Below are positions 1 through 64,000 of a stretch of 64,000 nt of DNA, piece by piece (position 1 is the stretch's first letter; every line of letters starts with the position of its first letter). The stretch spans positions 880,944-944,943 of the forward strand of contig NW_003314333.1 of NCBI RefSeq assembly GCF_000143415.4, in the 5' to 3' direction. A program made the position numbers and the translations under genes. Source of the DNA: Selaginella moellendorffii. Taxonomy: Eukaryota > Plantae > Lycopodiophyta. The notes beneath the pieces were generated by a model. It had not been told where the DNA came from. It did no database searches and saw only the letters and a program-made list of their open reading frames with translations.

Positions 1-1064
1 TTTACATTTAAAGATGGACCATTTATAGGAAAATCAAGAGAATTTTCTGCTTATGTTCAAAATAGTAATAATGATTATGAGGAAGCTCAAATAATAGAAT
101 ATTATATATTTGGATATGCAATTTTTGAAACTCATAAACAAAAGAAAAAAGAATGGGCTTTACCTAACAGGGCATATAATCAAAACTTTAGTTGATATTT
201 TCTAATTATATCAACTTGATATGCTAAAAATTAATAAATATATTTTTATAAAAATATTTTTATTTTAATTACTTTAAAACTTGTAAAATTTAAGTATTTA
301 GGAAATAAAAAATATAGCTAAGAATTTTTAAATTTAGATTATAGTACTGTATAGTACTGTATATCATTACTTATATTAAAGTCTTATTATTTAGAAAGAA
401 ATTTTCAAATCTTCTCTATTTAGTTTATTTACTAATCCTTAAAAAAATAATGCAAAATTTATATCAATTGTTAAACTGAAATATTAATTGCCTAATAATA
501 ACATAAATGAGTTGGCACCAAAGTAAAATAAAATTGATTCAACATTATATTATAATAATAATTATTATTATTTTCAATTATAAAATACTCCCTTTCTTTT
601 CGTTTGAAGCTTGGGGTGCTTCCATAAGTTAAGATAGCTTAAGCTCAGCAGTGAAGTCTAATACAAGGGAAAATTTTAATTGCACTACAACCAATTTATA
701 CCAAATATGAGATCAAAAATTTAATTTGGCAACCACCTACAATAATTGAAACTTCAGTTTGAGATTACCCACACACATAATTAGGTTTATCTTATCCTGT
801 GCACACACAATTTGTATAGCCATTGCCATAAAGAATGAAGATTAACTTTAGTGAACAATGCAAATATAAACAAAAAGGTGTTGCAATATGCTGAGTAATA
901 GATGATAAATTTGAATCCATATTAACCAACATAAAAAGGATAACAAGGGACATTTATTATAAAAAAATGAGTTTGGAAAGTGAACACTGAATAAACTAAT
1001 GTTGAGTGAACTTCTTAATGGTACTCCTAAGAGAAGAGTGGAAAGTTATTAATTTATTTGTGCA

Positions 1065-1164
1065 NNNNNNNNNNNNNNNNNNNNNNNNNNNNNNNNNNNN
1101 NNNNNNNNNNNNNNNNNNNNNNNNNNNNNNNNNNNNNNNNNNNNNNNNNNNNNNNNNNNNNNNN
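1065..1164. other. Assembly gap (100 N)
   Basis: Run of 100 N. Confidence 0.99.
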
Positions 1165-1489
1165 TCTCATTTTTGTTTTATTTCATCCCCTCAACTTCTA
1201 TCTTTGTTTCTATCACTTTTATCTTTCTACTACTTCCCTATTGTATTTCTTTCTTACTTATATAAATCCCTCAAACAATCTTTGTGTTGTGATAATTGAC
1301 TGACTCAAGGAGTATGCTAATATCTTTAACTTTGATATGTTATGTGAGGTTAAGATTGCAACAAATTATCTTATTTTAATTGAGGATATATGTCTAATCA
1401 AGATTCTTGCTTAATGTTAGTCACTAAAGGAGATCAAGATCAAAAAAAAGATGTTGGAGAAAGGTATTATCTAAAAATCTCAAAATCAG

Positions 1490-2357
1490 TAATTAAAGAG
1501 AACAACTTGAGAAATGATCTACAAGGGTTTAAATATAAAGAGAAAGGGCTTATGAATAAGAGTGCATACACTTTTCTAATCACACTTTTTTAATTAGTTA
1601 TTTTGGGTTAAGCATTCTTAAATATTGAGTTGAGTGGCTTCTTAGAAAATCCAAATTCAAGAGTTTACATTTGGTATCAGAACAATCTCAAGTCTAATTA
1701 GTTGGCTAGGGGAATCACACCATATGTTAAAATTGATATTTAGTAGGTTTAGTTTGCCTTTGGCTAAGCTCAACTTGAGGGGTAGGGTGTTAAGTCCGAT
1801 TTTGTTAACTAACTATAAAATCACATTACACGTTGAGATTGACATTTGACAAATTCAATTTGCCTCTAGCTGGACCCAACTTAAAGGGTAGGATGTTAAG
1901 AGAGCAGAACTTTTAAAAAGGCTGCAAAACTTTTAAAAGGGCTGTGGCTTTTAGTTTCTATTCACAAAGGCATGAATTTGTAAAGAAGTGTAGTGAATTG
2001 TAAGCAACTAAAAAGAACAACTCAAGAAATGATGCATAAAAATTTAAATATAAAAGAAAAAAGCCCATGAATAAGAGTGCACCCTCTTTTTAGTTGGTTA
2101 AGAGTCCTAAGATACTTAAGGTTAAATGTCTTTGAGTTTAAATAATATTGGGTTACTGAGTTGGGTGAAGTGTCTTTAGGTTATTTAAAGAATTTTTTTG
2201 ATTCTTAGATTGCAAATCTTTGAATTTTCGCTTTGTTCCCACTAAGTTGCAAAAACTATTGGAAGCAATCCAAAAAAATATTATGTTCAAACAAAGTTAT
2301 TATTCCTAGAACAATCTATGGGTGACCTCTTGGAAAATCTAAATTTAAGAACTTACA
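1490..2357 (+). mobile_element. Degenerate TRIM-like non-autonomous LTR retroelement
   Basis: Two diverged direct repeats (1495-1575 ~ 2010-2090; both end ...AAATYYAAGARYTTACA at 1669 and 2357). TGGTATCAGA (tRNA-iMet PBS) at 1672, purine tract AAAGGGTAGGA before TGTTAAG at 1894, ~220 bp non-coding interior. The 5' boundary of the first LTR is unclear. Confidence 0.6.
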
Positions 2358-4203
2358 CTAGATATGTTAACCTCATATTATGATGAAGACTAATGAGAGT
2401 ATTTGTCTATATAACCTATAGAATATGCTAGTTTGCATAGTCTATATTCCAATATGTGAACCCAAGATCTTTGACATATACTCCTTAGGGTGCCTTCTTA
2501 TACTTCAATTAGGGATCGTCAAAGTCATATACATAGATGCAAGTCTCGATATGGCAAATTGCAAGTTGTGTATACATGAAGACCAAAGCCAAAACTCTTA
2601 AGCATATGCAAAAGAAAGCAAGTAAATGCCCAATCAATCATGCTTTGCCCTTCACTTGGTCACTACTGTGAGCAGGTTCTTGAGAACTAGAGTGAAACTA
2701 CCAACTTGGAAGAGTTAAGGATGAGTAATATTTTTTAGTAGAAGGTGGCACCATGCAATAAGAATCCGGTACACTGGTTTTGCAATCATTTTGTTCTCCA
2801 TTATTGATATAGCTTGATTAGATCTCATTTTAGATTGTATTTGGCACAGTTTTAAAGAGTAAGAGTGTTCTTGAGCACATGTTTAACGATCATGCATGGT
2901 CTACTCCAATCAACTTCCCTAGATTTTCCTTTTAATCCCCTGGAAAGTTTTAATCAATCTTTTCACCAAATCCTATATGTGTCAGCAACTCTATCCTTAT
3001 TCCTCCTCTTTGGCCCAACATGCTAATAGATATGACTCTTGAGGTCTATGCATAACATGAAAGCTAGAAAACAAGAAGATGTTGAAAAAAATCAAGAAAT
3101 ACAACTCTTTTCAAGAGTATCTTCATGAGACACAATGTGCAATTGCCTCTCAAAAACATAGCAATGCAAATCACTTCTGAGAGTAATGTTCTTGTTTTTG
3201 TGCTCACCCTTAAGGTTCATGGTGGATGTCAATCCTCCACTTGATTTCACTCTCCTTCCACCACTCAGATCTCTTCATCTCGTGATGGCTGGCGTGGATT
3301 TCGGAAGTGGGAGGCTCTTTTGTTATCAGAGAACACCAGCAGAGGCTTGTGGCAAATCGCTACAGAACTGGGTGATTGCTTCTTCACAGGTGGCAATTTA
3401 CTCAGTAGTTTAAGGTTTAGGATGCTGCTTATCTTTGGGAAATTGGTGAAAACCTAAAATATTTCCTTATTTTACAAGCTTAAAGGAGGAAATGGTGTGT
3501 CAAGGGAGTTTAGATTAAACATCCACCGTACGAGACCATTTTATGGTCGGAAATGGTTTGAAACCTCTAGGGAGAACGAATGGGGGGCGGCTGCACAAAG
3601 AAGGTGACGCTCGTGGAGTTGCCATTCTGGTCGGGATTGATCGAGAAGGTTGACGCTTTTACAAAGAACGTAAAAAATTCATGGCTAAAAAAAACTTAAG
3701 GATTGCTGCGAGAACATTGTCAAGTACAAGGAGCTGTATTCAATCCGTGCAGGAAAGAAACATTCCAAATTCGGAATGCTCCATTGATCTAAAAAGAGTA
3801 ACATAATCAATTTGTGAAGTGAATCCAATTCGAAGCGAAACTAAACTTTGAGTGAGTAATTTTCCAAGGAAGAACAGAAAGAAGGCAAGGGAACTGTGTC
3901 ATAAAACGAGAAAGAGCTGGACAACTCTCACGCCTTCCAGCCTACATTATACGCAGAAAAGTGGAGAGAGGCATCAGAGTGCAAGTGAGCAGTCATTTAG
4001 AATGTAAGGGACGGCTTGCCGCATCTAATCTGATCCTAGTTTCAGTTGATCTATCAGGAAAAAGGCCGGCAGAACTTTGAGCACGTATCGCTCACGACCT
4101 TTCTGTAGTTCTGAGATTGATGATTTGATTTACTCCGCCGGGATGATCCTGAGCTTTGTTCATGTGTGATTCACTTCCATTGCTGAAAATGATGGTATGC
4201 AAA

Positions 4204-4264
4204 GGGATGGTGGCGCAGTTGGTCAGCGCGTAGCTGCTGAGGAATCCCGAGGTAGCTTTCGAAA
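4204..4264 (+). pseudogene. tRNA-Met (elongator, intron-containing type) pseudogene lacking the anticodon
   Basis: GGGATGGTGGCGCAGTTGGTCAGCGCGTAG matches the plant tRNA-eMet 5' half/A-box. It is followed directly by intron-like CTGCTGAGG and AATCCCGAGGT; the anticodon segment is missing and the T-arm/acceptor is degenerate. Confidence 0.7.
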
Positions 4265-4298
4265 TATAAATCGATTTTAGGGTTTTCCATGCTTGGCT

Positions 4299-4451
4299 AT
4301 GGCGTCCACACCCTTCGACGAGGTCAGTGCCGCTGCTGTGTCCACTGCTCGGTTGATCTAGCTGCTCAATCCTAGGATGAATTTGATTTCGGTGGAGACG
4401 TAGTCGGCGATGTCGGCATCAGAGCAGGTTTGATCGTCGCATTTCTAGGCA

Positions 4452-4509
<58 letters not shown>

Positions 4510-6051
4510 CTGAGGCTTGTTTCGAACAGGAAAGAGGGGTTTTGGCGAGCTCGAGGACGATGACGATCTTTTTCCCTCAAAGAAGGTACTGCGTTTTCTT
4601 TCTCTCTCCTCTGGTTTAGAAACTTGCAAATGTGAAGGAAAAGCTCACGAAAGGAATCGTGTATCTTGCGTGTAGATTTATGGATCGGCAGTGGCCGCGG
4701 GAAGTGATCACGCGACTACTACCATACTCAATCTTCGCGCCAGGTAATCTTTCTATCAAGTATAGCTTGCAAACTTGCGCTTCTTTCTCATGTAGTTTAG
4801 AAGAGCGTGATGGGACCATTGCATCACTAAAGGTATATTGCAAAACACCACAAGCTCTTTGATACAGTTCATTGCTTAGCTTCCTTTGGTTTTTGGCAGG
4901 CTGACCTTGCCACTGCCAATGGAGAGCTAGACAAATGGAGGAATTTGTTTCAAAGTGGAGAGTCAATTCTACCAGAAAACTCAACTTCAGGTCTATCAAC
5001 TTACCTTGTGTTTGCTTACTGTTCTGATGTGTATGTTGTTGTTAGATCCTCGGCTGATCTTGGATCATATAAAATCTCTCCAAGCATCCCAAGCTCGCGT
5101 GAAAGACCAGGTTCGCAAGTTTGGCGTTGCGAGTTGTGCATTTTCCTTGTTCTTTTTGTTTCTGATCGAGTCTTCTTTGTCGTTTCACAGCTCGCAGCAT
5201 CCAGGCGCAAGGAAACTGCCATGCTGATCCATTTGTCAAACAAGGAACAAGAAATTGCAGAGATGAAGGCAAGTCTTTCTTCAATGTTTCTATTTTTTTC
5301 TGTTTTTTTTTTGTTATAAACGCAATGGCACTTTAGACTCTCGTTCACGATTTGAAGCTTTCGTTGAGGCCTCCAACGCTTCAGGTACTCGTGTATTTTC
5401 CAGGCTAGCTAGCGATCTTACAACTTTGTTTGGTCGCAGTCTCGTCGTCTTTTGCTGGATCCTGCTATACATGTAGAATTTACACGTATGAAGGTTAGTC
5501 TTTTCCAGACAATGGTAACACTGTCTGAGGTTGTGACTTCCAAAGTCTAGAAGGAGCTGGAAATTGCGGAAAAGAAGGCCAAAGACCTGACTGACGATCT
5601 CGCTGCTGTCCAGTTCACTCCGCACAGTAAAAACGGCAAAATGCTCATGGCAAAGTGTCGTACGCTGCAAGAGGAAAACGAAGAAATAGGGAGGGAGGCT
5701 TCGGAGGGCAAGGTTCGTGTCTTTCCGGTATCTTGGACTTGTTTCAAACAGAACGTTACAGATACATGATCTGGAAACAAGGCTGGCTGTTCAAAAGTCG
5801 TTGAGCTCTGAATTGAAACGCGGTTATCAAGGTTTGTAATCTCACAACGAATCTCCTGAGCGTTCTAAAAGTTTAAAATGCTGCGCCAGAGCTGTTTCGG
5901 TACGTTCGTGATCTCAATGAAGAGGCTGAGAGGCTGCAGCAAATGGTACAAGCTGGGAGGTTTGTTTTCAAAGCTTTTGACATGTTTGTATTGGACACAG
6001 GTGCGTATACTCCAGAATCAAGTGGAGCAAAAGGACTGGCAAACGGCTTAG
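4299..6051 (+). CDS. FIP37: FKBP12-interacting protein 37 / WTAP homologue (m6A writer complex subunit), multi-exon
   Basis: Spliced exons give MASTPFDE...KRGFGELEDDDD...LLDPAIHVEFTRMK...AVQFTPHSKNGKMLMAKCRTLQEENEEIGREASEGK, the hallmark WTAP/FIP37 motif. 3' end is approximate. Confidence 0.92.
4455..4505 (+). repeat. (CT)n microsatellite in a FIP37 intron
   Basis: About 25 CT units. Confidence 0.97.
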
Positions 6052-8156
6052 GAGACGCTTCGTTCCGAGCGAGCTTGCCACCTCGGTTTGATATTCGAAA
6101 CGATACAACTCCCACAAATGATGCAGTTTGAAACTTCCACTTTCCCTCACTACGTCCTTTTGTAGGTTGTAAGAATTCCATAGTCCAACTTCATTGTCGA
6201 GCATGTAGTTCCCAATTTGCTCCACAGAATTCTTGACGGAGTAGAGATTCACCAGATGTGCACTTTCTTTACTTGTCTGCCTCCGGGTCGGTGTTCCCTG
6301 GTTTGAATCAGGTTCTAGATGAACATTGATTTTCGCATCTATACAACAAAATCTCGAAATATGCTGTGCCATGAACGCATTGTAATCAATTCTTCGGGGA
6401 GGAAATATCCTTCCATATTTGGCATAGTAGGTGTATCTACTTCCAGATAGTAGCAGCTGCTACCTGTGAAAATCGATCAAACGAGCCAGGAGATTGAAGC
6501 ACCTCTAGAAGGCGCCACTTCAAAGACAAAGAAAACTCTTGCTTTCTTCGACATTGCAAATCACCTAAGAGAATGAGACGATTGTCTCCCTCTTTTCTAG
6601 ATCCTTCAACCAATACAGCTCCATTCTTTCTTAGGGATGTATAAAGGTGAAAAACCTTAATACTTAAAAGATGGAATGATTTTGATTAATTTTGAGTATA
6701 TGCAGAAGGTGTTATAAATTTTTCATTTTGGGTTACCACACAAAATGGTTATAATTTGCTGTGCATTGCATGTAGTAATTCCTTGATTTGCTTAATAGTT
6801 GTGTATTCATAATTTATTGATTCAATTGACAAATGGAAGTTTATAATAATAAAAGTGTTTATAATTTATAAATACAAGAATAATTTAAATAAATAATAAC
6901 TGTTAGATATCACAAAATGTTAGAATATTTAAAAATATTCTAGGTTTATTCAATAATACATGTTTTTTTTGATAAAAACAAATGTAAGTGTTTTGCTTTT
7001 TTATATTATGATTTAGGTAAAACTTTTAGAATATTTAATTTTATATATTATAGTAGATATATATGGGAAAAAATATTTTATTTTTGGATATACTTGAAGT
7101 GTTTTTTTTAATCTAAAGATTTTATTCTAAGTGGCTACTCTCAAAAATTAATTTAAAGTTTCATTAACTTTATGGCTCACATTTAGACTGTATTTAATAG
7201 TAACAATAACAAACATTAAACATTGGATCAATTGTGATGTACAATTTAAATAAAAATTTAATATACTAAATGAATAAAGATTTTTAATAATTTCATACTT
7301 ATTATTTTTAATATGTGGTATATAATTTGGTTTGAAATGTAATGGAAAAGTTTAATTACAAAAAATGGTGAATTTTTTAAATATTTTAAATAGATTATTT
7401 CTATTGTTTTTGAATTAACTTAAACAAAAAATCATCATTTAGTAATTCCTTGATCAATTTAATTTATTAATTTGTCCATAATAAACATTTATCACTATGC
7501 AATAATCTTCTATATACTAAGAAATATTATATAACAGACTCTATTTTGTGTATATGTATCTTTGCAATTTAGTAACTTAAAAAAAACTTTAAAATTTATC
7601 TAAGTTGGAAAGATTTTTATTTTTATATTTGGCTTAAATTTCACATATTCTAAGATTTACAAGTAATGTTATATAGCCCATTTTATATCCAAAATCATAA
7701 ATGCCTTAATAATTAAGATTCCTCCTAAAATATAGTCATGACAATAATTTTCTGACTATAATGTTATTAAATCATATTTAACTAAATTATTCTATTTAAA
7801 ATTAAAAAGAACTTAAAATATGTAATTTAGGTGTGTTAGATATGATGAATTATATTGTGTATTTCAAAAGTTACTAATTATAAAATTAATTATCTACATT
7901 TTAGAATTCTTAATATTTATTAACGTTATTACTTTTTTAAATTTTTTTAAATTACACATATTTTCTCATTAAAATTTTTAATGTTTTAAAAAATTAACAT
8001 TTATATAATTATGCTCATACAAACTTATTGTCAAGATTATGGATTTCATGATTTCATACATAATCTTGTCAAATAATTTTATTATTACTAAATATTAATG
8101 TTAAAATTTTAATTAAAAAATGTTTATCTTTCTTTATATAAACTCAATTCTCAAAC

Positions 8157-8331
8157 TGTGAGGGCCAAGTGTACGGCTACAATGCCATATACTAATATTA
8201 CCATAGTGGGATTTTGGTAGCCGTCAGATTGGTTTTAATTCAAACCACTCGCTCCTGTATATAAGCTAGGGTTTTTGGGCTAATTGATATGCACATTTCT
8301 ATATTCCCTTTCTATATTCCATGCACTGACA
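8157..8331 (+). repeat. 5' LTR of gypsy element
   Basis: TGTGAGGG...CTGACA, direct repeat of 14113-14287, internal TATATAA. Confidence 0.96.
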
Positions 8332-8554
8332 TTGGTGGAGGTGAGGAGCACCTTTGATTGTCCCTGGGGAGTGCTTAAATTTGGGATTTCAGTTTAGATC
8401 TAGCTTTTGCATTGTCTAGATCTAGCTTTTTCCATTTGTTCTTTCCTTTCAGGATTTTGGTTTAGATCTAGCTTTTTGCATTGTCTAGATCTAGTATTTC
8501 CTTCTAGCTTTTTGTCGTTTCTCTTCTTTTGCTCTTTCTTTTTCATTTGTCTCC

Positions 8555-9487
8555 ATGGCAGATCAGCAATTTCCTCCTTTAACTCTAGAGCAGCAGTTAG
8601 TACAATTGCTTGATGCTATGCGCTTGCAATTGAATAACCAAACTCGGTTGATGGCGGCATTCACGGCACATGGTACAACTCCTCCTGCTCTTGGTGCCAA
8701 TCCTCGCGTTCGGCCGGAGTTCTTTCGCGGGAATCCTGGGGATGATGTGTACCATTGGTTCGATCACTTTACGGTGATTGTCACATATCATTCTTGGGAT
8801 GATGCTCGACGTTTGCGTGAGTTTCCCATGTGTCTCCAAGGGACGGCATTGCAGTGGTACAATGGTTTGGGAGCAACCACTCGCGGGGATTGGAGTGTTC
8901 TTCCAGATGTCTTCAAACGCGCCTTTGGACATGCCGATGACTGTGATGATGCGTTCCAACAATTGCATCGTCTTCGCCAAGGGCCATCTGAGTCAGTGAT
9001 GCAATTTGGTGTTCGTTTCCGAAGTCTTTTGCTTCGTGCGGAGCCACATATGTCGGAGCGGATCAAGCTAGGAATGTTGTGGCCAGCACTTCGTCAAGAT
9101 CTTGTCAGACTTGTGCATGCACTTGCTCCCACCACCCTTGACGATGCTCTTCACTTGGCACAACGTTATGAGACGTCGCCTCTTCCACTTCTCGCTGCAC
9201 ATCCTTCAGCTCCACTTCCTCTTGGTGATAGTCCTATTCCAATGGAGGTTGATGCTGCTGCTGCTCAAGTCCAAGGTCAAGGGCGAGGATGTGGTCGTGG
9301 CCGTGATGTTTGCTGCTGGGCATGTGATGAAGTTGGTCATACTTATCGGCATTGTTAGCGTTTTTCGGATTGGCGACCTCCATTTCCTGGGTGGAGACCT
9401 TGGCGTCAGCAATGTCCTGTTGGTGCTGCTGCAACGGAAGGTTTGGACACCGAGATGCATCCGGGAAACGAGGAGTCGCGCGAGTAA
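8555..9487 (+). pseudogene. gag: gag (capsid, PMEVD motif, CCHC zinc knuckle) with premature TAG at 9356-9358
   Basis: PEFFRG...W..HF, LRQGPSESV..F..RF, PMEVD, CWACDEVGHTYRHC. The same frame continues past the TAG to TAA at 9485-9487. Confidence 0.9.
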
Positions 9488-9768
9488 TGGAGGGACCTTG
9501 CGCGAATAAGTCAGTGACCCCTCCATCTTTCTTTCGGGAGTATCATCAAGGGGTTCACTCGGCACCAGTTCATCCAGTGTTTACTTTCCAAGCTCGTCTT
9601 TATAACAAGAGGTCTCCTATTATTCTCTCTGTGTTGGTTGATACAGGTTCGAGTTTATCTTCTATTGCTCGACCTGTTGCCACACGTTGTCATCTACACT
9701 TGCGTCGTGCGGCAGAACCAATTTTCATTCTTTATGGCAACGGCCGTACACATGCATGTGCACGGGAT

Positions 9769-10910
9769 TGTAAGCCACAAATTTTTCCTTTCCAATTTGC
9801 CAATTTACCTCGTCTATCCGACCAACTCTGCCTTGGCTTGTGCTAAGTTCCCTCGCCAAGGTTCTCGCCTATGGTACCAGCTCCTACTTGGTCCTACTTG
9901 GTTTTAGCTACTCACTGCACAAGCAATGGAGTGTTAGCCATCCATCTACGGATTCCCAAATCTCTCCCAATCCCCCTCCCCGGGTTAGACTGGACTTAAG
10001 GTTCGGCTACACTCCTCGCAGGCATAAGCAACCAAGCACACCAAGCCTCCAGATTCCTAAAACCCCTTCGTACCACAAGGCTTGATCATGGGACCCTCTA
10101 AATCCCAAGCCTTAGGTGCAGCACTTGCTTCGGGACGTCGGGGCGAAACACCGTGGCCTAATGGCCCGGTATGGGTACCTCTACCCCCCCACTTCCATCC
10201 CGAAGGGAAGGCCCAAGCCCCTAGGAAGGGCAAGGACCAATGAGCCACAAGGTACTTAAGTGGGGCACCACTCCACATGAGCCGGGAGCACCGCAGTCGG
10301 TTTCCCTTTCGAGAGTGGGAGCTGCTCTTGAGCACTTCCCTGGGTGGCCCCTCTGGCACCACTCAAGCCCATGCTCACTCCCACCCAATGCCCCTCGGCC
10401 CCAGTCTCAACCTCAAGTCGGTTTGGAAGCACCACTGGAGAGTTCCTTCAAGACTGGTTCCTGGACCTCACTATCCCTACTATACTTTTGGAACCCCCTG
10501 CAGCCCCCCCCCGGGAGACACACGCTTTGGGCTTTCACCCCTTGAGCTGCATTAGTATGTGGACTTAGTCTCAGAATCGATCTCGGACTCGATCTCGGAC
10601 CCGACTTCGGACTCAGTCTCGGACTCGATCTCGGACTCGATCTCGGACCCGATCTTGGACTCAACTTCGGACTCGACCTTGGACTCGGTCTCGGACCCGA
10701 TTTGGATCTCGAACTCCGTCTTGAACTCGGTCTCGATCTCGGTCTCCTATTCGGCCTCGGCTTGATCCCGGACTCTATCTCGAACTCGGTCTCAGAGTCG
10801 GTCTTGGATTCGATCTTCGACTCGGTCCCATCTGATGAACTCTTTGTCATTTCGGTCAAGCTTTCGGGGATCCTTTAGCCTACGACATCTCGGGGAGTCG
10901 GTTCCTTACA
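9769..10910. mobile_element. Solo LTR (1142 bp) of a different family nested in the protease domain
   Basis: TGTAAG...CTTACA termini flanked by GGGAT (9764-9768, 10911-10915). Removal restores GNGRTHACARDEVDLVVRV. Confidence 0.93.
10565..10830. repeat. ~12-bp tandem repeat (ATCTCGGACTCG variants) inside the solo LTR
   Basis: Visible periodic TCTCGGACTCGA units. Confidence 0.9.
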
Positions 10911-13900
10911 GGGATGAGGTAGACCTGGTTGTGCGTGTGGGCGATCTCGAGCTTGAGTTGCAGTCGTTGCAGGTGGTGCTGAGTCAAGCTTTTGACCTCA
11001 TTCTTGGTATGGATTGGTTGCAGCGCAATCATGACAAGTGTGACTTTGAGGCTTCTCCCCCTGGTCTCATACTTCCTTATGTTTCATCTATTCCTCTCAC
11101 TTCTATACCTCTTCGTCCCTCTACTTCTACCTTTTCTTCCATTACTTTTGTTTCCCCACTATTTCCTCCTGTGTTTCCATCTTGTTCTGCTCTTCCCTTT
11201 TCTGATCCCTCCCACGATCTTTGTGTTGCAGCAGTTGACCGGCTCATGAAGGAGTATTCTGATCTCTTTGACTTTGACTTATCGTCTGGAGCCAAGATTG
11301 CCACACGTCATCCGATTCCAACTGGGGCTACTCGTCCAATCAGGTTCCTGTTCGTTGTCGGTCACCAAAGGAGATCAAGATTTTATGTGCAAATGTCAAG
11401 GAGATGTTGGAGAAGGGTGTAATTCGGAAGTCGCAGAGTCCTTGGGCATGTGAACCTCATCTTGTGACGAAGCCTAATGGGAGTATTTGTTTCTGCATCA
11501 ACTATCGTCCATTAAATGACGTAACGATCCCAGATGTGTACCCTCTTCCTCACACTGCTGATCTCTTGGATCGTCTGGGGCGAAGTCGTTGGTTCACCAA
11601 GCTAGATCTTGCTTCTGGGTATTGGCAAGTACCGATGGCCGAAGAAGATATTCCTAAGATTGCTTTTTGTACACCATTTTGTTTGTATGAGTTCTTGGTG
11701 ATGCCATTTGGTTTGAACAATGCTCCAACAACTTTTCAACAGATGATGGACAAGGTTCTTTGCGATATGCCGGAGGTGACTGCTGACTTCATTGATGATG
11801 TCTTGATCCACTCGGAGGGGACGTGGGAGGAGCACATTCATGATGTTTGTAAACTGTTGGATCGGCTACGCGACATTGGTTTAAAGCTGAAACGGTCGAA
11901 GTACATGTTTGGATCCAAGGACACAACTTATCTTGGGTACCGTATTTCTCGTGAGGGTTTGCAAGTTGATCATGACAAACTTGTGGCTGTTCTAAAGTTC
12001 CCTACTCCAAAGTGTGTGAATGATGTGCAGCGCTTCTTGAGCAAGGTGTAGTATCTCGGGTGTTTTGTGGATCATCTTTCTGATTGCACTACACCATTGC
12101 GAGCGTTGCTGAAGTCATCAGCGTCATCTTTCATTTGGTCTCTGGATTGTGAACGGGTGTTTGGGGATCTCAAAGAGTTCTCCGGTTTTGGCATATCCTC
12201 ACTACACTCGACCTTTTATTTTGCGCATGGATGCTTCTGACATTGGTCTTGGAGGTGTGTTAATGCAAGAGAGCTCAAGTGTGCCTGGTCAGCGCCATCC
12301 CATTGCATATATAAGCCATACATTACAACCAGCAGAGATGAACTACTCCACGACAGAGAAGGAGTGTTTAGCAGCAGTCTGGGGTTTCGAGAAACTTCAT
12401 GCATATCTACATGGCTCTCGTACGTTACTTGAAGGTGACCATGCTACTGTTACTTCGTTATTAAAGCGGAAGAACCTGGTTGGTCGTACTGCTCAGTGGG
12501 CTTTGAAGCTTCAGATATATGATTTTGATGTTGTTCACAGCCCAAGAAGTTCTATGGCTGATGCTAATGCCCTTTCTCGAGCTCCTCTTCCTTCTTCACT
12601 CTCTTCTCGTGTTTCTAACGAGCCTGTCGTTCTAGCATCTGTGGATTTTCTAGACGAGGATTCTATGCTGTCGGCAGTTGCTGTACTTGACATTCAATGT
12701 CCACAAGGTGCAGAGCAAGATTTACCTTCGCTTGATGAGGTTCGCGAGGCTCAAAAGATTGAGCCATGGATTTGAAGGCTTCGAGATGGGTTTAAGAATC
12801 CTGCATCACTTGCTGATGACTTGCCTTTTCGGCATTTATATTCTCAACATCGTCTTGAAGATGGCCTTCTTTATTTTGTGGGGATAGATCCTGATGATCA
12901 TTTACGGCTGGTGGTGCCTTCTATCTTTATTCCGCGGTTTCTCCATGCCTACCATGATTCTCCTGTTCTAGGTGGGCATATGGGACATCGTCATGTAATC
13001 GAGAAGCTACGTAGGTCTTTCTATTGGCCGGAGATGCGACGTGATATTATCTGATATGTGCGTAGCTGCATTTGGTGCCAAGCTCGTAATACTCCCCCTC
13101 GGGCTGCAGAAGGACGGTTGGAGTCAATTGCAATTTCCTGTCTGTTTGAGTTGGTGGCGTTTGATATTATGGGACCTTTTCCACGGTCGACTGCTGGCAA
13201 TGAGTATGTTATTATTGCTTCTGACTACTTGACTCGTTGGGTGGAAGTTGGTGCTTTTGCTAGCGCCTCTGCAACTGCTGTTAGATACTTCCTCCTCAAT
13301 CGAGTGGTGTTCCAGCATTCTTGTCCAGAGCGGATTCTTTTGGATAATGGTCCCACATTTATGGCTGAGGCATTTCATGTTTTGACGTCTCGGTTGGGGA
13401 TTCGCCACACTTTCACAAGTGCTTATCATCCACAATCAGACGATCTGGTGGAATGGCTCGTTCGGACAAGGGGATGATTGCGAAGTATGTGAACTTTCAG
13501 CATTCAGATTGGGATGGTTATTTGCCGTCTTTTCGGTATGCATATGTCACTGGGGTGCAGAGTTCTGTTGGTGCTTCACCACATAAACTCCTATATGGTC
13601 ATGATCCAATATTACCAATGGAGCTAGGTTTACCTTCGCGATTGCCACAAGCTGCGGATGCTAGGTTATGGGATCAATATTTGACAAGCATTCTTCCATT
13701 TGTCCAAGCGGAGTCTGCCGAACACTTAGGCCGCGTACAAGTGGGACAACAACGGCATTACAACTCCCATCATCGTCCATCTGCAGAGTACAAAGTGGAT
13801 GATTTGGTGTTAGTCCGTTTTCCCCATCTTACGGTACATGGTTTATCTAAGGGGTTCCTTGCACAGTGGAAAGGACCGTATCGAGTGTTGCGGCAAGTTG

Positions 13901-14112
13901 GACCACAAGTTTATGAGGTTCGGCATGACATCTAGCAGGCCGATCCTCTAGAGATTGTGCATGTGCAGCGGTTGAAACACTTCATACAAAGGGATCAGGA
14001 GTGGTTAATACCATCTACAAATCCGCCGATGCCTCCTCCTAATGTTCCTCCAGATCTCGGCCCATTTACAAGAGAAACGATGGTCTTCCATTATTCCGAG
14101 AGGAGGGGATGA

Positions 14113-14287
14113 TGTGAGGGCCAAGTGTATGGCTACGATGCCGTATACTAATATTAGCGTAGTGGGATTTTGGTAGCCGTCGGATTGGTTTCAATTTGGA
14201 CCACTCACTCCTGTATATAAGCTAGAGTTTTTGGGCTAATTGATATGCACATTTCTGTGTTCCCTTTCTATATTCCATGCACTCACA
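14113..14287 (+). repeat. 3' LTR of gypsy element
   Basis: TGTGAGGG...CTCACA preceded by the PPT. Confidence 0.96.
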
Positions 14288-14939
14288 AAACAAATTAAAC
14301 TATAATAATCATTATTTATTTTTAATTTTTATCCTTAAAAAATATGAATGGTGGTATGAAAAAGATAAAAATAATTAAAGACAAAATATATTATAGTTAT
14401 TTAATATTAATAAATAGTTTTCAATATTTTATTTAATTTTTGGACTGAAACAAGATGTGGTAAATTTTTTATTTTATATATATATTAAATTAAAAACCCT
14501 AAACCGGTTATAAGAGGCATTTAAAAGCTATAAGATTTACAAAAACTGATAAAAAGTTATATACAATTTCCCTTTATTTTACAGGAGAATATTCTTCCAG
14601 GGGTAAGAAACCGATGACGGTTTTTCTTTAACGTGACCGTCATTTTCCGTTGGACATCCGATGGCGACGATATCTCCACGTGACGTATTATTTCCCACTT
14701 AACCGCTGTTTCATTGCTCCTCTCTCTCCCAAGGCTGTGAAGCAGAAAGAATGGCGATGGCGATGGCGAGCAAAGGCGCCGTTGGCGGAGATTATGGAAG
14801 GCGCGTCGCCCAGTCTCTATCGTCACAGGTGGGATGTTCTAAGATCGTCGCGATTTCCACCCTGTCGAGGGCAGGATAGTAGAGGCCGCATGAAGGAATT
14901 CCAGAATATCCAGGATTTCGAGGAATCCATCTCCCAGCG

Positions 14940-16958
14940 ATGGCGGGGCATGAATCGCGGCGCGGGGGCAGCATCGGCTTGCGTCGGAGCTCGTCAGCGC
15001 ATCATCATCGTGCGGGCGATGCTGCTGGCCCGCATAAGCTGCTTAGAACGGTCAGCCAGAGGTTGAGAGGTCTCATCAGCGGCGAGATCGTTGCCAGTGT
15101 CAATCACGGTAGCGGCAGGCTGTTTTTCGGGCGAGACTTCGATGATGATCGCCCCGGGGCTGCCAGGATCATCCACCAAGAACAGGCAATAATTGATCAT
15201 CACACGGGCAAGTCGAGGCCAGGTTTCTTCCTCAACTTCTCGCTGGGACAGAGATTTCCAGGAAGAACGCTCCAAGAACAGGAAGAGGAAGAGGCCGAGC
15301 TCCCAGAGGAACCAACACCCAGATGCTTTAGCAGGATGAGGAGCAGCCGCCGCGAGAAGCTACTCGCTTCTTCATTAGATCCAAGCGGCAGCGCTAGAAA
15401 TCTGTGCCGGGGATGCTTTGGGTCAACGATCCCTCCGGAAGAGCTGCCGGATTCATCGATGTTTGGACAGGATGATGGCCAGCAGCAGCAGCATTCCATC
15501 GTGCTCCCGGACGACGTTCTCGAGATGTGCTTGGCGAGGCTTCCATTCGATTCCCTGGTCCGAGCTCGCGCGGTGTGCAAGAAGTGGAGTTCCTTGACGC
15601 GCTCCTCGCATTTCTTGCAGCTCCGGGACAGGATGGGCTCCCCCCGGCCATGGCTCTTCGTGCTTGGGCTGTCGAGAGATGGAGTGAGCCTGGGCCAGAT
15701 TCAAGCCTTGGATCCCACTCTCGATCGGTGGCGCTCCATCCGAGCCGACGCACTGGCGGGGCGTTTGCTCTACTCGGTGGCGTCCAGTGGATCCAAGGTC
15801 TTCATGGTCGGGGGCTGCTCGGCGCGGGCCAGCAGCGACAGGGAGAAAGGAGGTTTCCTCAAGACTCACAGGAGCGTTCTCGTGCTGGATGCTTTCACCG
15901 GGCAGTGGAGCAAGGCCGGGATTGGAATGAAGAGCGCGAGGACCACTCCCGTGGTGGGAGTTTTCGAGATGACGCAGGCAATCAAGCTCAACCTCTTCGC
16001 AGCTCCAGAGAAGAAGACCACTAGCACCACCACCGCCACCACCACCAATCACAGGAGGATTGCCAAGAAGCGATCGGCAGAGATTGGTGTCTTCCGGGGA
16101 TCATCGTCCACAGGACCAGGTGGTGGCTCGTCATTCATGGATCAGATCTCTGCGCGACGCTGGCAGCGAAGTTATAGCTTCCGGGAGCTGACGACGAGCT
16201 TGGGATCATCGTCGTCAGCCTCGAAACCATCTGGCAGTAGCGGCAGCGGCAGCGGCAGTGGCAGCAACAGCGCTTTTGGATTGATCGTCATTGGCGGGCA
16301 GGACGAGCGGAACCAGACGCTTTCCAGCGGCGAGGTGTACGACCCATCGTCCAGCTCGTGGAGGGAGATCGCGGCGTGGCCGTGTACGGAGCTTGGATCA
16401 CTGTGCACGGGGGTGGTGTCCAAAGGCGTGCTTTACTGCTACTCGGACAGTGACAAGCTCGCGGCGCTGGATCTTGAGCGAAACTCCTGGCACGAGATCG
16501 CCATCTCGGCCTCGGGCATTCCCTCGCGGATCCAGGACTATCTCCCCAAGCTGGTGGTGTGCAAGGGCCGGATCCTTCTCGTGGGCGTCGTCTGGGCATC
16601 GAGATCACAGCACCAGATCAATGGGTTCGAGCAGCAGCAGCAGCAGCAGCCCAAGGTCGCGAGGAAGATCTGGCGATTGGAGCAGGATCGATCATCCTCC
16701 TGGCGGTGGAGCGAGGTGTCGCAGCACCCGGACGCGCCGCTCGACTGGAACGCGGTGTTCATCGGCCATGGCGACAGGATCTTCGGTGTGGAGATGTTTA
16801 AGATCTTCGGGCAGGTGCTGGATTTCGTGACAGTGTGCCAGTTCGCGGGCTCGCGGCGCAAGCGCGCGAGCTGGGATCGCGCGTCCAAGCAGAGAATGGG
16901 GCAGGACGTGGATTCCTCCTCGTGCCTCACCAAAGCAGCAGTCATCGTCCAGCTATAA
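14940..16958 (+). CDS. F-box/kelch-repeat protein, CFK1/CFK2 (At5g42350)-like, intronless
   Basis: 672-aa ORF with F-box LPDDVLEMCLARLP...VCKKW, kelch repeats (VFMVGG, LIVIGG...GEVYDP) and N-terminal LRTVSQRLR. Confidence 0.9.
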   Translation: MAGHESRRGGSIGLRRSSSAHHHRAGDAAGPHKLLRTVSQRLRGLISGEIVASVNHGSGRLFFGRDFDDDRPGAARIIHQEQAIIDHHTGKSRPGFFLNFSLGQRFPGRTLQEQEEEEAELPEEPTPRCFSRMRSSRREKLLASSLDPSGSARNLCRGCFGSTIPPEELPDSSMFGQDDGQQQQHSIVLPDDVLEMCLARLPFDSLVRARAVCKKWSSLTRSSHFLQLRDRMGSPRPWLFVLGLSRDGVSLGQIQALDPTLDRWRSIRADALAGRLLYSVASSGSKVFMVGGCSARASSDREKGGFLKTHRSVLVLDAFTGQWSKAGIGMKSARTTPVVGVFEMTQAIKLNLFAAPEKKTTSTTTATTTNHRRIAKKRSAEIGVFRGSSSTGPGGGSSFMDQISARRWQRSYSFRELTTSLGSSSSASKPSGSSGSGSGSGSNSAFGLIVIGGQDERNQTLSSGEVYDPSSSSWREIAAWPCTELGSLCTGVVSKGVLYCYSDSDKLAALDLERNSWHEIAISASGIPSRIQDYLPKLVVCKGRILLVGVVWASRSQHQINGFEQQQQQQPKVARKIWRLEQDRSSSWRWSEVSQHPDAPLDWNAVFIGHGDRIFGVEMFKIFGQVLDFVTVCQFAGSRRKRASWDRASKQRMGQDVDSSSCLTKAAVIVQL

Positions 16959-17019
16959 ACCCTAAAAATGCAGAGCTCAAGAACCCTAAAACGCCATAAA
17001 CCCTAAAAACTTTCTGTAT

Positions 17020-18376
17020 TTACAATATTGTGCAGCGCGAGTTCTTCATCTTTTCCTCGAATTCCTTCTCCCTGCGCTTGAATTCCTTCTCGAATCGCTT
17101 GCGCTCCTCCTCGAGCTTGATGCGCTCCTGCTCGAATCGCGCGCGCTCCGACTCGGCGTGCCTGCGCTGCTCCTCGGCACGCTTGCACTGCTCCTCCATT
17201 TTGGCCTCGGCCGCTATCGCGCTGCGCTTGGATTCCTCCGCGAGCTCCCGCAATTTGGCCAGCTCCTCCTCTTGCTCGGCCTTGTCCTTCTCATAGCTCT
17301 CCCGCAGTTCATTGATCTGCCAGTGAAGCGAGAGTTCTCTTAGCGCGCGGTGAGAACGTTTGAAAATATAAAACCTTTTGGGGGAAATTTTGCTCCAGCT
17401 GAGAGAGTCGATTCTCCATGCTCTCTTTCTTCTCTCGTGCTTCTTCTTGAGCCTGGAATCAATCCATTGAAATTTGGGAGGATGCGAGATACGCGAACTC
17501 TTACCTTGGCCAGCTCGAAGATCTCGGTGGTGTAAGGTATGCGGCTGTTGGCAGTGATCATCGTGTCAACAATCTCGAGAAGATCTCTCCGCTGCGCCTC
17601 CAGCTTTCTCTTGTCCTTGGATTTGTTGTCAAACAAAATCTTTCGATCGCCACACCGGTGGAGAAGATCCTGGAAACAAAAGAAGAACACTTTGAAGAAC
17701 ATAGCTGCGAAGGTGAGTACCTTGAGAGCTCCAGGAGTGCCATTCTGCGATAAGAACTCCTCCAGTGACGTTCCATCGCCATCGTCTTCGAGCGCGTCAC
17801 CATTCGTAAAGACGACGACGACGTAGTTCAAGACCCCGGATCCAAACATCTTCTCAAACGCATCCACGGCAGCGAATTCCTCCTCCGTGAACTTCGATTT
17901 GGCCGAGAGCACGAGGAGGATTCCGTGAAGCCCATCGCCAGCCAAATCCATACACTTGCCAATCTCTCTCGCGATCGACTTGGAATCGAGGGCGGTGTCA
18001 AACATCCCTGGAAAGGAGAATCTCTAGCAAAAAAAACTGCAAGCAAATCGCAGGTACCTGGAGTGTCGATGACGCGAATGCGTCGTCCATCGGGCCGTGT
18101 GATCTGCCCAAGCTCGCACACGCGCGTCACGGAGCCAAGGGACATCCTGGAGTTGAATCTCTTGCCGCCGAGGATGGAATTCCCTGTGGCGCTCTTGCCA
18201 CTGCCGGTTTTGCCCACTAGCACAAGCGTGGTGCTGCTAGAATCGCGAGGAGAGATTACCTCGGTGCCGCTCTTGGCAGCCTTGTAATCGGAGAAAGCCA
18301 TGCGATCGCTGCGAATCGGGGCGTCGTAGTCGCTGCCGCCGTTGCTGGGAACGTCTTCCCAGTCGCTAAGATCCAT
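17020..18376 (-). CDS. AIG1/IAN (GIMAP-family) GTPase with C-terminal coiled coil and CaaX (CTIL)
   Basis: [24 protein letters not shown]|[16 protein letters not shown] across short introns; ends RCTIL*. Confidence 0.93.
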
Positions 18377-18496
18377 CGTCCTTCCCTGACCTAAAAGGAA
18401 AGATCCTTACAAACAAGCTAAATTTGCAAATGGTTATGAAAATCGAAAGGGAATTCTCTACGATAGAGTTGTCATTTTCGGAAGCTCTTGCTCGAC

Positions 18497-19603
18497 TCAC
18501 AAATCTAATAATCTCTTTGTGCATGTGTCAGGGAATTGGAAGTTATTGAGATCCAGGCATAACACATCAACAAGAAGAAAAAAAGATGAAAGCGGATTAG
18601 CAGCTGACATGTGAAGATCTCTGTCTTTACATTTTGAAGAAATTGGAAGTATTGCATAGAACGAAGTCAACAAGAACTTAAGAGCTCCACTTAAAGGCCT
18701 GGAAAACCATTTGTCTGGATGGTAGACTCTCTCTTTTTCTTCGAACAAAGCACCACCATTACTTTCTTCGATCTCAGGATGGGAAACGGTTGGTCGGATC
18801 TGCCACTTGACATTTTCCACAAGATCTTCGAGCTGAGCCTTCAAGCGGAACTTGCTGGCATTGTCTAGTTTGTAAGTCGTGGAGGAGCAACACTTCGAGG
18901 CGCTGCTTTCAACGACTTAACATCTTCTGGCCGCTTCCTGGGCTAGAAGCGAAGCTCTGCAGCAAGCACAAGCGACAGCTCTTGCACTGCGACTGCATCC
19001 ATCTCCGCACTGATATCTCGTCTCCAAGAGGTCCACACTCTCAAGCTCCACAGCGTCCACAAGGCCTTGCAAGCTTCCAAGCTGACAGACTCCGCCTGGA
19101 TTAACATGACAAGCTCGGCGCGAGAGTTGGACCTCGTCCCGTGAACTTCCGAGTCTTGGAGCACATCAACCTCGAATCACTCAAGATCAAGTGCTTGCCA
19201 GTCATGGCACCGGACAGTGATGAGATTACTCCCGAGGCTCGGGGTGTTGTCTTGAGCAAGCTCCACACGCTGGCAATGGAAAGCTCAAGACCATCAAGCT
19301 TGTCATGCAAGGCCGCCACAGCTGGAAGCTTGCGATACTTTGCTCTTTATGTCGGAGCAAGGTCGTGGTGGTGGCCCGGGGATAGCAAAACTCGAGCACA
19401 CGAAAGGTGGTGGTAGACTCGCTCAAGCGGGTGGTGCTGTGGCCGGACTTTGGTGAGACTTTCTCGGAGTCCGGGAAGTTGTACAGCCTCTTCTCGACAA
19501 TGTCGCTGTGGAGGAGCGTGTTGTCCAAGCTAGTCGAACGTTTTTTCTTTTCACCCAGACCCAAAACTTGGCGAATTATATCTCGATCGCGTTTCACATT
19601 CAA
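18497..19603 (-). pseudogene. Fragmented coding-like region of unknown function (contains a YHPDK motif)
   Basis: Chain of short overlapping minus-strand ORFs with coding-like composition. Frame changes are not explained by obvious introns. Confidence 0.3.
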
Positions 19604-19758
19604 GAGCCTTGGTCGTGATAGATCATATAACGTTGTCCGATCGTTTTAACCTGTCCTAGGGCGCGAGAAGAAAACGACCTTCAAGCGTGGGAACAGCGCA
19701 AAGAGAAGCGCGAGGAGAGTTCGATGATGGGTGAGCTTTTTTTCTCTCCTCCTCCTCC

Positions 19759-20883
19759 ATGGCCGCGATTTTTTCCGCTTGTGAGGCAGTACCGGAGAAT
19801 GTGGTTGCTCGATCGAGAGCCAGAGTCAAGATCGATGAGCGCGCGGCTCGAGCTGTCGAGCAGAAGCTGTTGCGATTCTCTTTGTTGACAGGGGACGAGG
19901 AAGATCAAGAGCTCACGCCGAGCGAGCTCATCATCGGTGATTGTCCCAACGCGGAAGCTTTCTCCCGGTGAGAAACTAGAAATAGGCAGTTGCTCCTATA
20001 ACGCAAATCTGCTTTTTCCGCTTTTCTTTCCAGGTGGGAATCAGGGCATAAGCGGTTTATCTGCGACTTCCTCGGCGGCAAAATCATCGCAAGGGAGCTC
20101 CCGAACAAACCCCATGGCCACGCTCAGCTGAAGGTGGGAGCTGCTTTTGATGCACAAGCAGCTGGATTGCTGTCCGTGGCTACGGCTGTCGGCTACAGGC
20201 CAGATGTCGGGGGAAGTCTCTACGTGCCTGATGTGGTTGTCAATGTTATTGGTGAGAGTAGTATCCTTCCACCGGGGGTGGCGGCAGTGCACGAGTATGG
20301 AGCCATCGTCATAGAGATCGCTACATCACAAAGGCCCAAGAATCTCCACGAGCGCGCAGCTATCTTCTTGGGACCCAATTACCCTCGATGTGCTATTTAC
20401 GTGGGTCTCAAGCGTTTCAATATGAGAGCCAATGGCACCATGGCCATGCTCGCTACAGTTTATGAACGACCGCCACCACCAGTAGCTGGAGCCGGAGGAG
20501 CAGCCGGAGGGGCGGCTGGAGGAGGTGGAGCACCGGGGCCGGCCGGGCCTGCTCCAGCCGTGCCTGTTCCAGGTGCGCCTGGCGGAGCAGGGCCGATGCC
20601 CATACGCTTAGTCTCCTTTGGCACAGGACCCTTGGGACCAAATGCGACTTGGAAAAATGACCCGAATCTCACAGGCATTGGAAGGAATGGAGTTCCGTTG
20701 ACCGGACCTGGAATTGCACAGTACGTCCTACGCTTTCCAGCACTTCAGGTGTTTTCGACTTTCGTCCCTCCTGGGGGAGGAGGAGCAATAGGAGCTCCCC
20801 CTCCTGGAGCTCCTGTTGATTATACGTTAGATCTCTTTTACGTTAAGGAGGCTTTTCTCAAGCCGAATGCACCAACGTATTAG
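19759..20883 (+). CDS. Uma2-like PD-(D/E)XK (restriction endonuclease fold) protein, one intron (~19968-20034)
   Basis: Spliced product ...SRWESGHKRFICDFLGGKIIARELPNKPHGHA...YVPDVVV...IVIEIATSQRPKNLHERA shows the G.I...P...H / PD / EIA.SQ pattern, plus a Gly/Pro/Ala-rich insert. Confidence 0.65.
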
Positions 20884-22590
20884 AAATTGAGTGTAGTAGT
20901 ATTGGAGAACTTTATAATCTTAGACTATAGTCTACTGCATTGATTTCTCTTTGTATCTTTGGCGTGGATGAAAAATTGTGAGCGTGTATGTCGATATGTC
21001 GAAGTGAAAGTTGGTGTTTTGCTTGTTCGTGTTCCTGTATGCATTTGTCTGTCAATGGTGGTGAGAAAACCAAGACAATGGTGTGGTGAAAAAAAAAAAA
21101 AACAAAGTAGAATAGAAAATGAGAAGAAACAAAAAGATCATGAGGAACTTTGCAATATCAATAAGAAGCATTAAAGTTGTTTAGCAAAATAGGTGTCAAT
21201 CTAAAATATAGCAGCAAGCTTGTTATAAAGATGGCATTTGAGCAGCCTAGTGGTTGTCTGTAATATTTTGCGTTACAGCATACGTTGATCAATATCTTTA
21301 TAATTTTCACACACATAGCTCCAAATTTAGAAAAACAAATTTGTAAATGGGACATAAAAAAACACAAATTGTACCCTAATCAATAATCACCATATTAAAA
21401 GTGTAGATTAACATTAAAATAGCATAATAAATATAACTATTTTTCTTAAGAAAAGCTATATAACAGTAGTGGATATATCTAGAATATGCTTGGATATTCT
21501 ACCATCCAATGGTTATTATTTATTTAGATTAATTTTGTAGTTATAATTTATAAACATATATTTAGTTTAGTATATTTTAGTTTATTTACCATTTAATGGT
21601 TCATATGCAATAAATATCTTGTGTTTATAAATTATGAACATGTTTATAATTATAAAATTCCAATTGATCAATTGAATTAATAAATATTACTAGATATGAA
21701 TAGCACTATTCCATATGTAATGTGCTTATATTCTACTTAACTTTCTTCAAACTAATTTAATAAAACACTCAAGTAGTAATTATTCATAAAAGTTCTGACA
21801 AAAAATCATATTTTTAATAATAATTTCTTCATCATACAACAAATTATAATTAAAAATAAAAATGTAATTTTCTGTCAGAAATAATTTGAGTATTTTTGTT
21901 AGATTACTTTTTATTTAAAGTACTTCACTTATATATTTAAATAAACAGATAATAGTAATACTATAATAGTTTTTAAAAATATTTTAACATAATTTTGTTT
22001 TTAGGGTTTTTACCATAAGCCGAGGTAGATCCTATTCACCGTAACAGTGGTGAAGGAGTTGTGATTGTACACAAAGAAAGTTGAGTCTTTGCTATATGTA
22101 CAACCCTTTTAAATTGAACCAATTTAAGTGTGTTTTCCTTTTATGAAACAGATTGAACACGATTGTTTCATGGATCTTGTGGCATTTCTTGGTCTATCAT
22201 AGGTTGAAGTAGATAGCCTGGGCGGAACATGCACACACAAACCCTATCCTTAGGATCTTATATCCACTCGGAACAAGTCAACAATACTTACGCAATCTAG
22301 ATGGTGGCGTTTTTCTATCATGAAAGACTATGGCCATCGCGAAGAGCTGATGCCTTTGCATGGCAAACAAAAAGAGGTGTATATCAAGGAAATCAGTGAA
22401 ATCATTTTGTGAAATCACAAGTTGATACATTTTAACAAAAAAGTCTAGATGCATAATGTGATGCATCACAATGTATCAACTAGAATATCCCTAGAATATA
22501 CCCACTATACAGCATTAGACTTCGCAAAAACTGTTAATCCCCTATACTAAGACTAATATACTATTGCTTCTTGGGTTTAGATTTGGGGGG

Positions 22591-22783
22591 TTGGGTTGTG
22601 CCAGGCTAAGGCGGTAGTGTAAGGCCGAAGCGACACGTGGAGGACCGGGTAGCAAGCTACCGGTGGCCCCCCTCCCACAAAAAATTAGGTTAATAGCGTT
22701 GGGGCACGTGGCCCCATATCAGCTATTAAACTGATAAGAACAGATACTACACTTGATCTTAGCCAAAAGGCCGAGAAAGGTAT
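22591..22783 (-). ncRNA. U2: U2 spliceosomal snRNA
   Basis: Reverse complement ATACCTTTCTCGGCCTTTTGGCTAAGATCAAGTGTAGTATCTGTTCTTATCAG, branch-point recognition GTAGTA, Sm site AATTTTTTG, ~193 nt. Confidence 0.98.
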
Positions 22784-22808
22784 AAGGTTCCCTTGCCCCA
22801 GCCCTCTC

Positions 22809-22855
22809 TTATATACTCAAGCCCGGGCACGATTCTACGCCTTCGCATGTGGGAT
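22809..22855 (-). promoter_or_regulatory. Plant snRNA promoter: USE (ATCCCACATGCG, 22844-22855) plus TATA box (~22809-22816)
   Basis: Matches the RTCCCACATCG USE consensus at about -70, with TATATAA at about -30 from the U2 start. Confidence 0.88.
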
Positions 22856-22920
22856 AGGGTGCACGCCTACGTGTCTCACCCTAAGTAGGGCACAGACATT
22901 TAGAAACCCTAAGCTTTATT

Positions 22921-24145
22921 TCAATCCCATTCTTTTCGAATCTCAAACGAATAGCTCAAATCCAAGTAGCATCGCTTGTCATCGTCGAGGAACTGCAGCG
23001 CACATCGATTCGAACCAGGAGGAAAAATGAAAAAGGTAAGAACAATCTCTGGAACACGAAAATTTGAGCTTGCCTTCATCTTGGCCGAGTAATTTCCCCT
23101 CGCAAGGATCCCGCTCGGTGTCGTCTCCTCATCGATCGTGTGTGTGTACGGGTCCTGGTGCGGAGCAAAAGTTCCAAGCATTTTTCTCGTTTGATCGACT
23201 GCCGAACGGAGGTTTGAGTCAGAGCTGAAGTTCTTAAAAGTGGAAAGCGAAAAAGAATCAAGGACGTACCTCTCAGGCCATTCTTCCAGACGGTGTTCGA
23301 GTAGACGAGGCCCGAGACGAGGTTGTGGTGAACCGAGAATGTAAACTTGAGGCAGTAGCTGGTGCCTTCTTTCAAGCTGAAAGAGCTGCCCCGCGAATTT
23401 GGAACCAGCGGCAATGGAACAATCACGTCGGGTCGCCCCTCTACGATCACTGTGAGGGAACTGAGCCTGACCTCCGGCTCCAGTCGCTCTATCCCTCGCA
23501 ACAAAGAAACAGAAGAAAAAAAATACATCGACAATCTCGTCAGCTTTGATGTGCTGCATGATCATGGGCTTACCTTACCATCGAACGATTCAACAGGGAG
23601 AGAACCCAGGAGCTGTTCCTTCCAGCGTCGCAAGCTCTCATCATCCTGTGTTAGACAAAAACAAACACCACTGTTTAGAGTAAATAGTTTCCTGTACAGA
23701 CCCAACTCACTCTCGAGACAAGTGATAAGAACTAACTCTTTCCTAAACCCGCGAAAGTTTGATCACAGAGATCCATCTCTCGACAAGCTAAAGATCATGG
23801 AAAATGATTTAAAATGCTCTGACAGGAAACTTTTCCTATAATGGATGAAACATTTTGGGGAGTCTAAAATCATTCGAGATCATGGATGGGAGGAAAACAT
23901 ACCTTGTCGCGCTCGATGTGATCCCTGAGCGGTACCAGAGGCCCCAAATATCCCTCGGCAAGCTTGGAATCTTCCTCATCCGATTCGCACAGCGACACAC
24001 GGCTCAGCTGCCTCTGGAGCCCCTCTGCCCCACCTCCAGAGCATCCAGCCGTGGCGGCGGTGGCGTCAGCGGCGGCACCGGCGGCGGCGGCGACCCCATC
24101 GCTGCCTATGAATCCGTTCATCCTGCACTGGAACCGATGGATCAC
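22921..24145 (-). CDS. Rho GDP-dissociation inhibitor (RopGDI/SCN1-like), multi-exon
   Basis: LGPLVPLRDHIERDK|DDESLRRWKEQLLG...LKEGTSYCLKFTFSVHHNLVSGL...EETTPSGILARGNYSAK...FLDDDKRCYL...FEIRKEWD*. Confidence 0.95.
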
Positions 24146-24303
24146 ACCCTCACAAGCTCATTAGCCTAGCGAGCGGCGATCTGGGAGGAAATGCTGGAAT
24201 GGAGCTTCCGAAACCCCGATCGATCGATGCCTGGACGAAATATCGGTGATGGATCGAAGAATCGAAGAAGCGCTTGGTGGAAGGAATGAAAGAACCTAAA
24301 ATC

Positions 24304-24340
24304 GAGAGAGAGAGAGAGAGAGACAGACAGAGAGAGACAG
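24304..24340 (+). repeat. (GA)n/(GACA) microsatellite in the RopGDI-SWIB divergent promoter
   Basis: GAGAGAGA...GACAGA tract. Confidence 0.9.
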
Positions 24341-24455
24341 AAAGGGGTAAAAAATTTGAATTACCAGCGTGTGAGCGGGGGATCGAACTCGAGAAACTTA
24401 GCGCATTAATTTGCCCTAGTCCCAGTTAGAAAGTTTAGGTTTAAAATCCATTAGA

Positions 24456-25794
24456 ATGCGCAAGGACGAGGATGGGCGCGCCGCGATGCCGCCCGACGCA
24501 GCGATCGCCAAGCGCGTCAGGGAGATTCTCGCCAGCGCCAATCTCAGCGAGGTTTCTTCCAAAGACATTCGCAAGCAAATGGAGGAGGAGATGGGCGTGA
24601 GCTTGAGGTCCAAGAAGGCGTTTCTTCGCGAGCAGATTGAGAGTTTCGTGGCCGAGGCGGAGGATTCCGGCGAAGGCGAAGCGGAGGAGGCTGCCGATGC
24701 CGAAGCCAGTGGCGATGGAGATGGAGATTCCAGGCTCCGGGACAAGCTCAACTCCGCAATTCGAGAGAGGTAAATTTTTTTCTTCCTCATACGTTGATAA
24801 AACATGGCTTGAGAAATTCCCCTTCTTTCTCATCAGTGCTCCATCCAAAAAAACAAAGAAGAAGGGACTGACTGGACTTCAAAAGCCTTGCCAATTGTCC
24901 GATGTGCTGGAAGCTATCGTCGGCATTCCACAAGCTCCAAGGTCTCAGGTTTGTGATATCTTCACTCTGGATTGACGATGTTTCTATTTTCTTGGCTTCC
25001 AGGTTGTGAAATCTCTCTGGGCTTACATCCGCGAGCACAATCTCCAGGTGCCCGAGGACAAGAGGAAGATCAAATGCGACGAAGCGCTCAAAAAGGTTTT
25101 TAATTCCGACTACATTGACATGTTCTCCATGAACCAGAAGTTGACCAAGCATGTCATCCCTCTCGACGGTGAGCTTTGCTTTCCAAAAATCCTCTCGCTG
25201 ATGAGAACTTGCCAGAGCTGGCGTACGAAGCTGGAGCCGCGAGTAAGGGGTTTTGGAGTTGTGCTTCATCGTTTCTACTGACTGGATTTCCTTGCAGAGA
25301 GGAAGATCAAAGACGAAGAAGAAGATGAAGATGGTAAAGAAGGATTAGCCGAGAGGGCTGTAGATCGGGAAACCAGAGCTGCTAACAGACTTGCTCGGAA
25401 GCGAAAGGCAGAAGAGCGAGCCGAGAAAAAGGAAGAGGCCAGAAAAGCCAGGAAAGCTGCTGGCAAGAGCCCCAAAGTGTCTGGATTCACAGTTCCCATG
25501 AAGATCTCTCCAAAGCTTAGAGAATTCTTGGGAACGGAGGAGAGCCAACTCTCGAGGCCGGAAGTGACGAAGCAGCTGTGGGATTACATCAAAAGCAATC
25601 AGCTCCAAGTAAGTTTGAAAAATTCGGATCTCTTCTCGATGAGAAGGAACCATTCTTTTGATCAGGATCCTTCGGACAGGAGGAAGATCTTGTGCGATGA
25701 AAAGCTCGAGAAGCTGCTGGATTGCAAGTCGTTCAATGGTTTCGGTGGTCTTCCCAAGTTGCTGCAAGCTCATCTGACAAGCACTCGTAAGTAA
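24456..25794 (+). CDS. DEK-C + two SWIB/MDM2 domain protein (UAF30-like)
   Basis: N-terminal DEK-C (ILASANLSEVSSKDIRKQMEEEMGVSL), SWIB1 (VVKSLWAYIREHNLQVPEDKRKIKCDEALK), SWIB2 (SRPEVTKQLWDYIKSNQLQDPSDRRKILCDEKL). Confidence 0.92.
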
Positions 25795-25868
25795 CAAAGG
25801 AAAGAGGAGGCGATTTTGACAGCTGCTACAAACTCTTCGGTAAATTATTCTCTGTACATACAGATTTC

Positions 25869-26294
25869 TCAGTGGTGATCCGAGAAAGCGTCAGGAAACT
25901 GGCTCTGGATCCGATTTTTTATTATCCTAACAGCAAAGTTTTCTTTGAAAAGAGTAAAAAGTTTGTGCTTACCTGATGTGCTTGAAAATGTGGTCTAGAT
26001 CGGCTTTCATGGATTTGAGGAGCTTCGTGTTCTTGGCGAAATCTGGAGCTACCGCGGCGAAGCTACGCTCGGAGAATTCGTTGTAGTGCGAGAGGACCGC
26101 GTTGCTATCGCCCAGCCTGCCTAATCTGTGACGCGAGCGAGTTCAAAACCACCACTTCTTTTTCTTCGATCGATGATGATCACTTACATGAGAAGCTGGA
26201 GGCGCTTGAGCTCGTCGATGCTGCTCGGATCGAGAATGGATTGGATCTGCTCCGTCGCCTCGGACGCTGCCGCTTGGATTTGCTGCTCTTCCAT
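25869..26294 (-). CDS. KXD1: KxDL-motif protein (KXD1/BORCS4 homologue), three exons
   Basis: MEEQQIQAAASEA...LKRLQLLM|LGRLGDSNAVLSHYNEFSERSFAAVAPDFAKNTKLLKSMKADLDHIFKHIR|IIKNRIQSQFPDAFSDHH*. Not captured by the ORF track. Confidence 0.85.
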
Positions 26295-26344
26295 CGCCAA
26301 ACGCGAAGAACCCTAAATTATTTATCATTCAAACGGCTATAGGG

Positions 26345-27159
26345 ATGAGTCTTTGCGATTGGAGGTTGTGGCTTCTTCGTTGGAAGAATGGCGCCAAACC
26401 TAGGGCTTCTAGCTGCTGTGCTCCTCCGGCTTCCCTCGATCTTGGAAGGCGGCATTTGATTGCCATGGGAGTCTCCCTCGGATTGTCTGCGCAGAATGCC
26501 GTAGCGATCGAGCAGCCGAAATCTCCTCCACCGGCCCCAAAATCTTCGCAGTTCTACGAGATCCAGGGATCTGGTGGCGTCAAGGCTCTGGATATCAGGC
26601 TTGGCGCTGGAAAATGTCCCAATCCTGGAGATAAGGTAATTCTTCCTTGTTTCCTCCTTGATTTCTTTCTATCTTCGCTGCCCAGGTTGCAATCCACTAC
26701 TATGGAAGGCTCGCAGCGAAGCAAGGCTGGCGATTCGATTCAACGTATGATCACAAAGACGAGGATGGGAATCCAAAGCCATTTGTCTTCACGATCGGCT
26801 TAAACAATGTAAGGAGGAAGGAATTTTTTTTCTTTCTATTAGTGTCACATTTTTCTCTTGTGTAGGTGATAGCGGGGGCTTGGTCTCAGCAGTGAGAACA
26901 ATGAGGCCTGGAGGAATTCGTCGTGTCATCATTCCACCATCGCAAGGCTATCAAAGCACCACACAAGACCCTCTACCTCCAAATGTAAGCTTTACTCATC
27001 TTCTACCACAAACAAGCGCTCTTTCTTCACGCACAGATCTTCGACAGGCAAAGGCTCTTCACGACCATCTTTAATCCCACAAGAGTAGCAAACGGAGAAA
27101 GCTCCACGCTTGGAACGCTTGTTTTCGATGTGGAGCTCGTCAGAGTCGCAGAGGAATAG
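26345..27159 (+). CDS. FKBP17-1: Chloroplast thylakoid-lumen FKBP-type PPIase (FKBP17-1-like); apparent frameshift in a G-run at ~26874-26878
   Basis: Twin-Arg signal (GRRHL...), GGVKALDIRLG, HYYGRLAAKQGWRFDSTYDHKD, FDRQRLFTTIFNPTR..NGESSTLGTLVFDVEL. Confidence 0.88.
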
Positions 27160-27429
27160 CTCGAATCATCAAAGTTACTCAAAAGTCTGGAGAGGTATAG
27201 TAAATCGAATTCGTTTCGTTTTTTTCGTTCGTATTTCTCACTGACCAACTTCCTACATTTGCCAGCAAAACAAACTTCATTTGGTCAGCCTGGATTTCTT
27301 CAAACCAAAAATTTTCTCCCCCTCTAAAAACCGTTCGGATCTTCCCAAAACAAGGAACAACCTTATGTACTCATTTACAAGCCTCCTCCTCTCGTTGCTG
27401 TTCTTCGTCGCCATCGTCGTCTTGTCGAC

Positions 27430-29093
27430 TTATTTCACCTTGCCCAGCTCCAACTCGCAATCCTCCGACTCCGAGCCCGAGGATGATGGGCTTGCAAGGC
27501 TGCCACCGCTCAGATCCAAGAGCACATTGCACACTACTTGGTTCTTTCCGTTCACCACCGACGGGGTCGATGCCAAAGCCGTCATATGCTGCAAAACAAA
27601 CATCTCGGTAAGCAAGCTTCCAAGTTGTTTACAGTCGCTTACCTCTCGGACGAAAGAATAGATCTCTTCTTCCGTCAATGGCTCGCCGTCCGGTTTGTCT
27701 TCCCATCCGAGCGACCTCAACAGAGCAGTCTCCTCCTCCTCGCACCACCGGCCATGCTTCGCCTCGGCTGGCTTGAGTTCCTTGACAGCACCAGCGTCTC
27801 CACTCTCTTCCGTGCGAATCAGCTCCGACACAACAGTGGAGCTCTCCTCGCAGGCCTTCTTCTGTGGAGTGTCCATCGCCGTGCTCTCCTGCGGATTCCT
27901 GTTCTCGCCATTTGTCGCTGCCTTCTTCCGGATCGCGTTGTAAAAGTTACTCCGGTTCTGGCCGTGCGCAAGAGGCTTCCGGTCCTCGTGGACGTGGACG
28001 TCGCCAACTTTACCGTCACTGGCTGGCTTGCGATCCACCATGGGAGCCTGGGGAGCTCGGTTTGCAACAGGCGCCGTGGACTCTTTGCTCAGCACCTGGA
28101 GCCTTCCTGGAGTTGCTTTCAAGACGCTCAAAGCTGGCGTTGGTGTCCGGTATGGAGTAACTGGACTCGCTGGCTGGCCGGACTTCAAATCAGAGGATTT
28201 CATCGGCTTGCGAGGAAGCACCTGCAAAAGAAAAAAGAAGAGTTAAGCTCGCTCAACTTGGACAAAGAAGAAAAGAAGCTCAGCCACGTACCATTGTTTT
28301 CGGAAGAGATGGTTTCATTGGGACGAGCTGCCTTGATTGCTTCAAGGCAATCTCCTCCAGCCGCTGTGTCTGCTGCTCCATAGCCGTCTGGAATAGACCA
28401 AAGAAGGAAGAACAAGTGAGGATGGTGAACAAGTTAAACACTGCTAGAGCGAGATGGAACGTTACCTGAATCGGAGACGACGCTACATGGACGAGCGCTT
28501 CAGACATCTTGAAGGCTGGCGATGGAGCCTCGGGGATTTTCGAGCTGAAAACTTCCGGCATCTTGGAGCAAATCGCTTCCGGGGTCTTGGGAGCCATGGA
28601 GCTGTCAATGTAGTCCGTGTCACTCGAGTTCCTCGACGACACGAAACGATTGCTGCTCGCCATCCGGAGCCTCTCGGAGCTCTTGAAACCGCACCACCCA
28701 TTCTCCACATCGAGCCTAGCCACTGGCACCCTGTGAAACCCCGACGGCCCTCTATCTCCTCCTACTTGCCTGTCATGGCTTCGCCAGTCCCGGTTCCAGG
28801 CCTCGCGATCACGCTCGCGCTCGGGAAACCTCCCGCGACTAAAATTCGGGTAGAATCTCGAGTCCCTGTCCGAGATTCCATTCAAAGAATGCTGGGGGCG
28901 ATTCACAAACGAGGAGTGTCGTGATGCTATTCCAACACCACCTGGAAGAACAAAGAAAAGAAACGCGTCACCTTAAGTTCTTAAGACCAAAACGAAAGAA
29001 ACAAAAAAAAACTATACTTTACATACCATTGTTGTTGTTGTTGTTCTTCAACCATTCTGGCACCAGCGATGGTTCGCTTCCATTTCTGTCCAT
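27430..29093 (-). CDS. Conserved plant protein with N-terminal LVPEWL and C-terminal LLRSLGW...PLTEEEI motifs (vasculin/GPBP1-like)
   Basis: MDRNGSEPSLVPEWLK, RLEEIALKQSRQLVPM, RSNFYNAIRKK, EEEETALLRSLGWED...PLTEEEI; multi-exon. Confidence 0.75.
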
Positions 29094-29847
29094 CTTGAGC
29101 AAACCCATGATCGGCTGCTGCCAAACCTAAGGCGCCATTGTGCCATCTATTGAGGAAGCCACACAGCCTTTTACCCCAATCCTTCTCCTTCCCTCATCCC
29201 CGGAAAAGGCCAGGCCCAAAATCAAGAACAACAAAGACCTTCCCACACACCTCTACGAAAACGGGGACACGAATCGCCAGAGAGCCAGAAAATCCTCACT
29301 CCAATTCCTCTCTCCCTCGGATTCCCACCGGCGCTCTCGCGAATTCGGCGCCACAAACCCTACCGCTGCTGGATCGCGGGCGAGGAGGAGGAAGGGATTC
29401 GCCGCGCGATTCACCTCCGCTGAATCGCGATGCTTGCTTGCCGTTGCAATATAGGTACAAAGAAAAACACACAGCACAGCGAGCCCTAAATCCCCTTCCT
29501 CATCAACGGTTGATATTTCGCCACGCGGGCACTGGAATATGCCCCGCGCCATAAAACCCCCCCCAGAGCCCTAGTGTGTCTTGCAAGAAAATGGATTTGC
29601 AGCGCTGCTTCCGATGAATTCCTAGAATTTAGCCCGATCGATCTGATCGAAGCGTCCTTTGGATTAGCTTCGATTTAGATGATGATCGATTAAATGTGAC
29701 GTACATTCGAAATCCTTGACTGAAATTAGGGTTCTTCACCTTAGAAGGGTAAAGTTATGATCCAACGGCTACAACATGGCCACGCTGGCCAGGGAATCTC
29801 CCGTTGCATAAAACCCCTCTAGAACCCTAGAGCTCTTTCTCTAGTCC

Positions 29848-32570
29848 ATGGCTTTTGGAGCTCTTGCGCTGGTTTTGCCACCATCGTCGTGCTCCTTTGC
29901 GGATATTTGCTGCCGATCCAGCCGATTGCGCTCGTCGCCGGGGATCAGAGCGCAGGCCGTGCGCGTCAGGGCGGCGATGGAGCGAGGGTAAGGTTTTCCT
30001 CGCAATGCCGGGGAGGTTTTGTGTGACTGATCCGAGAATGCGCAGCCAGGACGGGGATCTGGCGCATTGGGAGACCGTTGTGGGGATTTTGGGAGGCGGG
30101 CAGCTCGGGCGGATGCTTTGTCAGGCTGCGTCGACGATGGGGTTGAAGGTAGCGGTTCTTGATCCGGCTGAGGATTGCCCTGCGAGCCGTCTGGCACACA
30201 AGCATCACGTCGGGAGTTTTCGAGACAGGGATGCTGTTAGAGAATTTGCAAAGAGGTACATTGCGAAAGTTTTCTCCGTGTGCTGGAACGTGTTTCTTGA
30301 TGAAGCTGTGGAGTTCTCACTGTGGAGATTGAGCACGTCGATGTCGACACTATAGATGCTCTTGCCACTGAAGGCATTGATGTGGAGCCGAGTCCACAAA
30401 CGATCAGGATAATCCAGGTCTGTTTGGTCGTTTTCTTTTTTTGTTCGTTAGAGTTGATCTTGGTCATGCCTGTTCTTTTCCAGGACAAGTATTTGCAAAA
30501 AGTTCACTTCCAAGAGCATGGAATTCCTCTTCCGGATTTCCTTGAGGTGAGCAAACTGCGCAGCCTGTTAACAATTGGCGTAACGCATCTAGTCTTTTCG
30601 CAGCTCAAGAGCATTGAAAGCGTTGAGGAAGCCACTAGCCTGTTTGGTTATCCTTTGATGGTGAAAAGCCGTCGCCTTGCGTACGATGGTCGTGGAAATG
30701 CCGTAGTCCGATCTAGAGATGACTTTGAATCAGCTGTTGCGTGTAACTAACTAGTCCCGAGGAAACTTTTTCCAGTGCTTTGACGTTCGCTTTTGAATTG
30801 CAGCGCTGGGTGGATTTGAGCACGGCCTTTATGCAGAACGTTGGGCTCCGTTTGTAAAGGTTCGATAATGTGTTTTTAATTCTCGTCATATCTTTATATC
30901 TTCTTATCTTTGGATTGATAAGCAGGAACTGGCCGTGATGGTTGCACGAAGCAGAAGTGGTGAATTGCGTTGCTATCCCGTCGTCGAGACCTCGCAAAAG
31001 TGGGTATCTTTCCTCGTTGGACTGTTGCATTGTACAACGAGGTGACACTCCATTACAGGGACAACATTTGCCATGTTGTCGAAGCACCTGCTCAGGTGTC
31101 CAACGCTGTAGCACAACGGGCTCTAGATATTGCAGGGAAGACGATCGGTTCGCTGGAAGGCGCAGGAATTTATGGTGTGGAGCTGTTTCTTCTAGCGGAC
31201 GGCCAGGTCCGATAGAACTCTCATTTTCCTTCATGTGATTATCTCCGCACACCTTTCCAGGTTCTTCTCAACGAGGTTGCTCCGCGACCACACAACAGCG
31301 GTCACTATACTATTGAAGCTTGCTACGTTTCACAGTTTGAACAGCATCTTCGGGCCGTGTTGGGCTTTCCACTTGGTGATACAGCGATGAAGGTTCCAGC
31401 AGCAATGATGTATAATCTTCTCGGAGAGGCTGAGGTATCGTGGAACACTCTTATCCTTTCCCGTCACTGGTTGGAATGTAGGGTGACGCTGGATTCAACC
31501 AAGCTTATCAAACCTTGAGAAGAGCGCTAAACGTCCCTGGTGCAAGCATTCATTGGTACAACAAAGCTGGTTTGTTTTGCCAAGTAGTTTAAGCTGTTGA
31601 AGCTATATACTCTTGGATTTATTTTTCAGAGATAAGGAGGCAGCGGAAAATGGGCCATATCACTGTTGCTGGAGACTCTGCAGCTCTTGTCAGGGCGCGC
31701 ATGAATCAAATCATTAGTTCCACTGTCAGCTCCAATTCAAGTGAGAGCGAACCAGGTTCGTGTATGTAGTCTTTCGCTCTGCATGATTTGACTTTCTCGT
31801 TTCCAGGTCCATTAGTTGGCATATACATGGGGTCTGATTCAGACTTGCGTGTCATGAAAGATGCAGCTGATGTTCTTGACTCCTTTGGTGTTGCTTATGA
31901 GGTTTGGCCGCTTTAGTTTCGTTTGTATACGATGTTTTTTTTATTCGCGTGCTTACAGATGACAATTGTGTCCGCTCACAGAACCACGGAGAGAATGAAC
32001 GCCTTTTCAAGGACCGCACATGAAAGGGGCATCAAAGTGATAATTGCTGGAGCAGGCGGCGCCGCACACTTACCTGGTAGGCCTCTAAGTTGTGAACGAC
32101 GAAAGACGTCTTGTTAATCTAAATCCCAGGCATGATCGCGAGCGCTACTCCTCTCCCCGTCATCGGTGTTCCTATCAATGTCACCTCCTTCGATGGCCTT
32201 GACGCGCTACTCTCCATAGTCCAAGTATGTTAACATCCTCTACGCCTTTTCTTTGCTGGCACCAAACCATAGCTCTTAATGCACAGATGCCAAAAGGCGT
32301 CCCAGTGGCCACAGTCGCAGTGGACAATGCGACGAATGGAGGACTTTTGGCCGTGAGGATGCTGGCATTGACGAACCCAAAGCTCTTGCAAAGGTATCGG
32401 GCAATAATCTCTAAAGCTTGGCTGTAACGTAGTGGTGGTGGTGGCGTTTTGACAGGATGATAACTTACCAGCAAGAAATGGAGGCGGCAGTGCTTGAAAA
32501 AGCGGAGAAATTGGAGAAAGAAGGCTGGAGAAACTATTACTCTCGCAAGAACAAGTCTTCTCCAAGCTAA
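29848..32570 (+). CDS. ADE2: Phosphoribosylaminoimidazole (AIR) carboxylase, PurK-PurE fusion, with transit peptide
   Basis: [87 protein letters not shown]. Confidence 0.96.
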
Positions 32571-33299
32571 AGGCGATGGCGATTGGAACTTTCTTCCACT
32601 TCTAAAGCGGTGATTCATAAAACTCCATGAACTACGCTTTGGTACGGAAGAGCGGTGGTCCCAAATGAAGTAGTGGCCCATCAGTTGGGACGTTACGCAA
32701 TGGGAGTACAATGCTGATGATTGGAGGGGCGGCACGTGACGGGCGGCTCGCTCGTCAGCGACGGCCGTGACTTGGAGATCCGAATCCGAACGAGATCCCG
32801 GCCGTCAGAGGAAACCGCCGCCGCCCGTCAGAGGTGGCCCAAAACTTATCCCATGTTTGTCAAGCCCGTCAATGATTGACGTGTCAGCTCGAGCATATGG
32901 AATGGGATTAAAAAAAAAGAAAAGGTTTTCTCCCTCGATGTAATGAGCGTATCGTGTCCAAATCCACGGCAAGCCAGGCTTTTAACTTTCCATCGATATT
33001 TGCTTTTTTCACTACAATTTTTTACTCCTGGCTTCATTTACTACTTCCCTTGAATGCAAATCTCAACCGTCCGGGGCTCAGACACGTGGGCACGAGAGCC
33101 GTCGATCTCAGCCATCGCCTCCGACTCTTTCCAGCCAGCACCGGCGGCGGCCGTCACATCACAAAGTCAACCATGGTTCTTCCGTACGACTTGATTTTTA
33201 AAGTATTTTCTTACCAATCTAATCTTTTGTATTGTGAGGTCATCTCGGGTGTCACAGCAGGACGTACATTGCTACGGAGGAGTGGCGTATTCAAACAAG

Positions 33300-33560
33300 C
33301 CAATGTCACCTCCCTGGATTACTCCTGACCCGGCAACACCTGCGCAGGTTTCCACCTTCCAGGAGGCGGTGGGGAGGTGTCACCTGGACGGTACGACATG
33401 CCCGAACGGAAGTAAGGTCTGGCTTTCAATGATATCTATTATGCAGCGTCGTGAGCAACAAATCATTTCTTAGCTACGCTTGCTTGTGATGTTCTTGGCA
33501 TTCTCGTAGAGAGAATCATCGTAGAGTACTTCACAAACCACCACCAAAGATTCAATGAAC
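33300..33560 (+). pseudogene. Possible highly decayed PIF/Harbinger transposase fragment
   Basis: FQEAVGRCHLDGT, LACDVLG and RIIVE...RF..L weakly resemble Harbinger DDE motifs; GC-rich GACGG repeats at 32720-32835. Confidence 0.25.
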
Positions 33561-35177
33561 TGTGAAGTTTTTGTCAATCGAGACTATGGCGATAACCTGT
33601 GAAGTTTCGTTAGAGATTTGTGTAGCTAAAAAGTTGTCTAGCCAAAGAATCGATTACCTGATGATGAGCGAGGCTCCAGACTCCCAAGAACAGCTCTGTC
33701 CAGCCAGTTCCGTTGCTTGTCTTGTCTCCCACTCGTTTCCCTCTTGCCGTGTTTGTCTTAACGGTGCTACAAACATCGAAAACGCTACGGGCGTTAGTAT
33801 ATGTAGAATAACCGTATAGCAGTGAGGAAGGTTTCCCAGGCAAGCACAAGCAAGTAAGTAAGCGATAGAGCAAAGCAACGTAATAGTCTACGCAATGAGT
33901 GCACAGAGCTAAGTTCTAGACGAGGCATCGCATCTTTGCTGCTCTCGCTCGCTCGAAACCTCACTCTCGATATTCGAAACTAGGCCCCTCTCATAAATGC
34001 TCTACTTCTTGTCTGCATTGACAAGGCAAAGGAAAAGCAAAGTGAAAAAGAGGATGAGCAGGAACAGCATGTAGTGGATGGAAAACTCCAAGCCAAGCCA
34101 AGCAGCAATGCCAGTGCAGTGGAAGAAAATGGAAATAGATTGATGAATGAGAGGAACTGACCTTTCCCATCCTACCTTGCACTGCCGCAGCGATAGCAGC
34201 AGAGGGAGTAAGAGTACACTGCATTCGTCCTGTCGAAACAGCGGCTCTTTCGTCCACTCGTCACCACCATCTATGTAGATAGATACAAGCCAGGAAAGAA
34301 AATCAGATCAAACGAGCACTTGCAGTAATCAAATCCAGAAAATTACTGACCTCGACAGCAGGGAAAGTGATCTCGACAAAGCAACAAGCCGTTTGTTCCT
34401 TGCGGCGGAGCAAGGGAAGAAGTCTGCAAATCTGCAAAGCACGACAGGGATTTGAGGAGCTCCGACGGGGTCAGTTCAGGTGTGGCCCAATGATAATGTA
34501 ATCTAAAGCAAAACAAGGAAGAAAAGCACACACTTATCACAGAAAAAGATCGAAGAAAACCCGGACGAACAAGAAACCGTCCAAAGCAAAAGCCAGCCGT
34601 CCTCACCTGGCTCGTCCTCAATTCTTATATCCTGCTTCGCCTGCGGCCAGAGGACAAACTTCGTCAATCTTTTGGTGTCGCCCATCATTACAACACTACC
34701 ATCCCAGGCTTGAAACAAATGCACAAGTAGACATTCAAGACAAATTTCAATGGCAATCTCAATCCAACCAGATCACCCACAACTTACAACACGGACCGCC
34801 ACCACGCTGCCCCAAGTCAAGCCTGTATAGAACGCGACAACAATTCCCATTTGCCATACAAAGAGCTGTAAATTTGTAGACGACACTTACACTGAGCTTT
34901 CTGGAGCCTCCCCAATACCTCCCACAAACAACACTTTCGAAAGCTCTTCTCTTCTTTGCAGCACAGTTTTTTTTTCTCTACAGCTTAAAGACACCACCAC
35001 CACTCTCCCTACAACAACAGCACAGCACGAAATTCCGGAACAGCTCAGTAACGAGGCGTTTAAAATCAAAACATACCAACGAAAAATTCCATCCCTCATG
35101 AGGCTAGTTCGTGTTGGCGCACTCTCGAAACTCAACTCGGACCCCACCGATATAAAAACTCTTCTCGGCCCGGGGAC

Positions 35178-36377
35178 TTATAAGATGCATCCTATCAGCT
35201 CCTGCATAACGTTTCTAAGATCCCCCTCAGAAGTACGAGTTACATCTGTCGCCTGCAAGACAGAGTTCCAAAAGGCGGCTTAAGAAAAGTGTTAAAAAAA
35301 CTGAAAAAAACATATGGGATGGGTCACTTACACAAGCATGTATGATGAGCAATCGTCGGTTGTCACTCGTATCGGTTATCTGCACATTCCTCACGTCCAT
35401 TCTGAGCATCTGGATCACGCAGCTGAATATCCTCGACAGCAAATTCGGCCTCGCGCTCGCGCAGATTGTGATGAAGGCGTCGGCACCGCACAGATTGAAA
35501 ACCACGTTGGAAGATGACAAGGTCCGGAAGCTCGAGTTGCTGCCTCTCTGAGTGACGAGTATCTCCGAGTCGGAGACCATCTTGTTCTTCGCCTTGTCTC
35601 CGTCACCGCTAGCCTCGGATTGCTGCAAGGCGCTCTTCGCCTTCTCGGACTTTTTCTTGAGAAGTCTTTGCATCTTCTGCTCCAGCGACTTGATATAGGT
35701 GATGGCCTCGTCCACAATGGTGGATTTGTCGGCCTGTTGCAGCAATGGAAAAAACCACTCATGATCGTCAGCAATCTGGGCTATCAGAGGAGAAGAAAAG
35801 CGCGTACCTTGGATGGAACCTTGGGTAGCATCGAGTGTAGAGTCACGAACATGCTTCTCATCTTCTTGCGCCTCTCTCGCTCCGTCCAGATGTGGACTTC
35901 GTGGTCGGGCTCGCCCATCTTGGAAGGGCTGCTGCACAGCGGCGAGGCGGCGCCACCGGTTGTGGTGTCCTGGACGGAGTGGAGGCTGCCGCAATCGCTA
36001 TCGAGCCTCTTTTCTTTCGCCGTGTTCTTGGAGCTGGCCGCCATGTCCACCACTTCGAGAGGACGCTTGACGCCTTTGTGGAGATGATAGTCCAAGCTGG
36101 AGGAGTCGCCCACGGCCTTGCTGGGGAACTGGGAGAAATCCGATGGAGCACGAATCAGGCAGTCCGGCTCAATTTTGCAATGGCTGGATCTTGCGACGAG
36201 GCCGCTCATCTCTATGGCGCTGTCGTGCTGCTGCTGCGGCGCCGCCGAGAGCGATTCGACCACGCCAAAGCGCTCGGGATACATCCCCCAGTCTCGGATC
36301 CGCGCGTCGGCGTCATAGCGAGCGGTGGAAAACTCCGGCACTATCGTGGAGAATGCAGGCAGTATGCAGCTCGCCAT
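35178..36377 (-). CDS. ZOU: bHLH transcription factor of the ZHOUPI/RGE1 (bHLH95) clade with ACT-like C-terminus
   Basis: [22 protein letters not shown]...[19 protein letters not shown] and [23 protein letters not shown]; two introns. Confidence 0.88.
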
Positions 36378-36886
36378 GGCCTTCTTCTGGAGATTTTCTA
36401 TCGGGAAATGCCTGGATCGATCAAAATATCGAGAATGCAGCAGCAAGAAACAAGATTATGGCGGCGTCTGATCAGATCGAACCTCTTCTTCGCGAAAAGA
36501 AGACGACGATCGATTCGAAATCTTCGCGTCGATGCCGCTGCAGTGCTGCAGAACGAAAGGCGCTGCGCCGCAGCGAGCAATGCCGACACAAGATTGCGCT
36601 ACAAGCTCGAATCAGCAACGCTTGAATCGGCAAAGAGAGAAAGAAGATCTAAAAGAGACACTAGTCGCGAAGAACAAAAGAAGAAAGCGCCATCGCCCAA
36701 AGGAGCTTTCCCTAGGCCAAAACAAAGAACACGATCTCTTAAAAATCTCATTACGTACGCGCCCCAGAGTACGGACACTGGAACTTACCAAAGGTCAAAA
36801 GAAAGAGTTTAATCTGGGCGGTAGAACCATTGGAGCAATCTCAGCCACTGGTCTCAACTTTGCATCCCAGCCGTTGGGTTTTCCCG

Positions 36887-37601
<715 letters not shown>

Positions 37602-37688
37602 CTGTAGAAGGAGAACGTAAGCTTCTATTTCTTACTGCAAAAACGACTGCCATCGAATGGAGATTTTTTCTTTGGAAAGTTTTGTGTC

Positions 37689-39281
37689 TCAACTAGGAGG
37701 AGCCTGCGCTGCAAAATCCGGGTACCTCTCTTTCGTCAAGCCGTGAAGCCACCGAGCAAAGACCCCGTCCTTGGCTTCGGTGGAAGCAATGTGGGGATAG
37801 ATCACCTCGGTCTTAAACTCGGCAATTTCCTTCTCGAACGACTTTAGCGAGACCTCTTCGTGGCTTCCCGCGAATCTCTGGTTATACGCAGTGTACAAGC
37901 ACTCGTCGAGGAAGAGGCCGAGCTCCGGTGCCATTGGAACTCCGATCTTCGTGTCCCTGAAAGTTTCCGAAACTTAAAGAGACAAGAAAGAACGAAGAAC
38001 CAAATCTTACCTCCGAAAGGCTCTCTCGAAGATGGTCTCCGGAGCATCACCTCGCATCACCGCCACGGCCAGGCCGATCATCTTGCGGATCTGGTGAAGC
38101 ATGAAGCTCTGGCCGATCACTGTGCACCGGACAAACTTACAGCCTTGGATCGTGAAAACTTCGCCGGCCTCGTACGAGGTGATATACCGCTGCGTGCTTG
38201 GATCCTCCGGCTTGACACGGCACGTAAAGTTGTGGAAGTAGCGAGTCCCAACGTAGTTTTGGAGGATCTTCGTGAGCTTGGCTCGCTCCTCGTCACCGAA
38301 AGTGAATCCGGTCTCGAGATCACTGCTTGTGCAGGTGCAAGTCGGAGTGAATCTGCCGGTGGTAGTGCCGGTGGTGGAAGTGGTGTCTTCCTCTACATCC
38401 TCGCTGGTGATAGCTTCTCCCAGATTGTCTCCCGGATTGGCTGCTTCGATGGTCGGGCTCTCGACTCGGTGGGAGGCCGGATCCAAGGCGAAAACCGGAA
38501 GAACATACTCGTACCTCCGCCTGTCGCAGAGATTCTTGGCACTAAACGTTCCTGTCACCCTCGTGAATCCCAGCACCCGGATCTGCTTTGGGAGATGGGA
38601 GTTGACACGCTCCACAAAGCCAGGCGGATCCACGAAGAACCTCCCGGACACCACTTGGCCTGCGGCACTGACTCCCTTGTCCGTCCTCGCAGCTCTCGCC
38701 CAGTCGATCTTCCTGGGGTCCCCGAAAGTTGACTCCGCGATGGCACCCGCCTTGAACAGCGCTTCCTCGAGATCGCCCTCGATGGTCTTGCAGCCTTTGT
38801 TGCGCTGCATCCCCTGGTAGCCATAACCACTGTAAGAAACGAAGATGGCGATCTTTCTCTTCTTGTAGCGCGCTGGCTTCTTGGCGTCTCTAGTTTCCCT
38901 TGTATCCTGGGAAGCTCCTTGCGAAGCTTGTACTCCATCAGGAACAAAGGCAGCGAGATCATCTTCGTCTATCTTCTTTCGTTTGAGCCCAGCTTTTTCT
39001 TTCTCAATCTCCTCTTCTTTGCCGAGAGTTTCTTCTTTCGCAACCGCTACTATTTCCTCCAGCTCCCCGCTACCTATTTCTTTCTGGAGATCCACACTTT
39101 CTTCCCCAGTACCTCTTAAAGAATTTGGGGCATCAGCGGGAGTAGAATCCCCCTGCTGCTGCCCCTCTTCTATATTTCGGACCTTTAGCTCCATCCCTTC
39201 TGCTATTGCCTCTCTTCCAACCGCTGGGAAGCTTTCTTCACTGGAAATTGTAGCAATGCCGTCGACTGCGCTCGAATCCAT
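37689..39281 (-). CDS. tRNA pseudouridine synthase (TruA family, PUS1-like), one intron
   Basis: YSGYGYQGMQRN, ARTDKGVSA, RRYEY, FHNFT, GQSFMLHQIRKMIG, APELGLFL. Confidence 0.95.
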
Positions 39282-39503
39282 CGATTTTCTCTACACTAGA
39301 CCATGGATTTCCACCAGCGCTGCTTCTGGCGCATACCTGGGAGTGCTGTGATTCAGCCGATCTCCGCGTACCAGACCGCCACACCGCACATTTCCCTAGA
39401 ACCCTAGCCTTCCTTAAACCCTAACCAAATATAGCTCCACATCTGACCGTTGGATTTCCGCTAAACCAAACGTCGAGATCCTAGAACCCTAAAATGCTGT
39501 GCC

Positions 39504-41516
39504 ATGGTTTTGCAGGGGAGGAGATCGTTGGCGATATGGGGCGGAATAACGCTCGCCGCGATCGCGAGGCTGCTTTTACTGATGTCAGGCGCTTCCGCGC
39601 GGCTCAGTCGATCGGTGGAAATCGCTACTCCGGTCACTAGTCTCGTTCGATGTAAGGCTGATTGCTTGATCACGATGAGCTACATTTTCATAGATATTTC
39701 CAGTGGAGGAGGGATTTTGGCTCAAGAAGCTGGGATTGTCTCCTTATGCCGGTGAGAAAACACTTCCTTGTTCCATTTTTCTCTAGCTTGCTAGTTTGCT
39801 ACAGGATCTGTTTATCATGGATCTCCATTGCTGCTGGAAATCATCGGTCCGCTTGGCGCAAATAGGTGAGAGGATATTTCCAAATTTTTCTCAAGGAAAA
39901 GCCAACGTTGTCTCGCTGTGACAGCCCCATTCTTTTTCTTCTTTCGGATTTCGCTACGGCTCTGTTGATAATTCTCATTGGAAAGCGTCTCTCCGCTGCT
40001 CGCGATCACTACACTCGTCTTCTGGAGCTGCCAATACCTTCCCAAGGCAAGAGAAAAGTAAGATTGGAACATTGGAATCACATATTCCATGCTTTTTCTT
40101 ACAGGTGAAACGCTTGACATTGGAGAGATAGCCGCGCTACTCTATCTTTTTAATCCCTTCACAGTCTTTGTCTGTGTTGGAGGATCGACGTCGTCTTTCG
40201 AAAGCTTCGTTGTATGCTTGGCTCTCTACGCTTCGTTAGAAGGTGCGGCATATCAAACGTTGGAATTTATTTTCTTTCTTTCGAAACCATATTTTTCTAT
40301 GCAGGAAATGCTCCGCTTGCTGCTTTTGCGTGGGTGATGGCTTCGCACTTCGCAATGTATCCTCTTGTTCTGTTAATTCCGGTAACTTCACGCACTTTCG
40401 ATCTAGCAACTCACATTCTTTGCGTCTTCTTTTTGAAGATCGCGTCGGCGCTGTGTTGCGGACCAGACAAGCCCCGCTCCAAAATATTCAGGCTAAAGTC
40501 TTCAGAATCTCTGAAGTCCTCGACCAACGTTCAATGGCAAAAGCTCTGGAGCTTTATCCTCTGGTCAGCCGTCTGGTCGTCTTGCGTACTGGGATTGTGT
40601 AACCGGATTCTTCGTCACGATGGAGGTCTCGGAGAAATGCTAAGAGAGTAAGCGTTCTTTTTTTCTCGCTCGTTCTCTTTGGTCGCTTTGAATAAAGCTT
40701 TACATCTTTTGCAGGACGTATGGCTTCATTTTAACTGTCAAAGATCTCACTCCAAACATTGGAGTGTATTGGTACGTAGTCCTTTTGTTTTCTTACTACA
40801 ACTACCTCGCTTCCTCAATCCTTGCTTTCAGGTACTTTTTTACCGAGGTGTTCGACTTCTATCGGTCATTCTTCCTCATGGTGTTTCATGGCAACATATT
40901 TTGCATGATAGCACCACTGTCTATATGCTTCTATCACCGACCGATTTTCCTTTCTTTTATTTTAATGGCGGTTGTCTCGACTCTAAAGTCTTACCCCTCG
41001 GTAAGATGTCTCCTTGCAACTTAAGCGTTCTTATATTGCTTTGCTCAGGTTGGAGACGCGGCGTTGTATTTGGGACTGATGGGCCTTTTTACTCACGAGC
41101 TCTCTGGTCTGTATTCCTTTGGATTTGGATCAGAGGTTTATGGAATTTTTGCTTCAGATTTTAAGTACGCGTTCCTTCTCCTCAATTCCTACATTTGCGT
41201 TGCAGCTCTTGGGCCCGTGATGTTCAACCTATGGATTTGGAGGGTATTTATTTCTTTTCTTGTTCATCAATAATTTCATGCCTCTTTCTTCTTTTCCTTC
41301 TTTTCTTCAGGGAACAGGAAATGCCAACTTCTATTTTGCGACTGCTTTGGCCTATGCGTTTGTCCAGGTAAACGCGGTCTTTCTTTGCTAAGCTAGCTAA
41401 AGGAAACTCGGCAGACAATTTTGATCGTTGAAAGCGTCAACTCGATGCTACGCTTCGAGCGAGGCCTCAAGCTGACAATCAAAACAACACTGTCAAGCTC
41501 TAAGAAAGACAACTGA
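39504..41516 (+). CDS. PIGU: GPI transamidase subunit PIG-U (GAB1), multi-exon, C-terminal KKDN
   Basis: VEIATPVTS, EGFWL...SPYAG..YHGSPLL, YLFNPFT, DLTPNIGVYWYFFTEVFDFY, LWIWRGTGNANFYFA. Confidence 0.95.
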
Positions 41517-44500
41517 AAACCTGTGAGTTACTACAACTTTTACATATTTTTATTGTTTCAAGTGGCCAACAGCTTTTAGAGGCGGCGATCTTAGCACACC
41601 GAATTGGAGATCACTGACGTTAAGCCTTGATTGCTGCCATAAGTTAATCCATATGTGCATAGTACTTGCTACTTGCTATAAACGATTTGCTATGCTCATT
41701 GTTAGAAATAGTATATAAAAACCACCAGACAATTCTGTGGGCAATACATGGCATCTTTAAATTGGACAGTGCCTGCGCAGAGACACAACTGATTTACTTT
41801 ACATTCAAGCTATCAAACGGAACATTTCAGTCTCTATCAACTTTGGCCGAATGAAGTTAACGTGGATTGTTGGGGTCGCAAGCAGAGCCATGCTGTGAGG
41901 GATTGACGATAAGGTTTCTCTTCTTTGAATATTTCCATGTCCACACGTTATGAAGAGGATATTGTCGTTTAAAAGCGAGCTTCATCGATCTGCTTGATTA
42001 TTTTTTTCTTCTTTTTCCACTTCGAAGAATGTCAGAAACAGAAGCATTGCTGCTGATGGTATGCTTCTTACTTGCTCACGCAGCAGCAGATCTCAATGAG
42101 GAGATGAGAGATTTTCTCCGAGACGTGAATCCTCCGTTTGTCATAAATCATACGGTTTGTTTTTTCGTTTTCAGATCCTTGTGAACAGTTATCAAATCGA
42201 GACATCATCCTCTGCGTCCCAATTAAAAATCAACTGTCTCTAAGAAACCAGACACTGCAGCTTCGGGTAAGTTGTCCAACATGGATGAAAACTAATGATT
42301 TCTCGTCTAGCCTGCTCAAATGATGAGCAAACAAGAGCACAATGGATCAGAAAATTCCGGTCAGCTGTTTGGTTTAGAAGTTGGATCGTGCAAGGAAAAC
42401 ACAATACCGGTGTTGCACACTTCGAATACCATAGTCGCAAGATTTGATTCTGTGAGGAAGCTAACCAAAAAACATTCCTCTGGAAAAAATCGAGTGCCAT
42501 TGGCTGATGAAGAACCTGGCGTAGAAACTCATGAGGTACTACAGTAATCTAGCAGGATCTGATCAAAACTCTCAAGAGTTGACAATACTTTGCATGATCA
42601 CGACAGCATGGCTACAACCAGTTGAACGGCAACTTCCAAGGGATGGAAACAACTATAAATGTTTGGGAGCCATACGTGGAACAAACTTCCGAGTTCAGTC
42701 TGTTGCAGTTGTGGATTATCTCAAACAAATTAGGCCCAGGTACTCCATAACACCATCCTTGCCACAGTGAAGCAGGATGGCAGGTGTGTTGAAATTTAGA
42801 TGTTTCTATACTGAACCTTGCTTGAAGGTTTATCCTAATTACTATGGAGGAACTGGGCCTCGACTCTTTGTCTACTGGACGGTAAATCAGATTGGTAATA
42901 AAACCTTTTATAAGCGTTGTCAATGGCAGGCTGATGGCTACAGAAATCAAGAAACTAGGAAAAATATCACAAGCAATCTCTCATGCTAGTAATCTCCATC
43001 AACACATTGTGACTGGACTCATGCTTAAGGATTAGCATGAGGCCTTATGCTAAAGTGCTAAAAAGATTTTGATTTGTCTAGTTTCTTGATGGTAATCTTG
43101 CTCAAATGTCTGTCCATGGGACAAGTAATATTATTATCAAGGAATTGGCAAAAACACCCCATCCATTCCTAAGTGTGAGGCTTTATGCTAATAACCTCCT
43201 ATAGAATTACCTCCACTGCCCCTTTCTTACGAGTCCTCATGCTATTAACCTCCTATAGAATTACTTCCATTACCCCTTTCACTTAGCATGAGGCCTTACA
43301 CTAGGATCCATTCTCTCCCATTTCAAAAATATTTTAAGTAATTCTAATAAGTTCTTTCATGTTTCTAGGCCTAACAATCTAAAACACTTCTACATGAGTC
43401 CATCAAAGTGAAAAGAGGCTGCAACTCCACATAACCACAAAAGTGGACATTAGAGATACAAGATGATGATCTAGTGTTGGTGGATCTTACCAACCCAAAT
43501 AGTCCAATAGTCTATGGGATTGTCATCAAAGAAGAGGAGATTCTTAACAAAGACATGAACAAGGAAGGAGGGCCATTTATACAGAGCTTCAAAAGACATT
43601 CATCAGGAATATTGTTCAAGACTCAGAGTTTATTCTGTCAACTACAATATAGTTTGCAAAGAAGGAATTGATACAACCTTCATTGCTTATGGAATCCTCA
43701 AGGACAGACTAACTTTGTCAAGAGCATTGTTGTTGTGGATAGTCAACAATAGGATTCTAATTGAGAGACTTTTTGATTAGAGGGAAATAGAAAAATTGGA
43801 GCATCCATTCCATGACCTCTCCAACTACAATCCAAATGATAAACATAATGTCAATCAGGTTGTTGATGATAAACATACATTAAGCAATACATCCTCATTA
43901 ACATCAACGTCCAATGATTAGGAGAGTGAGGATGATGAAGACAAGGTACAACACAATGATAATGAAGAGGATAATAGTGAGACAAAAAGTGACAAGTGAT
44001 AAAATTCAAGACAAGAGTCCTTCCTCATCATGAAAAGAAGAAGAAAATGATGATGAACCACCACAGAAGAGGATTAGATGTAAACTTTGGAGCAAGGTTG
44101 CAAGCAATAATGCATGGACGAGCCAAGGACAAAAACCTCCATACAAAGCAAGAAAAAAAAGTGTCACACAATAAATAAACCAAAAGATGGTAGAAATGAA
44201 GGCTCCAAAAAGAAGAGCAAAAGGGTGAAATGATGACAGCACAATTACAATAATAGGGGTGAAAAAAAAGACTAATGTCGACAAGACACCCTTGTTGAAG
44301 TACAAGCACTACTACTTCAATGATCAAACAATCTACAAACTCCTAATGTCTTGGTGCATCATTGATGCAACTCTTTGTTCACAATACCCTCAAAGAGCTA
44401 ATGATTGTATAAGAGAACTCAATGGATCTAGGTGATGCAATCCCAATCACTATGGACAAGGATGGTTAGACATTTGTCGAAAGGATAGGCAAGGAAACAA

Positions 44501-44741
44501 CAAAAAATCCAACAGTCAAATTCATTGTCATGTCTAGGCGGCACTTGACAAAAGCAATGCAAGAGATCTCTTTTGATCTAATATACACGAAGAAGATGCA
44601 GGCAAAATTCTCAATATGATACTTCTAAATCATGAAGGGGTCAACACCACAGGATACCATTATTGAGATATCCAATCTTGTGAACCAGCATAAGAGTAGC
44701 CTCAATGACAATCTTGTACATAGTCGCCACAACTAGAAGAG

Positions 44742-45897
44742 TGTAAGTGACTAATTTTTCCATTCTACTTTAGTTATTTAACCACACCTTTGACCACTTG
44801 GAGGAGTCTTATTCACAACCTCCATAAGTTCAATTCAGAATTTGGGATTTGCTAGATCCAAGAATGGCATCTATGCTACTTAACTTTTGGACTTGGTCCA
44901 AGTGCTTCACATGTTTGATCCCATGATCAACACCCCAAGGTACCACCAACATATTAGCCCGTTACGCTAAGGCCATGCTTATTCACTTTGGTCACATTGG
45001 TGGTCCAACACTACTTGCATCGCAGTCCCATCTCTCAAAGACTGGGCCATCTGTCTATGAAAGACCATCTAAGATCCATTCCCTAGTATCCCACTACCAC
45101 TGGAACAAAGCCCACAAGCCCGACCACTAAGTTCCACTGTCCTTTGGGACTTCCTTACCACATGACCATATCCTTGGTCACTACACTAAAGGACCATTCC
45201 TCTTCCTTTCCATAGTCTAGGACTTTAGGACAATATTTTGGAACATCATGGCCTTATGTAAGCCTCATGGGTACTCTCCCCACTTTCTGCCTTTGGGTGC
45301 TCTAACTATGGGCTTAGAGTGAGGTTCCGTTTAGCCACGCCAGATATCCAAGTAGGTAGTGCCACCCACGCTTGGACTGGGAGCATCAACCATTCAATCT
45401 CCCGGGGGAACTAAAGCCGGCTCTTGAACACTTTACCAAGTTACCCCCCTTATCAATTTGTATTCACTTTAGCTTTGGACTTCCCAGTGGTTATCTCATC
45501 ACCCAACAGCTCAGACACCATCTCGGGTCCATCTCGGACTCCATCTCAGGTCCATCTTAGACTCCATCTCAGGTCCATCTCGGGTCCATCTCGAACTCCA
45601 TCTCAGACTCTATCTTGGGTCCATCTTGGACTCTATCTTAGGTCCATCTCGGACTCCTTCTTGGACACTTTCATATATCATGTGTTGGTCCTCTTGTGTC
45701 CCTTTTCTAGAGACTCCTTTATTGCTCACTTCATGCTTGTTCTTCAAACACTTCGTTGGGAGTTCCACTCCCACTCTCGACCTTTCAAGTTGGAGTTTTT
45801 AGTCCAAACATGTTATGCATATTTGGCTTTCGCTTTAGCCACTACCACATGGCACACTTTTGGCTCCATTTTGGGGCTTAGGGATTTGTGTCTCACA
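44742..45897. mobile_element. LTR-like segment related to the solo LTR at 9769-10910
   Basis: TGTAAG start with a similar following sequence, ends TCTCACA, similar length (~1156 bp), same CATCTCGGACTC-type tandem array at ~45515-45660. No TSD found. Confidence 0.6.
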
Positions 45898-46692
45898 ACT
45901 CTACCACCCATAGATGAATTTCGATGTCTTCATCGAATGATAAATTATTTTATAAAGTAATACTAGTATGTATTACCCTTTCCATCCTTGGCACCTAGCC
46001 AATATTCGTCAATTGTTTGACACTGAAGGCTCATTATGCCTTGTCCATCCTCCAAAAAGCATAATCTCTCTAACATAAAGACTCGATCGACCACCTATGG
46101 TGGTTCTCTCCCTTTCATTGGTTTAGTTTTTACTAAATCTATTTGAGATGCTTCCTCTATCTCAATCCCATTACTTATTCTTGAATAGTCTCAACTTCTA
46201 TTGATATAACCATTTCACTTTAGAACTTTTGACAAAAATTCAACAGTCAAAAAGGAAACTTTGTTACATCCATAGATGTAGTTTAATATGCCAACTATAA
46301 AAGCAAGAAATCTAAAAGATATCAATCAAATGAAGTACCTACATGGCTGCTTGTAAATAATCAAATAGAAGAGAAGGAAATGTTTTAAGAGAGACACCTA
46401 AGCTCAGGCTAAATACATATATATGGATTTACTATATATGACTATACCTGAATTTAAAATAACTGAAATAATAATAATTATGCCTTTTTAAACTAAATTT
46501 CTTAAATAAACTTAAATATGGATTGTTGTGCACTCAACGTCGTCAACACATTATCTATGCCGTTTCCCTTACTGTCACCAATAGAGAATCCAGTCACCTA
46601 CCAAAGGAAAACCAGAATCGTAAGACTCCCTTTGTATCAAAGTCTAGCTGAATCGCACTTGGAAAGCCTCCTTTACCACTAAATACTAGTGA

Positions 46693-49371
46693 TCACATCT
46701 TTCTCGTACACTTTTTGGTATGCCTTACAGCTGCAATCTGCTCGATCATACCAAAATTGGAGCCGATAATAACACTTGAGGCATATATATCCATCGGATT
46801 AGACTTTTGATATGAGAGAGCTGATGAATTGTCCTTGTCCGAGAAAAATACATATCCAAAGTTCGTTCGAGCATACTCTACAAAAAACAAAAATTAAAAA
46901 TAAACGAAAAATGTATAACGTATGGACTTACTTTCATCGCCAGGCTGCTCATTGTCCTTGATAGCAATCAGTCGTCGGACGTCACTCTTAAGATTTCGAA
47001 CGACTTCCGACCAATCCGCAATGGCTGGCTTAAGAGGGTCTCCAGAGCACTTGCTTTGGATGTACAAAAGAAATGGCTCCAAATCAATGCCTTTTACTTC
47101 CTCGAGTATCAGGAAGGTATCAGCCCCGCTGTTCCGAGGTCCACAGATGGCCCAAGTCCCTGACCTTTGAACCTCCTCCTTTGAGCCTGGACTACTGTGT
47201 TTGATCCGAAACCAAAAAACTAAAAACAAGAACATACCTGGACTTAGTTGCTTGATTGAAACTGGAAAAGTGGGGAACCTGAACTTTCGGTTCTTCAGAT
47301 TGTCAGGGATGTACCAATCGCAAGGCAACACATCCGCCAGCATGAAGGTGTCTGAACCCCCCGATAGTAACTGCAAATAACATGTTAGTAACCGAGACTA
47401 TGAAAGACTATGAACGTAGAATTCACATACCTTATGAATGTAGATGCTGAAGATCAGAGACAACAAATCGTTGTCTTCCTTCTGCTTCCAATCATCCGTT
47501 GACATTGTTGTCAAATCAAAAGTTGTAGAGCCAAAAAGGTCCTCCCGCTGGAGTGTTAGCTTATGCAGTAACACAGGTGAAAACTCCACCAGAGCCTTTT
47601 CTTCGTCAAGAACCACAGCCACTACTCCACAACTCTCCAGAGCTTCCCATGTCAAAACATTCTCTCTTGGAAAGGCCTGCAGCAGAATCGGTCCATTCCT
47701 TGAGACATGCTCACGAAGCATCGATGCTTGAATTGCTCGTAAGAGATAAGAAAATCTCTCATCCCCGGCAAAGCCATTGTAATACTTGAATCTTCTGCAT
47801 AGGCTCCACACACGATCCAGAATCTGCCTTACTTTGTCTCTCAGGAAGGGCTCCTGAATTCTCAGCGCAAGGTTGTCAATGTCAAGGGCCATGTCTGGGT
47901 CATCTGAAGCCAAAGCCTGAACCATGAAGGTAATCAACCTCGGATTCCCTCCGCTCAGCTTGCACAACAGCTGCATGCCATCATTTAAAGCATGAAGTTC
48001 TTCACGGTTTGAAGTCCTCAGCACCTTGTTAAAGACTTGCAACACCAGCTTCTCCCGATCGCTGCTGCTGAGAGGGTTGACAGGAATATAAATCACTTCA
48101 GATGATCCACTGTCACCGCTCTCTCTCAAAGATGCCGCTGTGAAAAGGTTGGTCGCTCCGAGCATAGTGACGAACGTTTTGCCACCCACGTTCCTGTACT
48201 TCCAAACTATGAACTGCCGAAACAGTTTCTGAACAAGGACGTTGCTCCTCCCAATCTCATCAAAGAAGAACGACAGGAAAATGTTTTGGTCTCCGAGCTC
48301 GCAGACTTCTCGCAACAAAGCTATCACGTCATCAAACAGGAGGAACTTCTTCAAATCAGGTGCTTCGGTATCAACAACAGCGACAAGCTCTTGGTAAGGA
48401 AAGCGCGTCCAAGTCCCAGTATCTTTTCTGATGTCATCTTGGCCATCTGCTCTAGAAACAGCTGCATGCAAAGTCCTCAGGGCCAAAACCTGAGCATCAC
48501 CCAGCCCGGCCTCGCCATGAAAAGTTGAAATAAAATCATGGTACATGAGCACGTCGAGATGTTCAACGGTGCTCATCATGGCATCCCACGGTCGCACCTC
48601 ATCGGTTGATGTATCGAAAAGTGAGGCAAGTTCTTGAATCCTTAGCCCTGGATCACTCCGTTGCCTTCTCATCTCAATGAGTATTTGTGGGAGTGCCTTG
48701 CCAAGGGATGTTTTTCCCGCACCCGGGAATCCAACCACACCCATTATATGGTGGAGGCGCCTAAACACATCCCAGTCTGTGTGTTGACTGCTCATGAATT
48801 GCTTGTACAACAGCCAGTTACCCCTGAGCAAAGCATCCACAGTCTTCTCTCGTCCAACAATGGGAAACTGCTGCCCGATGTCCTTCAGAGACAAGCCAGT
48901 TGGCAAAGAAGATAATGAATCCCTTTCAAGGCATTTTCTGTACGTGCGGGCATGCTTAAGACGAGGTCCAAAGAGCTCCTTCAGCTTGGCAATCCGATCA
49001 CGGGCGTTTGACCAAACAACTCCACTAGAGGGAATGAGCTGCTGACGGAGCTGCTTCTCCTTCTCCATCCAGTGCTTCTGAAGCTCACGGAGCTGCTTCT
49101 CCTTCTCCATCCAGTGCTTCTCCTTCTCCATCCAGTGCTTCTGAAGCTCACCCTGCGTGGAATCCACCTTCTGGCCAGCGCGCTCCACCTTCTGCTCAAC
49201 CTGCTCAATCGCTTGTTGCACGGCCCTGATCTCCGATTCCACTTCCTCAATCTGCTGCTGAATCGATCGCTCAGGCCCATCCGCCCTTTGCCGCTTCCCA
49301 GCCCTGATATCTGATTCCAATTCTTCCCCATCCGCCCTTGGCCGCTTCCCATGAGACTGCTCTCGCACCAT
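46693..49371 (-). CDS. Crinkler/CR-type protein: N-terminal repeats/coiled coil + STAND/AAA+-like NTPase + PD-(D/E)XK REase domain; about four exons
   Basis: 657-aa first ORF with FPIVGRE, Walker A GFPGAGKT, Walker B FLSFFFDE and GGNPRL. Downstream exons give NSGAD...LLYIQSK nuclease motif. Last-exon splice site is uncertain. Confidence 0.75.
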
Positions 49372-49559
49372 GGCGGAACCCTAACCGAGGTACTCTGATT
49401 TTTAGGGTTCTAGCCGTAGAATGGGACATTGTGCGAGGCGAGCTTCGACTGCATTCGATGTGAGGTTGGTAGAAAACACCTGAAACTGGCATTGAGGTAT
49501 GTTCAGCTGAATCTGTGAAATGGTGTAGACCTTACTGATTTTACCTGCATTCGGGCAGG

Positions 49560-51270
49560 TAAACTGGAGTAGGTTCACGTAGAAAAGAACTAATGTTGAC
49601 TACTCATTCAGAGCGGCAGTGAGTATATGGCAGGACAGCTTCAGGCTTATGGCCATCTCGGACTCTCCTCAGAGAGCTGATCTTTGGCTGATCAACACGT
49701 AAGTTCAGTATCAGAAGGAAGAATCTTAAGCTGGATCAATTGTTGCTGCTGTTTTATTCGCAGGTGTACTGTGAAAGCTCCGACAATGGGAACACTGATA
49801 CGTAAAGGCAAAGCAGCCTCTATTCCCTTGGTGGATAGCTGGATGCGTTCCTCAGGGTTTAAAAGATCTCGAAGCTGTCAGCGTCATCGGAGTGCAGTAA
49901 ATACAGCGGGGGAGACTTTGAAAGGCCACGAGGCCCGGCTGCTTCGACGGGATGCTTTACCGTCTCTTGATTTGCCAAAAGTTTATAATCTCTTTTGCTG
50001 TTGTGTTTTCAGGTTCGTAAGAACAAGTTTGTCGAGATCATTCCTATCAACGTTGGCTGCTTGGGTGCTTGCACATACTGCAAGACGAAGCATGCTCGCG
50101 GGCATCTTGGCAGCTACACAGTAGACACACCAGTAAGGACCTTCGCCAGTTTCTTTTCTCTGTTACTGAGCTTTATCTACAGGTGCAAAGATTGAAAACC
50201 GTGGTGTCTGAAGGTGTGAAGGAGATATGGCGACACTGGAGCTTACGGTTATGGCTATCTGTTTCAAGCTAGCATTTTTTATTTACTTTTTTCTTTCTTT
50301 GCACTACAGGACGAGACATTGGAGCAAATATACCAGCGCTTCTACGTGCTTTAGTTGCCGTGCTTCCTCATAGACAGAAGTACAATGCTCCGAATCTACA
50401 TCTTACAGCATCTGGAGGAAATGGCTGTCACCCCTGCGTGTATTCGTTCCTTCATGTTCTGGTTCAATCTGGAAGGGACTCGGTGTTGGAGGTACCGATG
50501 TTATGGGTGATTGTTTTGTCTCTGTAAGCTGTTTTCTGTGTTCTTCAGGGCATGAAGAGGGAGTACACGTTTTCCGAGTTTAGAAAAATTGTGGATACTC
50601 TCACAAGACTAGTCCCAGAGATTCATATCGCTACAGATATTATCTGTGGATTTCCAGGTACACTCGCATGCACGAAAAAGATTGTATCTTATTGAGCTTT
50701 TATCCTTGTCAGGGGAAACATCAGAGGATTTTGACAGGATCATGGAACTAATACGAGAGTGCACGTTCCCACAGGTCCACATATCACAGTTTTACCCTCG
50801 ACCAGGTAGGTAATCTCTGTACATGCTACTGAATGGTTCTCTCTGTCACTAGTGTTTATCCTGTCAATATCCTTAGACAGGAACACCGGCGGCTCTAATG
50901 AAACGGGTTCCAACGCTCGAAGTGAAGAAACGAAGCCGTTCCTTGACAAGTCTGTTCGAATCGTTCACTCCTTACGCAGGAATGGAGAAAACGTACCGAG
51001 TCTGGGTCACCAACACTGCTGCTGATGGAATTCATCTGGTATTCTTTCTTTTGTTCTACGTCTCTGCAGGTTGGCCTGTGTACAAGTTCTACTTCCAGCT
51101 GTACCGGGCCTTCTTGGAAGCAAGTTAATGTGAAGATTACGTCTGTCGGAAGATGGTCTGTGACTGGCGAGTGGCGAACCAGATTCCACTCCTGGAGACG
51201 ATGCTGAGAAAGTCGGATGCGAGCAGCGGTAAGGAATGCGATCCTCGGGGAGTTCCTGAGAAAGAGATCC
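49560..51270 (+). pseudogene. CDKAL1/MtaB-type radical-SAM tRNA methylthiotransferase pseudogene (introns retained)
   Basis: [38 protein letters not shown] (CxxxCxxC), [32 protein letters not shown]; frameshifts and deletions. Confidence 0.88.
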
Positions 51271-51439
51271 CGAGTTCGGGCATCACATTTTCGTTTGTTG
51301 AAATTCACCAGGATCAGAAGCGGCAGGCTCTGTGGTCACTCTTGTGGCTTTCTTTACACACTCCAGAAGAAAACAAGCTCAAGGACGAGTCTGTGCAACG
51401 CTCGCACAAACTCGACTGGGCGCAATTGGGAGCTCCAAC

Positions 51440-52010
51440 CAGAGTCCAATCTCCGCTATCCCAGATGAGGTGTCTTTACGTCAATGACGGTGAGAGACTT
51501 ATCTTCATCAAGACAAGTTTGCAAGCACTGGTACGCTCTGTGTTCATCAGACTGTCTGTGGGAGAAATTCGTCGGCTCAGGTCAAGCCAACTTACCAAGG
51601 TACGTGCCTCCTGACTATACTATTTTCTGGAAATTTTGTTTTCCTTGCTTAAACGTTGAATTTTGCAGATGGCTGGTGCATAAGCACAGCACGCTACTGT
51701 CGTCTCGAAGCACTCGCGTTTTATATTTCACAAACAGATACACGTTTCTGATTCAAGCCTTGGATGCATGGTGGGAATACGGGATTTACAGCTCCTCTAA
51801 GCTGTGTCCTCTTATATGAGAGCTTACGCTGCGCGACTGGTGTGTATTCTATGAAGTGCTAAGCTCCGCTTTTGCGAATCGTGCAGATTTCCTATCTGCC
51901 TCACTTCTGCCAAAGCTTCACAGCAGATTGAATCTGTACGACCTGGAAGGTGTGTGTTTGGATGACGGAGTCACTGGGATGAAAATCTGGAAGGTGCTGC
52001 GTGACCTCTG
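51440..52010 (+). pseudogene. F-box gene fragment
   Basis: MTVRDLSSSRQVCKHWYALCSSDCLWEK F-box-like motif followed by a disrupted frame. Confidence 0.5.
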
Positions 52011-52105
52011 ACAGCGTTATATCTCATGGGTGAAAGTTTGCCTGCACTGCTCGGACCTTAATTATGCAGTCCGACGGTAAGTGGCATTCACGCTGGCTGT
52101 TGGAT

Positions 52106-53835
52106 CCTCCACCGTTGGATTGTACAGATTTAACAGCTCAAACGCTCAGCCTTTGAGTTGCCAGAAATTTCTAAGTCCTAGCACTTGGTTTTTGGCAATG
52201 GAGAGGAAGGTACGTGAGCATGGCAGTTACACCTTGAGCACGCCACGGCCAAGGTCACCACAGCCAGCTGCTCCAGCAGCAGCAGCAGCCGCCGATGCAG
52301 GCAGCGCCAGCCACTGCAACAGCCCGCGGCCTGCCAACACCAGCAGCTGCTGCGGCTGCTGCTCCAGCCGGCCAGCCAGCCGTGCCACGGCCGGCCTCCA
52401 GCGACCGCCACAGCGAGCACTTGGGCCAGCACTCGCCGCCCAAAGCGCCAGCCCTGTGGCTCGTCGTGGCCCAGCCCGTTAGCACTGCGTCCCGGCCAGC
52501 CGCTGCCCAGCAGCACCACCCCGAGGCAGCAACCACCAAGGGATCTCCAAAAATGCTAAGGGGATTGCTCCCTGCTGTTGAGAGCACCCGCACCACCCAG
52601 ACATCACCACAAAGCTGCTATGATCCACCAGAATCTGCCGTGGGAGACACAATTGCAACCGCAATTGCAAATGCCCGCCTCTGCTTCTCCAGCATCCTCT
52701 CCACCGTCAGATCTCCCGATCCAACGGTCCACGTGGTCCAAGCCTGAATCGTACTTAGATTTTTTCTGGGCTATGGAGGAGAAAGATGCAAGGAGCAGTC
52801 ACGACAGGGCATTCTGTCTTGACCACGCCACAACATCAAGCCAACAGCAAGCCAGGACAACTCCAAGCATGGTTCTGGATTCAGAGAAACCAGCCATGCT
52901 GCCCCTCTCTCCCCTCGCCAGGGTCTGACACAGCAAGTCTCCAAGCCAGGCATTTGCATTGGCCCCTGTGTGCCGCACCTCGCTGCCACAGTGCCACAAA
53001 AAATCCCTACCTGGAGATGCTCACTGCCACTAAGAGTCTGGGAATTAGCTTGGCTTCTCAACACAACAATCTCTTTGGTGTTTCCTGCGGCCCAGCTCCC
53101 CTGAATCGTGTCTGGCACAGCAAACTCCCCACAAAGGCTTTTTGCCCCCTTTTGGTCCAGTGCCTTGGCACCACCAAGAGATCATAAAAATGCCAAGGGA
53201 GCTGCTCCCTGCCACACAGACGCACCTCGCTGCCACAGTGCCACAAAAAATCCCTGCCTGGAGATGCTCACTGCCACTAAGAGTCCGGGAATTAGCTTGG
53301 CTTCTCAACACAACAATCTCTTTGGTGTTTCCTGCGGCCCAGCTCCCCTGAATTGTGTCTGGCACAGCAAACTCCCCACAAAGGCTTTTTGCCCCCTTTT
53401 GGTCCAGTGCCTTGGCACCACCAAGAGATCATAAAAATGCCAAGGGAGCTGCTCCCTGCCACACAAAGCACCCACACCACCCAGAGATCACCATAGAAAT
53501 GCTGTGCCTCACCAAAATCCGCCATGGGAGAAGCCTTTGCAACAGCAACAGCCATTGCAAAGGCCCACTCATGCTTCCCTCTCCTCTCTCCTCCACCGTC
53601 GGATCGCACAGATCCAACGGCTCAAACGCACAGCCTTTGAGTTGCCAATAATTTATAAGTCCTAGCACTTAGTTTTTTGGCAATGGTAGAGGAAGCTATG
53701 GGAGCATGGCCACTGCGTCTTGAGCACGCCATGGCCCAGGCCACCATAGCCAGCTGCTCTAGCAGTAGCAGCTGCTGACACAGGCAGCGCTAGCCATTGC
53801 AACAGCCTGCAGCTTGCTAGCACCAGCAGCTACTG
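52106..53835. repeat. GC-rich repeat block: ~240-bp direct repeats (52106-52350, 53590-53835) enclosing a 247-bp near-perfect tandem duplication (52975-53221, 53222-53466)
   Basis: Identical short ORFs offset by 247 bp (53108/53355); shared CTCCACCGT...CAGCCTTTGAGTTGCCA...AAGTCCTAGCACTT segments. Confidence 0.88.
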
Positions 53836-55129
53836 CATTGTGGGAGTGATTGAGGCGAGGAAGAGGGACGTCACCAGCTGCATTGGTCCTCCACTTGCTT
53901 CGCTGGAGTGACTATAGCAAAGGATGAGCTCTTTTTCTCTCTCACGGCTTGGTTTTCACTCTTTTTCTCGTTTCGACTTCATGGCTAACACAATCTTATT
54001 CACTTATGCAATAAACATGGATGCAAAGGAGATTGGTGTCGAAAAACTAGGCTAGAGGAAGTGGGTGGGCTTTTTTTCTTGGTGTGAGGCCTCACACTAA
54101 TGTTTTTGTGTGAGGTTGGACACTATCTATTTGTAGATTGGATTAAGGTATTATGGAGGGATGAAGTCATTTTCTTGGCATGAGGCCTCATGCTATTCAT
54201 TTATATGCATTTGTTTCTTACTACTTTAGGTGTCTAGGTGAGTAATCTTACTCGCCAATTCATGGCTGCTATAACCTGCACTGCGAAGGCTTTGTACAAA
54301 CAAGCAACAAGTACATACTAGGAGGATCATTTTCGAGCGTATCCACTCCAGACTCTACACAATATGAGAAAACCTTACATGTTTTCCAGGTCCATAGTCC
54401 AGACTATGTAAAAAACATGCATAAAAGCTATTAAATGGTTTTGAATTTTTCAGGACGATAGCTCAAAGAATTGGTGGCTACAAATTGACGGGGAAAGTAT
54501 TGGATACTGGCCTGCAAGCCTTTTTCAATCTCTACAGAATGGTGCTGAGACATTGGAAGCTGGCGGTGAAGTCTGCTATGATAAAGAAAGTGGAGTAAGA
54601 CACACAAAGACTGGTATGGGAAGTGGAGAATTTCCATCCCAGGGATATCTTAAAGCTGCATACCAGAGAAGAATATAGTACCTGGATTCCAATGGAGTAA
54701 TGCAGCCAGCAATTGGGATGAAAAGTGGAGCTGAAGTACCTAAATGCTACACTGCTACTAGTGTTGCTGCTGACAAGGGAGATGACTGGGGTGCATATTT
54801 CTTCTTTGGAGGCCCTGGATATAGCAACCAGTGCCCATAAACCTTCAATGAATGACAAAAGGCAAAAAAGTTTATAACCTGAAATAAAAATATTAACAGA
54901 TTTTATGACATTTTGAGAACAAGCAAGAAAATATAAAAGGATGTAGTCCCGCTTTTAGATCAAGACAATCTGAAAAATTCTCCATCAAGAAAGGGCATTC
55001 CAGCTCCAGGCCTCTACCACCGAACTATACTAATGCCGCTCAATCAATGCTACAACATAATAAATTAGTACCTGAATCCAAGCAAAAGGTCATTAATTTG
55101 CTCTATCCTTAACATCTTCGGGTCATGCC

Positions 55130-55400
55130 TGCACTGCAACACACCCGTGAAAGACTCCCTGATTTGGCAAAACTAATCTCACTATGTTCGATTAGCATCC
55201 TCAAGAATAGCTCCTTATGGCTTCAATGCTACCAGCTGTACGGGCATTTGCGGCCCGCACGGGAGATCTTTGACGCATGGTTGTCTTCTTACGCCGGTAA
55301 GAAATCACTTCCTTGTTGGCATTTTTCTCTAGCTTGCTCTTTAAGAACAGTTTGCTACATTGCTGCTGGAAATCATCGGCCCACTTGGCGCAAATAGAAA
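55130..55400 (+). pseudogene. Fused PPR 5' fragment and PIG-U fragment
   Basis: LYGHLRPAREIFD (PPR-like) joined to TTGTCTTCTTACGCCGGTAAG...GAAATCATCGGCCCACTTGGCGCAAAT, which matches PIG-U 39735-39865. Confidence 0.65.
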
Positions 55401-55639
55401 AAAAAACTAACATTGTTTCTGTGATCGTGTGAAAACGTGGTAGGCACACAGCACTTTCTTTTGACATGAGAACGGGACACGGCTCTCCACGCGGGCAGCT
55501 GATCGAGACTGCCATATCGACACTCCCACTCTGGCTCGTTCAGCTGGGAGGATGGATTAGACTACCCCTCCCACTCAGCCGAAGCAGATGGAGAGCAGAC
55601 TCCCAATGCAGAACGATGGTGCTCAAAGGGAGCGTGAGC

Positions 55640-56560
55640 CAAGAATCTTCGTGAGAATGTCAGCGCAATATTGCAGCAGCAGCTTTTCATTTTGAACTTG
55701 CTCCCGCATGTAGTGGAAGCGTATTTCAATATACTTCACGCGGGAATGGAAGCGCAGATTTGCCGTCACCGCAAGGACGCTTTGGCTGTTGGAGAACACC
55801 ACCAGAGGCTTGGAGCAAACACGAATTTATGGCAGGTTGCTACAGAACTGAGCCAGATTCTTTACAGTGGTTAGAGCAATATACTCAGCCTCAGCTGGCG
55901 CTTACTGCTCTAGGACACTACCCTGAGGTGGATCTTCTCCAGGAATTGGGAAACCAGGTCAAATATACGAGACTCCCCACAGCTTTGATTTTATGGCACG
56001 GTAGCCATGTAATCTTATTCTTCATCCGTGACAAGCTCAACTTCGTTTTTATCTCGTCCAACAAGTGGCGAGTTTTTGCACCGAGAATGCAGTTGTCCAC
56101 GGACACTGGTGCCAGGAGGAAATCATCTCCAAGCTTGTAAAGGTACACATTCCTTTCCACGGCAAGAACACAGCCCAGGCCTTGGGAGAACACGTCAATG
56201 CACTCGAACCAGACCTGTGGGGATTGCATGAGCCCATAGAGGGGGCGATTCAGCTTGCAAACCAGGTGTTCCTCACCAAGTTTGATAAATCCAGGTGGTT
56301 GTGCAATGTAAACATGCAGGAAAGCTGTCCCGATGTCCATCTAGGATTTTGCTGAATCCCCGTGCAACGAAGCGTGGTTTGAAATTGACGACAGGGCTTA
56401 TACTTCACCGTGAAGATCCACTTCGAGCTCACCCAGCAGGTAAGGTGGTCTTTGTCATAATATTTTTTTTCTCATGCGAATGCATTTCAGCATTCATGGC
56501 TTCTCGCCACTGAACAGCATGAGGTCCAGCTAATGCCTCATTTTTATTGTTGCTAAAGAA
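55640..56560 (-). mobile_element. Ty1/copia RT-RNase H remnant
   Basis: SKWIFTVK, MDIGTAFLH, QPPGF...VCKLNRPLYGLMQSPQVW, VGSLVYL, IRFHYMRE...ADILTK. Confidence 0.85.
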
Positions 56561-56954
56561 AAAGAAGGGACGAGAGTCCTCAGCTTTCAGTTGAAGCTGC
56601 GAAGGAACAGGAACTCGAGTAGAGCGCCATGGTTCAGGTCGAGCTGGAGGCTAAATCACCAGGGAGAAGGTAGGAACCACGTAACCGCCACCAAGAGCAA
56701 GAGGCAGCAACGGGACTTGAGAAGGAGTGAAGTCCACCAGCTGGAGTTCCACAAAAGTAAGAGCAGGAACAGCATAATCCTTGTACGGTTACTCTCTTTC
56801 CAGCAGAGTCTTACGCTTGAGAGAATAACCCTTCTAAATATCCCAGGATGAAGGTTCAACCTTTGAGTGATGCTTCTTCTTTGGGATATGAGTGTAGGCA
56901 AAGCATCCAAAGATGCGTAGATGTCCTCTTTAGTTTCCTTTAAAAAATTTAAGA

Positions 56955-57320
56955 TAACTTAAAAGGGGGTTAATGCAAACAGCCAAAAGGTCCAAATCAG
57001 TATATAATTAGGGTTACATTGAATAACCCTTAAGGAAAATTACAAAATGAATTGCAGTTATTGTCATTCTTCAGACTTGTTCTTACAAGGTTCAAGCACT
57101 GGTGGGAAATATCAAGAGGTGTTGTATTGTAAACATTGCAACAAGCTATGCTGGAAAGGTGGCCAGAAGAAAGTTGAGGAGCTACACAACTCGTTTAAGT
57201 TGGTTTTGCAAGACTTGAATAAATGTCCTCCAGTGACAAATAAATCCTTGGTTTTGTTCTAAGATGGCCAAGTGATCACTTTGGCGCAAAATCCTTTAGA
57301 AATTTCTTGAGCAATTCGTA
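56955..57320 (+). repeat. ~370-bp module, copy A, with 71-aa CxxC-CxxC ORF (57047-57262)
   Basis: Near-identical to 61172-61550. Confidence 0.85.
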
Positions 57321-57460
57321 CAAACGTTAAAGTTCCCCATTAGGGAGCTCAAAGAAACAAAATATTCCATTATTTTGCCATGAAACATAAGATTCCCATT
57401 CCATTTCCATTTACTCATTCCACTTAAAAACAATAAAAATATAGTAAATCAAGTGGGTTT

Positions 57461-58900
57461 TCAATTGTCTTTCTGTTTTGATTGTTAGCTTGGACCTCGT
57501 AGCATCAAGTTGACGCTTTCAACGATCAAAAGAGTTTCCTTTAGTTGGCTTAGCAAAGAAAAACCGCATTTACCTGGACAAACGTATAGGCCAAAGCAGT
57601 CGCAAAATAGAAGCTAGCATTTCCTGTTCCAGAAGGAAAAAAGATATATGAAAAAGGAACAGAAAAAAAATAAGGAAAAAGAGTATATTACCCTTCAAAA
57701 TCCATAGCTCCAACGAAATGAAGCGTACTTGAAATCTGCAAACATAAATTCTATAAACCTGTGATCCAAATTCAAAAAAATTACTCAAATACAGACCAGA
57801 GAGCTCGTAAGTGAAAAGGCCCATTGAGTCCCAAATACATCAAACCTGAGCATCACAATATATAAATGCTTAAGTTGCAAGGAGGAGAAGTCTCACCGAT
57901 AGGTAGTCGACACAACCGCCATTAAAGTAAAAGAAAGGAAAATCGGCCAGTGATAGAAACATATAGATAATGGTGCTATCCTGCAAAATATGTTGCCACT
58001 AGCTTGTCTCAAGCAATCTTAAAAATAGACGCAAGGATTTAGACTTGCAAGATCGGAAGTGAGTTAAAATGCCGAAATCAACAGGACAACAGGATACATT
58101 GCGAAGTGTGAAGCCATGACCCATGCAAAAACAGCAAGCAGAGCATTTCCTGCATAGAAAAACTATGGTTTAGCAAGAAAGAAAATTAATTCCAAAGTGT
58201 GATATGCCGCACCTTCTAATGAAATATAGGGAGCCAAGCATACAACGAAGACAACGTCGATCCTCCAACATAGACAAGACTGTGAAGGGATTGAAAAGAA
58301 CTACCTCTCCAGTGTCAAGAGTTTCACCTGTAAGAAAAAGCCCGAAAAAGCATCGAATAAGTAATTCTAAGGTTCCAATCTTACTTTTCTCCTGCCTTTG
58401 GAAGGTATTGGCAGCTCCAGAAGACGAGTGTAGTGATTGTGAACAGCAGAGAGACGTTTTCCAATGAGAATTATCAACAGCACTGTAGCAAAATCCGAAA
58501 GAAGAAAAACAACGGGGCTATCACAGAGAGACAACGTTGGCTTTCGCTTGAGAAAAACCTTGACGATGTCCTCTCACCTATTTGCACCAAGTGGGCCTAT
58601 GATTTCCAGCAGTATTGGAGATCCATGGTAAACAGATCCTAGATGAAAGTAGCAAATTGTTCTTAAAGAGCACGCTAGAGAAAACCGGTGATTTCTTACC
58701 GGCATCAGCGTCTTGAGCCGTGCTCCACTGCAAAGATCTATGAAAATGTAGCTCATCCGCATCAAAACGGGACTAGTGACCGGAGTAGCGATTTCCAGAG
58801 ATCGGCTGAGCCTTGCGGACGCGCCTGAAGTAGAAGCAGCATTGCGATCCTTGCGAGCGTCATTCCACCCCATAGCGGCGACGGTCTCCTCCCTGGAAAT
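57461..58900 (-). pseudogene. Inverted PIG-U pseudogene copy
   Basis: Reverse complement matches 39510-41516 (SRSLEIATPVTS, YHGSPILLEIIGPLGANR, GLFTYELSG, final KDN*) with deletions. Confidence 0.9.
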
Positions 58901-58914
58901 CCAAGGCACAGATA

Positions 58915-59120
58915 CCCGTGTTGGGATATACGCGGTAATCATGGTTGTCCAGATGAGATTCTTGTCGGGCATTCCATTGAAGAATATCTTGGCATCTTCG
59001 AGGCTTCCAGTAACAAGAGTATCATCCATGAGACGGCTGTGTGCTGGGGCATTGAACCAATACAGTGAGATGAGCTTTGCCAAATCAGGGATGCCTGTTG
59101 CAGCGCAAGCATCACCCCAT
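58915..59120 (-). pseudogene. PPR gene fragment
   Basis: TGSLEDAKIFFNGMPDKNLIWTTMITAY, nearly the same as the repeat at ~63017-63110. Confidence 0.75.
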
Positions 59121-59149
59121 TGAATTTATCAGAATTTTTTGGATTGTTA

Positions 59150-60472
59150 GCAAATACACCTTTGCATTTTTCAGGCACTGCCAGGGCCTCCAAAGAAGAA
59201 ATATGCCCCATTCATAGCCGAGACACTAGTAGCAGTATAGCATTTAGGTGTTTCAACTTCTCTTTTCATCCCAACTGTTGGCTGCATCGCACCACTAGAA
59301 TCCAGGTACTGTATTCTTCTCTGCTATGCAAATTACCATATCCCTGGGATGGAAATTCTCCACTTCCCATATCAGTCTTTGTGTGTCTTGCTCCATTTTC
59401 TTTATCATAGTAACTTCCAAAGTGTCATTCTGTAGAAATTAGAAAAGATTTGCAAGTCAGTGTCCTATAGTTTCCCGTCAATTTTGTAACCACCAATTCT
59501 TTGAGCCATCGTCCTGAAAAATTCAGCCAAGGCTTAAGCAACAAATACATACTAGGAGGAACATTTTCGAGCGTATCCACTCCAGACTCTACACAATATA
59601 TGAGATAACCTTACGTGTTTTCCAGGTCTAGAGTCTGTACAGGTTATAGCATCCAGTATTAATGTAGCCATCGGCCTGCCAAATGTTGACAATTCTTATA
59701 AAATGTTTTATTACCAATCTGATTTACTGTCCAGTAGACAAAGAGTCGAGGCCCACTTCCTCAAGGTTCAGTATAGAAACACTTGAATTTGCTTCAATTG
59801 TGTTCACTGGGCCTAATTTGTTTGAGGTGATCCACAACTGCGCCAGACTGAACTCGGACGTTTGTTCCACGTATGGCTCCCAATCATTTCTAGTTGTTTC
59901 CATCTCTTTAAAGTTGTCGTTCAACTTGTTGTAGCCATGCTGTTGTGATCATGCAAAGTATCGTCAACTCTTGAGAGTTGTGCTCAGATCCAGGTTCTTC
60001 ATCAGCCAATGGCACTCGATTTTTTCCATAGGAATTTTTTATGATTAGCTGAACCAAATCTTGTGGCTATGGTATTCGAAGTTTGCAACACCGGTATTGT
60101 GTTTTTCTTGCACGATCCAACTTCTAGACCAAACAGCTGACCAAAATTTTCTGATCGATTGTGCTCTTTTTTGCTCATCATTTGAGGGGCTAAACGAGGA
60201 ATGCTGCACAACTTACCAGAAGCTGCAGCGTCTGGTTTCTTAGAGACAGTTGGTTTTTAATTGGGACGCAGAGGATGATGTCTCCATTTGATAACTGCAA
60301 ATCGGAATCTATGTGTTCACAAGGGTTTGAAAAAGAGGAAACAAACCGTATGATTTGTGAAAAACGGAGGAGTCACGTCTCAGAGAAAATCTCTCATCTC
60401 CTCATTGAGATCTGCTGCTGCGTAAGAATGTAAGAAGCATACCATCAGCAGCAATGCTTCTGTTTCTGACAT
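59150..60472 (-). pseudogene. Inverted neprosin pseudogene copy with an empty insertion site and an internal micro-inversion
   Basis: Same ATGTCAGAAACAGAAGC start; WEPYVEQTSEFSLAQLW; contiguous ADGYINTGCYNL at ~59635-59676. Confidence 0.88.
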
Positions 60473-60787
60473 TTTTCGAAGATGACAAAAATAATGAAGG
60501 GAGAATTTGTAGATCGATGATGGTCGCAATATCTTCTTCGTAACTTGTGTACTTGGAAATCAAAGAAGACAAAACTGGTCTATCGTCAATCTTTCCAGCA
60601 GGGGTCTTCTTGCGACCTCAGTTTTCTGACTGTGGAACCCCAGAAACGTTCCGTGCACGTGATTTACCTCGAGCATTCAAGCTATCAAACCAGTCTATAC
60701 GGAACGTTTCTGAGGTCCATCCATCAACTTTGGCCGAAAGAAGTTAACGTGGAGTGTTGTTAAAATTGCACCAAGAAATCTAAGGTC

Positions 60788-61039
60788 GGTGTTTCATGGC
60801 AACATATTTTGCCTGATAACACCACTGTCTATATACTTCTATCACCTACCGATTTTCCTTTCTTTTATTTTGATGGCGGTTGTCTACCCATCGGTATGCC
60901 AACTTCTATTTTGCGACTGCTTTGGCCTATGCGTTTCTCCAAACGGGGTTTTTCTTTGCTAAGCCAACTAACGGAAACACTTTTGATCGTTGAAAGCGTC
61001 AACTTGATGCTACGACAATCAAAACAGAAAGACAATTGA
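60788..61039 (+). pseudogene. Collapsed PIG-U 3' fragments
   Basis: Matches pieces of 40880-40980 and 41320-41516. Confidence 0.8.
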
Positions 61040-61171
61040 AAACCCGCTTGATTTACTATATTTTTATTGTTTTTAATGAGTAAATGGAAATGGAATGGGA
61101 ATCTTATGTTTCATGGCATAAGCAAAAGAATCTTTGAGCTTAAGATAAAGATAAAACTTTAAGAATTGAAC

Positions 61172-61550
61172 TAACTTAAAAGGGGGTTAATGCAAACAGC
61201 CTTTTCCTTCAGCCAAAAGGTCCAAATCAGTATATAATTAGGGTTACATTGAATAACCCTTAAGGAAAATTACAAAATGAATTGTAGTTATTGTCATTCT
61301 TCAGACTTGTTCTTACAAGGTTCAAGCACTAGTGGGAAATATCAAGAGGTGTTGTATTGTAAACATTGCAACAAGCTATGCTGGAAAGGTGGCCAGAAGA
61401 AAGTTGAGGAGCAACATAGCTCGTTTAAGTTGGTCTTGCAAGACTTGAATAAATGTCCTCCAGTGACAAATAAATCCTTGGTTTTGTTCTAAGATGGCCA
61501 AGTGATCACTTTGGCGCAAAATCCTTTAGAGATTTCTTGAGCAATTTGTA
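61172..61550 (+). repeat. ~370-bp module, copy B, with 71-aa CxxC-CxxC ORF (61277-61492)
   Basis: Near-identical to 56955-57320. Confidence 0.85.
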
Positions 61551-61599
61551 AGATCGAAGCCACTATCCCAACTTTTCCATATCCTAGTGTGTGATTCGC

Positions 61600-64000: not shown

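Follow-up and report, generated by a model that had tools for sequence, protein, structure and literature searches.

The neprosin exon at this locus of the lycophyte Selaginella moellendorffii is split by a block of 11,313 bp at positions 42947-54259 of the window, the 64,000-nucleotide stretch of DNA that was analysed. The left part of the exon (42930-42946, plus strand; ...ADGYR N) belongs to an upstream ORF with a Pfam Neprosin match and is annotated as a separate fragment of 122 aa; the right part (54260-54389, plus strand; HGCYNL...) is annotated as a separate Neprosin fragment of 116 aa. The exon reads ...GCTGATGGCTACAGAAA up to the left junction (42946/42947) and continues as TCAAGAAACT..., while the right junction (54259/54260) separates ...CTTACTCGCCAAT from TCATGGCTGCTATAACCTG. 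The trinucleotide TCA stands at 42947-42949 and again at 54260-54262, so that four cutting registers are equivalent. Junction reading and paralogue alignment mark the two as copies of a 3-bp duplication, of which the left may instead be the first three nucleotides of the element. The initial annotation had left open the choice between a TCA duplication and an insertion between A and T, and both readings indeed fit the TCA at either side. When the block is excised and a single TCA is kept, the exon aligns without gaps over the junction with a minus-strand paralogue at about 59.6 kb (GGCTACAGAAATCATGGCTGCTATAACCTG against GGCTACATTAATACTGGATGCTATAACCTG), which can therefore be used as the empty site. 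The Y-x3-GCYN spacing is identical in the paralogue and is typical for the neprosin family; hence exactly one TCA belongs to the host, as the reading frame and spacing of the exon also demand. The exact junctions and the realignment of the excised exon bear out the view of a discrete block interrupting neprosin.

The assembly contains the locus a second time, on GL377630.1 (L008; the window lies on GL377637.1). There the insertion recurs with junctions that match exactly, and the flanks are 96-97% identical to those of the window. This copy is a diverged duplicate or haplotype of the window locus, and its shared junctions show the insertion to be an old one rather than an error of assembly, a concern raised at the outset.

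Inside the block, a left arm of 1.4 kb ('block A', 42950-44344, plus strand) is followed by a two-gene cassette of 9.3 kb (44345-53645), and the right end is formed by a terminal module of 270 bp, M (53990-54259, plus strand). The left arm is common only to L008, at the same site, and to the locus L003/L004, at another site, and is missing from other copies of the cassette; M is 97.8% identical to its copy at L003/L004. Dispersed copies of the cassette at L001 and L003-L007 share 95-97% identity with it. Repeat searches reveal a tandem array of 23-bp units that flanks the first cassette gene on its 3' side (45507-45661, plus strand) and a 247-bp tandem duplication (52974-53465, plus strand), and the segment 53433-53836 consists of older internal duplicates of 52105-52674.

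That the element carries gene cargo holds true, yet the description of this cargo as one intact gene plus fragments has to be abandoned: GenBank annotates two complete genes. The first, SELMODRAFT_425221 (46502-49371, minus strand), encodes an NTPase-nuclease protein of 857 aa with a coiled-coil N-terminus, a Walker A motif GFPGAGKTS in a STAND/AAA+-like core, and a C-terminal beta-rich domain with GxDxF...IQSK. The second, annotated at 686 aa, is divergently transcribed (49649-52747, plus strand) and has F-box-like and Radical_SAM matches. The fold matches of the NTPase are to STAND/AAA+ proteins, with E values of 1e-4 or weaker, and include Apaf-1, the NB-ARC of plant NLRs and ORC/Cdc6, matches suggestive of a role in signalling or immunity. 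A structure model gives an alpha/beta core at residues 700-790, and GxDxF...IQSK persists in a majority consensus built from distant homologues; database searches with the putative nuclease part returned no match.

By the description of Zhang et al. (2016) as reviewed in PMC5289972, the closest kind for this gene is the Crinkler/CR-type NTPase-HTH-REase. Within the compass of that summary, the two have in common a P-loop NTPase followed by a helical or winged-helix region and a putative C-terminal nuclease-like domain, and both belong to lineage-specific, multicopy and fast-evolving families. Distant homologues of the cargo NTPase carry fused ubiquitin-like or kinase domains, as Crinkler-type proteins do, and the ubiquitin-like domain upstream in the Klebsormidium homologue resembles the CR headers so described. 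The cargo protein differs in having a coiled coil rather than a ubiquitin-like header at its N-terminus, and in its putative nuclease motif, D...QxK as against the D...(D/E)xK given for the Crinkler REase.

The cassette has copies at six or more other loci, often as inverted pairs. At L001, L005, L006 and L007 the inner 9.3 kb occurs without the left or right arms; the cargo therefore has a history apart from that of the arms, and the cassette disperses independently. The boundaries of its copies vary by locus, leaving no common termini, and nested insertions are shared. Self-mobility, with the NTPase-nuclease as the mobility enzyme in the manner of prokaryotic TnsA/TnsC-like pairs of an NTPase and a restriction-endonuclease-fold protein, and with inverted dimers as replication products, would account for the at least 21 annotated near-identical proteins, found on scaffolds of nine different lengths, and for inverted pairs of both the head-to-head and the tail-to-tail kind. 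It would also agree with the derivation of NTPase and REase modules from prokaryotic transposable elements, for which the review PMC5289972 cites Zhang et al. (2016). We nevertheless consider it highly improbable: copies differ in their boundaries at every locus, the Apaf-1, NB-ARC and ORC/Cdc6 matches and the fusions of distant homologues to ubiquitin-like or kinase domains count against it, and the sole clean insertion uses foreign arms.

The ends of the element are non-canonical, as had been noticed from the start. Terminal inverted repeats are absent, the first 60 nt matching the reverse complement of the last 60 nt no better than shuffles do (z = -0.7), and neither CACTA nor CTRR is found at either end. 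The ends read AGAAACT... and ...CGCCAAT. In register 0 the element begins with TCAAG and finishes with ...CGCCAAT; no register yields CTRR, and none gives an insertion between T and T. The left end forms a foldback of 147 nt (42946-43090, plus strand; -23.1 kcal/mol, z = -3.8), in which 18-nt inverted arms (ATCAAGAAACTAGGAAAA at 42946-42963, TTTGTCTAGTTTCTTGAT at 43073-43090) enclose 109 nt. The 13-mer at the 5' terminus has its inverted counterpart at 43078-43090, which is 130 bp inside the 5' end and not near the 3' end; in the 3' module this 13-mer occurs in direct orientation only, at 54041. At the opposite end, the hairpin GTGAGTAA-TCTT-TTACTCGC (54237-54256, plus strand), which stops 3 nt short of 54259, is real, though weak: its 8 bp (54237-54244 with 54249-54256) amount to -5.1 kcal/mol (z = -3.5). 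The block ORFs tested, a subset of those of at least 70 aa, contain no transposase, Rep or helicase Pfam domain, in keeping with the initial annotation.

The outer parts of the element recur at one independent locus, L003/L004, in a different arrangement. The flank of M differs there, and homology extends to ...CTCGCCAAT plus TCAT and then ends. Left-end homology likewise begins there at the same nucleotide as in the window, preceded by ATCA in L003; the start in register 0 is TCAAG in the window and L003, and TTAAG in L004. Both end boundaries recur at a second locus, which brings the independent insertion contexts compared to two. M, however, does not stand at the far end: it is inverted and directly adjoins the left terminus, so that a clean second copy running from left end to right end is not seen. 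At L003/L004 a longer contiguous structure extends across the left 'terminus', and M is joined to a different upstream sequence there than in the window. As for the pairing of the termini elsewhere, by which the element could be judged, they recur once among the eight Selaginella loci compared, but not in the left-to-right arrangement.

The insertion might also have arisen with no transposase, if a double-strand break in the neprosin exon was filled with a piece of a repeat-rich gene cluster, through template switching or microhomology-mediated repair, with TCA, ATCA and TCAT as the microhomology. Host and donor-like sequence share 4 nt per junction (ATCA and TCAT), the left terminus is embedded in a longer structure at L003/L004, and the variable boundaries, shared nested insertions and inverted pairs of the cassette copies point to segmental or fold-back duplication rather than transposition. 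On the other hand, the end of M falls on one and the same nucleotide at two loci whose flanks are unrelated, which is hard to obtain by random breakage. In addition, transposon-type palindromic sites are clustered in both ends, and a colinear donor arrangement was not found among the loci compared. We regard this explanation as unlikely.

The palindromic sites are subterminal. Repeat and motif searches place three copies (core GCATGAGGCCTYATGC) at 43032-43052, 43170-43190 and 43283-43303 in the left arm, and two in M, at about 54080-54100 and 54175-54195; an extra left copy, located some 30 nt in from the end, bears an 11-bp deletion in the window. None of these is farther than about 350 bp from the left end or about 190 bp from the right end. 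The exact palindromic 16-mer occurs three times in the 64-kb window, each time within the element ends, against an expectation of 0.29, and nine times at 17.5-22.4 kb of L001, against 0.08. The cluster at L001 surrounds an ORF of 741 aa that matches Pfam DUF7869 (E = 6e-41). The occurrence of one palindromic motif in both ends and around a DDE-like DUF7869 element points to a cut-and-paste family. DUF7869 proteins have the invariant blocks HDKMD, LDN and GHTHEDID and are highly multicopy, with more than 500 confirmed loci in plant-like metagenome contigs. Several show a weak N-terminal match of TNP1/En-Spm type, which for the candidate ORF at L001 is a sub-threshold one to PF03017; confidence in the structure model is low (pLDDT 59), and its RNase H-like matches are no more than marginal. 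Our literature search found no paper that mentions the family.

Among known systems, the gene-carrying non-autonomous CACTA/En-Spm elements, such as Tpn1 of morning glory and the Tgm-type elements of soybean, combine a 3-bp duplication, subterminal repeats and captured genes with a transposase supplied in trans. The element resembles them in its 3-bp duplication, in subterminal repeats no more than a few hundred bp from either end and in its large captured host genes, as well as in the inferred trans-acting transposase, for which the candidate family has the weak TNP1/En-Spm-like match. It differs in lacking CACTA...TAGTG termini and TIRs, in the palindromic nature of the subterminal sites, in the identity of the TCA in both independent contexts, and in that the candidate transposase matches DUF7869 and not the TnpD-type Pfam Transposase_21. 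Non-TIR MULEs of the VANDAL type are mobilised by DDE transposases without TIRs, Pack-MULEs hold host gene segments between transposon arms, and MULE target duplications are about 9 bp. The element is similar to them in its lack of TIRs and in bearing host genes between transposon arms, but its duplication is of 3 bp rather than about 9 bp, its cargo comprises two whole genes rather than fragments, and no MULE/MuDR domain was seen in the ORFs tested. PIF/Harbinger elements make a 3-bp duplication of TWA (TTA or TAA) and have short TIRs and a DDE_Tnp_4 transposase; they can be set aside, since the duplication here is TCA, TIRs are absent and DDE_Tnp_4 was not found in the ORFs tested.

Canonical Helitrons begin with TC and end with CTRR, insert between A and T without duplication, form a GC-rich hairpin about 10 nt from the 3' end, and encode Rep (HUH) and a PIF1-like helicase. 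Under a Helitron-like rolling-circle origin, M would be a 3' terminator, joined to other upstream DNA through read-through or chimera formation. Register 0 is compatible with this, placing a host A before TC and a host T after the end in both contexts (A/TCAAG in the window and L003, CAAT/T in the window and L003/L004), as are the missing TIRs, the hairpin adjoining the 3' end, the large captured cargo and the different sequences upstream of M at its two loci. The 3' terminus, however, is CAAT, the hairpin is only 3 nt from it, and Rep and helicase were not found in the scanned element ORFs or in long ORFs of related Selaginella loci. The CAT that follows the required T at both M loci would be a 1-in-64 coincidence, and the same palindromic repeats stand at both ends and match those of a DDE-like element. 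The more specific label of Helitron2 or Helentron, proposed initially, is not supported. In those elements asymmetric TIRs repeat the 5'-terminal 12-15 nt in inverted form near the 3' end, and the target is T/T; here the 13-mer has its partner on the 5' side, no register gives T/T, and the CAAT terminus and the ORFs scanned for Rep/helicase offer nothing in its favour. A Helitron-like rolling-circle origin appears very unlikely, even though, as a review reports, Crinkler-type NTPase-REase genes of Phytophthora sit in Helitron-rich regions, in head-to-tail arrays (PMC5289972).

We favour, at a probability of roughly 45%, a non-autonomous, cargo-carrying DNA transposon of cut-and-paste type, present as an old composite insertion in the neprosin exon. 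Two transposon-derived arms would flank a captured 9.3-kb host segment with two divergent genes. A transposase supplied in trans, possibly a member of the DDE-like DUF7869 family such as the one ringed by the same motif at L001, would bind the palindromic sites (core GCATGAGGCCTCATGC), several per arm, cut both ends and integrate the element through a 3-bp staggered cut with a preference for TCA. The cassette spreads in addition through ordinary segmental and inverted duplication, and its NTPase gene remains open yet evolves rapidly, as expected of an immune or conflict-type gene. What we infer is the transposase that acted, the chemistry of cutting and pasting, and the origin of the cargo by capture. 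Against the cut-and-paste reading stand the absence of the TIRs that a DDE transposase normally needs, the position of M at L003/L004 with no clean second copy, the small number of independent insertion contexts, namely two, and a link to DUF7869 that consists solely of a shared motif of 16-20 bp. The layout at L003/L004 would equally suit an element that in its full length has TIRs of 285 bp, the left one of which was lost from the window copy; in that case, however, it would have to be explained how the window form could transpose.

A bolder form of the interpretation, which we consider quite unlikely, is an undescribed plant mobile element with no inverted termini, with foldback and hairpin ends and with an obligatory TCA at both junctions (A-TCA/.../TCA-T in both contexts), moved either by DUF7869 on the palindromic sites or by a strand-specific HUH-like mechanism, and spreading a Crinkler-type, immune-like NTPase-nuclease cassette. 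Transposons of the IS200/IS605 type and other HUH single-strand transposons have hairpins at both ends, a fixed short left target, no duplication and a Y1 HUH transposase. The ends here have a foldback and a hairpin, and in both contexts TCA stands ahead of the left end and terminates the right one; an HUH gene was not found in the ORFs tested.

Should the insertion belong to a known superfamily, as a copy that is aberrant or truncated at its ends, it would be a well-documented but unremarkable case of gene disruption. If the cut-and-paste reading is right, a plant transposon moves two complete, still-open genes and not gene fragments, and NTPase-nuclease genes of the fast-evolving kind known from Crinkler effectors and conflict systems would have a concrete route of dispersal in an early-diverging land plant. 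The finding directs attention to DUF7869 as a candidate transposase family.

The neprosin exon is interrupted after position 42946 and continues from position 54260, with TCA flanking the intervening 11,313-bp block on both sides, in agreement with the precise split described in the initial annotation. When the block is excised and a single TCA retained, the exon aligns without gaps over the junction with a minus-strand paralogue at ~59.6 kb, in which the Y-x3-GCYN spacing typical of neprosins is preserved. The gapless alignment and the preserved spacing set the host TCA count at exactly one, and the junctions thus reflect either a 3-bp duplication or the insertion of a TCA-ending element beside a TCA target. 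The paralogue serves as the empty site, as had been proposed, but may itself be rearranged or a pseudogene, since a ~100-bp segment right after CTATAACCTG (~59540-59660, minus strand) is inverted relative to the interrupted copy. The GenBank annotation of a locus 100% identical to the window (L002, GL377637.1:917445-940314) gives the neprosin gene as two separate fragments, one on each side of the block. A diverged copy of the window region (L008, GL377630.1:814088-836757; flanks 96-97% identical), which represents the other haplotype or else a duplicated segment, has the insertion too, with junctions identical to those of the window. An assembly artefact can therefore be rejected, and the insertion is older than the divergence of the window and L008. 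No uninterrupted neprosin allele was found among the loci compared.

The ends of the block match their earlier description. The first 60 nt and the last 60 nt, the latter reverse-complemented, resemble each other no better than shuffled sequences do (z = -0.7), giving no sign of TIRs, and neither CACTA nor CTRR occurs at either end. The hairpin noted near the 3' end is real, though weak (-5.1 kcal/mol, z = -3.5); a stronger foldback of 147 nt (-23 kcal/mol, z = -3.8) forms at the left end, and its stem takes in the TCA and the A preceding it. Rfam and tRNA scans of the element returned no match, and no exact occurrence of the 3' terminal 23-mer turned up in the metagenome contigs scanned.

Among seven other loci, taken from around annotated proteins and compared with the window, the 1.4-kb left arm (42950-44344) and the 270-bp right terminal module M (53990-54259) occur only at the window/L008 site and at the site represented by two further Selaginella moellendorffii loci, L003 and L004. 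L003 and L004 have one flank beside M in common and are accordingly counted as one insertion context, giving two independent contexts for the ends. M at L003/L004 is 97.8% identical to the window copy, and the homology extends through ...CTCGCCAAT and TCAT before ending at an unrelated flank. The left-arm homology has the same starting nucleotide here as it does in the window, with ATCA in front of it in L003 and ATTA in L004. The arrangement is unlike that of the window: M adjoins the left terminus on the outside and in inverted orientation, and the order in window orientation is flank, reverse-complement M, left foldback, left arm and cassette. This order fits a full-length element bounded on both sides by M in inverted 285-bp copies, the left one of which the window copy would lack; it also fits M being a terminal module joined to different upstream DNA. 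Both contexts have (A)TCA before the left boundary and TCA(T) after M, which suggests a target preference for TCA, or that TCA is part of the recombining ends. The left arm of L003 lacks about 545 bp, equivalent to window 43374-43917, through a deletion between CAAT microhomologies; the gap (43372-43978) had been considered as the boundary of a nested element, a reading rejected in favour of this deletion. In L004, the whole region of element plus cassette lies between direct repeats of 1.9 kb or more (97.6% identity; 1-1880 and 17214-19085), which suggests that ~17 kb was duplicated in tandem.

Both arms hold copies of a palindromic site with the core GCATGAGGCCTCATGC. The site has three matches in the 64-kb window at up to 3 mismatches, against 0.29 expected, and all three lie in the element ends. 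L008, L003 and L004 have an extra copy ~30 nt from the left end, where an 11-bp deletion damages the copy of the window. The region 43091-43400 was tried as a diverged direct copy of M and dropped: its scores (z = 4.3 forward, 3.2 reverse) are barely above shuffles and are driven by the palindromic motif. The core of the site, with the exact 16-mer included, recurs nine times against 0.08 expected at 17.5-22.4 kb of another comparison locus, L001. These copies lie inside and near an ORF of 741 aa with a Pfam DUF7869 match (E = 6e-41) and with an N-terminus that is TNP1/En-Spm-like below the threshold. Homologues of this ORF display invariant HDKMD, LDN and GHTHEDID blocks in a DDE-like pattern. 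DUF7869 has more than 500 confirmed loci in metagenome contigs, many on contigs from a few sample series, and this abundance is transposon-like. Its structure model is poor, with marginal RNase H-like matches (PIWI/IscB-type) and BAH/SH3-like barrels; the family has no PDB sequence match and no NCBIfam match, and a literature search found no mention of DUF7869. Repeat analysis of the L001 element yielded copies of the motif and what are probably repeated exons; neither clear termini nor a target duplication emerged. At 80 metagenome loci, where element copies are 70-89% identical, no copy had both ends, the boundaries being fuzzy or running into adjacent copia elements; one AT-rich family among these loci has a sharp right end (...AATGAAATATGTGTTAT) and no obvious TIR or inverted left-end match. 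The 5' part of the L001 ORF is repeated in a 568-bp tandem duplication (20400-21267), the motif copies inside the ORF at 19818-19900 probably lie in an intron, and this DUF7869 copy is probably not intact. An interstitial telomere-like (TTTAGGG)3 stands just past the element region, at 22740-22770.

The link of the arms to DUF7869 is a short shared motif. Our tentative preference, at a probability of about 0.45, is for a non-autonomous element of the cut-and-paste type. Its arms would carry putative binding sites for a DUF7869-type transposase supplied in trans, the two-gene cassette would have been acquired between the arms, and integration would have proceeded through a 3-bp staggered cut at TCA.

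The block is a genuine insertion with clear boundaries, carries genes and has atypical ends. Several of the family definitions used for comparison belong to general background. The closest working match is provided by gene-carrying non-autonomous CACTA elements, which combine a duplication of 3 bp with subterminal repeats and gene capture, but the block is without the defining CACTA termini and transposase type. Non-TIR MULEs are similar in having no inverted ends and differ in duplication length. A Helitron-like origin, proposed initially in its Helitron2/Helentron form beside an undescribed gene-capturing element, would account for an element starting with TC after a host A and ending before a host T, for the missing TIRs, for the hairpin at the 3' end and for M being used chimerically. 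The block lacks two of five canonical Helitron features and reads ambiguously on two more of the five: there is no CTRR, and no Rep/helicase was found in the ORFs scanned in the element and the related Selaginella loci. It does not fit the Helitron2 definition either, the asymmetric repeat being missing, and the palindromic sites common to both ends stay unexplained. We regard this origin as quite improbable.

The inner part of the block (44345-53645) is 95-97% identical to L001, which is entirely without the outer parts. Window segment 42949-52075 is represented in L003 and L004 and segment 44259-52075 in L005, while L006 and L007 each contain two inverted copies, of 45585/45844-50244 and 46347-52460/52520, respectively. 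L003, L004 and L005 have in common a 4.4-kb insertion at 50244, a fragment of a copia-type LTR retrotransposon (gag, SH3_retrovirus domains) lying within the second cassette gene, and both L006 copies stop at the same position. This common point indicates that segmental duplication, and not a series of independent transpositions, connects the copies. The inverted pairs are arranged head-to-head and tail-to-tail (L006, 9127-13756 and 15901-20277; L007, 75-6026 and 6985-12997; L005 junction, 15310/15330), and exon 1 of the NTPase gene is identical within the L006 pair and within the L007 pair. A separate palindrome elsewhere in L007 flanks an N-run gap (~17.9-19.3 kb), so the assembly of this locus may not be fully reliable. 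The NTPase gene has in its 3' flank an array of 23-bp tandem repeats (CATCTCGGACTCCATCTCAGGTC-like; 45507-45661), which is present in all cassette copies that reach the region. A transposase-free repair insertion from the gene cluster is favoured by the untidy history of the cassette, which duplication has shaped, and by matches of 4 nt at the two junctions; the identical end point of M at two unrelated sites speaks against it, and we regard it as unlikely.

The cargo consists of two annotated, divergently transcribed genes: the NTPase-nuclease gene (46502-49371, minus strand, 857 aa) and a gene with F-box-like and Radical_SAM matches (49649-52747, plus strand, 686 aa). The earlier description holds for the former, and the latter takes the place of the supposed host fragments. 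At 47398-49371 on the minus strand, the NTPase gene contains a 657-aa ORF that has 90-98% identity to a group of Selaginella moellendorffii proteins. The NTPase protein has an N-terminal coiled-coil and a Walker A motif, and fold searches with its core (model pLDDT 60) return Apaf-1, plant NLR NB-ARC domains and ORC/Cdc6 at E = 1e-4 to 1e-3. In the C-terminal alpha/beta domain, a GxDxF...IQSK pattern is still present when distant homologues are reduced to a consensus. No more than 19 relatives came out of 1.8 billion representative proteins searched exhaustively and without a profile; most of those looked up are from Selaginella, the rest coming from a fern, two species of Klebsormidium and a single marine transcript. 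One Klebsormidium relative has an upstream ubiquitin-like domain, and one Selaginella paralogue a kinase match. The architecture resembles, by published description, that of Crinkler/CR-type NTPase-HTH-REase proteins, which are reported from land plants and free-living eukaryotes (PMC5289972, review of Zhang et al. 2016). That the cassette moved itself by means of its own NTPase-nuclease is very improbable, as common termini lend this no support.

Annotated proteins with 90% or higher identity to the NTPase protein number at least 21 and come from scaffolds of nine different lengths. Between the window and L008, exon 1 (47440-49371) has 99.5% identity (dS 0.007), against ~96% in the flanks and ~94% in the element ends, which suggests gene conversion among copies or strong constraint. 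This 1.9-kb exon is free of stops in 10 of 10 copies, with pairwise dN/dS of 0.4 to 2.3. The NTPase-nuclease gene is the plant's own and appears intact, and its sequence fits a fast-evolving gene that is kept open, not decaying cargo.

Follow-up and report, generated by a model that had tools for sequence, protein, structure and literature searches.

Does the one intact gene inside an insertion in Selaginella moellendorffii move that insertion, or is it carried by it? The initial annotation of the window, our term for the whole 64,000-nucleotide stretch analysed here, described a Crinkler-like NTPase-nuclease gene and proposed that it was either the mobilising enzyme of the element or toxin- or immunity-type cargo under selection. 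Our analysis favors the second part of this proposal. We consider it likely that the gene is an intact member of a Selaginella family that was amplified recently and belongs to the CR (Crinkler/RHS-type) NTPase-nuclease class, and that the gene is a passenger in the insertion.

Gene model and transcription

The gene lies on the minus strand and extends from ATG to stop across positions 46693-49371. Its four exons (49371-47431, 47370-47238, 47186-46932 and 46877-46693) are separated by short introns with GT-AG ends, 60, 51 and 54 nt long, and the spliced coding sequence of 2514 nt encodes 837 aa with no internal stops. The longest single open reading frame, at 49371-47398 on the same strand, accounts for 657 aa. 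As the initial annotation recognized, this is the sole long uninterrupted coding sequence of the insertion; all other open reading frames between 42.9 and 54.3 kb are of 178 aa or fewer. The gene corresponds to GenBank EFJ12803.1 (SELMODRAFT_425221 on GL377637.1), where it is annotated as hypothetical, and its product is identical (100%) to protein P0028 over 827 aligned aa.

The gene family is transcribed and correctly spliced. RNA contigs from four runs in four studies lack all three introns, which are removed exactly at the joints predicted from the DNA. These contigs match the alleles of other paralogues, and ten alleles private to the window copy are absent from them. The private alleles lie at positions 46701, 46974, 47245, 47688, 47825, 47992, 48110, 48172, 48369 and 49175. 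Expression therefore holds for the family, not for the window copy specifically.

Domain architecture and relationship to the CR class

Each motif listed in the initial annotation can be located in the translated 837-aa protein, and the proposed order of coiled coil, NTPase and REase is borne out by the motifs and by predicted models. The N-terminal header (residues 1-125; 48997-49371, minus strand) combines a coiled coil with basic patches, KRPR at residues 9-12 and KRQR at residues 26-29, that may be NLS-like. Pfam searches of the header yielded only weak coiled-coil-type matches, and the window protein has no Pfam match to a ubiquitin-like domain or to the Crinkler header PF20147. The coiled coil contains a variable in-frame repeat (49041-49142; repeat family D8). 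Between copies of the gene, the coiled-coil header differs by in-frame indels of 6-39 nt, and the encoded amino acid varies at 22% of its codons.

The middle module (residues 126-590; 47602-48996, minus strand) is, on the predicted model, an AAA+/STAND-type ATPase with a helical lid and a probable winged helix. It contains IVGRE at residues 171-175, a Walker A motif (GFPGAGKT, 214-221, with K220), a Walker B motif (FFFDE, 368-372, with D371 and E372), LGATN and a GxP-like GGNPR at 474-478. Compared with solved structures, the model (m06c9d6cf0ac2), which is of middling confidence at pLDDT 68, matches the ZAR1 NB-ARC domain at Z 10.4, Orc1/Cdc6 at Z 9.6-9.7, TnsC at Z 7.6-8.5 and PF01637-type archaeal ATPases at Z 7.5-8.4 (8.4 for 2qen). 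Residues ~540-600, between the NTPase and the REase, are helical and poorly modelled (pLDDT 35-60), and alignments with ORC/Cdc6 extend into this region.

The C-terminal domain (residues 591-837; 46696-47601, minus strand) spans all four exons and is predicted to adopt the PD-(D/E)xK nuclease (REase) fold. The initial annotation had named this fold beforehand as decisive for its reading. The model (mfbcd70776768), also of middling confidence at pLDDT 61.6, has the alpha-beta-beta-beta-alpha-beta core of such nucleases, in the order helix 46-67, strands 120-124, 133-141 and 144-155, helix 168-187 and strand 201-207. In a wide structural search, nearly all of the best 35 matches were REase-fold nucleases, at Z-scores of 5-6.3 that lie below the level of 8 at which the alignment tool states that its scores can be trusted. 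They include, in VIA-align, Can2, Card1, FokI, MspJI and N.BspD6I, with the Avs3 nuclease domain and PaqCI as joint top solved matches at Z 6.3. A Foldseek search of the same model against the PDB returned nothing at E<=0.001, and its weak rows were mostly REase-fold nucleases.

Candidate catalytic residues are E632 and D635 in helix 1, D714 where strand 2 begins, and Q735-S-K737 in strand 3; the latter two sites fall in the motifs GPRNSGAD (707-714) and LLYIQSK (731-737). The E and D are invariant in an alignment (A3), and the residues at catalytic positions are retained together with the Walker motifs as far as Klebsormidium and paralogues that share only 25-30% identity. The middle acidic position is Q in the window protein (Q-x-K) and E in some paralogues (E-S-K). 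Given this replacement of an acidic residue, the catalytic competence of the window protein is uncertain.

Assignment to the CR class is suggested by structure and domain order. The nearest Atlas structures to the NTPase and nuclease domains, taken separately, belong to Crinkler-labelled clusters: the top match is a "Crinkler family protein" for the NTPase model (TM 0.61 over 370 aa) and a "Crinkler family protein (Fragment)" for the C-terminal model (TM 0.66 over 221 aa). In a feature search, unnamed clusters from red algae and Mucoromycota scored 0.99 and Crinkler clusters 0.95; an RHSP-bearing cluster reached only 0.84, which we treat as a lead. Sequence comparison gave a different picture. 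A phmmer search of 1.84 billion proteins produced 13 matches, and no protein named Crinkler or RHS was among them; Pfam gave no match to Crinkler (PF20147) or RHSP (PF07999). Pfam searches of the open reading frame, exons and relatives gave P-loop and coiled-coil noise only, PDB sequence searches with the single protein and two profiles gave P-loop matches only, and word-indexed homologue searches with an alignment (A2) and a protist relative (P0011) recovered close paralogues or the query itself. Profile searches provided no bridge to named Crinkler/RHS proteins. The relatives detectable by sequence are divergent Selaginella paralogues, one fern, Klebsormidium and one protist transcript. In one Klebsormidium relative, a Pfam ubiquitin family matches weakly, below threshold, ahead of the NTPase region.

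As summarized in PMC5289972, the CR class (Zhang et al. 2016, NAR 44:3513) includes proteins with an NTPase, HTH and REase module, and alpha-helical headers are permitted among its members. The same account, together with PMC12957317, reports CR proteins from land plants and green algae. As in CR proteins, a variable N-terminal header precedes the P-loop NTPase of the Selaginella protein and a REase-fold domain comes after it, and the genes form a lineage-specific expansion in repeat-rich DNA. The protein differs in having Q-x-K in place of the (D/E)-x-K of the CR nuclease motif. Unlike Crinklers, it has an NLS-like region and an alpha-helical coiled coil instead of a ubiquitin-like header and LxLFLAK, and unlike pathogen Crinklers, it is encoded by an endogenous plant gene with introns and is not a secreted effector.

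The module also resembles the STAND and ORC/Cdc6 branches of AAA+ proteins (NB-ARC, Orc1/Cdc6, PF01637), having hVGRE before Walker A, an hhhhDE Walker B, the GxP-like GGNPR and a helical lid, with ZAR1 and Orc1/Cdc6 as its best solved matches. Set against this group, which includes prokaryotic Avs proteins with nuclease effectors, the window protein lacks C-terminal sensor repeats (LRR, TPR or WD40), and its nuclease is C-terminal rather than N-terminal to the ATPase. We rejected identification as a plant NLR (NB-ARC-LRR): there is no Pfam NB-ARC or LRR match, and the likeness to ZAR1 is at the level of the fold only.

The insertion and the duplicated blocks

The insertion (42947-54259) splits a neprosin exon, and its flanks match positions 26-53 and 53-94 of the Pfam Neprosin profile. 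Its body (42950-53978) has TCA on either side; a unit of 273 bp (53987-54259) lies between copies of the 8-bp repeat TCATGGCT. It is probably made up of two nested insertions with different target duplications. Helitron-like traits of the insertion are a TC start after A and a hairpin (54239-54256) just inside the 3' end; it also contains subterminal palindromes. Within it we found no transposase-type Pfam match and no transposase-like long open reading frame. We did not adopt a Helitron reading: CTRR is missing from the 3' end, and nested cut-and-paste insertions are a better fit to the direct repeats of 8 bp and 3 bp. The initial view that all neighboring cargo is decayed is confirmed only in part. 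The adjoining radical-SAM (CDKAL1-like) sequence looks 5'-truncated and frameshifted when read as open reading frames, but GenBank models a 686-aa gene there.

The gene is repeated elsewhere in the genome. At least 15 near-identical paralogous GenBank gene models are present on 8 or more scaffolds. Pairwise dS of 0.002-0.045 (about 0.03) indicates recent amplification. We compared seven copies: the window copy, those at loci L001, L002, L003 and L005, and two at L004. L002 and L003 may be allelic, in which case the independent copies number fewer than seven. A core block of ~4.4 kb (45857-50244), comprising the gene with ~0.85 kb downstream and ~0.87 kb upstream, is common to six of the seven. 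In blastn comparisons of L001-L005 with the window, the homology blocks end at differing points, and the L005 copy of the core block ends at 46324. The L004 copies are arranged in tandem and inverted duplications. Both termini of the insertion, with sequences at 42947-43350 and 53987-54259, accompany the window, L002 and L003 copies alone; neither was found within 10 kb in L001, both L004 copies and L005. Even at L002 and L003, the body is turned around with respect to the 273-bp end, in orientations that do not fit a head-to-tail junction or a simple internal deletion.

These comparisons bear directly on the original proposal, which placed the gene between defined element boundaries and expected paralogues of a mobilising enzyme to be flanked by the same termini, with passive cargo as the alternative. 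Shared blocks with various ends, and rearranged termini beside a minority of copies, do not delimit such an element. Because the termini accompany only three of the seven copies, the gene is better described as cargo of heterogeneous block duplications. We therefore think it very improbable that the NTPase-nuclease mobilises the insertion by cutting it out or pasting it in, in the manner of TnsC and TnsA. That reading draws on the gene being the only long intact open reading frame in the insertion, on the terminal sequences common to three copies, on the resemblance of the AAA+ module to TnsC, and on the derivation of CR modules from prokaryotic transposon genes put forward in PMC5289972, summarizing Zhang et al. 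(2016). Yet the TnsC likeness is generic to AAA+ proteins, among which ORC and NB-ARC score higher; an integrase or DDE partner is absent; and the apparent nesting of two elements with differing target duplications, like the inverted bodies and inconstant block ends, runs counter to it. As the gene is passive cargo, the locus is no test of an ancient transposon origin, for which it had been put forward as a direct test case.

A passenger could nonetheless be selfish. As is reported for AACRNL, a Crinkler-like gene that teleosts carry within non-autonomous hAT elements (PMC12957317), the activity of the protein might promote its own spread on neighboring non-autonomous elements. Both genes are found in free-living eukaryotes, lack a pathogen header, have multiplied in transposon-rich DNA and lie inside non-autonomous insertions. 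The recent amplification, the location of copies in repeat-rich blocks with captured gene fragments, and the disruption of a neprosin gene by one copy would all accord with such hitch-hiking. AACRNL has an ADP-ribosyltransferase domain in place of the NTPase-REase module, and its copies are accompanied by flanking hAT inverted repeats, unlike the Selaginella copies, which share no element ends. Tandem and inverted duplication, as at L004, accounts for much of the copy number, and an effect of the protein on transposition is purely conjectural. We regard this explanation as unlikely. Less probable still is that the ~4.4-kb core is self-propagating, its ATPase-nuclease making or targeting DNA breaks such that the block is copied to new sites, mobile elements among them. 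If true, the core would be a plant case of a selfish gene of Crinkler-class origin that is driven by its nuclease.

Selection and proposed function

The passenger we favor appears to be maintained. Mean dN/dS among paralogues is ~0.7, indicative of weak constraint only, and reaches 0.8-1.1 in several pairs. The copies have nonetheless kept their frames open, as expected of the gene under selection that had been proposed. Among 135 segregating changes in the seven copies no stop codon was seen, compared with 6.15 expected under neutrality (P=0.002), and coding indels preserve the frame, the single exception lying upstream of an alternative start codon. These observations weigh against the view that the gene is a young duplicate drifting toward a pseudogene, intact merely through recency and with no current function. 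Such decay would agree with the near-neutral dN/dS of some pairs, with the absence of the window copy's private alleles from RNA contigs and with the Q in its nuclease motif. It sits poorly with the conservation of catalytic-position residues and Walker motifs across distant relatives and with the correct splicing of family transcripts in four studies, and we consider it a doubtful account, if slightly less so than selfish spread on neighboring elements.

Crinkler-type ATPase-nuclease modules are familiar mainly as effectors of pathogens. In the Selaginella protein, the basic region and the coiled coil of variable length may serve as header and oligomerisation module and would direct the protein to the nucleus. 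Behind the header come the predicted AAA+/STAND ATPase, in which the Walker A, Walker B and GxP-like motifs are intact, a linker that is helical or a winged helix, and the nuclease-fold domain. The C-terminal domain could be licensed to bind and cleave DNA when the ATPase binds or hydrolyses ATP and the protein oligomerises. We speculate that the protein acts in genomic conflict, either in defense or as a selfish toxin. Block duplications that differ in extent appear to have copied its gene along with the truncated radical-SAM fragment, and one such copy would have come to lie in the composite non-autonomous insertion that broke the neprosin exon.

The Selaginella family offers a tractable case: it is intact, spliced, transcribed and recently amplified, its reading frames have been kept open, and one of its copies lies in an insertion that destroyed a neprosin exon and can be dated. 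It could be used to ask whether plant CR proteins are ATP-gated nuclear nucleases, and whether they serve the host or themselves.

Gene structure and transcription

The minus-strand open reading frame at 49371-47398 extends across three GT-AG introns of 60, 51 and 54 nt, giving a four-exon gene (49371-46693) with a coding sequence of 2514 nt, 837 codons and no internal stops. Over 827 residues its spliced product matches EFJ12803.1 (SELMODRAFT_425221; GL377637.1:919445-938314) at 100% identity, and its nearest proteins are all from Selaginella moellendorffii. IVGRE (residue 171), GFPGAGKT (residue 214), FFFDE (residue 368), GGNPR (residue 474), GAD (residues 712-714) and YIQSK (residues 733-737) are present, so that every motif listed in the initial annotation is found in the spliced product. 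The N-terminal 125 residues are coiled coil, with KRPR and KRQR patches ahead of it. This region holds a variable in-frame repeat (49041-49142; HWMEKEKQLRELQK) with units of 21-42 nt, whose copy number varies among paralogues through indels of 6-39 nt.

RNA contigs from four runs in four different studies omit exactly 46878-46931, 47186/7-47236 and 47371-47430, each with GT..AG ends on the minus strand. Because these are the three predicted introns, the predicted splicing is genuine and transcription of the family is established. Where the window copy has a private base (ten positions), the contigs have the base common to other paralogues instead, although such contigs drop minor variants and could have lost its alleles. 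Transcription is established at the family level, and the contig alleles are those of other paralogues, not of the window copy. RNA contigs at 49139-49700, overlapping the first 230 nt of the coding sequence, have a plus-strand GT..AG joint at 49494|49610, which may reflect an antisense or divergent transcript running into a neighboring radical-SAM fragment.

Domain folds, relatives and class assignment

Only 13 matches came from a full HMMER search of 1.84 billion representative proteins: divergent Selaginella paralogues (25-34% identity), one protein from Adiantum, three from Klebsormidium, one MMETSP protist transcript and one environmental eukaryote cluster. A Pfam search of the gene product and its relatives recognized only P-loop and coiled-coil noise, apart from a weak, sub-threshold ubiquitin-family match upstream of the NTPase region in one of the three Klebsormidium proteins. 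Across four alignments of relatives (A1-A4), hVGRE, Walker A, Walker B, an ATT/ATN strand, IPhxPL, GGNPR and W..LE..G are conserved, as are an invariant E-x-x-D on a helix, N-x-G-x-D and (Q/E)-S-K in the C-terminal domain.

The succession hVGRE...GxxGxGKT...hhhhDE...GGNPR in the product is the STAND / AAA_16 / ORC-like pattern. Among solved structures, the model of the NTPase module (residues 125-600; pLDDT 68) best matched the ZAR1 NB-ARC domain (Z 10.4) and archaeal Orc1/Cdc6 (Z 9.6-9.7), followed by other ORC, RFC and AAA+ proteins and TnsC (Z 8.5 and 7.6); it also matched the PF01637-type archaeal ATPases 2qen and 2fna. Its closest Atlas models were a "Crinkler family protein" cluster (TM 0.61 over 370 residues), of whose 483 members 45% carry Pfam Crinkler, and a red-algal "Archaeal ATPase" cluster. 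Proximity to Crinkler clusters agreed with a feature search, which scored unnamed red-algal and Mucoromycota clusters at 0.99, Crinkler clusters at 0.95 and, lower, prokaryotic ATPase_2 clusters also bearing Hjc or Mrr_cat domains.

The C-terminal domain was modeled with AlphaFold from residues 585-839 of a 97% identical paralogue (P0003; pLDDT 61.6, pTM 0.63). The model has the topology helix, three strands, helix, strand, with an E/D pair on the first helix, a D starting strand 2 and QSK on strand 3, a predicted placement that is the canonical PD-(D/E)xK layout. Foldseek gave no significant match to this model in the PDB. In an exhaustive VIA-align search, nearly all of the best 35 rows were REase-fold nucleases, including the Avs3 nuclease domain, PaqCI, N.BspD6I, Can2, Card1, FokI, MspJI, Cap4 and NgoMIV, with Z scores (5.0-6.3) under the level that the tool deems safe. 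The closest ESM Atlas model was a Mucoromycota "Crinkler family protein (Fragment)" cluster (TM 0.66 over 221 residues), with prokaryotic PD-(D/E)xK families ranked after it. The initial annotation would have been refuted by a C-terminal domain that failed to model as PD-(D/E)xK; model topology and structural matches therefore do not refute it. In the gene's subfamily, Q takes the place of the usual acidic residue of the nuclease motif; with this substitution and the low Z scores, nuclease activity of the domain is putative.

By its architecture and by the folds of both domains, the product fits the CR (Crinkler/RHS-type) NTPase-HTH-REase class. Two papers report this class from land plants and algae, with variable headers (PMC5289972; PMC12957317). 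Our profile searches gave no profile-level sequence link between the gene product and a named Crinkler or RHS protein; membership in the class, which we consider quite likely, therefore stands on architecture and structure-level nearest neighbors.

The insertion and the copies at other loci

Joined to each other, the flanks (42946 and 54260) keep the reading frame, and they match Pfam Neprosin profile positions 26-53 and 53-94, bearing out that the gene lies in an insertion (42947-54259) that splits a neprosin exon. The terminal 273 bp (53987-54259) are flanked by an 8-bp direct repeat, TCATGGCT (53979-53986 and 54260-54267), and the remaining ~11-kb body (42950-53978) by TCA (42947-42949 and 53979-53981). 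From these repeats, the 11.3-kb insertion probably consists of two insertions, one nested in the other; this would account for ends that do not match. Its left 144 bp are a foldback, the palindrome GCATGAGGCCTCATGC is present at both ends, and there are internal repeats.

No other long open reading frame was found inside the insertion, so the gene is indeed its only long uninterrupted coding sequence. The description of neighboring cargo as decayed is borne out only in part. When its open reading frames are read, the plus-strand CDKAL1-like radical-SAM gene (49649-52747) lacks its N-terminus, shifts frame near 50.4 kb, after EEMA and before HPCVY, and shows a deletion in conserved motifs, GMTNPP being absent, but GenBank models a 686-aa protein there despite these defects. 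This gene is duplicated together with the Crinkler-like gene in most copies. An F-box-like fragment (51484-51570, plus strand; Pfam E 4e-7) looks like a piece captured from a gene.

Other loci with copies of the gene share different extents of the window: L001 matches 44345-53645, L005 matches 46324-53594, and the two copies in L004 share only ~45.6-50.24 kb. A 4.3-kb insertion upstream of the gene, at 50239-50244, is present in L002 (4870-9135), L003 (4793-9132) and L004 (5312-9126); the window, L001 and L005 lack it. L002 and L003, which may be alleles of each other, are for the most part collinear. In these two (L002:16640-17020; L003:15796-16496) the body is shared to exactly 42946 and is there inverted relative to the same 273-bp unit; the flank at this boundary also starts with TCAT. 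The block found in six of seven copies is ~45.86-50.24 kb, the gene with ~0.9 kb on either side; L005 ends at 46324. A minisatellite of 23-nt period (45507-45661) lies just downstream of the gene, and homology between several copies breaks there. Separately, an unrelated repeat (9767-10910) has copies in L004 and L005 (88-92% identical) and is probably a dispersed transposable element.

The initial annotation proposed that the gene was either the mobilizing enzyme of the element or a toxin/immunity-type cargo under selection, and held that it would be only passive cargo if paralogues showed no association with the termini. Neither terminus occurs within 10 kb of the copies in L001, L005 and L004 (four of the seven), the arrangement in L002 and L003 is rearranged, and neither open reading frames nor Pfam revealed a transposase in the insertion. 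A mobilizing role is not borne out; since copies are not tied to the termini, the gene is, on that reasoning, passive cargo in block duplications that differ from copy to copy. The closest precedent for such a passenger is the Crinkler-like gene AACRNL of fish, which is carried within non-autonomous elements (PMC12957317). Nor does the locus test the transposon origin of the class, because that hypothesis is about ancient prokaryotic ancestry. The earlier observation stands, and its interpretation is supported in part.

Selection on the family and possible role

Fifteen or more GenBank gene models, on at least 8 scaffolds, fall in the 90% cluster and its neighbors, a count that may include allelic copies. 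Among the seven copies compared (window, L001, L002, L003, two in L004, L005), dS ranges from 0.002 to 0.045 and dN/dS from 0.43 to 1.14 (mean ~0.7). Their 135 segregating changes include no stop codons, compared to 6.15 expected under neutrality (P=0.002), and coding indels are all multiples of three except one of 14 nt, which in the L001 copy precedes that copy's alternative start codon. Selection acts on the reading frame, and constraint on single residues is weak or mixed. The coiled coil is most variable, with the amino acid varying in 22% of codons compared to 8% in the enzymatic domains; the private changes of the window copy are four synonymous and six non-synonymous, three of the latter in the repeat region. 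The L004 copies (10001-12658 and 16746-19403) lie tail to tail in an inverted duplication that spans at least 7 kb, and their nearly identical coding sequences (dS 0.002) suggest that they were duplicated very recently or have undergone gene conversion.

We propose that the basic patches would send the protein to the nucleus, that the coiled coil would mediate oligomerization, and that the STAND-like ATPase would act as a nucleotide-dependent switch for DNA binding and cutting by the winged-helix and REase part. By analogy with prokaryotic Avs STAND-nuclease proteins, the protein may serve in host defense, or it may be a selfish toxin.
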